The position numbers and the translations under genes are program-made. This document shows positions 1 through 64,000 of a stretch of 64,000 nt of DNA, one piece after another; the stretch's first letter is position 1, and each line of letters opens with the position of its first letter. A model generated the notes under the pieces. That model saw only the letters and a program-made list of their open reading frames with translations, did not search any database and was not told where the DNA came from. This stretch comes from Anthoceros angustus. Taxonomy: Eukaryota; Plantae; Anthocerotophyta. Location of the stretch: NCBI GenBank assembly GCA_010909165.1, contig VJWM01000187.1, forward strand, positions 310,001 to 374,000. Reading direction: 5' to 3'.

Positions 1-9819: not shown

Positions 9820-12800
9820 ATGGCCGCCTCCACCACCGCCAGCCCGCCGGGCTCCTCCATCCTCGACGATGGCGGCAGCGCGCCGCCGTTGCCCGCCGCC
9901 TTGAGCTCGGATCGACAGGATTCCTCGCCCCCGCTGGACCAGATTGTGAGCAACGGCCGTCTGGACGAAGATGAGCCCCAGCCTCGGCCGGAGCCGAAGG
10001 CGGGGCCGGAGCAGCAACAACAGCAGGAGAAGCAGCAGCACAAACTGGAGGAGCAGGCTGAGGCCGAGGCTCTGTTCATGCCGGTGGCCAAGGTGACGCT
10101 GGACGACGACTACCTGGAGGCGGAGGAAGCCAGGGAGGAGTCCGCGGACGAGAATGGGGACGACGCGGAGGGGGAGGACGGGCAGGCGCAGCAGGCCATG
10201 CCCAAGGCCAAGCTCACGCTGGACGAGGAGTCCGCAGAGGAGAACGGGGACGAGGGCCTGCAGTTCGAGGAGGCGGAGGAGGGTGCGGAGGGGTCTGAGG
10301 CTAGTTTCGGGAGCGGGGAGAGCTACGACAGCGCGCTGGAACGGATGGCTGCCTCCTCCTCCACCGCCAGCCCCAAGGGCACCCCGGTTGGGTCGTTTCA
10401 CGACGGGGCTACCTTCAGCTCCGTGGAGCGGGATTCGCCGCCGTCTCTGGAGCTGCCGGCGGGGAACGGCGGGGTTGTGGTCGGGGATGAGGACGGGGAG
10501 GAGGGCCGGCGGAGCGCTCCCGTGGCCAAGCTGACGGTAGATGAGGAGGAGGAGGAGGCGGCCGGGGAGGCGGGGAAGGAGGAGGACGGAGAGGGGAAGG
10601 ATGGGGTAAAGGAGGATCGGGATGGCGGGGAGAATGTGGTGGAGGAGGTGCCTGAGGCCATGCCTGTTGCCAAGCTCACGCCCTTGGACGGGGAGGATGT
10701 TAGGGATGAGCCTGTGCGGGAGGACGGTGGCCAGGGTTTAGCTGGCGGTGGTAAGGGTTTAGGTGGTGAGGGGGAGGGTTTAGGCGGTGGTGCGGGAGAG
10801 GCAGCTCCTGAGAGTGAGGTTGTTGTGAATCTTGCGGCCGCTGCTTCTGCGGCCTGGGAGGAAAGGGAGGATGTGAAGGAGGAGGGGAAGGTGGAGGAAA
10901 AGGAGATGGATAAGCAGGATGTTGTTGCGGAGGAAAGTGAGAAGGTTGTGGAGGCATCGTTGGAGGTGGCCCCTCAGGCTGCTGCTGCAGAGCCGCAGGA
11001 AGGAGTGGTGGAGGATGCCGCCGAGCAGCATGGTTCTTCAGTCGGTGAAGTCCAGGTGGGAGTGCAGGGTTTGGAGGATGGCGGTTCGAAGGATGTTGAA
11101 AGTGCTGCTCCGGAACCCTTGGATGAAGCCGGGACTGCCAGCCCCAAGGATGTGGTTGTGGATGACGCCGGCACCAGCTCTGTTATCGGTCAGGATGTCT
11201 CTTCGTCCCTGGAGTTGCCTGCTGTGGAGGAAGTGCAGAATAAGGGGGTTGATGAGCCGCAAGTGGAGGCCCAGGCCCAGACCGAGGCCGTGGTTGAGCA
11301 CGAGGTGAAGCCTGAGGGTGAGCCCGAGATGAAGCCTGAGGGTGAGCCCGAGGTGAAGCCTGAGGGCGAGCCCAAGGTTAGGCCTGAGGCTGAGCCCGAG
11401 GCTGAGCCCGAGGCTGAGCCTCAGGTAGGCAAAGTGAGTGCGGATAGTCAAACCGCGTTGGAGGCTACTGAGGCTAGGGATGAACCTGTGGAGGAGAAAG
11501 GCGAGGACCATGATGTTGCAGTTGAAGAGGTTGCAGTTCAAGACTCAGCAGCCGTTGTTAACGAAGCAACGGAAGACTCAAAAGCTGCGACAGCTGCGAC
11601 AGATGGAGAGAGGGAGTCGGCAGTCGAGAACGAAGGAGGGGAAGATTCTCCTGTTCAAGGGGAACCGGAGGTGGAGGTAGTAGCTGATACAAAGCCTGAG
11701 GCAGAACTAAAAGGTGAGGTATACCATGCGGTTCCTGAGTTAGACAAGCAGGAGGTTCAGTCTAATGCAAAGCCTGCTTTTTTTGACCATAAGAAGGTTG
11801 CAGACAGGGATGAGATTGTAGAAAGCCAAGCAGGGGGGGATGAGGAGTTTCCTTTTGTGTCAGAAGAGAGTGAGTTTCACGCAGTGCTTGACAGAGAGGA
11901 TGAGGAAGAGGCTGGGGATTGGGATGAAGATATTGACGAGGAGGATGAGGACGAAGATGATATTCTAATGGAGAGGTCTGCGGCTTTGGCCGCTTTGGTG
12001 CATGGTGCAGATTCTTCATCAAGTGCGAGCTTGGATGCTCCGTCTTTGGGTGCAGCTGGACCATCGTTGCCTGCCCGACCGGCAGGTCTGGGGCGTTCAG
12101 TTCCATCTCTGGAGCCTGCTCCTCGCACATCAAATTCCCACCGAGGTAGTGGTGCTGCTGTGTCGGTGCAACCTGCAGGACAAACTGAGGAGGCTCAGGC
12201 TAATGGCGAAGCAAATGATGGGCATGAGGAAACGAGGGAAAAGCTGCAGAGTATACGGGTAAAGTTTCTGCGATTGGCTCACAGGCTAGGTCAATCAGCT
12301 CATAATGTGGTTGTGGCTCAGGTCTTGTACAGACTGGGTTTGGCAGAACAGCTTAGAGGCGGTCGTAGTTCTAGCAGGAATGGAGCATTCAGTTTTGACC
12401 GAGCAAGTGCTATCGCTGAGGAACAGGAAGCAGCCGGCCCCGAGGAGCTCGATTTTACTTGCACCATTATGCTTCTTGGGAAGACTGGTGTTGGTAAAAG
12501 TGCTACCATCAACTCCATTTTTGATGAAGTGAAGACAGGCACCAATGCTTTCAACCCTGCAACCAACAAGGTCCAGGAAATTGTGGGCTCTGTGCATGGA
12601 ATCAAAGTTAGAGTGATTGATACACCAGGCCTGCTGCCTTCTGTGTCCGACCAACGGCACAATGAGAAAGTGATGTCCTCGGTCAAGCGATTCATCAAGA
12701 AAAATTCTCCGGATATAGTGTTGTACTTTGATCGCCTTGATATGCAGAGCAGGGATTATGGGGATCTCCCTTTGTTGCGTACGATCACTGATACTTTTGG

Positions 12801-14340
12801 CCCAGCTGTTTGGTTCAACGCTATAGTGGTGTTGACTCATGCTGCATCTGCACCTCCAGATGGGCCCAATGGCCTTCCACTTAGCTACGAGATGTTTGTT
12901 GCTCAAAGGTCACATGTGGTGCAACATACCATTCGGCAGGCTGCTGGGGACATGCGGCTGATGAATCCTGTCTCACTTGTGGAGAATCATCAAGCTTGCA
13001 GGACGAACCGAACCGGGCAAAGGGTGCTACCAAATGGTCAGATTTGGAAACCGCAATTGCTTCTTCTGTGTTTTGCTTCCAAGATCCTTGCAGAAGCAAA
13101 CTCTCTCCTAAAATTACAGGACAATACACAAGGGCGTCCCTTTGGTACTCGTCAGAGGGTGCCTCCTCTGCCCTTCCTCTTATCGTCCCTGTTGCAGTCT
13201 CGGCAGCAGTTGAAGCTGATGGATGACCAGGGTGGCGATGAGGATGAATCAGATGAGGATCTTGAAGATGAGGAGGAGTCCGATGATGAGTCTGAGTATG
13301 ATCAGCTTCCTCCGTTCAGGCGCCTGTCTAGAGAAGAAGTGATGGATCTAGATGAGCAGCAGAGAAAGGAATACTTTCAGGAGCTAGCAGACAGGGAGAA
13401 ACTGTTCCAGAAAAAGCACTGGAGGGAAGAGCTGAGGAGGAGGAAGGAATTGAAGAAGAGGATGGCAGCGGCATCCAAGGAGCAGCTCGCCGAAGAAGCC
13501 GCTGAAGAAGAGAGTGCCAAAGCAGCGGCTGTGCCTGTTCCTCTTCCTGACATGGTCTTACCTCCGTCCTTTGATTCTGACTCTCCTACACACAGGTACA
13601 GGTATTTGGAGGCACCCAATCAGTGGTTAGTTAGGCCTGTATTGGAGACCCATGGCTGGGACCATGATAGCGGGTACGATGGTTTTAGTGTGGAGAAAGG
13701 TTTTGTTGTGAAGAACAAGATCCCTGCTCAAATTTCTGGTCAAATCACCAAGGACAAGAAAGAAGCCAACCTCACAATGGAATGTGCGGCCTCTTTCAAA
13801 CATGGCGAGGGTAAGGTGACGCTCTCAGGGCTGGATGTCCAAACAATCGGCAAAGACTTGGCTTACACTCTTCGGAGTGAGACGCGGTTCAGCAACTTCA
13901 AGCAGAACAAAACCACTGCGGGAGTGGCATTGACGTTGCTCGGGGATGCCATCGCAGCTGGCTTGAAACTGGAGAACAGACTGCTGGTTGGCAAAAGGCT
14001 GAAAGTCGTTGTCAATGGAGGCGCCTTAACAGGCAGGGGGGACATGGCATATGGAGGCAGTTTGGAGGCAACCCTGAGGGATGGGGATTATCCTTTCAGC
14101 CGAACTCTCTCTACGCTAGGTCTTTCGATCATGAACTGGCATGGGGATCTGGCCATTGGTGGCAATCTGCAGTCGCAGTTTCTGGTGGGAAAGACTATGG
14201 TTAGTGCCCGAGCCAATCTGAACAACAGGGGTGCTGGGCAAATCAGCATCCGAGCAAGCAGTGCAGAGCAGCTTCAGATGGCTTTGATAGGCATCATCCC
14301 CATTTTGCGGTCACTCTGGTCGCACACCCACTCCTCTTGA
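9820..14340 (+). CDS. Toc159-family chloroplast outer-envelope import receptor GTPase (Toc132/120-type), intronless. Likely start is ATG 9820 (MAASTT); an in-frame upstream ATG lies at 9706.
   Basis: A long acidic A-domain is followed by an AIG1-type G-domain (GKTGVGKSATINSIF, IDTPG, IVVLTHA) and an M-domain (HRYRYLE..QWLVRPVLETHGWDHDSGYDG ... GQISIRASSAEQLQMALIG). EETREKLQSIRVKFLRLAHRLGQSAHNVVVAQVLYRLGLAEQL is characteristic of the family. Confidence 0.96.
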   Translation: MAASTTASPPGSSILDDGGSAPPLPAALSSDRQDSSPPLDQIVSNGRLDEDEPQPRPEPKAGPEQQQQQEKQQHKLEEQAEAEALFMPVAKVTLDDDYLEAEEAREESADENGDDAEGEDGQAQQAMPKAKLTLDEESAEENGDEGLQFEEAEEGAEGSEASFGSGESYDSALERMAASSSTASPKGTPVGSFHDGATFSSVERDSPPSLELPAGNGGVVVGDEDGEEGRRSAPVAKLTVDEEEEEAAGEAGKEEDGEGKDGVKEDRDGGENVVEEVPEAMPVAKLTPLDGEDVRDEPVREDGGQGLAGGGKGLGGEGEGLGGGAGEAAPESEVVVNLAAAASAAWEEREDVKEEGKVEEKEMDKQDVVAEESEKVVEASLEVAPQAAAAEPQEGVVEDAAEQHGSSVGEVQVGVQGLEDGGSKDVESAAPEPLDEAGTASPKDVVVDDAGTSSVIGQDVSSSLELPAVEEVQNKGVDEPQVEAQAQTEAVVEHEVKPEGEPEMKPEGEPEVKPEGEPKVRPEAEPEAEPEAEPQVGKVSADSQTALEATEARDEPVEEKGEDHDVAVEEVAVQDSAAVVNEATEDSKAATAATDGERESAVENEGGEDSPVQGEPEVEVVADTKPEAELKGEVYHAVPELDKQEVQSNAKPAFFDHKKVADRDEIVESQAGGDEEFPFVSEESEFHAVLDREDEEEAGDWDEDIDEEDEDEDDILMERSAALAALVHGADSSSSASLDAPSLGAAGPSLPARPAGLGRSVPSLEPAPRTSNSHRGSGAAVSVQPAGQTEEAQANGEANDGHEETREKLQSIRVKFLRLAHRLGQSAHNVVVAQVLYRLGLAEQLRGGRSSSRNGAFSFDRASAIAEEQEAAGPEELDFTCTIMLLGKTGVGKSATINSIFDEVKTGTNAFNPATNKVQEIVGSVHGIKVRVIDTPGLLPSVSDQRHNEKVMSSVKRFIKKNSPDIVLYFDRLDMQSRDYGDLPLLRTITDTFGPAVWFNAIVVLTHAASAPPDGPNGLPLSYEMFVAQRSHVVQHTIRQAAGDMRLMNPVSLVENHQACRTNRTGQRVLPNGQIWKPQLLLLCFASKILAEANSLLKLQDNTQGRPFGTRQRVPPLPFLLSSLLQSRQQLKLMDDQGGDEDESDEDLEDEEESDDESEYDQLPPFRRLSREEVMDLDEQQRKEYFQELADREKLFQKKHWREELRRRKELKKRMAAASKEQLAEEAAEEESAKAAAVPVPLPDMVLPPSFDSDSPTHRYRYLEAPNQWLVRPVLETHGWDHDSGYDGFSVEKGFVVKNKIPAQISGQITKDKKEANLTMECAASFKHGEGKVTLSGLDVQTIGKDLAYTLRSETRFSNFKQNKTTAGVALTLLGDAIAAGLKLENRLLVGKRLKVVVNGGALTGRGDMAYGGSLEATLRDGDYPFSRTLSTLGLSIMNWHGDLAIGGNLQSQFLVGKTMVSARANLNNRGAGQISIRASSAEQLQMALIGIIPILRSLWSHTHSS

Positions 14341-15722
14341 AGCTGCCTCGAGTTCTGCTTATCCTGTTTTGCCTTCATGTATGAGGAGATAGCTGGTCCC
14401 GGCACAACCGAATGGTGAGTTCTCTGGTGCCGTCCCGTGCCTTGAGCGAGAGCAAAACTGAGTAGCTCTGGCCTACGTTATTCGTAATTGCATGCTGCGT
14501 TGGAAATTGTCCGAGTCTTGTAATTTCCAAGTCGCTATTGCGACATGCATTTTTGGTGCCTATCGCTTGTCTATCAAGAAGTCTTATCCATACTGAAGTG
14601 ATCAGGACCTCCTTTAGTCCTTTCTTGGCCTCTTCCTGATCTCTTTTCTATCCGGTCAGATGCTTCTCCACGCCATCCGGGTCGGTGGAGCGCGCGTCTC
14701 GGGCAGGCAAACTTGTGCCTGCGCCTTGTGGCGCCCAAAATGCTTTCGCTCTCACGTGCGTCTGCGTCTTCCACCAGCCCACAAGTTAGATCCCCGTTTT
14801 ATTCACCCTTTTCTGACCTTATCCGGCTCCGTATTACCTCGGGGAGCGGGCTGCGCCTACCGGGCCTGCCGAGACTCCTGTTCGCGCCTTCCGTTTCTTC
14901 AGTCTCCACACTGTCAGACGTGCAAATTCAGATCCCGTGACTGGCGTTGCAGCGCAAAGCTCACATTGCCATCCTCAGTGGCACGCCGGTTGTGGACTCA
15001 GGTGAGGCAGCTCAATTCTGTCACGCTCATGAGCTCTCGGGCCTCCTGCATGGCTGGTGGCCAGAATTCGTATCCTCCGGCTCTTGCTGCGTCTTGCGCC
15101 ACTGGTAAGCAGCTTCGCTGTCGTTCTTGGAATTATGAGTTTTTTCGGTTTGAAAGACATGTTCCAGATCAGCAGAACATGGTTTCTACACCTCCAGATG
15201 GTTCCATGTCCTGTCCTGGCTCACATGCTTTCTTTCTTTTGCTTCCTTTGGCTTGGCAGCCACGCTACTGGTGCAGCCAGTCAGCATTGCGGTGTCGCTC
15301 GCTGCAGCTGCGCTTGATCGTCAGTCGACCAACCTGGAGAGTGGAGAACTTTGAAGGTGCTCCAAGAACGGAAAACTTTTTACGCACTATTTGAGGTACT
15401 AGAGCACGAGTAAGCGTTCTTGGCTTGGGAGTGAGTTTCGGAGCTCTGCATGTCTGGAAATTTCCGTCCAAGTTGCGTCGCTTCCCTTTTTCGGTTTCTC
15501 GGATAAATTTTGACTCATTCATCTGGATCCGTCTCTGTCTTTTGTTTCACAGGGGGCTTAATCTGTTGCATTGCCACTTGCGCAGCCATCTTGTTTTGCC
15601 TAGAGCATCAAGCTGATAGAGCACATGAGGTTGATGAATTCTAGAAGCATGTAGTGTAGTCACCGAACACAATCCTTCACAGAGTCCTCCCTGTTCGCTC
15701 GTTCTTATATTGTACAATAAGT

Positions 15723-15950
15723 ATGGAGTTTATTTACATCCTTGGTTCATGGTTTGTTCATGTTGTACACTAGGAATGGAGTTCATTCATATCCTTGGTT
15801 CCTGGTTTGTTAATGTTGGAAACTGAGAATGAGTTCATTTACATCCTTGGTTCATGGTTTGTTCATGTTGTACACTAAGAATGGAGTTCGTTAACATCCT
15901 TGGTTCATGGTTTGTTAATGTTGTTCATTTACATCCTGGGTTCATGGTTC
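15723..15950. repeat. Tandem repeat, ~53-bp unit x ~4 (ATGGAGTTCATTTACATCCTTGGTTCATGGTTTGTTCATGTTGTACACTAGGA)
   Basis: Units start near 15723, 15776, 15829 and 15881, followed by a partial copy. It probably lies in a 5'UTR intron (candidate acceptor GTGTGCAG at 16067). Confidence 0.9.
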
Positions 15951-16075
15951 TTTTCAGCTGCTGAAGTTCTGTTGTCCAGCAGTGTCTATGTATGTGTCGG
16001 TGTAGTCGAAAACAATGTTGCTTGTGCTTGGGACTTGCTGCCAAAGATTTTGTGAGCACGTGTGCAGGTTGAGTC

Positions 16076-18217
16076 ATGGGTCCCAACAGTCTGGCGATCT
16101 TGGGGGGGAGGCCAAGTTTTGCTTTCCTACCAGTTCCTGCTGCAACTACTATGTCAATAGCAGCACGGTCAAATCTTGTGGTGGCACCCTGTGCCAGGTT
16201 TGTGAACGATTCTGTTGCTGTCCGTGGCACTGGTCGCTTGTGTTTGTGCAAATACTAGAGTTCAGCCTGTCAATTTTGTCCTCGTTCCTTTTCTGTAGAC
16301 TTTGGATCCACGAAAATGGACGTGGAGTTTCAATGAGGACCTTGCGAAACCGTCGCTCCACATCCTGCTGTGCTGTGACCAGTGATGGCCACCTTGTTAG
16401 TATTTCCTCAGAAAATGTACGGTTTCTCATCAATCCTCCCCCTGACTGCCGCGTTGTACTTGTATAGCACTGTTCATTTTTCTCTTCTGGGAAGCAGGTA
16501 CTGTGGCTAGCAAGAGAGCATTTCAGACAGGAAGTTTCTGTGTCAGATGAAGACATCTCTCTTGCAGAGGTAAGTCTTTGCCGATTCACCTATTGCCTGC
16601 CTTGCTCTGGACAGGCGGAGGGATGCACAAGGAACTTTTCTTGCAATATCTTTCTAGCGGTGTAAAACTAGTCAAAGATCGGTGAGCTCCCATGAGTAAT
16701 CATCTTGTTCATACTGCAGGTGGCATTGCTGATTGCAGCTGAAGACGAAGCATTTCTGTCTGCAGACAAGGAGAAAGATGTCATTGCTGTACAAAACGAG
16801 GGACGGACTCCACATGTCGCTCCTCCCCAGAAAGCAGTTGGGCATGGTGTTGGGGTGCTTCCGCTAGGTGGTGTGACCATTTCTGAATGGTTGGCCAAGA
16901 TCAATCATCTATCGAGCCAAGCCAAGGCCCATCTTTGCAGTGATGGCAGTGAGCATAGTTCTGTGGACATTTTGAAAGCAGTTCATGCTGCTATCTTCAA
17001 GGTGCATGGTTTCACCAGGAGGACATACTTGTCCACCGATGTGAGAAGCTCTTACCTTCACCTTGTGATGGATCATGGTTCTGGCACTGGTATGTTGCTC
17101 ATTAACTTCTGAATCGTGATTCCTAGCAAAAAGCTTTCAACTTGCTCTCATTCCAATCGTGTGGCAGCTGTGATGTTGAGCATTTTGTTCATCGAAGTAT
17201 GCAAGAAATTGGGCTTGAGAATGCAAGGGACAGCGCTTGGTGAGAAATTTGTGATGTGGGCAACTGTGGCAGGCGAACAGGTATGTTTAGTTTCCATTCT
17301 AATTTGACATTCTCCAAAATTTAGATTGTGACCGGTCGACATGGACTCTCAGACGACACTGTTTGGGTTTAATCAGATGAGATTTGAGCCTTGGGAAGGA
17401 TTGAAGTGCTTGTTTTCAGAGAATGATCCCAAGGTGCCTCAGTCACGACGGTCTGTGGTCAAGCCCAACCTGAGTTGTGAGAAAATTTTGGAGCCTGCAT
17501 CAAATCGAGACATCCTAGGGATTGCCTTGCAAAATCTAAAGGTGATTGTCTAATCTGCAGTCCCGGGACATTATTAGGTGCTTGTAGGATGCGTCCTGAT
17601 ACCGGCTTTGCTGTTGCAGAGAATACATTGGAAGCAGGCAACAAGGGCTTGCCCTGGACTCTCCATAGACTCACCACTGCACCCTATGGTTTCGATGCGG
17701 AGTCGACCCGCAAATGTTATGTACACTAATGAGCAGTTACTGCGTCCTCGAGAACTGCGGTACTGCTTTCTTGAAAATTCGCGTCAAATCTCCCTTCTAG
17801 GTGACCGGATATTGTGGGTAATTTTGACCTGCGTGTCCCTCTTCCCACCTGCAGACTGGCTTTGGCCGCGTCCGAACGTCTTTTGATTCTTCACCCCCGA
17901 AACTGGATCTTGCGAAAGGACCACGGCTTACTTCTTTACCACTGCAGGTGGGGAAACGCAGGCTGAGTTGCGTGAATTGCAAAGGGGAAAGTGGGCTGGT
18001 TGGCCGTAAGGTACTCACTCGATTGACTCTTCACTCGATTGACTCTTTTTGTAGGCGGTTTGGAGAGGCCGTGCAGGAACTCAGTATATGTATGGCCTTC
18101 GCTCCAACGGAAGAAATGGAGCTTCTTGGGCCGTTTGTGGAGAAATTGCATCTCATGCGTTTGGAAGCGACATGGAGCTTGTGGAACCCTCTCAACAATC
18201 CTCCCGCTATTGCGTAG
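16076..18217 (+). CDS. SirB1 / Transglut_core2 (transglutaminase-like) protein, At4g19160-like, with a probable plastid transit peptide; 9 exons, 444 aa
   Basis: Exons 16076-16197, 16299-16395, 16498-16569, 16720-17089, 17168-17280, 17377-17541, 17620-17759, 17855-17947 and 18055-18217 are all GT-AG, phase-consistent and total 1335 nt. Motifs include DISLAEVALLIAAEDEAF, ASNRDILGIALQNL, LRPRELRLALAASERLLIL and FGEAVQELSICMAFAP. The N-terminal exons are less certain. Confidence 0.88.
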
Positions 18218-18576
18218 GGAGTCTACAATTATTTGTAGCAAGTAGCCATCACCTATTCATGTAGTGCATTTTACCGGGACCTAGTGAGCATGCGAAGGCA
18301 AACACATCGACATACTCCCTAAGCACACCACGAAACTCCTCTTTCTCCGCTTGTCCCCGATACCTAGAAATCTTGACTACCTTGCTAGGTTCTAACTCTA
18401 AGTCTTCAGGCCGGGGCTTAGCTTCCTCCGGCTGCACCGTGCCTTTCAGCCCTCCTCAGGAAAATCACGATCATAGGCCTTACCTCTCCAAAAGGCTACT
18501 CCCTCTCTATGTGCCTCATCTTCTGACTCTTCTGCGGCATCCTCTACATGTAAGCAGGAATACACCAAATCACTCT

Positions 18577-19335
18577 TTATTTCGGTGACCTTGGTGAAGG
18601 TCCCCTTGCTCGATCACTACAGGAGCTTACCCGTGCTACAGGGTGTACCCATCGGTGGGTCACGGACTCCCCCTCATAAGGAGCCTTGCTCCATGACACA
18701 AAAGCGACTTCAGCAGGTCCTATCCTACTGGACTTAAACGTGATGCCACTACGACCGAAATCAAAGACACATGCAGTACCATACAACCAAGGTCTGCCTA
18801 TCAAAACCTTGTAGCCTAAATCCGATACTGGCCGCATAACAATGTAAGTAAGGTGGAAGGTGAGACCCCCAATCACAGTTGGTACGTTCTTCAACACTCC
18901 CAATGGCTTCCTCCTTGTTTGGTCGGTCATTCGCAAAAATACTCGGGCTGGGTGAAACTCAGTGAACCCAAGTTGATGAGCTGTCTCCTCCGTCATCAAG
19001 TTGACTCCCGATCCCGAATCTAATGGCACATTGGGCACCAAGCATCCTGCAATTTCAACCTCAATCTCGGGTGCCCCCAAATCAACAAGTTCGACCACGT
19101 TTACTTCCACCGGCCGTTTCCTCGCCCCCACTGCCTCAGGGATTCCCCTGATCGCTTCCTTCACAATTTTGCGGGATCTCGGACTCACCGCAAGCAGCTG
19201 CCTCAAGCTGACCACAAATTCGCGGTCAAGCAATGCGTCATCGAAACTAGAGATCTTTTTTGGCAAGGTTTCCTCCCCGTTTGCAGCCCTGACGCTGGTC
19301 GACTCCGACCTTATTGATAAATCTCCCGAATCCAT
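18577..19335 (-). CDS. Retrotransposon aspartic protease region of element A
   Basis: PEIEVEIAGCLVPNVPLDSGSGVNLM (D-S-G active site) ... YKVLIGRPWL. It is homologous to 56127-55561. Confidence 0.9.
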   Translation of the reverse strand: MDSGDLSIRSESTSVRAANGEETLPKKISSFDDALLDREFVVSLRQLLAVSPRSRKIVKEAIRGIPEAVGARKRPVEVNVVELVDLGAPEIEVEIAGCLVPNVPLDSGSGVNLMTEETAHQLGFTEFHPARVFLRMTDQTRRKPLGVLKNVPTVIGGLTFHLTYIVMRPVSDLGYKVLIGRPWLYGTACVFDFGRSGITFKSSRIGPAEVAFVSWSKAPYEGESVTHRWVHPVARVSSCSDRARGPSPRSPK

Positions 19336-19339
19336 GGTC

Positions 19340-22300
19340 CCTCCTGTCGGGTGGGACTCTATGTGGAGTGTAACCTTGTGTCCAGGGACACCGTGAGGTC
19401 CACATTTACCCTCAATGTCGTTGTAGTCTTGGGATTCGCTCCCAAGGGAATGATTTGTGCCAAGAGACGCTAACTTCTATCGTTTCTGACCTTCACCTAT
19501 CTATTCGTCTACTACTACCTCCCAATTTGTCTAACTACCACGGATCTTTCCACGACCTCACAGCTTATTCCACGACCTCCGTTCCCGAGCTACTACCGCG
19601 GTGGCTCTCACCACTACCGGGTAGTTGCTACGACTACCGGGGTGGGTCCCACACCAAACCCTAGCGACTCACCTCTGACGGCGCCTGCTGGTCCCGCCAT
19701 CGGCCATGATCGTTTTTATTACGCACCACACTTGTACTCACACACATCGATTCCTAGGGACCAACGTTCCACAGATCCCTCTCAACCGCTTCACACACAC
19801 ACAGGGCCGCCCTCACACAATTCTGGAAGGAATGATATTCCCACTTGTACTCACCTTCACGAACAGCACCGTCTTGGGATCCTCTCTGATCTGCGCAATT
19901 TCCACTGTTAGTCGCTTAGTTAGTTCTCCTCCCCATCTTCACCACACTGCCTTACACCTCGCGTCGCGTACAGTGCTCAGCCCCTCTTTCTTCTCCTCCT
20001 CGATTCGCTTCTTCCACTTCTCTCTCTCTCTCTCTCTCGACACGCCCTCAGGCTTTCATTCACACACACCACATACACTCTTAATTTGAACCACGGCCCA
20101 GGAAGGAAGGGTAAGGAGGAAGAATTCTCGGCCACAAGAAAAGTTACGAGCAAGCCCGCACGCCCCACCAATCCTTCCCCTCTCCTCCGTCGAGGCCTCA
20201 CCCCCTCCGCCGTCTGCGAACAAGCTCTCGACCACCCCTAGGGCGTCTCGCACCCTACCTCATCAATCGGACGTCTCCAACCAGCCACAGGCGTGGGGAT
20301 CTCAACGAGTGCTCCGCCATGAGGGGCAGTCGCCCCTCTTATACATCGGTGGGCGCCATGCCCCTAGGTCCCAAGATGGCTATCATGAAGGGCGCACCAC
20401 AATTCGGGCGATCTTAGGTCGATGCGGCATCCTAACCAAATCTATCCTTAGGATGCTATCACCTGCCTCGCTATCTCTGCGCGCCCTCCCTCGACTTGGC
20501 CGCTGGCCCGCCGTCCTCCATCGCGCCACGAGCCCTCACCCGCCGCGGTCAGCGGGTTTTCCCACAATACTTCCACCTCACATCCTGCTTTGGGCGTCCT
20601 AATTTGAGGTGTACTGCCTGGAGCTTCGCGTCTTCCGCCTTTATTGAGGATTATTACGGTTCCTCGTCCACCCAAGCTGGACCTCCTCCTCACTTAACTC
20701 CTCCAAAGTCGCCTCGCATAATAGGGGCCAACCCTCAGGCGCGATGGTAGAAGTATGCACTTGAGTCCTCACTTGCAGTAGGTAGGCCCTGATCCCTCCT
20801 ATTTCCACACGCACATGGGCGGTGAAGTTAAGCACGCGTTCCCCATTCACATATAGACCAGGAACATAAGTTTCCTCATCCATGTGCCGCAACATAATAG
20901 GACCTCTCTGTGAGGTGCTTACCCCTCCTCCGTGGCTACAGTGGTTGTGGCCCATGTCCTCGCGGGTGCGTCGCATCCTGCTCGCTCATGGCCGCTTGAG
21001 TTGGGCTTGCTGCCGCTTCCACTACAGTGGTGGACTCCACGGCCGTCGTCATTCAAACCTTAGGTGTTTGACTACTGATTCTTCCTTCCTTCCAGTTCCT
21101 TCCACTACCCGGTCGTGGTCTGCTACCTCGCTTCCTTCCCTTATCCTTTACGGCTCGTACGTGCCTCATCCGTTTATTCTCACGTTACAGGCCTTCTCCA
21201 GAGCCGCCTCTTGCTCACAGGGCTGTAGCACTCTCCCTGCATCTCTGGTTTGTCTCATGGGCATCCTTAATTTGAGCCATGGCGCTTCCTGTGACTCGAC
21301 ATGGCTGTAACTTCTCACAGGCCACTGCACCTCACAGATCTTGGCCCTTTTTTCCTCTAGGTCTCGCTTGTCTTCCTCCAGTTGCTTGCGCTTGGCCTCC
21401 CCTTCGTCAAACCTGGCCTTCACCACTTCCTCCGTCGCCCTTGCACACTGAGCCATGTGAGAGCCAAGGCCGCTTGATCTAACAAATCCGCTTGGGCCCG
21501 GATCATCGATGTGGTCAGCTCCTGCAAATCCACCTGTTGTGGCGGCCCCGCGCCAGACGCCATCCCCCTGTCGAGCACTTTCCTTCCCAGCAAGGTGCGC
21601 ACCCTCACCAATTCGGCTGCATCCACTTACATTGCGGTGGAGTCCCTTGAAAATCTCTTCCCATCTTTGAGGAGGTCCGTCAGCCCTAATTCCTCGGGGT
21701 TGGTTCATCTGCATCCAGTCGACTGCTGGTCTTCCTCCGCGCCTCTTCTTCCGCCACCTCAACTGCCGATTGGCCTTTACTTTCTGTGGCCTCGCCGACA
21801 CAGGTGGCGCGTCCACCTTCACCTTTTTGAGGCCGTTTGCCACCCCGGTCTTCCTCTTCTTCTTGGTGGAAATTTCCTTCTCTTCCTCGAGCTGCCGTGC
21901 AGACTCCCAATGTCGATTCCTCGATTTCCTCCTTGGGCTCCTCGCCTTCCACTTCACCTCCTAACGGCTTCCACATGTGAAGGAGGCCACAATTTCCTCT
22001 CGGCGGGCGGTTAGCATGCATAAAGATGGACCGGAATGGTGAAATTAGAGGTGAGGGGTAGGAGAAAATCGAGTTCAACCTCTCTTCACACAACATCGAA
22101 GAATTTCATCGATTTTCGCCCCTTGACAACTTCATGGAGGAGCGGCAAGTGGTCGGACAAATAATCCTTCTTGTCTTGTAGAAAACACGAAGCCATCGGC
22201 GGACCCATCAAGCTGCTGTTGCCAAATCTCGCGTCGGCGGCCGTTGGGTTCATTCGCCCGCCTTAACCGGGCGGTGCTTCTTCTTGCTCCTTTTAGGAGG

Positions 22301-23390
22301 TTCCATCACCAAACCACACCTCCTCCTTTTCCCCATACACCCTTCTAACCAATTCCAGTCCCAATCCACAGGGCTTCGCTCTAATCCCTTGCCCGATTGC
22401 TTGCCTTCGGATGGCGGGCGCACTCTGTCTCCAGTTCACGTAATTCCACCGCTTCTCCATGAAGCCCGGGCTCCTTCACCAATTCCCAGCTCGGACTTTC
22501 CAATGATCCATGTTTGGCCATTGGGCAAAAATTTTGTGACCTTGCGCCATTCACTCTCCACACAGCCTCGCGCCTCAAATCGTGACACCTCGCCAATTTC
22601 TGGCGAGTCGGTCTCAGGTTCCTACCTCCTCGGCAAGCCGCCCCGCCCGTGCCTTCCTCCTCTGGCGCGACTCATATCGGATGGGGTTGAGCTCCTTCCC
22701 TTCGTGTGCCTCGCCCTCCAGATCAATGTCCCCGGGCCGCTCCTCGACCGTCGCGCTCGGTGTCGTGCGCTCCGCCCCGCTCGTCCGGCCGCCCGTTACG
22801 CTCCTTATGCGAGCGGACTTCTATCTTCCTAGGGTTAAGTCCCCATGTTCCCCTACCCTGTTAAACTCGACCGCTCGCTCCACTCCCAATCCACAACCCA
22901 CACTCATTATTCCCTTGGTTGACTCAAACCTATAGACCATCACTCCCTACTTATACCAATCCTCTACCTCACATATATAGACCTTTTAGTGGACATCCCA
23001 AGTCCATGGGCCAAGGAACATTGAGTTCCCGGACCCTTTATTATCTAATCTAATAAAAAAAAAAAACCATAAGCCAAGGACGTTTCTTTTATAAATACTT
23101 TTGCCTACTGTCAACCTGACTTATTTTCACACCACACTTGACCCAAAAACCAAAAAAAAAAAAAAAAAACTACTTCAAGGACATTTCAACAGGGGGTTTC
23201 CGAGTCTAAATCGTTTACACTCTATACCCGGCGGATCAACGATTTCTGGCTCCGCCACCTTCTTCTTCACATGCTGGGTGAGCCTACTCATCTCCTCCTC
23301 CAGCATTGCCGCCACCTCGCGGCTGATATCAGGGGGGAACGCGGTCCGTTTCTCCCCTTCTTTTGGCCCTTCTTCGCTTCGCCCTACGGG
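19340..23390 (-). mobile_element. Nested ~4-kb fragment from the 3' (cargo) part of a related LTR element, inserted between the gag knuckle and protease of element A
   Basis: In sister element C the gag linker and protease are only a few hundred bp apart, whereas here 4 kb intervene. The fragment carries broken charged/coiled-coil ORFs (21957-21166, 20976-20641) and a TATA motif at 22961-22980 shared with 51701-51720. Confidence 0.55.
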
Positions 23391-25723
23391 GTAGGCGCCA
23401 CCACCGTGGGTGCCGGACTCTGGGGTAGTGCACCGCCCATTGGTAGGGTGGGCCCGTTCCTCCTCCTCTTCAGCGGGCGCCTCGCGTCTCGAGAGCCAGG
23501 TGAGTCGTCCCTCACCTTCCTCCTCTTCCTTTCCTCCTTCTCACCGTTTCTCCGACCTCCGGCCTTTCTCCTGTCGCTTCGATCTGGTGATCACCCTGGC
23601 CACCATCAACCCTTCATCTGCGCTCATCTCTCCCTCGTACCCTTCTTCACAATTCACGATGTCTTTGGATTCATCGAAAATCATATTCCTTCCACCTTGT
23701 GCAGGCGTCGTGGTCCTTGTAATCGCGGTTTCGGGGTTGGGTCGCCTCCTCTTCCCGGAGCTCCGTGAACTGACCCTGGTCGGTGTTACTCGCGCCACAC
23801 CCATTACAGGATCCCCATCTTATGCCCAATTCCTTGCATGCGACAAAGGGTACATAACCTACTTGCTTTCGAGGTTCTGGGCAATCATTTGAGTAGTGAC
23901 CCGGTGCTCCGCAATTATAACATCACAATGGAATCGCCATGCCTTTGTGATGAATCCGGTCTCCATGGTCTGGCGATGTCGGTCGCGATCCATACCTCGA
24001 GAGGCGGTGTAGCGGTTGGTAAGTCGCCCTCATTGATTGAGGTGGCCGACTTCGATGACCTTGCACTGGTAAGCTTCATCCACATACCAATAGTCCCACA
24101 GCAGCGGTTTCCACATGATTTACGCATGTCGTGTGTGAATACATTCCTGTTGTGTCCCGTTTGATGACAAATTGAGCAATATACCAACTATCTTGCCGGT
24201 GAGGGAGATCTCCATGGAGCTTGATTCTTCACAGCCTTGACTTCTAGCTCGGTCAATCTCTTGGTTAAAGCCTCCACTTGTCCAGCAATTCCGCCTCCAT
24301 GCGGACGTTTCTCCTTCTCCATCCGGACCGTCTTCCCTTTCCTCTCCTTCTCCAGGGCGCGTTCCGCCTCTTCCTGTCTCTTCTTGACCTTCTCCAGGTC
24401 CTTCTTCATTCGGCGCTCGTAGGCCTTCTCCGATTCCTCGTCCGATGTGGAACTTTCTTGAGTTCCGCTGTCCTCACTTTCGATGAGGATGGCGGCTGGA
24501 GAGGAGGAGGCGAGCTAGATCTCCTCGATCCTTTCCTCTTCTTATGACTCTTCTTCCTCCTCCTCCCCAACTCGGCGGACTCCCATTCCTCGAATCGGAG
24601 GCTCCCTGCGTCTTAGTCCGTCTGCGGTGTACCTCCATTTTCGGGACAAGCCACTCACAAACCAATCCAGTGCTTGCTCTTGTGAGTACCAGTGGGTGGA
24701 TCTGCCTCTCGGGTGCACATTTGAACTCGATCCGGATATCCATAAAACCTCTCCACATAATCGAACAAGATTCTCTCTTCCTCGAAGGGTCCTCGCTTGC
24801 CAAAGTATGGTGTGCGTGTGAGCCCTCGGAACCGATTCAAGAAGGCGCTTTGAGCTTCCCAATCGCCACCGTGTTGTGATACCATTGCGCATGCCCTCTC
24901 CGGTCCGGAAAGATCTTGCGATCGATCGACTCCATCCTCCAAATTAGCGTGGGAGGCGTGCTCAAAAGTTCTCCTGGCGCCTCGCGTCATCTCCCTTCTT
25001 TTTCGCCAATTTGACGTATTCTTTGGCGGTTGGGTGGCGGCCTCCTCCTCTTCTCCACTCATGTTGCTCCGTTGCTCCCGCTTCACTTCTTCTTCCCCGG
25101 TGGACCAAATCGCAGGCCTGAGGTGCTGAGTAGCGACCTCCAGTGGCGTCCCAGGTGGTCCCCAAGATGTTGGCGGTGATCGATCGGCGTTCAAAATCCT
25201 CCGACCGGGCTGAAATTCCCCTCAGCGACCTCGTCGTCGTCGATTTATTTGAAGCGGATGTAGTTCCGTCACAAAGGTCGCGTGGAAATTCCGTGATGCG
25301 AGTGGTGGCGCTCGGGAGGATGTCTCCTCCTCCTCTTCTTCCTCCTCCTCTTCTTCCTCCTCCTCCTCCTCTTCTTCCTCCTCCTCCTCCTCCTCCTCCT
25401 CCTCCTCCTCCTCTTCTCGCCTCTTCTTCCTGCGCCGATGGTAGCGGCAGTCTTCTTGATTCCTCCGTGAAGCTCGTAAATCCCTTGCGGTGGCGGTGGG
25501 GTGACCTTCCGCGTTATCCTCGAGGTCCCCCTACGGTCATGCATCCTCATGTCCTCCAACCCTTGTTGAAGGAAGCAAATCACACCCTTTAGTGTCTCAA
25601 CCATTCACCCCTATGACTTAGAGGCGTGGTTCCTTCTTCAACATATGGTCGACCCTCGGTCCCTTTGAAAACACTTGCAGCCTAGCGATGGAAACCACAA
25701 AACTTCAAACTTTCAACAACAAG

Positions 25724-25740
25724 TCCCGGCAGCGGCGCCA
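25724..25740 (-). promoter_or_regulatory. Primer-binding site, tRNA-Asp type (TGGCGCCGCTGCCGGGA)
   Basis: Nearly complementary to the 3' end of plant tRNA-Asp(GUC), as in Athila-type elements. It lies 4 nt from the LTR end. A degenerate duplicate is at 27350-27364. Confidence 0.85.
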
Positions 25741-28329
25741 AAAATGTGGGAGGAAAACCGGGGCACTCTAAGCGGCCACACTTATCCCTTTGTCGCTTGC
25801 GTTGGGTTTCGTCCCATGAGACTTGTGTGAAAGTTCGAGGTCTTGTGATGCCGATCGCTACTGGATGACACTTCTCGACCTTCTAAACAAGCAAGGCGCC
25901 CTCTACTCTCCCTCTTACAGTGCCTTTGCTCGAAAAATCACCAATCCTCGACCTACACGACACAATTGCGGTCACCTTAGCGTGAGCCTATCACGGGCGC
26001 CCGGGGACCCCCAGTCCACACCGCAATTTGTCCCTACTTCTAAGACCACTCTTCTCCACTCGGGGCGCGCTTTTTACTTGCAGTTGGGATTCGTCCCTTA
26101 GGCTCTGCTGTGGCCTTCCACTAACTACACTTCTAATCCTCTACTCATCTTCTCATCCTCTTCCTCCTATTCTAACCTCGATTCGGGCTTCTTGGCTCGC
26201 CCTTACGGCTGGCACAGGGTCGGCCTCCACCAGTTCTTCCTTGGGCGGTTGCTATGAGTTTGACACGACAGTGAGAACCTCCGAGTCTTTCCTGTGAGTA
26301 CCCAGTGGGTGGATCCCCGACCTCTCGGGTGCACTTGAACTCGATCCGATATCCATAGAACCTCTCTCCACATAATCGAACAGATTCTCTCTTCCCTCTG
26401 AAGGGTTCTGCCAAAGTATGGTGTGCGTGGTGAGCCCTGAACCGATTCAAGAAAGGCCTTGAGAGCTTCCCAATCCGTCGATTGCCACCGTGTTGTAGGT
26501 GCGACCATACCATTATGCCCTCTCGGCGATCCGGAAAGATCTTGCGATCGATCGGCGACTCCATCCTCCAAATTGGCGTGGGAGGCGTGCTCAAAAGTTC
26601 TTCGCCTCGCGTCATCTCCCCTTCTTTTTCAATTTGACGTATTCTTTGGTGGGTGGCGGCCACCTCCTCCAGTGGCTCCACTCATGTTGCTCAACAGGCC
26701 ACTCCCGCTATACACTTCTTCTTCCCCGGTGGGATCGATCGGGGCCTAGGTCTTTGAATTCCCGACCAGCGGAGGTGGCGACCTCCCATGGTCCCCAAAG
26801 ATCGATGGCGGTGATCGATCGAGGCGTTCGCCAAATCCTCCGACCGGGGCTGAAACCCTCACGACCTCGTTATCATTTTGTCGATTTATTTGGAAGCGGA
26901 TGTGGTTCCTCCGTCACATGGTCAACGTCGTGATTCGTGTGGTCGCTCGGGAGGATGTCTCCTCTTCTTCCTCACTCTTCCTCACTATCGTGATCTCGCC
27001 TTCTTCCTCCGATTCTCCACAGTCTCTGATAGCAGCGGTAAATCCTCTTCGTATCGTTTTCTTCCTTGTCGATGGGTAGCGGCAGCAACAATTTCTTCCT
27101 CAATGATTCCTCGGAAGCTCGTAATCCCTTGCGATGGGGTGACCTTCGCGTTCTCCTCAGGGTCTCCTACGACATCGCAAGCATCCTCATGTCCTCCAAC
27201 CACGATGTTAAGAAGGAAATCACACCTTTAGTGTCTCAACCATTCACCCTATGACAACTTAGTGTTCCTTCTTCATATGGTCTCGGTCCCTTTCAAACAT
27301 TGCAGCCTAGCGATGGAAACCACAAAACCTTCAAACTTTCAACAACAAGTCCCGGCAGCAGCCAAAAATGTGGGAGGAAAACCGGGGCTTCCCCTCTAAG
27401 CCCACCACTTATGTCGCCCGTCGTTGGGTTTCGTCCCATGAGACTTGTGTGAAATTCGAGGTCTGTGATAACCCGCTACTGTGACACAACTTCGACCTTC
27501 TAAACAAGCAAGGCGCCCTCTACTCTCCCTCTTCTGGTGCACCCTTTGCTCGAAAAATCACCAATCCTCGACCTACAGCGACACACAATTGCGAGTCACC
27601 TTAGCGGCGAGCCTATCACGGGCGCCAGGGACCCCAGATCCACACGCAATTTCGTCCCTACTTCTAAGACCACTCTTCTCCACTCGGGGCGCCCTTTTAC
27701 TTGGGATTATAGGCTCTGCTGGCCTTCACTAACATCTACACTTCTAATCCTCTACTCTTCTCATCCTCTTCCTCCTATTCTAACCTCGATTCGGGCTTCT
27801 TGGCTCGCCCTTGCAGCTGTTGCACAGGGTCGGCCTCCACCACAAGTTCTTCCTTGGGCCGGTTGCTATGAGTTTGACACGGGCAGAACCTCCGAGTCTT
27901 TCACATGGTCTACCCTCAAGCCGAGAGTTCACAGGCATTGCCACACACCCAAAGCAAAGCAATTTCACGGCAACCATTCACAAGGGGAGCAACTCGTTTA
28001 GGCACTTGCGGTGAGCAAGTCCTCCACTCAGACCACGCGACTTCCTCTCTGCAGACTGCGTTGGCTCACGGTGCGAAATTCCTTTACAAGGGCAAAGGAC
28101 TCGAGTATGGGCGCAAAGGCGTGATACTTTACTTTGTGAAATCCTCCTCCTCTTATGAGGCCTTCCACATACAACCTCCTTGGTGACCCTCTGCGGTCAC
28201 CTTTTCCAATATTCTATTATTTCCTACCGCATTTAAGGGCACTCTAAGTCTCTTGTCGATTCCTAAATTCTATTCTAGTAACTTCACCTAAGATCATCCT
28301 TAAAGGATGTCGACCTCACCTATCCTTTC

Positions 28330-30600
28330 TATTCTTCCATCATTTATGGTCTTTGACCATATCTAGTCCTCTTATTTGGTGGCGTCCTTGTGGATTGGCT
28401 CCTCCTCCTTTTGCTCTGCCCTTCCCAGTTGTCACCTTCCTTGTGGGCAAGTACATCTTCCTCTCATCTCGGTGGCGCCCTTGATTCCTTGTCCCCGGCA
28501 ATCGCCCCCTCCTCGGGCGCCTTTCTTCGCCTCGCGCTCCTTCATCACCCCCGGTAGTGGCGGGGTAGTGACTACCATGGTAGTCCCCTATCTCCTTCCT
28601 CCTCTCTCCATTGTGATGCTTGGGTTGGGATCCTTTTGCTCCTTCCTGTTTGGTTTGTCCATACCTATCATGGAGCATTTCTCAAGGACCCCTTGTCTTG
28701 TGCCACTAACTCTCGGGCCTTTCTTTATTGGTCTCCTCCCAGCCGGGCTCTTCCCTTGTCGTGGGGTGAGAATTCCACCCCTCCCCTTCCTCGTGGATCG
28801 GGTCGCCCTTAATCTCCTCCGGTGGGGTTGTCTCCCACCACCTCGCCTTCTCTCCGGGGGTACCACGGACCCCGGCTCCTTCATTCACGGTGGGCCTCGG
28901 CCCGGCTCCCCGGCGGGCTCGCGCGTGCCACCCTACCCCGTGGTGGACTCTGGGCGTGGGTGGTCCTGTGATGAGACTACAGGTGGTGGGTGACCCTTGG
29001 GAGGCGGGCTGTCCCCCCTCCCTCTCCGCTCCTCCACTCTTGGCCTTGGCCTCCTCCATCTCGGTCTCCTGGACTCTTGAGTCCATGTCACTATGGCCTC
29101 ATCAAAATCGAGGCCTCTGCTGCGCTCCTTCCATCATCATCATGAGGACCTAATGTCCTCCTCTTGGCCAATTAAGATCTCATTGTTGGCCTTCAAATCC
29201 TGTGGAGATGGGCCCATATTGCATTTGGAGATCATCAATCTCCGGGCCACTCTCCATCCTCACACCTACCCTTGTAGGCGTCTCATGGTCAATCCCCACC
29301 TTCACATGGAGGGTCACATTCCTCCTCACTTCTCACCTTGGCCATCTTCAAGGGCATAATCCGCCTCTCCCTCACCACCAGATTCTATGTACCACTTCTT
29401 GTGGTACCTCCTCCTGAGACCTCTTCCCCTCCAGTCCTTAGTTTAGCAAGTCCTTCCTCTCCACTGAAGCACTCTTCTCGCGCTCCAGCTCCTGCAATTG
29501 CTGGTCTTGAGCTCCCAACTCCGCGCGCTTCTCCTCCAAATTGTACCAGGTCCGTCTCAACTCCTCTTCCATGTCCCGGATTTTGATGGCTTGGGTAGCC
29601 ATCACCTGCTCCTGTGCGTCCATTTGTTGGACCGCTACCTTCTCCCTTCCCAAAGCCTCCATTTTGCCCTTCCGCTCTTGCTCTAATTGGGCAAAATGTT
29701 CCTCCGCCTTCTGTTTCCACGAATCCCTTTGAGTGGTTGCTCGGATAGCCCTTTCCTCTGTTTGGGACAACCTCCCCTCTAGGACCTTCTCCGCTCTCCG
29801 CCGGTCCACAAGATCCCGCTGGAGTTTCTCCACAGCCTTCTCCAACTTGGCTGCCTTCTCATCGGACTCCATGGCCTCCAATGCCATTGGTCCCTCGCCT
29901 CCTCTCCGCCATCTCTCTTGACTTCCTCCCGACATGCCCACAAGGAGGCGCTAGTTCCCTAGCCCCTTCAAGTCCACGCGGCCGAGTGCTTCACAAGCAC
30001 TCAACTCCTAGGGGTCCTAATTCCACTGGCCTCTTGCTGGAAATTTCCAGCCTTTCCACAATCCTCGGGCCACGGCGCCAGGGTCCTCACCGCCCCATCC
30101 GCTCTCCCACCTGGGCGGGTGATGGCGGCGGCCTGCCGCCTGGCCGCTTCTCCTTCCCTTCCCCACCAGGGTGCCGCACTGCGTGGGTGCTAACTACATG
30201 TAGTCGCCCCTCACTGTGGTAGTGACGTGCCTACCACGGTAGTCCGCACCCTCGTAGGCTGCCTCCCTACCGGTAGTGCCTCTTCCTAGGCACATGCAAT
30301 GGTGGGGACTCCCCACCCTTGGCGCGTAGTTCTCTCATAAACTACCACTTGGCCCTCTTTGGCGATCTTGCTCTTCTCCTCCTCCTGCTCTTGTGGGGAA
30401 AGGCCTCCCCGGCAACCTTATTGCCTCCACTTCCTCCGCCTCCTCCCCGTGTGCTTGTGGAGGTCTGTCCTCCCATGGTCCTCCTCAGCGCAAAGGGTAG
30501 AGGCCTCTCTAAGCTTGGCTGGAGGTGGATGACCTCAAAAGGATGCCACGCATCCTCAAGCTCCTTGCTGGTCAAGAGCCCCTCTGTCTCCCATAAATGC
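28330..30600 (-). mobile_element. Cargo/extra ORF region (coiled-coil, frameshifted) of a Ty3 element lying 5' of element A's LTR
   Basis: ORF 29941-29438 is a long heptad-like E/K/Q/R-rich stretch, with further fragments at 29086-28340 and 30575-30342. It is interrupted at 30601 by a copia-type LTR. Confidence 0.5.
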
Positions 30601-30811
30601 TGTTAGAAATAACAGTTGTTTATTTGTTCATTGTAATATACATAGGGTTTGTCATTAGGGCACCCTTTAGGTAGTTTTCTGTTGTAACCGTTTTATGAGA
30701 CTTGGACTTCATATCTGTGTTCTCTCCTTAATCAAGACACACTCACACGTTGTAAGTTACTCATTTACATGATACTCGATCGATATCCCAAAAGCCACAT
30801 GGTATCGAGCC
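30601..30811 (+). mobile_element. Short (199-bp) TG..CA LTR with a tRNA-iMet PBS (TGGTATC[A]GAGC), copia-like 5' end, copy 1
   Basis: TGTTAGAAAT...AAGCCACA (30601-30799) is immediately followed by TGGTATCGAGCC and a degenerate gag-like leader to ~31260. Confidence 0.8.
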
Positions 30812-32524
30812 ATGTGCGACTGTGCCTTGCTTGCATTAGTTTATCCTAGCCATTGTCACATGCATAAGATACGAAACCCTAGTCACAGATAGGGCGGGAT
30901 GCCTCGGAAATCATCTTAAACAATCGCTGCGATAAGGAAAAATTGATCCTCCTCGCATCGCATTTGAGAGGAAATACTTCAAGAAAGGAGCTTCCGCAGC
31001 TGAAAGGATTGAAAGATCACGTTTCCTCTACGTCCTTGTCAATTCTCAATTCCCTGCAGAGGAAGGCCGAGATTAATCGAATGGTGATCAACCCCGGGAG
31101 GCCCCGTCTCATGCAGGAATCGCATAATCCAATTGCATCAAACTCTGCACAATCCAGTAATCCGAAGCGTTACCAAGAAAGGTTTACTGAACATGATGTT
31201 ATTCTGAATTCCATCTTGAATGTGCGGAGCACTTTGCTGGAGGACTCCTTTGCTGGAGGACTCCTTTTCGAGTGGTCGAGGAGGAAGGACGGTGAGCGAT
31301 AAGGCAGCCATGCGGGGAGACTCGAGAACACTTAGAAGAATTCTGGAGGAGAAAATCGATCGCAAAGGAAGGATTTTTGGAGAAGCTCTCGCCCAAGCGC
31401 GTGAAAGATGAAGACGCTGCAATGCGAGGAGTGCGCAAGGCGCCAGCAAGAAGGAGGGAGCCTCACAAGAAAGGAGAAGAAGAAAGAAAAGTGAAGGAGA
31501 AGCCCGAGAAGGATCCGCCGAGAAGGAGGGGCCAGGATTTTGTGCCAGCTGCAAGTCTCCTCCAGAGACTTATGGGATTTTCGACAAGTCAATGAAAAAT
31601 GTGCAGCTGGGTTTACGATAGGCATTGGGCCTATTCTAATGTGGAATTGGTTGAGTCTTGCTCTGTGCAATGAATCGACGGAGGGAGAAACAGAGGACTG
31701 ACGGAGAGGAACGTGATGATCCAAGGATGGACCGCCCAAAGACATTCGTAAGGTATATGGGAGGCCGTAAACCGAGTGATGGTGTGGCTCCCACGAGAGG
31801 AATGAAGATGGCCTCCAATTGCCAGGTCCTGCCTTCCTCCGGCCATGTCTTGGGCCTTGACTTCCTCTTGGCATGCCCACAAGGAGGCTGCTGGTCCCTA
31901 GCCCCTTCAAATCCACGGTGAGTGCTTCACAAGCACCCATTCTCCTAGGGTCCTAATTCCACCTCTTCTTCTTTGGAAATTTCCAGTCTCCACTCTCGGG
32001 CCATCGGCGCGTCCCTTCACGTCGCTCCATCCGCTCTCCCGGTAGCGGGTGATGGTGGCTGGCGCCTCGGCGCCTCATGGCGCTTCTCCTTCCCCTTCCA
32101 CAGGCTGCACCCGGCGTGGGGTGCTGCTCAGTGGTGCACCATGGTGAGGGTGTGCCCCTACATAGTCTGCCCACCCTTGGGTGGGTGCCTCCCTCAAGGG
32201 TAGGCTGAGGGTGCCTCTCTAGGCACAAATGGTGGTGGGGACTCCCCACCCTTGGGGCATGGTCCTTCTCTCATAGACTACCATTGGCCTTCTTGGCCGG
32301 TTCTTGCTCTTCTCTCCCTTGCTTGCTCTGTGGGGAAAGGATTCCCCTCGGCAACCTTGTTGCCTCGCACTTCTCCTCTTCTAGCATGCTTGTGTGAGTC
32401 GACCTCCCCGTCTTCATGCAAAGGCAAGGCCTTTCCAAACCTCGGTGGAGGTGGATGACCTCAAAGGGATGCCACGCATCCTCAAGCTCCTTGCTGGTCA
32501 AGAGCCCTCTCTCCCATAAATCTT

Positions 32525-32741
32525 TGTTAGAAATATGATTGTTTATTTCATTGTCATTGTAATATACATAGGGTTTGTCATTAGGGCACCCTTTAGGTAG
32601 TTTTCTGTTGTAACCGTTTTATGAGACTTGGACTTCATATCTGTGTTCTCTCCTTAATCAAGACACACTCACACGTTGTAAGTTCTGCTGTTTACGCAAT
32701 CTGTCGATCTGATATCCCAAAACGCTACATGGTATCAGAGC
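32525..32741 (+). mobile_element. Short (205-bp) LTR with a tRNA-iMet PBS, copy 2, created by the 1.93-kb tandem duplication
   Basis: TGTTAGAAAT...CGCTACA|TGGTATCAGAGC, a perfect iMet PBS at 32730-32741. Confidence 0.85.
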
Positions 32742-33179
32742 CATGTGCGGCCTGTGCCTTGCTTGCATTAGTTTATCCCTAGCCATTGTCACATGCATAA
32801 GATACCTGAAACCCTAGCTGCGTATAGGCGGGATGCCTCATGATCATCTTAAACAATCCGGCTGAGTCGATAAAAAAATTCGATGTCCTCTCGGGCGCAT
32901 TTGAGAGGAAATACTTCAAGAAAGGAGCTTCCTTGTGAAAGGATTGAAAGATCACGTTTCCTCTACGCCCTTGTCAATTCTCACCCCCCTGCGAAGGCCG
33001 AGATTACGAATCGGTGATCAACCCCAAAGGAGGCAGTGCATGCAGAATCGGTAAACAAATCCAATTGCATCAAACTCCACAATCCGGTGTCCAAGCGTTA
33101 CCAAGAAAGGTTTACGAACATGATGTTATTCTGAATTCCATCTTGAATGTGCGGAGCACTTTGCTGGAGACTCCTTGGA

Positions 33180-36100
33180 GGACTCCTTCTTTGGAGTTGG
33201 TCGGGAGGAAGGAGCCGAGGAAGCAGCAGGCTCATCGGGGATGACACGGAGAACATAGAAGAAGTGGAGGAGAAAATCGGGCATGAGAAAGGATTTTTGA
33301 GAAGCTCGGCTATCCGGTGAAGTTGAAGATGAAGACGCTTGACCACAGTGTGCAAGGCGTCAGCAGGAGGGGCGAACATGGCCAAGGAGAAGAAGAAAGA
33401 GAAAGCGGCGAAGGAGAAGCCCGAGAAGGATCAGGCCGAGAAGGAGGGGCCAGGATTTTTGTGTTTCAGCGTGCAAGTCTCCTCCAGAGACTTATGGGAT
33501 TTTCGACAGTGGGCTGCTGACGAAAATGTGCAGCTCCAGTGGGTTTACGATAGGCATTGGGCCTATTCTAATGTGGAATTGGTTGAGTCTTGCTACGAAC
33601 TCGACGGAGAAAGGAGAGGAGACTGGAGAGGAATGCGGACGGTCCAAGGGATGGACCCCAGACATTCGTAAGGTATGGGAGGCCGAGCGAGTGATGGTGT
33701 GGCTCCCACGGAGAGGAATGAAGATGGAAAAAGAGCAGTGGTGGCTGACCTTCCTGAGGAAGCTCTCAGCATGCTCATCGGAGGGGTAGACGCGAAGACG
33801 CGGAATGGCTGGAGGACAGATAAGATTGCTGACCTCAAGTGGAAGCTTTTTACAAGGATAGTTTTGGGGCTGACCTGCTGTCAGCGAACCACCTACTTCA
33901 GCAGTGCATTCTTTCATTTCATGTGGAAGCAAGGAGCTCGACTGGGGACAACCATGTGACCTATGAGCATCACCGAGACAAGTCGAGGCCAAACATTGTG
34001 GATAATGAGGGGCGAGGCACAGCCATTTGAGTACCTTGTGCAATTGTGGGGGCACATGGGTTCTTGTGGAAGAAGAGCTGGAGGAATCTTACCAGCATTT
34101 GAAGTGGTCCCTCGAGGGATGGAGGGTCCCTCTCCTAAGAAGGTGAAGAAGGCGGAGGAGGAACCCAAGGTGGAGCAAGGAGTGCTTCACCTCGGTGGTG
34201 ATTCTTGGATGATGAGACCACCCCTGCCTCGACGCCAAGGAAGAAGTGCACTGTCCGAGGGAGACAAGGCACAAGAGGAAGCGTGCCACCATGTGTCTGA
34301 GGCAACAACCCCATGGAGCAGTGGTGGTGGAACTAACCCACCCGAGATGACCGAGTCACGGAGTTCCACCCAACATCGGCAGTCGAGTGGAGAGCGCCAC
34401 CAAGAGAAAGGGTAGTCGACCCGGAGGGGAATGAGAAGACAAAGGCTTTGAAGGATCTTGTGACCATCTCGGCCTAATTGATACTCCATTAGTGAAGCAA
34501 GCCTTACGGTAGAGGAGTTGGAGGAGTGAGGGCGGCCAAGCGATTGCCCTACGGTCGTGGGGAGAAGGATAGCAAGGCTATCAAGGAGATGGCGCAAAGG
34601 CGCCTAGTTGACGGAGGAAGGTTGGGGCTCGCAAGATTGAAGAACATGAGACAAGAAAGTAGGGAGCGAATGAAGGAAGTGGCTACCCTCAATCGAGATT
34701 GAGGTCCGATGGGAAGGAGTGGCGGCAACTCTCGCCTTCAGGTGAGAAGAAAAATGGGGACGATGAAGGCATCCGGGAGGCGAGGCCAAGCCAAGAATGA
34801 AGAATCGAGGCCAAGCTCAAGGAGCTGGAGGAAGGACATGGAGCAAGGAGCGTGAGGAGCTCCTAAAGCAAGCGGAGGTGACCACGGTGGAAGGAAGAGG
34901 TAGCCCACGGAGGAAAATGATGCATCGCATCGGTCGTCGAAGCAACGCTTCAGCTGATTATGCATGGCGGCAAGGGATCTGAGGCATGGAAGAGAGATGC
35001 GCCGAAAATGTCACTTCTGACCGTTTGAGTGAGGTGACGCAGAGGATGCGTTGCAGTAAGATAGCCTCAAGAGTGGCCGAGGAATTTGATGAGATTTGTT
35101 TGAAGGGCCAGGAGATGCAGGTCCACTTACATGCTAGGGTCAACAAGTTTGCCAAGGAGATGCGTTCCTTGTTGACAAGGAAGTTGTTGGGTCCCCACGA
35201 TGACGACAGGGAGATTTTGGAAGAATTGCGACCCTCAGCTTCGGAGATTCAGGACTTGGAGAGTGAAATGGATGCAGAAGGCTCAGTGTGGGAGGAGCCA
35301 ATGGAAGAGGAGGAGATTTCCAGGCCGGTAGGGTTGGTGGGGGTGTCTGGCGGCAGGCAGCACCAACACCCAACCGCCTGGAGGTGGTAAGCGGCGGTGA
35401 TGGCTGAGAGGCCTGCCTCTACAAGAGCGCCTGCAAGAGGGCGTTCAATCATCAGATCGGCATCGAGACAGTGTGGAGGTTCACATGACGAGTGAAGAGA
35501 TCCGGACACTCCCCAAGCCAAGAGGAGGAAGATGGTGGTTGGGCAGCCATGCCAAGAAGAAGTAGGCGAGATAGTTGGTAGGGGAGTGAATGGGTCATTA
35601 AGACCCCTAGGGGTTAGTGGGATTGTTAGGAGGTAGGTTAAGAACCTTTAAGAGGCCACCTACTTAAAACCGTAAGCAACCCACCTACCCCACCGACTTA
35701 ATTAATGCTAGGGTTTGGGGAGCTCCTATAAGAGGGGAGGAGCTCCCATAATAAAATGTCATGCCTTGCTCTCGACCTGTGCTTGTCTTGCTACACAAGC
35801 GTGCGTCTTGCCGTGTGAGGTGCATGGTGTCCGTAGGGTCTTGAGGTGCGGTGACTGTGGTGAGGCGGGGCCCAAACCTTTCTTTCCGGAGGTAGCGGGT
35901 AGCGTTCGGTGAGGGGCATTGTGGTTGCATGCGGCGACAGGGCTGGTGAGGAAGACCCCTAGCAAAATCCAGACGGGGCGCTGCAGCCAAATGTCGGCCT
36001 AGGTCCGTGAGGGCATGCCCTATGATCCGAGGCGCTGGGAGGCTGTGAGGGCGCCTGTGATAGTTAGCTAGGAAGAGTGGAAGAGGTAGATTAGAGAAGA

Positions 36101-36657
36101 GAGGAGAAGAGAGAGAAAGAGAGAAAGAGAGAAAGAGAAAAGAAGAGAGAGAGCAGAGAGAGGACGAGAGAGGAGCTAGAGAGGATAGGGAGCAAGAGAG
36201 GAGAAGGAAGGAGCAAGAGAGAAAGAGAAAAGACAAAAGAGAGAGAGGAAGAAACCTAGAAAGAGAGGAAGGTGAATTTCAAGGGCGTGATAAGAGCTTG
36301 AGGGGCGGCCCAAATTTGTCATGAGAAGGGTCTTAGGGAGTGTAGGAACTGCTACTGGTGGGAGGATTGCCCATCAGACGGGGGATTTGGGTCGCGCCGC
36401 ATTGGGCGTGCCTCGCGACGAGGGTCCGGCCACGGAGTCATCGGCGAGGGTAGTGTGACTTACCTAGGTGGGTCACCCCAAGGCGCCGTAGGAGGGCACA
36501 CCGGTCACGGAGCGGGTGAGAGTCGAGAGGTCAGGAGGGCACCTCCATCCGGCGGGGCTCTACTCCTTCGTGGGAACGAACCCACTGACGAACCGACAAG
36601 TGATAAGTGTGGCTGCCATGGGCCGAGGGTTCCGGGGTCCCGGAACCTCCCACCACA
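33180..36657 (+). mobile_element. 3' part (cargo ORF plus 3' LTR) of a Ty3 element of the same family as element C
   Basis: Reverse-complement homology to 51690-47439. The LTR ends in GGAACCTCCCACCACA at 36657, the same end that precedes the PBS at 59885. A GA-rich tract lies at 36070-36270. Confidence 0.75.
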
Positions 36658-37720
36658 TGGCTGATGACCAACACTAAGTTGAGTGGGAAGCTTGCAAGGT
36701 GGGCCATGATCTTAAGGACTATGAATTTCAAGTGGTGCATGACCACCGGAGTCACACACCAAAACGCTACACTCTCTCCTGAATCCAACATTGCTGGCGA
36801 AGATGTTGAAGCCAGGCTTTATAGGGACCAAGATGATGGAGATCCGCAGCATGTCGGTGCGGTTTGGTGGCTTTGACAGTCACGGGTGACCGTCCCTGTG
36901 GATGGCACCTTAGCATTAAACACATATCTTGTGTCGGGGAGGTCCAAGGACATATGGGAAGACTCGAAACTCTCCTATTTGTCCAAGCAGAGGCTTTGAT
37001 CAGCCATGACACGCCGAGCAAGAAAGAATTCGCCAAGGCCCCAAATATCAATGGCGTGATGGGCATTTCTTGAGGAGGTCGACCAATGGGTCTAGATAGG
37101 AGCAGCCATTCATCGAGTGCAGTGACATTACGGGCCATTTTGGAGTCAAGCGTGCCACAGCTTTGCTCCTCCCACATTTCCATGGCAAGGGATGTACGCC
37201 CAAGTCAACAAGCAGGGTGGCGTTGCAAGGATCATGACAGGTGAAGACCTCCTTCACCATCCGTAACCCTCGTGCTGATGGCCCGGCCGAACGGATGGCA
37301 GACCATCAAGAAGGGTCTAAGGAAGCTCGCCTTTCAAATGCCAAAGGCAGTGGGACTTGGCTCCCTACATCGCCATGGGCTACCGTATGAGTCGGCATGC
37401 CTCCTTGGCACATTCTCAGTCCCTTTCTTGCTGCTTGGGAGGAACCGCCATGCTTAGCTCCATTGCCAAGCAACTCTGTAAGGTAGTGGATCCGGATGAT
37501 CCGAATGGCACAATCAATTTGAACAGGCCATTGCAAGTAAGCCATGCCGATGGCTATAATTTGGAGGATTGGCCCAACATCGTGACACCCTTAGATATGC
37601 CCACACTCAGCTGCTGTACCTGCACCCAAGCTCAAGAAATTCCTGACTTTGTTTACCAAAGGCACTTGAGACACCTAATTTGTCGCCCCTGACGAGGCCC
37701 TTGCAATTGTAATTACTGCA
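36658..37720 (+). mobile_element. Fragment of a second Ty3/gypsy lineage: RNase H C-terminus plus degenerate integrase
   Basis: WLMTNTKLSGKLARWAMIL..GVTHQNA, then TIKKGLRK..LPYIAMGYRMSRHASLAH and IAQH.DTLRYA-like sequence. Confidence 0.8.
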
Positions 37721-38749
37721 GCTGTGCCACCGGTGCTGATTGTATAAGAAAGTCGAGATGAGAGTGCAAAAGGTAGACAAATAGGCTCACCGCTAGGGCT
37801 TCTACACCAGGCTCAAGTAGTTGCACCCCAGTTCTTCCACTCAAAGGTCCGGGAAATGGAGGACGCCATCACGCCCACCGGTATGCGAATCTCCGGCATG
37901 GCGGCGCTGACGCACATTCTCGCAAGTGCCTGAGATTTGCTCTCCGTGCCCTATCCATCCAAAGGAGGCTATACGCAGATGACCGCGAGGTGCAGCTCGG
38001 GACCCTGGCAGAGATGCCCGAACGCTAATCGAGAGGTGCCTGGTGCGGGAGGTTGTTATCTCAAGCGCAACATCTTCCCAAGCAGCCCTACTCCCACCTG
38101 CTACAACTATGCTAAGACGGACAGTAGAACCCGATGTATGGACCCACATGGTAATTCCCCAGAACTATGAGCCCAGAGACAAGTCTGCCTCTAGGTCACC
38201 GACAAGATGATAGGGTGGAGGACAGACGAGACTCAAGCTAACGATCCTCGAACACTCAAGTTTATATCTCATTCTATCTCAAAGGTGACCATGTTCGTGC
38301 AAAACCGGTGGAGATGGGGAGGACTTAGATGGAAATTTTGTGTCCTATTATGGTAAGGTTTCTCAAGATGTCTAATTTGTGTGCCCACTTTTGTTGTGGT
38401 TTCAACCTGCCCGATACACCGTGTCCAAGATCACGAGAGAGGATGGCCGAGGAGTGTGCATGGTCGGATGGATAGAACGAAGACATATCAAGACACAAGC
38501 TCGACTTTGACCCTAATTCCATTGGGCTCCAGAACGAACAAGAGAGGAAAGTCAAGGGCTCATCTCTACCTCCAAGGTTTTGAGGAAGGGATGGTCACAT
38601 AAGTAGAAGCTAGTATTATGGTGAACTAACTGCTACCCATGCCTCCCGACAAACTCTTACTTTTGTGGGACACGCTTTGATGTGAAGTGGTTCTAAGACA
38701 CCCAAGGCCTCTTTGAATTGATAATGCTTCCTAGGTAAGGATTTGGTAA

Positions 38750-41700
38750 CAGATTTGAACTGCACACATATTCCGCTTTAACTGTTTGGTCTCATGATGC
38801 CGTATAGTGATGATGAACTTCCACATGCTTGGTTCTAGCATGAATCATCGGATTTTGTGCCAATGCTAGTGCATCGATTGTCACAATATATCACGGTTGG
38901 TTCTTTCTGTGGTTGTCCAAGATCGCCCAACCTTCGCATATTGCTTCCTAGATGCTCGTGGGAATACCGCCTCCGTCGATGAAAGAGACACGGATGTTTG
39001 CTTCTTTGAAGACCATGTTACGCTCCACCAAGTAAGAAGGCATAGTGAAACAGACCTTCTCGTGTCGAGATCTCGCCCCGATCGCAAGCCCAACAAGTGT
39101 GAGTTCCTCACCTTCATATCTCGCTTGGTATAATGTATACCATGATCGCTGTCCTTTAAGATATCGCAATATACGCCGCATGACGTGTGTCTTTCCGGAT
39201 TTTTGAGATGCTTGAAACCATACTCACCGGAAGAGCTACATCTAATCGTTATTGGAGCAATAAATTAAAGAACCAACTGCATAGGGATCGCCTCCATCTC
39301 CGCTTTGTCAAGATTGCCACGGAGATCGAGGCCGTCAACTTGCTTCCGCCTCAAGAGGTTATGTCTTTGCCTCAAGCTTATATTTATAAAGCATGTCCAA
39401 GATATATTTACGATGAATCACTAGTGTACCGCTATGTGGTCTCAGACCGTGCCAAGGCAGTAGGATAACTCCCCAACATCTACCATCTCAAAACGACTAG
39501 ACAGCAAGCCCTTTACTTTGGTAATTCCCTCCAGGTCTGTCCCTAAAAGTATACAATCATCTACATACAGGGCTAATATAACAAAACCTGTTTGCTCTTG
39601 CATAAGGTAGACATTTGTATCAGCAGTGCTTTTAAGAAAACCTAGACCTAAGAGAAATTCATCTATGCACTCATACCATGCACGAGGACTCTGTTTTAAA
39701 CCGTAGATTGTCTTTAGCAGCTGATTGACCCAATCCTCCTTTCCTTCAACCTCGAACCCCTCAGGTTGCTGCATGAATATATCTTCCTCTAACTTCCCAT
39801 GTAAAAAGGCGGTCTTGACATCCATCTGATGGATGAAAAGGCCAAAGAATGCAGACATGGAGAAGAGAACCCTTAGGGTCAGATTGAGACTTGACGACAG
39901 GGCTAAAAGTGTCATGGTAGTCTAAACCAGGGACCTGTGAGAAACCACGAGCGACTAACCTAGCCTTATACCTGGAGATAGAGCCATCTGCCTTATATTT
40001 CAGCTTGAACACCCACTTCGAGGTGACAATTTTCCTCCCCTGAGGCGGAGGAACTATCTTCCAGGTGTTATTGTGTATCAACGAATCATACTCGGAGTTG
40101 ATTGCAGCTTGCCAAAGCTTGGCCTCTGGCCCACTAAGCCTTCCTTGTAGCTTTGGGGTTCATGACAGTTCAAAGGCCAAGGTAACCATGTCGACCACCA
40201 CTTCATCCGTGAACCATGGGGTCCGGGTACTTCCTGAAGTCTTCACTGCGGTAAGGAGGTTCCGTCCGCTCACGTGATCGATGCACTCGAGCGACCGCTA
40301 AGTGGTGGAGGCTGCATGACGTACTCAACAGGATCATCGTCAAACCAATCAGGGTTTTGGATATGACCAGGTGAATCGAGCTCATCACCGGACTGAGCAT
40401 GTTCAGCGTGTCCAAGAGGCAGATTGTTATCATCATCATCAGACTGATCAGGAGGATCACCAGGATAAACAGGTGCCAGCTATGGATGTATAGGGTTTAG
40501 GTTATCAGGTGGGACTGGAGGGACAACATACTCTATATATGAAGGATCAGTCTCTGGAAACGTGACATAGGCAGGGTCACTAACCTCATATGCATCTGTC
40601 TCTACAGGCTGAACATCAACCTTTACGACATCAAGATCTGTGAAGTCATCGGGAGAGTGAGCTGGTGGATTAAGTACAGACCTCTCATCAAAGGCAACTG
40701 TCCTGGCATGTGACACTCTACGAATGGTTGGATCAAACAACTTGTAGCCATGGATACCTGCTGTATAGCCTATAAAGATGTGACGCTTAGACTTATGGGC
40801 AAATTTGTGACGAAGTTTATTAGGAATGTGTGCATATGCTATGTTACCAAAAACTCGAAGGTGTGACAGATCAGGTTTGACTCCCGTCCAAGCTTCGAAA
40901 GGTGTACAACCACGAAGAGAGGAAACAGCAGAACGATTCTGCAGGTACGTAAAGTCGCGGCCTCGTCTGGGGCCTCGATGCGCTCGTTTGATTTTTTTCC
41001 GGGGGGAACGGGGTGGAATTCTAGAGAGAGAATTGATCTATTGGTCATTTTTTTTACTGAATACAGTAAAATTCATTACAAGAGAGTAGAAAACAATGCC
41101 ATGGAGGGTGAAAATAATCCACCATCTATGTTGAAACCATAGCGAGGTAGAAAAGCGTGAACAACGGTACATCTAGATAGAAATCCCACCAAAATCAAGT
41201 AACCGCAAGAAAATTGATTGCCAAACTTAAACTTATCACAGAAACATTATCCGAAGACGACTTCAAAGACTGACTGCAAAGACTAAACCCGACCTCGACT
41301 CCGCACTAAACCATGAATATAAGAAGGAGACTCAAAGTATGCAAAAATGAACTTTGTGAAAATGAGATAGATGTACAAAAATAAAAAGGTAAAGTGTAAG
41401 AATAACTTGTCCAACAATGTGCCAAGTGGATTAGAGAAGAAAACAACCTTGCAAGTAAATCATCTTTACGACTCTTGAGAAAAAACTTATAGTGTAACTC
41501 AATGAGGACCACGCAATAGAAGTTAAGAGGAGTGCCACTCAAACGTAGGGGGATAAACATAAACTACATGGTAGAACCAAGGATGGCGTAGTGTCGTAAC
41601 AAGACAATAACTTACTCAGTAGTAGTGTTAAGAGGCCACAAACACCAAAAACATCTAAACCAAGACATATGGGCACAATAGGTGGTCAAGAAAGATGTTT

Positions 41701-44700
41701 TTCTAAACGACCTAGTTTAATTGAAATGACAAACGTAACTAAACTTATCTACATGAACACAAATACGTTCCATGCACTGCCTTACTGCTCTAAGGGTTGA
41801 CATGCACTAGTGTTTAAAAACAAATGCAAGAATACGAAAAATGAACAGACAAGATATACAAAAACAAATGTAAAGAAATAGAAAACGGACTAAACAACAA
41901 ATAAAGAAACATCTAATAGCACCACTCCACCACAAACACGACAAGCTAAACTAAAGGATGACAAACATCAGCACAGAGACAGTTAGAGTAGGAGGGCAAG
42001 GAAACAAAAATACTACATCCAAAGAACTAAGAAAGACATACACCTTTATGCTCTTGTCAACAACTTGAAGAACACCACACCGACTACCACGCAGCAGATG
42101 TTAAACCCCAACGTTCGAACGTGACATAAATGAAAACCCGAACAACCATCGGGCGAAAGTGTATCAAGTGTCGACGCAGCGAAAGTGTATCGAATTGTCG
42201 GGCAGTAGCGAAATATGAGAAGCAAACAGACGTTGAAATAGCAAGAAAAAGCAACCAAAGCAATACCAACCATGAACCGCAATAAACGTACACAAGGAAG
42301 CCACAAAGCACATGCCTCACACAGCGAGCGAAAAGAACGGGGCGGGCACCGGCTGGAAACCCCACATCACAAAGACGCATCTTCAAGAAGAGGGTTTTAT
42401 AGCCTCGTAAACCTAATTTCTCCCTCTGTTGCCGCTTAAAGACCTCTCTCTACGAGACATTTGAATTTTCCAAACCTAGAGTCCGCTAATTTCCAACCTA
42501 CCTAGCATCATTGGTTTTCACGCCGCCGCCTTTGTTCGCCAAACCTAGTTATAATTCACCCAACCTAAAATCGAACCGGGACATGGAGCGTAGGTCTAGC
42601 CTCACGGCGAATCGAGACACGAATGTTAATCTAGAAGCGGACTCGGAATCGCCCTCGCGCCATACCGTCCGGGGCGGAAGCCGGCCTGGCCGTGCGGCCG
42701 ATGGGCAATGGGGGGGCTAGCCGGGGCTAGGCTTGTGTGGCCACGCTTCTTCACTTCTTCGAGGAGGAAGCCGGATGCGCGCAAGGACCGATCACCTTCA
42801 ACAAGGTAGTCTCGCCGAAGTGTTGGCCTCAGCAGGCCCAATGCCCGAAGGCGAGCTACTCGGCCATGGCGGGCGGGCGGTGTTCAAGGCGGTCCTGCAC
42901 CGGCGACCTCCGATGGCCATCAAGCCGGTGGCGGTGCGTGGCGGTCCGCCCGCGGACTACGGCCGGGTCCCAATGTGGTCGCTCGCGTCGCGCCGCGCAG
43001 GGCCGGCGGAGGCAAATCCACCGAGTCGACTCCTCTGCGATCCGACCGAACACGTAAGGTTCGGCGTATGTCGCGCAGAGGACCATCCATTGGAGTCGAG
43101 TTCATGGAGAATGGGAGCCTGCATTGCGAGCAAGGCGGCGGGGGAGCTGATGGATGGGGCTTTCCTAGTCTTGCGTTTTGGAGGTCGCCCACAAAGCTTT
43201 TGGCGAGCGTAAGCTCTGTTCTTCTTGTATGTTGTGAACCCTCGATAATATATTGTTGTTTGGAAGCCGAAAACCACGAGGCGCGGGAAGCCGAGAGTCT
43301 TGAGCTAAGGATATGTGAGCCGCGAGCCGAGGCTGCCAAGAGCCACGAGCCGGGCGGCCGCTGAAGGTCGACCGGAAACGGAGAGGCGAGCCAAAGACGC
43401 GAGCGGCGAGAGCCGCGGGAGAGGCGATCCAGAGCCTACCCGGGGTTGGGAGCCGGTAGACGGGAACCGCGATCCGGGAGTGGAGACCCGCTAGTTGAGC
43501 CGAGCTGCGACACAGGTGCCGTGAGTTTTTTCTAGTTGTAGGTTGTCTTTTCACCGGCTTTGCGATTGCGGTTGTTGGCGGATGCCGACAAGGCGATCAC
43601 CGATTAGTGTTGATGCATATGTCAAATGCAAATCGCCATGTACCTCTAAACTCAATAACTATGTTTTTGACATTATTGGGGTAATTGGCGAGCTTGGAAA
43701 CAAGACACTTTCAAAAGTGTGCGCACAAAAGTGATCGGATGAGCTCAACAAGCATCACTTTGTCACACCACTTGTCACAACCTATCGATGTCCTTTTCCA
43801 ATGAGCTTGAACCGGGCATCTAAACCATAGACCAGCGGTCGCGGAGAAAGCAACGAAAAGGTTGTAAAGTCATTGAACCATGAAATCGGTACAATGTTGT
43901 TCCTCGCCATGGGTTGACCCTATGCTCGATGCCTGTGTTTGTGAGTTTGCGACTTACGTCCATATTTTCTTTAGCTAGGAGTCGGGAGGCGGGGAGCGGA
44001 GACAATAATTAGGAGGCTGTCTTTAGAGTCTTTATGCACGATACTTTCACAAAGTTTTTGTCAAGGTTGGCAACCTCGGCTCGACAAGGCTGATCACGAT
44101 CGACCTATATACCGCCCCTACTAATAAGCCTGTCATTCGTGTTCTGCGTGAAATTTTTTATGCTCGATCACGGGTTATTGATCAACACGATTCTTTCGAC
44201 ACCAATCATGTTGCGGATTATGCTTGGAAACAATAAACGGTCACCACGGCACGAGCACGAGCTTAAGGCCATACAATTAAGGTTTGTATCCTGCATCTAC
44301 TGAGTGCAAAAAAAATTTAGAAAAGCTCTTAAATTACCATAATCCCGTCACGCAGTGTCGCCTGCCATCCCAGGAATAGCGTAAGAAGTATGTGGCTTTG
44401 GATGCCGTGTCTCGATACAGTAATCTCCGTGATAGATCTCTTGACTAAGAAGGTAAAAGTCCGGAAGTAAAAAGACCGGACATATTTTCTATCCTAGCAA
44501 GAGAAAAAAGAACTATAAGCTGGGTGCACTGAGCAACAACTCTTTATCGATTAACTGAGACTGCCGCCCCGCCTCGATGCAAATTGAGGAGCGCCCTGCC
44601 CCGACTCGGCCGCTCCCTTACGCCCGAGGAACCGCGCACTTCCGGGCGCACGGCCTAGAACGGTCTCGGCCTTACGGCCTCGACCGTTCTCGGCCATGAC

Positions 44701-46150
44701 GCCCCTCCGTGCGTCCGTTCCCTAATACGTAGCCACTTGCACTGCTTCAGCCCAAAACCTGACTGATAGCCTCCTCCCCTGATAGAGAAGAGCTCTAGCA
44801 GCATCCTAAATGGTTCTGTGTCTTCTCTCGGCTCGGCCATTCATGTCTGAGTGATATGGAATTGTGAGTTGTCGAGTAATCCCCCTCTCCTGGCAATACT
44901 CCTGAAAAGCTGTGGATAAATACTCCTTTCCATTATCAGAATGGATACACTTCAATTTATAACCTGTTTGTCTCTCTGCATATGCGAGGTACCGCTTGAA
45001 GCTGTGGAACACATCACTCTTGTGGCGAAGGAGCTCTGTCACAGTAAAATGTGACTTGTCATCTTCAAACACGACGAAATATCTTGCACCTCCCCAAGAG
45101 TTCACATGAGTCCACATATGTCGGTATGAACGAGTCAAGTATCTCAGCCTTTCTTGGTTTCCACACTACCAAAATGGGATTGTTTCACATGCACAGGTGC
45201 CACGGCGATCAATGTCGTAGTTCCTTCTCACTAAAACCGATTTACCATCCTCTCTCGAAGAAGTCTCCTCATCGCTTGGATATTGGGATGTCCCCGAGCA
45301 GTGCCATTAAATGCATTACTTGCAATGGTACCGACATCGATATTAGCTACGTGTGGGACGTCTGAGGCAAAATCCAGCAAATAAAGGTCGAATAGAGGGG
45401 TTCCTCGAGCAATCACCACTGAAGGTACTGGTAGTCTAGAAATATGGCATTCGATACCTTCGAATGTGATTCGCATCTTGGCTTTGTCTTCCCAAGTGCC
45501 ATAGTCCTAACCAAGTTCTTTGCAAGTGCTGGAACATGTAAAGCTCTCTCCAAAAGTAGGTAACTTCCGTCCTTTAAAAGTATTTGAATGTCTCCCGATC
45601 CTTTGATTGGGATTATTGAGTTATCTCCTAACACCACCAGTCACAGCATGTGGGAGATGGCTCATATGTGATAAAGACTTCCTCTTTGAACACATGTGAT
45701 TGGAGGCTCCAACATCCGAGAACCATTTACATCACCTTTGAGATAGGATAGATATAAACTTCTGTGTATTCCAGATCAAGGTACCGTCTTCATTACTACC
45801 CTTGTCATCTTGCATGGGTGACCTAGAAGTACCAGTCTCCGGGCTCATAGCTCAGAATTACCACTGTCCACTCCTTTTCCGCTGGGCCTGTCTCAGCTTT
45901 AGCATAGTTGTAGCAAGATGGGGAGCAGGTCGCAGAAGATGTTGCGGCCTGGCTTGAGATAAGCAACCTCCGCATCAGCCTTTGCCTCTCTCGACCTGCT
46001 TCCGCAGGCATCTTCGCCCGGTGTCGGTGCACCTCTCCGCTACCATCTTGCGATAGCCTCCTTTGGATGGATAGGGCATGAGGAGCAAATGCGGGGCACT
46101 GTAATGTGCGTCGAGCACCGCCATGCCGGAGATGCAACTTGGGCGGCTAA
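38750..46150 (-). mobile_element. Ty1/copia retrotransposon internal region (gag end, protease, integrase, RT, RNase H), degenerate, split by a 3.8-kb insertion
   Basis: Domains appear in copia order PR-INT-RT-RH: GASNHM-like protease (~45700); integrase GARYFVVFEDDKSHFT..CIHSDNGKEY (45138-44806), continuing as TPFEAWTGVKPDLSHLRVFG (~40900); [33 protein letters not shown] and LYVDD (40081-39442); and RRILRYLKG (~39180). Confidence 0.92.
40952..44725. mobile_element. Unclassified 3.77-kb non-coding insertion flanked by a TACGTA direct repeat
   Basis: The copia integrase (..QVATY|LQNRS..) rejoins in frame when the insert and one TACGTA (40946-40951 or 44726-44731) are removed. There are no TIRs or TG..CA ends. 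A hairpin lies at 44657-44690. Confidence 0.8.
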
Positions 46151-46189
46151 GTAGCGCCCCTCCATTCAGCTTTTAGTGGAAGAACTGAG

Positions 46190-47438
46190 ACATGCAACTA
46201 ATGTGCCCGTGTAGAAGCCCTATATGTGAGCTTCATTTTGTCTACCTTTTGCACTCTCATCTCGACTTTCTTCCTACAATCCTTTACCCGGGCTGGCTTT
46301 CCACAAGAATTACAAGGCCTCAAGGGCCCCAGCAGGTGGTGTCAAGGTGTCTCCACTTGCTCTCTCGCATAAACAAAGTCCCCACGGAATTTCTTGAGCT
46401 TGGGTCCGGCCACCGCGGTGTGGGCATATCTAGGGTGTCTCATGTTGGGCAATCCTCAAATTAGCCATGGCCGCCGGCATGGCTTGTCAAACACGGCCGC
46501 ACATTTGTGACCGATAACCGTGCCAAATTGCTTGGATCATCGGATCCACTACCTCATAGAGTTGCTTGGCAATGGAGCTAGAAGGCATGGGTTCCCTCCC
46601 AAACAAAGAAGAAGTAGGGACTGAAATGTGCCAAGGAGGCATGCCAACTCATACGGTAGCCCATGGCGATGTAGGGAAGAGCCAAGTCCCACTCTGTCTT
46701 TGGCATTTGAAGGCAGAGCTTCCTTAGACCCTTCTTGATGGTCTGTACCATCCATTCAGCCAGGCCATCAGCCTGAGGGTTCTGGATGGTGAAGGAGGTC
46801 TTCACCCTGTCGCAGTCCTTGCAACAGGCCACCTGCTGTTTGACTTGGGCGTACATCCCTTGCCAATGGAAATGTGGGAGGAGCAACTGTAAGTACGCTT
46901 GACTCCAAAATGGCCCATGCCGCTGCGTGCACTTTCGATGAATCGCCTGCTCCTCATCAAAGAGCCCATTGAGTCAGCCTCCTCGGCAAATGCCCATCAC
47001 GCCATCGACACTCTGGAAGCGCTACCGCAATTCCTTTCTTGCTCAACAGTGCTCCATGGTCGATCCAAACCCGTCCTGTTTGGACAAATAGGAGAGTTTC
47101 GGAGTCTTCCATATGTCCTTGGACCTCCTGCCCCAAAGATATGTGCTCACTGCAAGGATCGTCCCATACTGGATCGTCTTGATACTCTCTGGATCGCCCC
47201 ATACCTGATGGGCCACCTGTGCTTGTAAAGCTTACCATGATAAGCCCACCCCACATGCTGCATCTCCATCATCTTGGTCTCTCGCTTCAGAACATCTTCA
47301 ACCAGCACTGGGATTCCGAGAGAGAGTGTCATGCGTTTTGGTGTGTGACTCCGGCTTGCACCACTTGAAATTCATAGTCTCAAAAGATCATGGCTCCACC
47401 TTAAAAGCTTCCACTCAACTTAGTGTTGGTCATCAGCC
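46190..47438 (-). mobile_element. Second Ty3 lineage fragment (RNase H end plus integrase), inverted counterpart of 36658-37720
   Basis: LLPHFHWQGMYAQVKQQVACCKDCDRVK (integrase Zn finger) and GLAEWMVQTIKKGLRK..WDLALPYIAMGYRMSWHASLAHFSPYF. The LTR junction is the same as at 36657. Confidence 0.85.
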
Positions 47439-50400
47439 ATGTGGTGGGAGGTTCCGGGACCCCGGAACCCTCGGCCACCAGCCACACTTATCCCCTTGTC
47501 GGTTAAATACAGTGGGTTTCGTTCCACGAAGGGTGAGCCCTTCCCGCCTCGGATGGAGGTGCGCCCTCACGGTGACCTCTCGACTCTCGGCTCCCGTCTA
47601 GGCGGTGACGCCCCTCCTACGGCGCCACCGGTGACCCACCCTAGGTAAGTCACTACCCTTGTGATGACTCGCCGTGGTGGACCTCGCGAGGCACGCCCAA
47701 TGCACCCTTGGGGACCCCAAATCACCGTCTGATGGGCAATCCTCCCACCAGCAGTTCCTACACTCCCTAAGACCCTTCTCGTGACAAATTTGGGGCCGCC
47801 CCTCAAGCTCTCTTATCCCCTTGAAATTCACCTTCCCTCTCTTTTCTAGGTTTCTTCCTCCTCTCTTCTCTTTTGTCTTTTCTCTTTTCTCTCTTGCTCC
47901 TTCCTTCTCCTCTCTTGCTCCCTATCCTCTCTAGCTCCTCTCTCGCCCCTCTCTCGCCTCTCTTTTCTTTTCTCTTTTCTCTCTCTCTCTTCTCCTCTCT
48001 CTCTCTCTCTTCTCTAATCTACCTCTTCCACTCTTCCTAGCTAACCCGCCTGGGCGCCTCCCGGCCTCCAGCCACCTCGGATCATAGGGCATGCCCTCAC
48101 GGACCTAGGCACATTTTCGCAAGTGACGCCCCAGCGTCTTTGGATTTTGCTAGGGGTCTTCCTTCACCGCTTGTCGCACACTACAACCACAATGCCGCTC
48201 CTCACGCTCGAACGCCACCCATTGCTCCAAAGAAAGTTTTGGGCCCCGCCTCCTCACATCAGACCTCAAGACCCTACCGGACACCATGCACCTCACACAC
48301 GGCTTGCGCACGCAGGTGTAAAACAAGCACACAGTCGGAGAGCAAGGCATGACATTTTATTATGGAGCTCCTCCCCTCTTATAGGAGCTCCCCAAACCCT
48401 AGCATTAATTAAGTCTGGTGGGGTAGGTGGGGTTGCTTACGGTTTTAAGTAGGTGGCCTCTTAAAGGTTCTTAACCTACCTCCTAACAATCCCACTAACC
48501 CCTAGGGGTCTTAATGACCCATTCACTCCCCTACCAACTCTCGCCTACTTCTTCTTGGGTGGGGCAGTGCCCTACCACCATCTTCCTCCTCTTGGCTTGG
48601 GGACTGTCCGTCGGATCTCTTCACTCGTCAGCGACAGAACCTCCACACTGTCTTGGCGATGCATCGTGAACGCCCTCTTGCGGGCGCTCTAGCAGGCATT
48701 GGCCTCTCTCATCTGTCTGCCACTGCAGTACCTCCAGTGCGGTTGAGTGCAATGCAACTCCTTGCCGGACACCCCCACCAACTCTACCGGCTGGAAATCT
48801 CTTCCTCTTCCATTGGCTCCTCCCACCAGCGTTCCTACACTCCCTAAGACCCTTCTCGTGACAAATTTGGGGCCGCCCCTCAAGCTCTTATCCACCCTTG
48901 AAATTTCACCTTCCTCTCTTTTCTAGGTTTCTTCCTCCTCTCTTCTCTTTTGTCTTTTCTCTTTTCTCTCTTGCTCCTTCCTTCTCCTCTCTTGCTCCCT
49001 ATCCTCTCTAGCTCCTCTCTCGTCCTCTCGCTCTCTCTCTCGCTCTCTCTCTCTCTTTTCTCTCTTTTCTCTCTCTCTTCTCCTCTCTTCTCCTCTCTTC
49101 TCTAATCTACCTCTTCCACTCTTCCTAGCTAACTATCATACAGGCGCCCTCACAGCCTCCCGGCAGCGCCTCGAGATCATAGGGCATTGCCCTCACGGAC
49201 CTAGGCGGACATTTGGGGCAAGTGGCGTCCGCGTCTTTGGATTTTGCTAGGGGTCTTCCCTTCGATCCTTTGCACCAACCACAATGCGCTCCCTCACCGC
49301 TCGACTGCCGGTGCTACCTCCGAGAAAGAAGGTTTGGGCCCCGCCCTCACCACAGTCACCGCACCTCAAGACCCTACGGACACCATGCACCCTCACACGG
49401 TCGGCACGCGCTTGTGTAGCAAAACAAGCACACAGTCGAGAGCAAGGCATGACATTTTATTATGGGAGCTCCTCCCCTCTTATAGGAGCTCCCCAAACCC
49501 TAGCATTAATTAAGTCGGTGGGGTAGGTGGGGTTGCTTACGGTTTTAAGTAGGTGGCCTCTTAAAGGTTCTTAACCTACCTCCTAACAATCCCACTAACC
49601 CCTAGGGGTCTTAATGACCCATTCACTCCCCTACCAACTATCCTACTTCTTCTTGGGTGTTGGCCCAACCACCATCTTCCTCCTCTTGGCTTGGGGGTCC
49701 CCGTCAGGATCTCTTCACTCGTCGTCGCGGCCTCCACACTGTCTGGCGTGATTGAGCGGTGGGCGCCACCCCTCTTGCAGGCGCTCTTGTAGGCATTGGC
49801 CTCTCTCATCTTGCAGCCGGCCCTGCTACCTCCAGGCGGTTGGGTGTTGGTGCTGCTCTGTCCGCAGACACACCAACTCAAACTGCTGGAAATCTCTTCC
49901 TCTTCCATTGGCTCCTCCCATTGAGCCTTCGCATCCATTCACTTCCCCCGAATCTGAGGCGGTGCAATTCTTCAAAATCTCCACTGTCATTTGGGGACCC
50001 CAACAACTTCCTTGTCAACAAGTTGAAGATGACTGCATCAGGTGTCAGCAACATGTAAGTGGACCCACAGCCACAAAAAGAAAAGCCTCAAGGAGGACTC
50101 AAAGGATCCGCCAGAAGGAGGCATTTTGTGATCAGTCTCCTCAACTTATTTTGACAATGGGTTGACAGATGCGGCTCATTCTGATGAGCATTGGGCCTAT
50201 TCATGTGGAATTGGTTGAGTTTTGCTACTCCTTCCAGTGGGCACCAGGATGTGCACTCAAGGATGGGTGTCCTCGTGCTTTGGCAGCTGATGGTGTCCCA
50301 CTGGTGAGCTTGGCCTCTCTCTCTTCTCCTCTCCCAGGGTGAGCAGCCTTTCTTTAGGGCTAAGATTCCCTCAAGTGGAAGCTTTTTGATTGTTTTAGGT

Positions 50401-53400
50401 AGACTCATCGTCCACCTACTTGTCTCATTCTTTCTTCATGTGTGAAGCAAACCTCCTGGCGAGGAACTACCATCTTGCCATCAGACACTGCTGAGGCCAC
50501 ATGTTGTACAATGAGAGACTGATTTAACTCCTACTTACCTTGTCTTATATGGAGTGTCAATTGGCGGGATGGTCGCCTTCCTTGTCAAAGCCTCCTTCAT
50601 TGACCCTCACATAGTGGACTTGCATCTCACCCCTTCCTCTCATCAAATTCCTCAGCCACTCTCTTGAGGCTAACTTACTCCACGCATCCTCTCAAGCCAC
50701 CACTCAAACGGGTGGCGACATCACCATCTCTCCATGCCTGGGTTCCCTTGCTGCCTTCTCACCTGGGAGTTGCTTCCTCGATGACCAGCATGCGATGCAT
50801 CATTTTCTCCCGTGGCTACCTCTTCCATCCACCGTTGGTCAATCGCTTGCTTCAGAGCTCCTCACGCTCCTTGCTTATGTCCTTCCTCCTCCGCCTTGAG
50901 CTTGGCCTCTCCTTCATTCTGGCTTATGCGCCCGGCTCACAAGCCATCTTGTCCATTTGTCCCTTCTCACTGGAGGGCCGAGTTGTCCGCCATTCCCATA
51001 TCCTCAATCTTCTCGGTTGAGAGCCACCTCCTTCATTATCCTCTACTTTCTTGCCTCGATTGTTCTTCAATCTTCTAGCCCCAACCTCCTCTCCAGTTAA
51101 CTAGGCTTTGCTACGCCATCTCCTTGATAGCCTTGCTATCCTTCTCCCCACTTGATCGACGGCCTTGGTGTCCTCACGGCGACTCTCACCTCCAACTCTC
51201 TCTCCTGTGCTTGCTTCACTAATGGAGTATCAATCCTACGATGGTCAGCTCCTTCAAAGCCTTTGTCCTCTCATTCCCTCCCGGGTCGACATTGCTTTTC
51301 TTGGTGAGCGCCTCCACTCCCTCGATGTTGGTGGAACTCCGTGGCTCCCATCTCCCGGGGTTAGTTCCACACCCCGCCTCCTTTGCCTCAGACATGGTGG
51401 TCCTCACCTTTTCCTTTTGTGCCACCTGCTTCCCTGAAGTGCACCTCTTCTTCCTCAAGGCCAGACGGGGTGGTCTCATCATCCGAATCACCCCGGGTGA
51501 AGCACTCCCTTGCTCCACCTTGGTTCCTCCTCCGCCTTCTTCACCTTCTTGGGAGAGGACCTTCCTCGACCACTTCAAATGGTCTCAAATCCTCTGTCGA
51601 TCCCGATTTTCTCCTCTAAAATTCTTCTAAGTGTTCTCTGTGTCCGCCCCTTCGCCTGGTCTCATCCTCCTCGACCAACTCAAATGAGCTAAACGCTCCC
51701 CCTCTACTCACATATATAGGGTGAGGAGGGATTTTCCACACCCCAAAGGCCAAGGACGAAAATTTTCCCTGTCCAAAGGCCAAGGACCTTTTCTCCTTCA
51801 GCAGACGTTAGAAATTCCTCAACCACCGAAGGCCAAGGAAGAAATTTCTCCGCTGTTCACCAATTCCCAAAGTCCAAGGAAGAAAAATCAGCAGGCATGC
51901 AAAGGTCGACCCGCCACGTCGCACTAACCCGCGCCGGTCTTCCTTTGTCAAAACCCTCCAAGGCCAAGGACGAAATTTCCCTGTCCAAGGCCAAGGATGA
52001 TTTCTCTATATATGCTTGCATCGCTCCTCCTTAGGCCGCGCCTCTTCCTCTCCTGTCTGTCGCTCAAGACCACCTCCAACCTCGCTACCGCCTGAATTGC
52101 GCACGACAACTCGCCAAGACCCTCGCGCGTCTTCGTGGAGTAAGAACCTTACTCCCGATGCCTTCAGGCGGGAGTGACTGGCGCCGCCACTAGGCCGGCA
52201 CCAACCCTCCTTCTTGGCGGTTCGGCCTTCGCGAACCTCCTCTCTCACAGTAAACTTTCCAACCTCCCGGACCTCCGGACCTCCGTCTTTCTCCATTGGA
52301 CCTTTTTGAATCCGTTTTCCTCCTTCTCGTCGGCGGGACTAAAATCGCCCGCCCGCTTCTCATTGGCACTTTTTGTTCTCTTCCCGTCAATGATGGTGAT
52401 AAAAAGAAAAATAAAATTAACAAAACTAAGAGGCATCCGCCTCTCTTCTAACCGTGGACCCAAAATTTGGCGTTCCACATGCCCCTTCCCACTTGTTGGC
52501 GTCCACCAAACAACGGGACTCAAGTGAAAATACTTCTTGACCTTCCGCCCCATCGACAGGAGGTCTCCATCCAAGACTCGGATTGCACTCCATTCTCATA
52601 CACCTCCTCAACCTTGTAGGGTCCCATCCACCTCAATCTCAACTTTCTGGAAAATCTAAGTATCGTCATACACGAACACCAAATCTCCAGCCACAATCAC
52701 TTCTCTCTTTGAAGCTTCCGTCATGTCGATGCTTCCGTTGTTCTTGGATCTTGTAGGTCTCCTCAAGTGCCTCTTCTCGGTCCTCCTCATAAGTCGCGAA
52801 AGCCTCCAATCATTGTTTGATCGTCCTCCAGTCATCCTTACGTCCTCCATGATTCGATGTGTTGGAATCTCAAACTCAATTGGTAACACTGGTGACATCC
52901 GTAGGTCGATAGTAGGCGTTCGTTTCGTGGTTACCTTCTCATTGTCCGATATGCCCAAAGTCTTTGAATGAAGCTTCGTGTCCCATCATACATGTGTGTG
53001 ATCACCTTAGTCAAAATGGTACCCGAATCTGGTCTTCTCGTGAGGCCATTTGCCTTCGGGTTGTAAGGCGTTGTCTTGCGGTGTCGTATGTTGAAGTAGC
53101 TGGTCAACGACTCAATGACAGTGTTCAAGAAGTGAGTTCCTCGGTCACTCACCAACTCCAAGGGACAACCATACCGTGTGATGATGTTCTCAAACAAAAA
53201 TTTTGCGACTGTCGGAGCGTCATCCTTCCTTGTCGCCTCCGCCTCTACCATCTTGGTGCAGTAATCGGTGGCCACCAATATGTATTGCTTCCGAGTCCAC
53301 CTGGTAGGTGGGCGAATCGGCCCAACAAAGTCGATTCCCCACTTCTCAAAAGGAGCGAGTGGCAGAATGTAGGTCAGTGGCCACTGTGTGGACAGTGTCG

Positions 53401-56400
53401 GCCTCCCTACACGCTGACACGCGTCGCATCTCCTAATAGAATCCCAAACATCACGTTGCATGGTAGTCCACCAAAAGCCTGTATCCAAAATCTTCTTAAT
53501 CGTGACACGAGTAATGACCCCCGCCTCCTCCGCATGTAAAGCCTCAATCACCAAACCGCCTGGGCTCCAGACACCTTCGTATCTTCTCATCCGCCCCATC
53601 TTGTACAAGATTCCATTCCTCAAGCGATGAGGCTACCTTATGAAGAAAAAGCGCTCGTCCTTCCCTACTCAATCCATTGGGCATGATTCCTAACTCCGGG
53701 AACTTTTCCCCTTGCCTTTCTCTATTTGCTCTATCTTGGCGCTCTCCGTCTTGTCCACACACAGTCGATCGAACTTCCCTCTGCGGTTAGGATCCATTTG
53801 TGTTGGACCACTGCACGTCGTGCAGCCTTGTGCTCTTACATGCAGGGCTCCCTTCCGACCCTACATTGCGTAACTTCCTCTTCATCCTCTGCTGATGTCG
53901 CGACCAACTCCTCGTCGAAACCTATCGTCCGTCTCCGGACCTTTCTTGTTCTCAACCTCGAGATGAAATCTGCGTTGATGTGTCTCTTACCCGCTCGCGT
54001 CTCAACATCAAAATCAAATTCTTGCAGCAAAAGAATCCATCGAGCAATTCGTCCCGACAAATCCGGCTTGTTCACTAGGTACTTCAGCGCAAAATGATCG
54101 ACGTGGAAGGTTACCTTGCAGGCCAAGAGGTAGTGGCGAAACTTCTTGCATGCGTAGATGATTCCCAACGCCTCCCTCTCAGTCATAGAGTAATTTCTCT
54201 CCGCGTCAGTCAACTGCCTGCCCGCGTAGAAGATAGGATGATCCCTCTTCTCTTCATCCTTCTGGCTCAGAATAGCCCCAAGCGCATACGCAGATACATC
54301 CACGTACACATGAAATGGCTGCTCCCAATTTGGTGGTCTCAAGGTGGGTGTCTCCACCAAACTCCTCTTTAGTTGCTGAAATGATTCCTCTTTCCTTGTC
54401 CACTCAAATGCTACGTCCTTCTTTGTGAGTTAGACGGCTGCCTTCTTTGCAAAATCTTTGACGAATCTCCTGTAATAGCCGACTAACCCTATGAAAGCTC
54501 TGACCTGCCTGACTGTCTGAGGTGCATCCATCTCGATCACCTTGACTTTCTCCATGTCCACTTGGAGTCCTCTTGCTGAAACTCGATGAGCGAGGAGAAT
54601 CCCCTCCGTCATCCCGAAAAAACACTTCGGTGAAGTTTTAGGTTGGTCTCACGGCAACGTTGAAAACACCGGCTCGGATGTTCCCAATGTGAGTGTTGCC
54701 TCCCAAAGACACAAAATCGTCAAGAAACACTTCCATGAACTTGAAGAAAATCTCTAAAGATCATTTACCACTCGTTGGAAAGTTGCGGGCATTGCAGTCC
54801 GAATGGAAGCTTGGCGTGAGCAAGCGTCCCCAATCCGTGGTGAAAGTGGTCTTGTCTTGATCCTCCTTGCGTGGCGTGATTTGATTGTAACCCGAATAGC
54901 CATCTAGGAAACTGTACATTTCATGACCCGCCACCGTGTCCAAAACGCTATCCATGAAGGGTAGTGGATGGTGGTCCTTCTTCGTCGCTTTGTTGAGCCT
55001 TCTGAAATCTTGACAAACACGAACCTTGCCTTGTTGCTTCTTAGGAACCACCACGATGGGCGCCACCCATTCGCTGGTGAGAACCGGATAAATCACCCCT
55101 GCCTCTAAGTACTGGTCCAATTGGTCCTTCACCAACTTGAAGGAACCCATATCAGTGACCTTAAAGGCAAATACATCTATGTAGTTCCTTAGTAAGGCCT
55201 TCAACTCCTCTCGCTCCGTCGGGCTGAGATACTTTGAAACTTTCACACTTTTGCCCGGCTTCAACTCCATGTCCTCCATCGCGTGGTCTACATAAACTCC
55301 TTCAGGCTCACTTGCCCACACTCGTGCGATCCTTCCTCTGGAAAGTCGTGATCGTGGCGTGACCCTTCAAAAGGCGGCACCCTCTCGGTGCTCCTCATCC
55401 TCCTGCAAATCTTCTTCCTCCAGACGTCGGATGAAAACATGGGATCCCCGTCCCATACACCATATCGATTGCTTTGGCTGGTCCTTGAAATAAATTATTC
55501 TGAGTCTCTCCCGTAAGCGTTCTCCCGCTCGACCAGTAACTCCGCCTCCCAAAATCAAAGATGCACCCCCATGTACCACGGCCTCCCAAGAAGTACCTTG
55601 TACCCCAAGTCCAGAATCGGTCTCATCACAATGTAGGTCGATTGAAGGTAATACCTCCAATCACCGTGGGGATGTTCTGCAGCACCCCAAAGGCTTTCTC
55701 TTGGTCCGCCATTCGAAGAAGACACGAATGGGAATTCGTAAACCCAAGTCGATGTCTTGTCTCTTGGTCATCAAATTCACTCGGATCCGTGTCCAAAGGG
55801 ACATCGGCACTAAACACCCTATCTCAATCTCAATCTCGGGGCTCCACAATCAACCAGTTCCACCGCGTTAACTTCCACTTGCATGCTCCTTACCTCTAGT
55901 GGCTCTGGTATCCCCCGTATCGCCTCCTTCACGATCTTCCTCGATCTTGGACTCACCGCCAAGAGATCTCTCAAGCTCACTACAAACTCTTGATCAAGTA
56001 GCGCATCAAAGCTAGAAATCTTTGATGCTAGAACCCCTCTTGCGGTCTCGATACTAGCGAGGCGCAACAACGCCCTCTCTTGGTTGTTCCTCACTCGGCG
56101 CCTCTCCTTGCGCACCTTGCCCTCCACGGGTCACTCACTGCAGATTCAGCAAACCTTTTTTGAGTCGGCCTCCTCATTCATCTTCCAACATCACGAACTT
56201 CCTTGATGTCTGTGGAAACGAGGGTCTCCACCTCCTCCGCAGTGGTTCACCTCCTCTCGCCTCGTAACCTCCTGGACTCTCCTTCGCCCTCATTCTCCTC
56301 CAACACCGGATCAGGTGTCCCTTGTCTCGTCTCAGGTGGCCAAGGTGAATCCTCGCGCACCTTCCTCTTCTTCTTGTCTGTCTTCTCCTTCCGTCGGTCT

Positions 56401-59400
56401 ACCCTTCGTTCCTTCTCTCGCCGTTCGGATCGTGTGGTGACCTTAGCCACCAAGGGATCTTCTCCATCACTTACTTCTCCTGCATATCCCTCCTCCACAA
56501 TCCCTGAGTAGACCTGCAAAGCCTCTTGTGGTTCTTCTTCTTCTTCCGCCTCCACCGTCAACACCGGCGTGTTAGCTACCGCGATGGCCGTCTCCGTGTT
56601 GATGGGGATTGTCTCCGTTCTTTGGTTGGTGATTCGACTCGGCCGTATAGGCACGATGCGTAACACTCTGGGCACCTTGGATCTCCCACTTTGTGCCCCA
56701 ATTCTTTGCATACAGCGAGAAGGGCACATAGCCTACTGCGTCGAGGTTACGGGCGATGCAGCGCAGTGACTGGCATTCCACAGTTAAAACAACATCACGA
56801 GAGCGGACATTGGGCGTTGTGAAGGATCCGGCCTCCACGGTCTGGTGGCGGTCGTGAACTATAGCGCATCCTGAAGGCGCCGGTTGGTAAGTCGGCCTCC
56901 TCATTCATCTTCCAACATCACGCAACTTCCTTGCGATGCGGTGGAAGCGTGGGGTCTCCACCTCCTCCATGAGTGGTTGATCTCCTCTCGCCTCGTAACC
57001 TCCTGGACTCTCCTTCGTCGTCATTCATCCTCCTCCAACACCGGATCGGTGTCCCTTGTCTCGTCTCGGTGGCCAAGGTGAATCCTCGCGCACCTTCCTC
57101 TTCTTCTTCTTATACATCTTCTCCTTTCGGTCTACCCCACCGTTCCTTCTCTCGCCTTCGGATCGTGTGGTGACCCTAGCCACCAAGGGATCTTCTCCAT
57201 CACTTACTTCTCCTGCATATCCCTCCTCCACAATCCACAGTAGACTGCAAAGCCTCTTGTGGTTCTTCTTCTTCTTCCGCCTCCACCGTCAACATGCGTG
57301 TTAGCTACCGCGATGGCCGTCTCGTGTTGATGGGGATTGTCTCCGTTCTTTGGTTGGTGATTCGACTCGGCCGTATAGGCACGATGCGTAACACTCTGGG
57401 CACCTTGGATCTCCCACTTTGTGCCCCAATTCTTTGCATACAGCGAGAAGGGCACATAGCCTACTGCGTCGAGGTTACGGGCGATGCAGCGCAGTGACTG
57501 GCATTCCACAGTTAAAACAACATCACGAGAGCGGACATTGGGCGTTGTGAAGGATCCGGCCTCCACGGTCTGGTGAAACCGGTGCGTGAACTATAGCGCA
57601 TCCTGAAGGCGCCGGTTGGTAAGTCGGCCTCCTCATTCATCTTCCAACATCACGCAACTTCCTTGCGATGCGGTGGAAGCGTGGGGTCTCCACCTCCTCC
57701 ATGAGTGGTTGATCTCCTCTCGCCTCGTAACCTCCTGGACTCTCCTTCGTCGTCATTCATCCTCCTCAACACCGGATCGGTGTCCCTTGTCTCGTCTCGG
57801 TGGCCAAGGTGAATCCTCGCGCACCTTCCTCTTCTTCTTCTTATACATCTTCTCCTTTCGGTCTACCCCACCGTTCCTTCTCTCGCCTTCGGATCGTGTG
57901 GTGACCCTAGCCACCAAGGGATCTTCTCCATCACTTACTTCTCCTGCATATCCCTCCTCCACAATCCACAGTAGACACCGCAAAGCCTCTTGTGGTTCTT
58001 CTTCTTCTTAGCCTCCACCGTCAACACCGGCGTGTTAGCTACCGCGATGGTCTCCGTGTTGATGGGGATTGTCTCCGTTTGGTTGGTGATTCGACTCGGC
58101 CGTATAGGCGCGATGCACACTCCACAGGCACCTTGGATCTCCCACTTTGTGCCCCAATTCTTTGCATACAGCGAAGGGCACATAGCCTACGTCGAGGTTA
58201 CGGGCGATGCAGCGCATAGTGACTGGCATTCCACAGTTAAAACAACATCACGAGGGGACATTGGGCGTTGTGAAGGATCCGCCTCCACGGTCTGGTGGCG
58301 GTCGTGAACTATAGCGCATCCACGAAGGCGCCGGTTGGTAAGTTGGCCTCATTGGCTGCGGTGGTCGCCCTCCACCGCCAGCTTGTAAGCTTCATCAACA
58401 TACCGGTAGTCACACGGTGTATAGGCTTCTACAGTTGTTGCATGTCTTGGCGCTTTGACACACTCTCGATTCGTATGGCCTGATTGGTGACAGATCGAAC
58501 AATACACTAATACGCGGTGAAGGAGATCTCCTAGGCGCTGGTTGCGCGCTTTGACCTCCAATTCAGTCAATCTCCTTGTCAAAGCCTCAATTTGGTTGTT
58601 TAGACCTCCACCACCTATCGTGGCGTTGCTCCTCTCCATTCGGTGCGCTCCTTTACCTTCTTGTCTTTCTCGCTTGGCGCTCGGCCTCTTCTTCTTCGCT
58701 CAATCTTCTCCAAATCCTTCTTCATTCTCCTTCGTAGGCTCTGACTCCTCATCCGTGGGTGACTCGATGCGACTTCCTTGTTCGTGTCGTGAAGGCGAAG
58801 AATGAGAGGACGAGGAGAGCTGGAGGATCTGCCTCCCTTATGCTTCCCATGCTCCCTCCGCTTCTTCCTTGACGACCAAGCTCGCCTCGTAATCTTCAGC
58901 CAACTTCAATGCTCCTTAGTAGTCGTTCCTCTCCGACAAGAACATCCATCTTAGTGGGCAACCACTTACAAACCAATCTAACGCTCATCTGAATAGCCTC
59001 GTGGTAGGACCTGAACAAGCTGGTCTACACCTTGGAACGCGATCCAAGTAACTGTAGAACCTCTCCACGTAATCATACAGCGTTTCCTTCTTTCTCCTGC
59101 GGAGAGTCCTCAATCTCGCCAATGTATGATGTCCATGACTCAACCCTCTAAACCTTGTTAGGAACTCTGATTTGAAGTCTTCCCAATCTGTCGGTGGTGC
59201 AGTCCCATACGTCCTACTGTACCACTGTTGTGCGTGTCCTCTTAACAAACCCGGAAAAATTCGCAAACGGTCCGCCGCTGAATCCTCTAAATTAGCATGA
59301 GAGACATGCTCAAACGTGCGAATAAAAGCCTCGCATCGTCTCCCTTCTTCTTGTCTCCAAACTTCACATACTGCTGTCGACTATGTGGCTGCAATGAGCC

Positions 59401-60400
59401 ACCTCCTCCTACCGTGGTGCCTCCCCCTGCACCAACTCCACTCATGTTGGTGTTGTTGCACCGGGCGAACGACACCACCGCGCCCTGCTCTTCCGCTTAG
59501 TACACCTCGATGTGTCCGCCTCCGGAGGGTACCGCTCGATTGTTGTCTTGGACTCAGAATGTCCTTCCAATGTGACTCAGTACTCCTGGATCAATCGTCC
59601 TTCTTGGTTCTTCCAACTCTTCACCTTCACCGTGAAGTGCAAAATCTTCTTCTTCAAGTGCGTCGAGAAGGCACAAAATCCTCTTCCTCCCTCGAGCGCG
59701 TCTCTCGGACTTCTTTCTAGTTGATTCCTCCGTGTCGCCGAACTCTCTTGGTGAAATATATGGAGATGACCTTCCTCCGGATGCTCTTCGTTCACCACGT
59801 CCTCCGGTCATCGGCGTACATCTTCACACTCTCCATTCGAACAAAGAAAAACACACAACCCACTCCCGCAAGCGGCGCCAAAAATGTGGTGGGAGGTTCC
59901 GGGACCCCTCCCCTCAGAGCGGCCACACTTATCCCACTGTCTGTGCAAGAGGTTTCGTTCCCACGAAGGAGTGGGGAGCCCTTCCCACCTGGGAATGGAG
60001 GGTGTGCGCCTCCCCGACCGACCTCTCGACTCTCGACTCCGACAGTGCGCCGATGCGCCCCTCCTACTACCGCCCGGTGACCCACCCTCGGTAAGTCACA
60101 CTCTACGGCGATGACTCGTCGGCGGACCTCTCGCGCGAGAGGCACCGCCTAACTGCATGCGACCTTGGGGACCCCAAATCACCGTCTGATGGGCAATCCT
60201 CCCACCAGTTCTTACACTCCCTAAGACCCTTCTCATGACAAATTTGGGGCCGCCCCTCAAGCTCTTTTGTCATGCCTTGAAATTTCACCTTCCCCTCTTT
60301 TCTAGGTTTCTTCCTCCTCTCTTCTCTTTTTGTCTTACGGTTTTTAAGTAGGTGGCCTCAAAGGTTCTTAACCTACCTCCCAACAATCCCACTAACCCCT
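47439..60400 (-). mobile_element. Near full-length Ty3/gypsy element C (non-chromovirus, Athila/Phygy/Selgy-like): 5' LTR ending at 59885, PBS, gag, PR, RT, RH, INT, 3' cargo ORF, and 3' LTR ending at 47439
   Basis: PBS TGGCGCCGCTTGCGGGA at 59864-59880; gag core 59266-58985; CSICHQSGH knuckle ~58500; protease 56127-55561; RT (VCQDFRRLNKAT..YSFLDGYSGYNQI, FLDD ~54725); RNase H 54360-53836; integrase (WGIDFVGP, VSDRGTHF) 53623-52931; GPY/F module ~52620. No chromodomain was seen. The LTR 5' starts are not resolved. Confidence 0.9.
56164..58345. repeat. Tandem triplication of a ~730-bp unit inside the gag-protease linker of element C
   Basis: GTCGGCCTCCTCATTCATCTTCCAACATCACG recurs at about 56164, 56892 and 57623, and the ORF track shows the same peptides three times. 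Confidence 0.92.
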
Positions 60401-61258
60401 AGGGTCTTAATGACCCATTCACTCCCCTACCAACTATTTGCCTACTTCTTCTTGGCATGGACAGTGCCCTACCACCGCTCTTCCTTCTCTTTTGTCGGGG
60501 ACCGCTCGTCCGGATCTCTTCACCGCTGCACAGAGCCTCCACTGTGATATCGAATTTTGTTTTCCGAGGGCACTCACGACTTGAAAGACCTCGCACTTTC
60601 CTTGCGCATTTCGAGCTGGAACAAAAGCAGTCTGCAAAATCCTTGGGCGGATAGCTTTGAGACGCGGATTTCCTCGGTGCGCTGCTCGTCATGCACGGCC
60701 CTCATTTCTAGGAGGTCCACCAACTTCCCAACAACCCCTGGTCAAGGCTATAGCTGCAGTACCCAAAGCCTCGTAGATTTCTTGCATTGACCGAGGAGTC
60801 CTTTCTTCTTTACAAGCCACGTACATAGCGGCCACACACGTCTCTTCACAACTCCCTTTTCTCAAGACCCTCGCCTTCTTGTACAAGGAACTTGCCAATA
60901 CTGCGTGTTGTGCACAATTCTCATTCTTCTGCGAGCTCGAAATCCTATCAAAGCGGATATCAGTCATTGCCATGAGTGGGAACCCGTGCATTCGTGTTCC
61001 AGGTGGATGCAACCCATTTTCCTTTGCTGTAGTGCGGATGCAAGTGGTTAGGCCAGCATGGTCGAGCAAGTCATCCGTGTCGTGGGGCGTCCCACACGCT
61101 CCTTCTCCTCGTGCTCGGTGTCATTATCGAACTTCCTATATTCCAAGGTTTCGCCGATCGACGTTCTTCTAACACTAGACCGCACTCTGCAAATGCCGCC
61201 TGCACTGCTGTCCTCATAAATCTGTCTTTATCTTGCACTCTAGACATTTCGACTCCAT
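60399..61258 (-). pseudogene. TFIIB-like (general transcription factor IIB) coding sequence, intronless, frameshifted, second cyclin repeat truncated
   Basis: Manual frame repair from ATG 61258 gives MESKCLECKIKTDLxEDSSAG..ICAECGLVLEERSIGETLEYRKFDND..ERVGRP..DDLLDHAGLTTCI..FDRISELAERMRIVHNTQVLASSLYKKARVLRKGSCEETCVAAMYVACKEERTPRSMQEI..PKDFADCFCS. This is collinear with plant TFIIB (C-x2-C..C-x2-CGLVLE, IDETSEWRTF, RVGGP, LTTVI, AACLYIACR..PRT.KEI, DF..RFCS). Confidence 0.85.
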
Positions 61259-61440
61259 ATTCTCGTCACGAGATAATTAAAAAGTGGAATGTGTAGCCTT
61301 GAAATCGTTAACCCACGAGGGCTTTGGACAATGAGTGACTAAGCACAATGATTGTTTTTCAAGAAGGATTCCACGGTGACCTTGAACCTTGACACCTTAC
61401 GAGGGCTTGTCCAATGTTTATGAATATATGTAAGTCGCAT

Positions 61441-61533
61441 CCCTCATTTATATACCCAAGTTTTCCTTGGCCCTTGGGAATCTTACGTGGAATTTTGCAT
61501 CCGAAACCCCTAATTACCATGGGCCAAGGAACA
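61441..61533 (-). promoter_or_regulatory. Putative internal Pol II promoter of the TFIIB-like cargo: TATATAAA plus a CCATGGGCCAAGGAACA motif
   Basis: TATATAAA on the minus strand at 61454-61447, ~190 nt upstream of the ATG. The 17-mer at 61517-61533 is identical to 23004-23020, which also lies just upstream of a TATA motif. Confidence 0.55.
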
Positions 61534-62926
61534 ATCATCCTTGGATTTCATCCCTTTTTTCCCCTTAAATTCGCCCCACTTCCTTGAGGTTGATTCCGTC
61601 CTTGGACTTTGGCCTCACAAATTTTTCCACAAAGTTCTTCTAACGGACGCCAAGAGTCCGCTAGCCTACTGCGCCTCGGACGCCGGAGTCTGCCGTCCTA
61701 TTGGCGCACTCCGACACCAAGGCCAAGATGCAGTCCGTCGGCCTACCCGATCGAGCCTCCCACTCCCCAATGCGACGCTCTCGGCCCACGGTTTAGGGTT
61801 ATCGGGCCTACCACTCCCGAGTCGCCGTCCTTCGGCCCTCCGTGAGACTTCTCACCGGTGAGTGCACGTCGCGTGCAATCCCGACCAGAATCGGTGAAGC
61901 TTGAGAAACCGTTTTAATTTTTGAAAGTGTTTCGTAGAAAGGGCCTATGTAAATTAGCCTACTTGTACCAAATATCAAAGGCTATCGCATCAAGCTATGT
62001 TGGAGCTTGAAATGACAACTTGCATGCAGAGAAGGAAGTCAACCAAGAACAACCTTTAGACTAAACCACATCCTTGTAGAGGCGGTGAAAACCAAGCGTG
62101 GGATGAAAACAATCACTACTATTCAAGTTTTGAAAAGGGTGGAGACCCCATTAAAAGCGTTGAGCGTTTTTAGAGGACTTAACTTTCTGAAGGAGAAGCT
62201 CTTTTGCCCACCAAAATTTTCAAACCTCCTAGGAGCAAAGATTTGCATAGTACTAAATTGCAATCAAGAATGTAGGTCGCTAGAATGAAGGTGGCGAGAT
62301 AGTCTAAAATCTTATGTGAAACGAGTCATGTCCATGCACACGATGTTTGATTTAACGTAAGCAAAAATCTTGTCACTAAAGGGCGTGGAAAGGTATTTTT
62401 CAATCCATGAAGTCCATCGGCAAACCTTTAACTTGCATGGTCGGAGTGTGCATGAGTGTAAGTGTTGGGAATGCGTGTTGACGATGCCGACCGTGGAATG
62501 CGATGCGGATGTATGGATGGGCGCGGTCGGATGCATAGGATTCAAACATTGATTAATGGAGGAGTCTGTCACGGCATATATGTCGACTATGTGCGACGCG
62601 ACATACTCCTCACATCATTCTTGGCACCGGGACAAACATTTGACCCCTTGCTTGCAAGCATAACAAATTGGCCGTCATAATGCACATCTATTGATACATT
62701 TAATTTTACGTAGTGAGAAAAAGTCATGACCATCTGCATGCTAGTATGTGAGCTCAGCACACAGTGAGCTATTTGATTGAAGGCAAGTTCACAAGATAAT
62801 CTAAGGCTCAATTCTGAGCTCTTCCAAACAAAAATTCCACTTTGCAAAAACCATGCTTGCATTTTATAACGGATGCATGCGGACGCAAAAATCGGTAAGT
62901 GCTCTTGGCGTACTCACCGCCACGTA

Positions 62927-63210
62927 GTCGCTGCTGCAGGGGCCTCTCGACGCGCCCAGCTTGAATTTTTTCTGGTAGTGCAGTGAATTTTAGAGAGAAT
63001 TGACCTTTTGGTCATTGTTTTACCAGAGTAAAATTCATTACAATATAGTAGAAAATCATCTACCATCAAGGTACAAAACAATGAACCATCCAAGTGGGTA
63101 AAATCATCTACCATCAAGGTAGAAAATAGAGCACTAGAGTAGAAAACATGACGACCAAGTGAATACCAGGTCTAGAAGCTCATTCTAGAAATCCCACCAA
63201 AATCGCTAAT
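62927..63210. repeat. Second, diverged copy of the left end of the 40952-44725 insertion
   Basis: GTCGC..GGGGCCTC..GAGAGAATTGA..TTGGTCATT..AGTAAAATTCATTACAA..TAGAAATCCCACCAAAATC aligns with 40954-41195. It begins right after CACGTA (62921-62926). Confidence 0.8.
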
Positions 63211-64000
63211 CGACAAAACATTTTCATTAAATAATATTCATGCGGATCCGGGATATACAAAAACCAACAAAGAAACCTTTTCTTTGCGAGTTTCTGTATA
63301 TCCGTAATGGCATGAACAAATTCAACTAATGAAGAGTAAATACCAATAGATTGAACTCTGCTAGATTGAACTCTACTTCAACAACAATGGAACCTACAAA
63401 CAAAACGAAAACAGCACACAAACCGTGATTAGGCTGATACTAGAAAACACTGGAAATAATCATAGCAAATACTTAAGAAATGATACTCACCTTATTTAGG
63501 GAAATTTACTGTACAATTATACAGATTGAAAACGTAATTTTCACGACCACTTGGCTTGATTGGCACTTGTACAAAGATCATCATTCGGCAACCAATTGAT
63601 GAAGGCGAGGACTTGGACGAAATTGTCCCTCTTCCCGCAAGGTGACAACCTAATAAAATACAACCATTGATTTTCAATGTATGATTAATAAAGAGCATAA
63701 GAAAACTTACCAATCACGGATTTTCGCGAGATAGCGGCAAATATCTCGAGGCACATTTCCTCGCTCTGTTCTCTTTCCACGCAGCCTTGAACCTCTTGCT
63801 CTATCTGCTGCGCTTGATTTCTCTTGATGCTTAATGTGCTCTTGTCTCCTCTCCACATTTCTCCGCCTCAATCTCAAGGGCTTTCTCTCTTTTGCTTAGA
63901 GACTCGTAATTCAAGCGCTTTACGCCTCTCTATAAGAGCCTCCAAATCCTTTTGCCTGAAACTCCAATTGCTTCATCATCATACTCCAATTCCCGCGATC

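What the first reader, a model, noticed from the sequence alone, without database searches (positions are those of the whole stretch)
60399..61533. A TFIIB homologue carried as cargo by an LTR retrotransposon
Seen in sequence: after repairing several 1-2-nt deletions, an intronless ORF from ATG 61258 encodes the TFIIB Zn ribbon (CLEC..CAECGLVLE), B-reader (IGETLEYRKF versus IDETSEWRTF), B-linker (RVGRP), the whole first cyclin repeat and the start of the second. It then runs into the same C-terminal tail (..IVGRGVNGSLRP) that ends the extra ORFs of sister elements at 49938-49576 and ~35250-35640, directly against the LTR. Established: TFIIB bridges TBP and Pol II and sets the start site, and plant TFIIB genes normally have introns, so an intronless copy implies passage through RNA. 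Inference: a Ty3 lineage captured a TFIIB mRNA and expresses it from an internal promoter. It could be a private basal factor that boosts LTR transcription, or a truncated competitor of host TFIIB. I know of no description of retrotransposon-encoded TFIIB, but I cannot search the literature.
Basis: partly seen in the sequence, partly recalled or inferred. Interest (0 to 1): 0.93.

Follow-up and report, generated by a model that had tools for sequence, protein, structure and literature searches.

The report
Dead TFIIB retrocopy beside an LTR
A broken, intron-free copy of the first three quarters of the plant transcription factor TFIIB really lies next to a retrotransposon repeat in this liverwort-like genome, but it is one decayed copy sitting upstream of the element's front end, so it is probably an ordinary pseudogene and not a working gene carried by the element.

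Summary
The sequence observation holds. On the minus strand, 61258->60546 aligns colinearly, without introns, to codons 3-242 of plant TFIIB: Zn ribbon, B-reader/linker, cyclin repeat 1 and the start of repeat 2. The frameshift-aware score is 189, against 44+-8 for shuffles. At least six frame changes break the reading frame.

- The adjoining LTR ends at 59885. An Athila-type tRNA-Asp/Asn primer-binding site follows, then gag, RT, RNase H and integrase downstream. It is therefore the 5' LTR of the neighbouring element.
- The 2.7 kb upstream of TFIIB holds no retroelement sequence.
- No second TFIIB copy exists in the window.
- The two "sister elements" are inverted duplicates of one locus and lack TFIIB.
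- The shared "tail" is conserved as DNA, not as a reading frame.

TFIIB homology stops exactly where homology to the element starts (60546/60545). Two readings remain:
- An element inserted into a processed pseudogene (about 0.5).
- An RNA-level chimera made by LTR-mediated retroposition (about 0.33). The break falls within 0-2 nt of a conserved exon boundary.

Both are known kinds of event. There is no evidence of function.

The parts
60546..61258 (-). Broken, intronless TFIIB-derived reading frame, equivalent to codons 1-242 of about 312. It holds the Zn ribbon (about 61246-61160), B-reader/B-linker (about 61160-61050), cyclin repeat 1 (about 61040-60730) and the first third of cyclin repeat 2 (60723-60546). 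Frame changes lie near 61216, 61188, 61159, 61067, 60733 and 60639.
61259..64000 (-). Upstream region with no retroelement similarity. Mostly AT-rich (GC 0.36-0.46), with a 300-bp GC-rich island at about 61620-61900 and a TATA-like motif at 61454-61446. Possibly 5' UTR plus host DNA.
60386..60545 (-). 160-nt segment homologous to the sequence preceding, or starting, the LTR in copies A, B1 and B2. It supplies the 'tail' codons and the stop at 60401-60399. It is either the first 160 nt of the LTR (start TG at 60541) or the element's internal 3' end with the polypurine region.
59885..60385 (-). LTR body, ending ...CCTCCCACCACA at 59885. It lacks about 560 nt that copies A and B carry after the first 50 nt or so.
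59868..59880 (-). Primer-binding site TGGCGCCGCTTGC after a TTTT spacer. It matches the Athila-type tRNA-Asp/Asn PBS with one extra base and is the only such site in the window.
   Evidence: papers
52934..59380 (-). Degenerate internal region of element B: gag 59380-58988, a 727-bp x3 tandem repeat 58350-56163, RT 55366-54764, RNase H 54429-53839, integrase 53632-52934.
47440..49938 (-). 3' end of element B: extra ORF 49938-49579, a partial LTR (B1), a 1.1-kb tandem duplicate (B2), and the LTR end at 47440.
45899..47439 (-). 3' flank of B. It carries an integrase H2C2 fragment of another element (46973-46581) and is shared with copy A.
34121..38115 (+). Copy A, an inverted segmental duplicate of B's 3' part plus its flank. 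LTR end at 36657; integrase fragment at 37105-37413.

Best explanation
The locus is a dead, single-copy, intronless TFIIB retrocopy. It was made from a spliced plant-type TFIIB mRNA and has since decayed, with at least six frame-shifting indels. It is cut off after codon 242 by the 5' LTR of a degenerate Athila-like Ty3/gypsy element (element B).

On this reading the LTR starts at the TG at 60541. That is where 5'/3' LTR homology begins, and TGTGG there mirrors the LTR end CCACA. The 'C-terminal tail' is then just the first 160 nt of the LTR read in frame. TFIIB is flanking DNA, not cargo.

Shown: TFIIB identity, absence of introns, the frame breaks, and the LTR-PBS-gag-pol order downstream. 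Inferred: that the element inserted into a pre-existing pseudogene, and that a later rearrangement removed the other half of the pseudogene.

Nothing here functions now. In both this reading and the main rival, the locus is an inactive relic.
For: - TFIIB homology is highly significant, colinear and intronless.
- The adjoining LTR is a 5' LTR. It ends in CA at 59885, followed by TTTT, then TGGCGCCGCTTGC, the only such site in the window. That matches the Athila-type junction described in the papers read. gag lies 490 nt further on, followed by RT, RNase H and integrase.
- Homology between this 5' LTR and the 3' copies begins at 60542-60545 and at no point further upstream. It coincides with TG(TG)GAGG, which forms a perfect 5-nt terminal inverted repeat with the LTR end, extending to 11 nt if one gap is allowed.
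- The 2.7 kb upstream contains no pol, gag or family-related DNA and is mostly AT-rich, like the non-repeat parts of the window.
- There is no other TFIIB-like sequence in the window.
- The density of frame breaks equals that of B's gag and pol.
Against: - The four bases before the TG (ACAG, 60545-60542) also match copies A, B1 and B2. That should not happen if they were target DNA (chance about 1/256).
- The break falls within 0-2 nt of the exon 5/intron 5 boundary of angiosperm TFIIB genes (chance about 3%). A random insertion does not predict this.
- The missing codons 243-312 are not found beyond B's 3' LTR or anywhere else in the window. B's 3' flank is an integrase fragment of another element. 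At least one extra rearrangement is therefore required.
- A second possible LTR start (TGTTGGGAGG, 60385) lies just after the tail's stop codon, inside a 100-nt block that is invariant in all four copies. If that is the true start, 160 nt of element-internal sequence precede the LTR and plain insertion is wrong.
- The copy is more diverged from plant TFIIB (33% identity) than its level of frame damage predicts.
Confidence: 0.5

Rival explanations
1. Chimeric retrocopy made by the retrotransposon's own machinery (LTR-mediated retroposition or gene-fragment capture), now a single dead copy. One route is that TFIIB exons 1-5 were spliced to a cryptic acceptor about 160 nt upstream of the 3' LTR of an element lying in or after intron 5 of the parent gene. 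The other route is that reverse transcriptase switched from element RNA to TFIIB mRNA at a few bases of similarity. The resulting RNA/cDNA carried TFIIB(1-242)-tail-polypurine region-LTR. It came to share its LTR with element B through recombination. On this reading the LTR starts at 60385, and TFIIB was indeed fused to element sequence at the RNA level.
For: - The junction lies within 0-2 nt of a conserved exon boundary, while upstream introns are absent.
- In A, B1 and B2 the homologous sequence is preceded by AG (GAG|ACAG, CAG|ACAG, AAG|ACAG).
- 4 nt of shared sequence sit at the junction.
- TFIIB has the same orientation as the element, and it is the 3' part of the mRNA that is missing. 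This fits a polymerase copying from the element's 3' end into the mRNA.
- The invariant 100-nt block around 60385, and a stop codon just before it, fit a polypurine/LTR-terminus region. This junction is highly conserved in Athila (paper read).
- Partial mRNA copies fused to LTR elements with short similarity at the junctions are documented (PMC5131818; PMC7264820).
Against: - Only one side is flanked by element sequence. Documented cases have element sequence on both sides.
- The LTR is followed by a PBS and a whole gag-pol, so an extra recombination step is needed.
- The junction sits 4 nt from a TGTGG that mirrors the LTR end. On this model that is a coincidence (about 1-2%).
- The exon's expected terminal AG is not present as such.
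- Conservation of the intron position in liverworts was not tested.
Confidence: 0.33
2. A Ty3/gypsy lineage carries a TFIIB-derived gene as a heritable extra ORF, amplified in many copies and at some time functional, either as a private basal factor or as a truncated competitor. This copy would be one decayed member.
For: - All four Zn-ribbon cysteines survive.
- The N-terminal Pol II-binding part is better kept than the cyclin part: 47/97 against 41/132 identities.
- The copy is more diverged from plant TFIIB than its frame damage predicts. This would fit a period of evolution as a separate gene.
- No paper describing retrotransposon-borne TFIIB was found.
Against: - The window holds a single copy, and the related copies lack it.
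- No integrase lies upstream.
- The adjoining LTR is a 5' LTR.
- A search of 1.84 billion representative proteins with the 126-aa piece found no close relative (two hits, E 3e-5 and 6e-4). That collection includes five liverwort proteomes.
- The 'tail' is not conserved as a reading frame.
- The frame is broken at least six times.
Confidence: 0.08
3. Not a retrocopy at all. It would be the large first exon of an intron-poor host TFIIB paralogue, now a pseudogene, with the element inserted at the start of its intron.
For: - The break coincides with an intron position.
- A TATA-like motif lies 190 nt upstream of the ATG in host-like AT-rich DNA.
Against: - It requires the element to have landed within a few bases of the splice donor.
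- It requires loss of four upstream introns while the fifth was kept.
- No downstream exon is found.
Confidence: 0.05

Closest known systems
Processed pseudogene interrupted by a nested LTR-retrotransposon insertion
   Same: Intronless copy of a host mRNA, with disabling frameshifts. It is cut at a sharp boundary where an LTR with TG..CA ends begins, and the element's PBS, gag and pol follow.
   Different: The other half of the pseudogene, a poly(A) tail and target-site duplications could not be found. Four bases before the LTR also match the element. The break coincides with an exon boundary.
LTR-mediated retroposition and gene-fragment capture: maize Bs1, rice retrocopies inside LTR elements, Drosophila chimeras (Tan et al. 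2016, PMC5131818; review PMC7264820)
   Same: A partial mRNA copy, in sense orientation, fused to element sequence near the 3' LTR, with a few bases of shared sequence at the junction.
   Different: Known cases are flanked by element sequence on both sides and replace part of the internal region. Here only the downstream side is element-derived, and that LTR serves as the 5' LTR of a complete-looking element.
Athila-lineage Ty3/gypsy elements with an extra (env-like) ORF between pol and the 3' LTR
   Same: Element B has the order RT-RNaseH-integrase. It has an Athila-type PBS after a short AT-rich spacer, about 3 kb of post-pol sequence with an extra ORF, and a very conserved internal/3' LTR junction.
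   Different: No Athila ORF-1 or env-like domain was detected. Lineage assignment by RT phylogeny was not done. The extra ORF of B has no similarity to TFIIB.
Retroviral capture of cellular genes (oncogene transduction)
   Same: Spliced host sequence joined to viral sequence by splicing or read-through, plus non-homologous recombination during reverse transcription.
   Different: In that model the host gene lies inside a transmissible genome between two LTRs. No such complete unit is seen here.

Membership tests
TFIIB (general transcription factor IIB: Zn ribbon + B-reader/linker + two cyclin repeats) | N-terminal Zn ribbon with two CxxC pairs | tested here: met
   CLEC at 61246-61235, and C-x-EC across a frame break near 61190. 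20/37 identities to Arabidopsis TFIIB-1.
TFIIB (general transcription factor IIB: Zn ribbon + B-reader/linker + two cyclin repeats) | B-reader and B-linker colinear after the ribbon | tested here: met
   ..SIGETLEYRKF..ERVGRPT.. aligns to ..SIDETSEWRTF..NRVGGPT.. 27/60 identities. The piece alone gives no PDB hit.
TFIIB (general transcription factor IIB: Zn ribbon + B-reader/linker + two cyclin repeats) | First cyclin-like repeat (Pfam PF00382) | tested here: met
   PF00382 E=5e-5, 23.6 bits, equal to the cut-off, partial match. TFIIB/TFB are the top PDB hits. Local HMM domain E=1e-9.
TFIIB (general transcription factor IIB: Zn ribbon + B-reader/linker + two cyclin repeats) | Complete second cyclin repeat | tested here: not met
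   Homology ends at codon 242 of 312 (60546). The last 70 residues are not found anywhere in the window.
TFIIB (general transcription factor IIB: Zn ribbon + B-reader/linker + two cyclin repeats) | Uninterrupted open reading frame | tested here: not met
   Six frame changes are needed by eye, eight in the strict alignment.
Extra ORF / cargo gene of an LTR retrotransposon | Lies inside one element, between pol and the 3' LTR | tested here: not met
   The adjoining LTR is followed by PBS, gag and pol. No pol or family DNA occurs in the 2.7 kb upstream.
Extra ORF / cargo gene of an LTR retrotransposon | Present at the same position in other copies of the family | tested here: not met
   Copies A, B1 and B2 carry unrelated sequence there. 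No other TFIIB-like segment exists in the window. Genome-wide copies could not be tested.
Extra ORF / cargo gene of an LTR retrotransposon | Evidence of selection or expression | not testable with these tools
   There is a single copy.
Processed pseudogene (retrocopy) | Lacks the parent gene's introns | tested here: met
   Codons 3-242 map on 710 contiguous nt. Arabidopsis and Escallonia TFIIB genes have introns after codons 118, 126, 169 and 213. The liverwort parent gene was not available.
Processed pseudogene (retrocopy) | Poly(A) tail and target-site duplication | tested here: inconclusive
   The 3' end of the copy is missing, so neither feature can be looked for.
LTR-mediated retroposition chimera | Retrocopy flanked on both sides by parts of an LTR element | tested here: not met
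   Element sequence is found only downstream.
LTR-mediated retroposition chimera | Short shared sequence at the fusion point | tested here: inconclusive
   4 nt (ACAG) are shared at the junction. There is no significant similarity further upstream. The same site is also a plausible LTR start.
Athila-lineage Ty3/gypsy (element B) | RT-RNaseH-integrase order, and a tRNA-Asp/Asn PBS (TGGCGCCGTTGCC) after a short AT-rich spacer | tested here: met
   Domain order. TTTT + TGGCGCCGCTTGC at 59884-59868, with one extra base. Motif taken from the papers read.
Athila-lineage Ty3/gypsy (element B) | Placement by RT/integrase phylogeny; Athila ORF-1 or env-like ORF | not tested
   No reference polyproteins were fetched. 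Pfam found no Athila ORF-1 in the post-pol ORFs.

The most novel reading that the evidence does not exclude
An Athila-like retrotransposon lineage of a liverwort picked up exons 1-5 of the host TFIIB mRNA through a spliced host-element transcript. It then carried this Pol II-binding, TBP-binding-deficient fragment as a heritable extra ORF fused to its own 3' end. The window would show one decayed member. This would be the first mobile element known to encode a general transcription factor fragment.
Probability: 0.1. Interest if true: 0.65.

Novelty: new member of a known kind. Interest (0 to 1): 0.22.

Why it matters
If the plain reading is right, this is routine genome debris: a pseudogene split by a transposon. 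It matters only as a caution that an ORF running into an LTR is not evidence of cargo.

If the chimeric reading is right, it adds a bryophyte example of LTR-mediated retroposition. It would also be an unusually clean case in which the fusion point sits on an exon boundary, pointing to a spliced host-element transcript as the intermediate.

Only a multi-copy family with intact TFIIB reading frames would be of real interest. That would mean a mobile element manipulating basal transcription. Nothing in the window supports it.

Tried and rejected
- **Chance resemblance to TFIIB.** Rejected by shuffles and by other window segments.
- **Giant-virus origin.** The best whole-library hit, P0002, lies on a compact virus-like contig. 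However, plant TFIIB scores clearly higher over the full length.
- **Second half of TFIIB elsewhere in the window.** Not found. The best hits are at noise level. One 11-aa match, RRSPISVDAYV at 43591-43623, is on the other strand and is taken as chance.
- **Weak homology between the TFIIB block or its upstream region and the sisters' internal region.** None was found.
- **Other copies in public metagenomes.** None was found, by protein or by a 24-nt LTR-junction motif.
- **The host's own proteins in the collection.** Six window ORFs are not on record. The closest TOC159 is only 83% identical. Other genomic copies could therefore not be fetched.
- **Relative age of TFIIB and the element from frame-break density.** This does not discriminate: 2.8 against 2.9-3.75 per kb.
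- **RNA structure, Rfam families, tRNA genes and promoter-like sites around the locus.** Nothing informative was found.
- **Short TFIIB pieces against PDB.** No hits.
- **Read-through of the broken frame.** I did not type a read-through into any database tool, and I built no repaired or consensus sequence.
Full report
**Setting.** The window is plant nuclear DNA.
- An intronless 1544-aa TOC159-type gene lies at 9706-14340. Its best relatives are liverworts: Marchantia and Riccia at 83%, Calypogeia at 80%.
- None of six window ORFs is on record in the protein collection. Two metagenome scans also found nothing.
- The host genome itself was therefore out of reach. All conclusions about copy number rest on the window alone.

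**The observation.**
- On the minus strand an ATG at 61258 opens a reading frame that breaks repeatedly.
- Only the longest piece (60689-61069) reaches Pfam's TFIIB repeat: E=5e-5, 23.6 bits, exactly the cut-off. The same piece hits TFIIB/TFB chains in PDB at E about 0.01.
- A search of 1.84 billion representative proteins with this piece gave only two hits: P0001 at E=3e-5 and P0002 at E=6e-4. P0002 sits on a compact, virus-like contig.
- I obtained Arabidopsis TFIIB-1 (P0172) through the search and wrote a frameshift-aware protein-to-DNA alignment.
- Codons 3-242 align colinearly to 61255->60546 with score 189. 200 shuffles gave 43.9+-7.6 (max 71). All other window segments gave at most 58.
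- Plant TFIIBs score highest (189, 186, 179). The virus-type scores 137, fungal about 100 and archaeal-like 95.
- Overall identity is 77/231 (33%) in the strict alignment. By region, in the more permissive alignment, it falls from 54% in the ribbon to 28% in repeat 1.
- Six frame changes are needed by eye, eight in the strict alignment.

**No introns.** Arabidopsis TFIIB-1 and an asterid TFIIB share six intron positions: after codons 118, 126, 169 and 213, inside codon 243, and after codon 268. The window copy has none of the first four. It is most simply a copy made from spliced RNA. That liverwort TFIIB genes have the same introns is an inference that I could not test.

**What the neighbouring LTR is.**
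- The stretch 60542-59884 is the only part of the locus that recurs in the window.
- It ends ...CCTCCCACCACA at 59885. It is followed by TTTT and then TGGCGCCGCTTGC.
- This is the junction described for Athila-type elements: LTR end, a short AT-rich spacer, then a tRNA-Asp/Asn primer-binding site TGGCGCCGTTGCC.
- A gag domain follows at 59380-58988, then RT, RNase H and integrase further down the minus strand.
- The LTR next to TFIIB is therefore the 5' LTR of element B. TFIIB lies upstream of it, not between an integrase and a 3' LTR.
- The 2.7 kb further upstream have no similarity to any retroelement part of the window and no Pfam hit. They are mostly AT-rich.

**The 'sister elements'.**
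- Copy A (34121-38115, plus strand) and copy B (51565-45899, minus strand) share their post-pol region and their LTR.
- They also share 1.5 kb beyond the LTR end, which contains an integrase zinc-finger fragment of another element.
- They are therefore inverted duplicates of one locus. B additionally carries a 1.1-kb tandem duplicate (B1/B2).
- None of these copies has TFIIB-like sequence.
- The shared 'tail' reflects a DNA block of about 190 nt, 100 nt of which are invariant in all four copies.
- Upstream of the last 12 codons the copies differ by 1- and 4-nt indels. A conserved protein tail is therefore not supported.

**The junction.**
- TFIIB homology ends with ..TTC GAT ATC at 60546. The spacing from the DF..FCS motif is the same 32 residues as in Arabidopsis.
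- Homology to A and B starts with ACAG at 60545. No similarity is detectable further upstream.

There are two candidate LTR starts:
- Candidate 1 is the TG at 60541 (TGTGGAGG in A and B). It lies at the homology boundary and forms a perfect 5-nt inverted repeat with the LTR end.
- Candidate 2 is TGTTGGGAGG at 60385. It lies just after the tail's stop codon, in the middle of the invariant block, and has an equally long gapped inverted repeat.

If candidate 1 is right:
- Element B simply inserted into a TFIIB pseudogene.
- The cost is two coincidences: the ACAG match (about 1/256), and the break falling within 0-2 nt of the exon 5/intron 5 boundary (about 3%).
- A rearrangement is also needed to explain why B's 3' flank is not TFIIB.

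If candidate 2 is right:
- 160 nt of element-internal sequence precede the LTR. TFIIB was then fused to the element at the RNA or cDNA level.
- The route would be splicing of exon 5 to a cryptic acceptor (each of A, B1 and B2 has AG just before ACAG), or a template switch as in LTR-mediated retroposition.
- The cost is one coincidence, a TGTGG motif 4 nt from the junction (about 1-2% from the motif density).
- Two further gaps remain: there is no element sequence upstream, and a recombination is needed to place a PBS-gag-pol behind the LTR.

Weighing this with the low reported share of LTR-associated retrocopies (27 in rice), I put insertion into a pseudogene at about 0.5 and a chimeric retrocopy at about 0.33.

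**Function.**
- The density of forced frame switches in the TFIIB block (2.8 per kb) equals that of B's gag and pol (2.9-3.75 per kb). The copy is as dead as the element.
- The T copy of the LTR also lacks about 560 nt that A and B carry.
- A TATA-like motif 190 nt upstream of the ATG is the only basis for an 'internal promoter'.
- One oddity remains. The copy is more diverged from plant TFIIB than its frame damage suggests, and the N-terminal part is better kept than the cyclin part. The parent may have been a divergent paralogue, or the copy may have evolved as a gene for a time.

**Literature.**
- Capture of host gene fragments by plant LTR retrotransposons is established. Examples are Bs1 and the hundreds to thousands of cases reported in rice and sorghum (PMC7264820).
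- LTR-mediated retroposition with short junction similarity is also established (PMC5131818).
- Two full-text searches found no paper describing a retrotransposon-borne TFIIB.

**Verdict.** The TFIIB identity and the passage through RNA are real. The cargo and function interpretation is not supported by the anatomy. The finding is a new example of a known kind of event.

Noticed in passing
window 9706-14340 (+): An intronless 1544-aa TOC159-type chloroplast import receptor gene (GTPase plus membrane-anchor domains). Its best relatives are liverworts at only 83% identity, so the host is a liverwort-like plant that is absent from the protein collection.
   Followed up: partly
window 35574-35680, 48538-48430, 49638-49530, 60434-60335: A block of about 100 nt at the internal/LTR junction is invariant in all four copies, although the copies otherwise differ by 12-23%. 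The RNA fold is not unusual (z=-0.1). Possible explanations are a polypurine/attachment region, low mutability or gene conversion.
   Followed up: partly
window 34121-38115 (+) versus 51565-45899 (-): An inverted segmental duplication of about 4-5.7 kb. It comprises the 3' part of a Ty3/gypsy element, its LTR, and 1.5 kb of flank with an integrase fragment of another element. The two arms lie about 7.8 kb apart.
   Followed up: partly
window 56163-58350: Three tandem copies of a 727-bp unit (91-94% identity) sit inside element B between gag and the protease/RT region. Tandem Repeats Finder misses them because the period exceeds 500.
   Followed up: no
window 47740-49920: A 1.1-kb tandem duplication (86% identity) at the 3' end of element B. 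It repeats the end of the extra ORF, the junction block and the first 740-900 nt of the LTR.
   Followed up: partly
window 15500-27900 (-), with tandem duplications 24678-27902 and 29871-33727: A second, related degenerate Ty3/gypsy element. Its gag is 44-47% identical to B's, and an RT fragment lies at 18407-18285. Its gag region is tandemly duplicated (1.6 kb x2, 81%). A further unexplained 1.9-kb x2 tandem repeat lies next to it.
   Followed up: no
window 7006-7078 (-), 7249-9370: A tRNA-Trp gene lies next to a pair of inverted repeats (7249-7555/9370-9072 at 90%; 7713-8328/9052-8442 at 80%), just upstream of the TOC159 gene. This may be a foldback or terminal-inverted-repeat element.
   Followed up: no
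window 3924-4315: A tandem array with a period of about 51 bp (87-92% identity), seen in the self-comparison.
   Followed up: no
window 61620-61900: A 300-bp GC-rich island (GC 0.56-0.66) with repeated GGACGG-like motifs, set in AT-rich DNA upstream of the TFIIB copy. Its origin is unknown.
   Followed up: no
L001/L002 (contigs carrying P0002): One of the two whole-library hits to the TFIIB piece (P0002, E=6e-4; the other, P0001, scored better at E=3e-5) is a TFIIB homologue on compact, intron-free contigs. These contigs have many orphan genes plus NUDIX and RNase H genes, which is typical of giant viruses. Over the full length, plant TFIIB fits the window copy better.
   Followed up: yes
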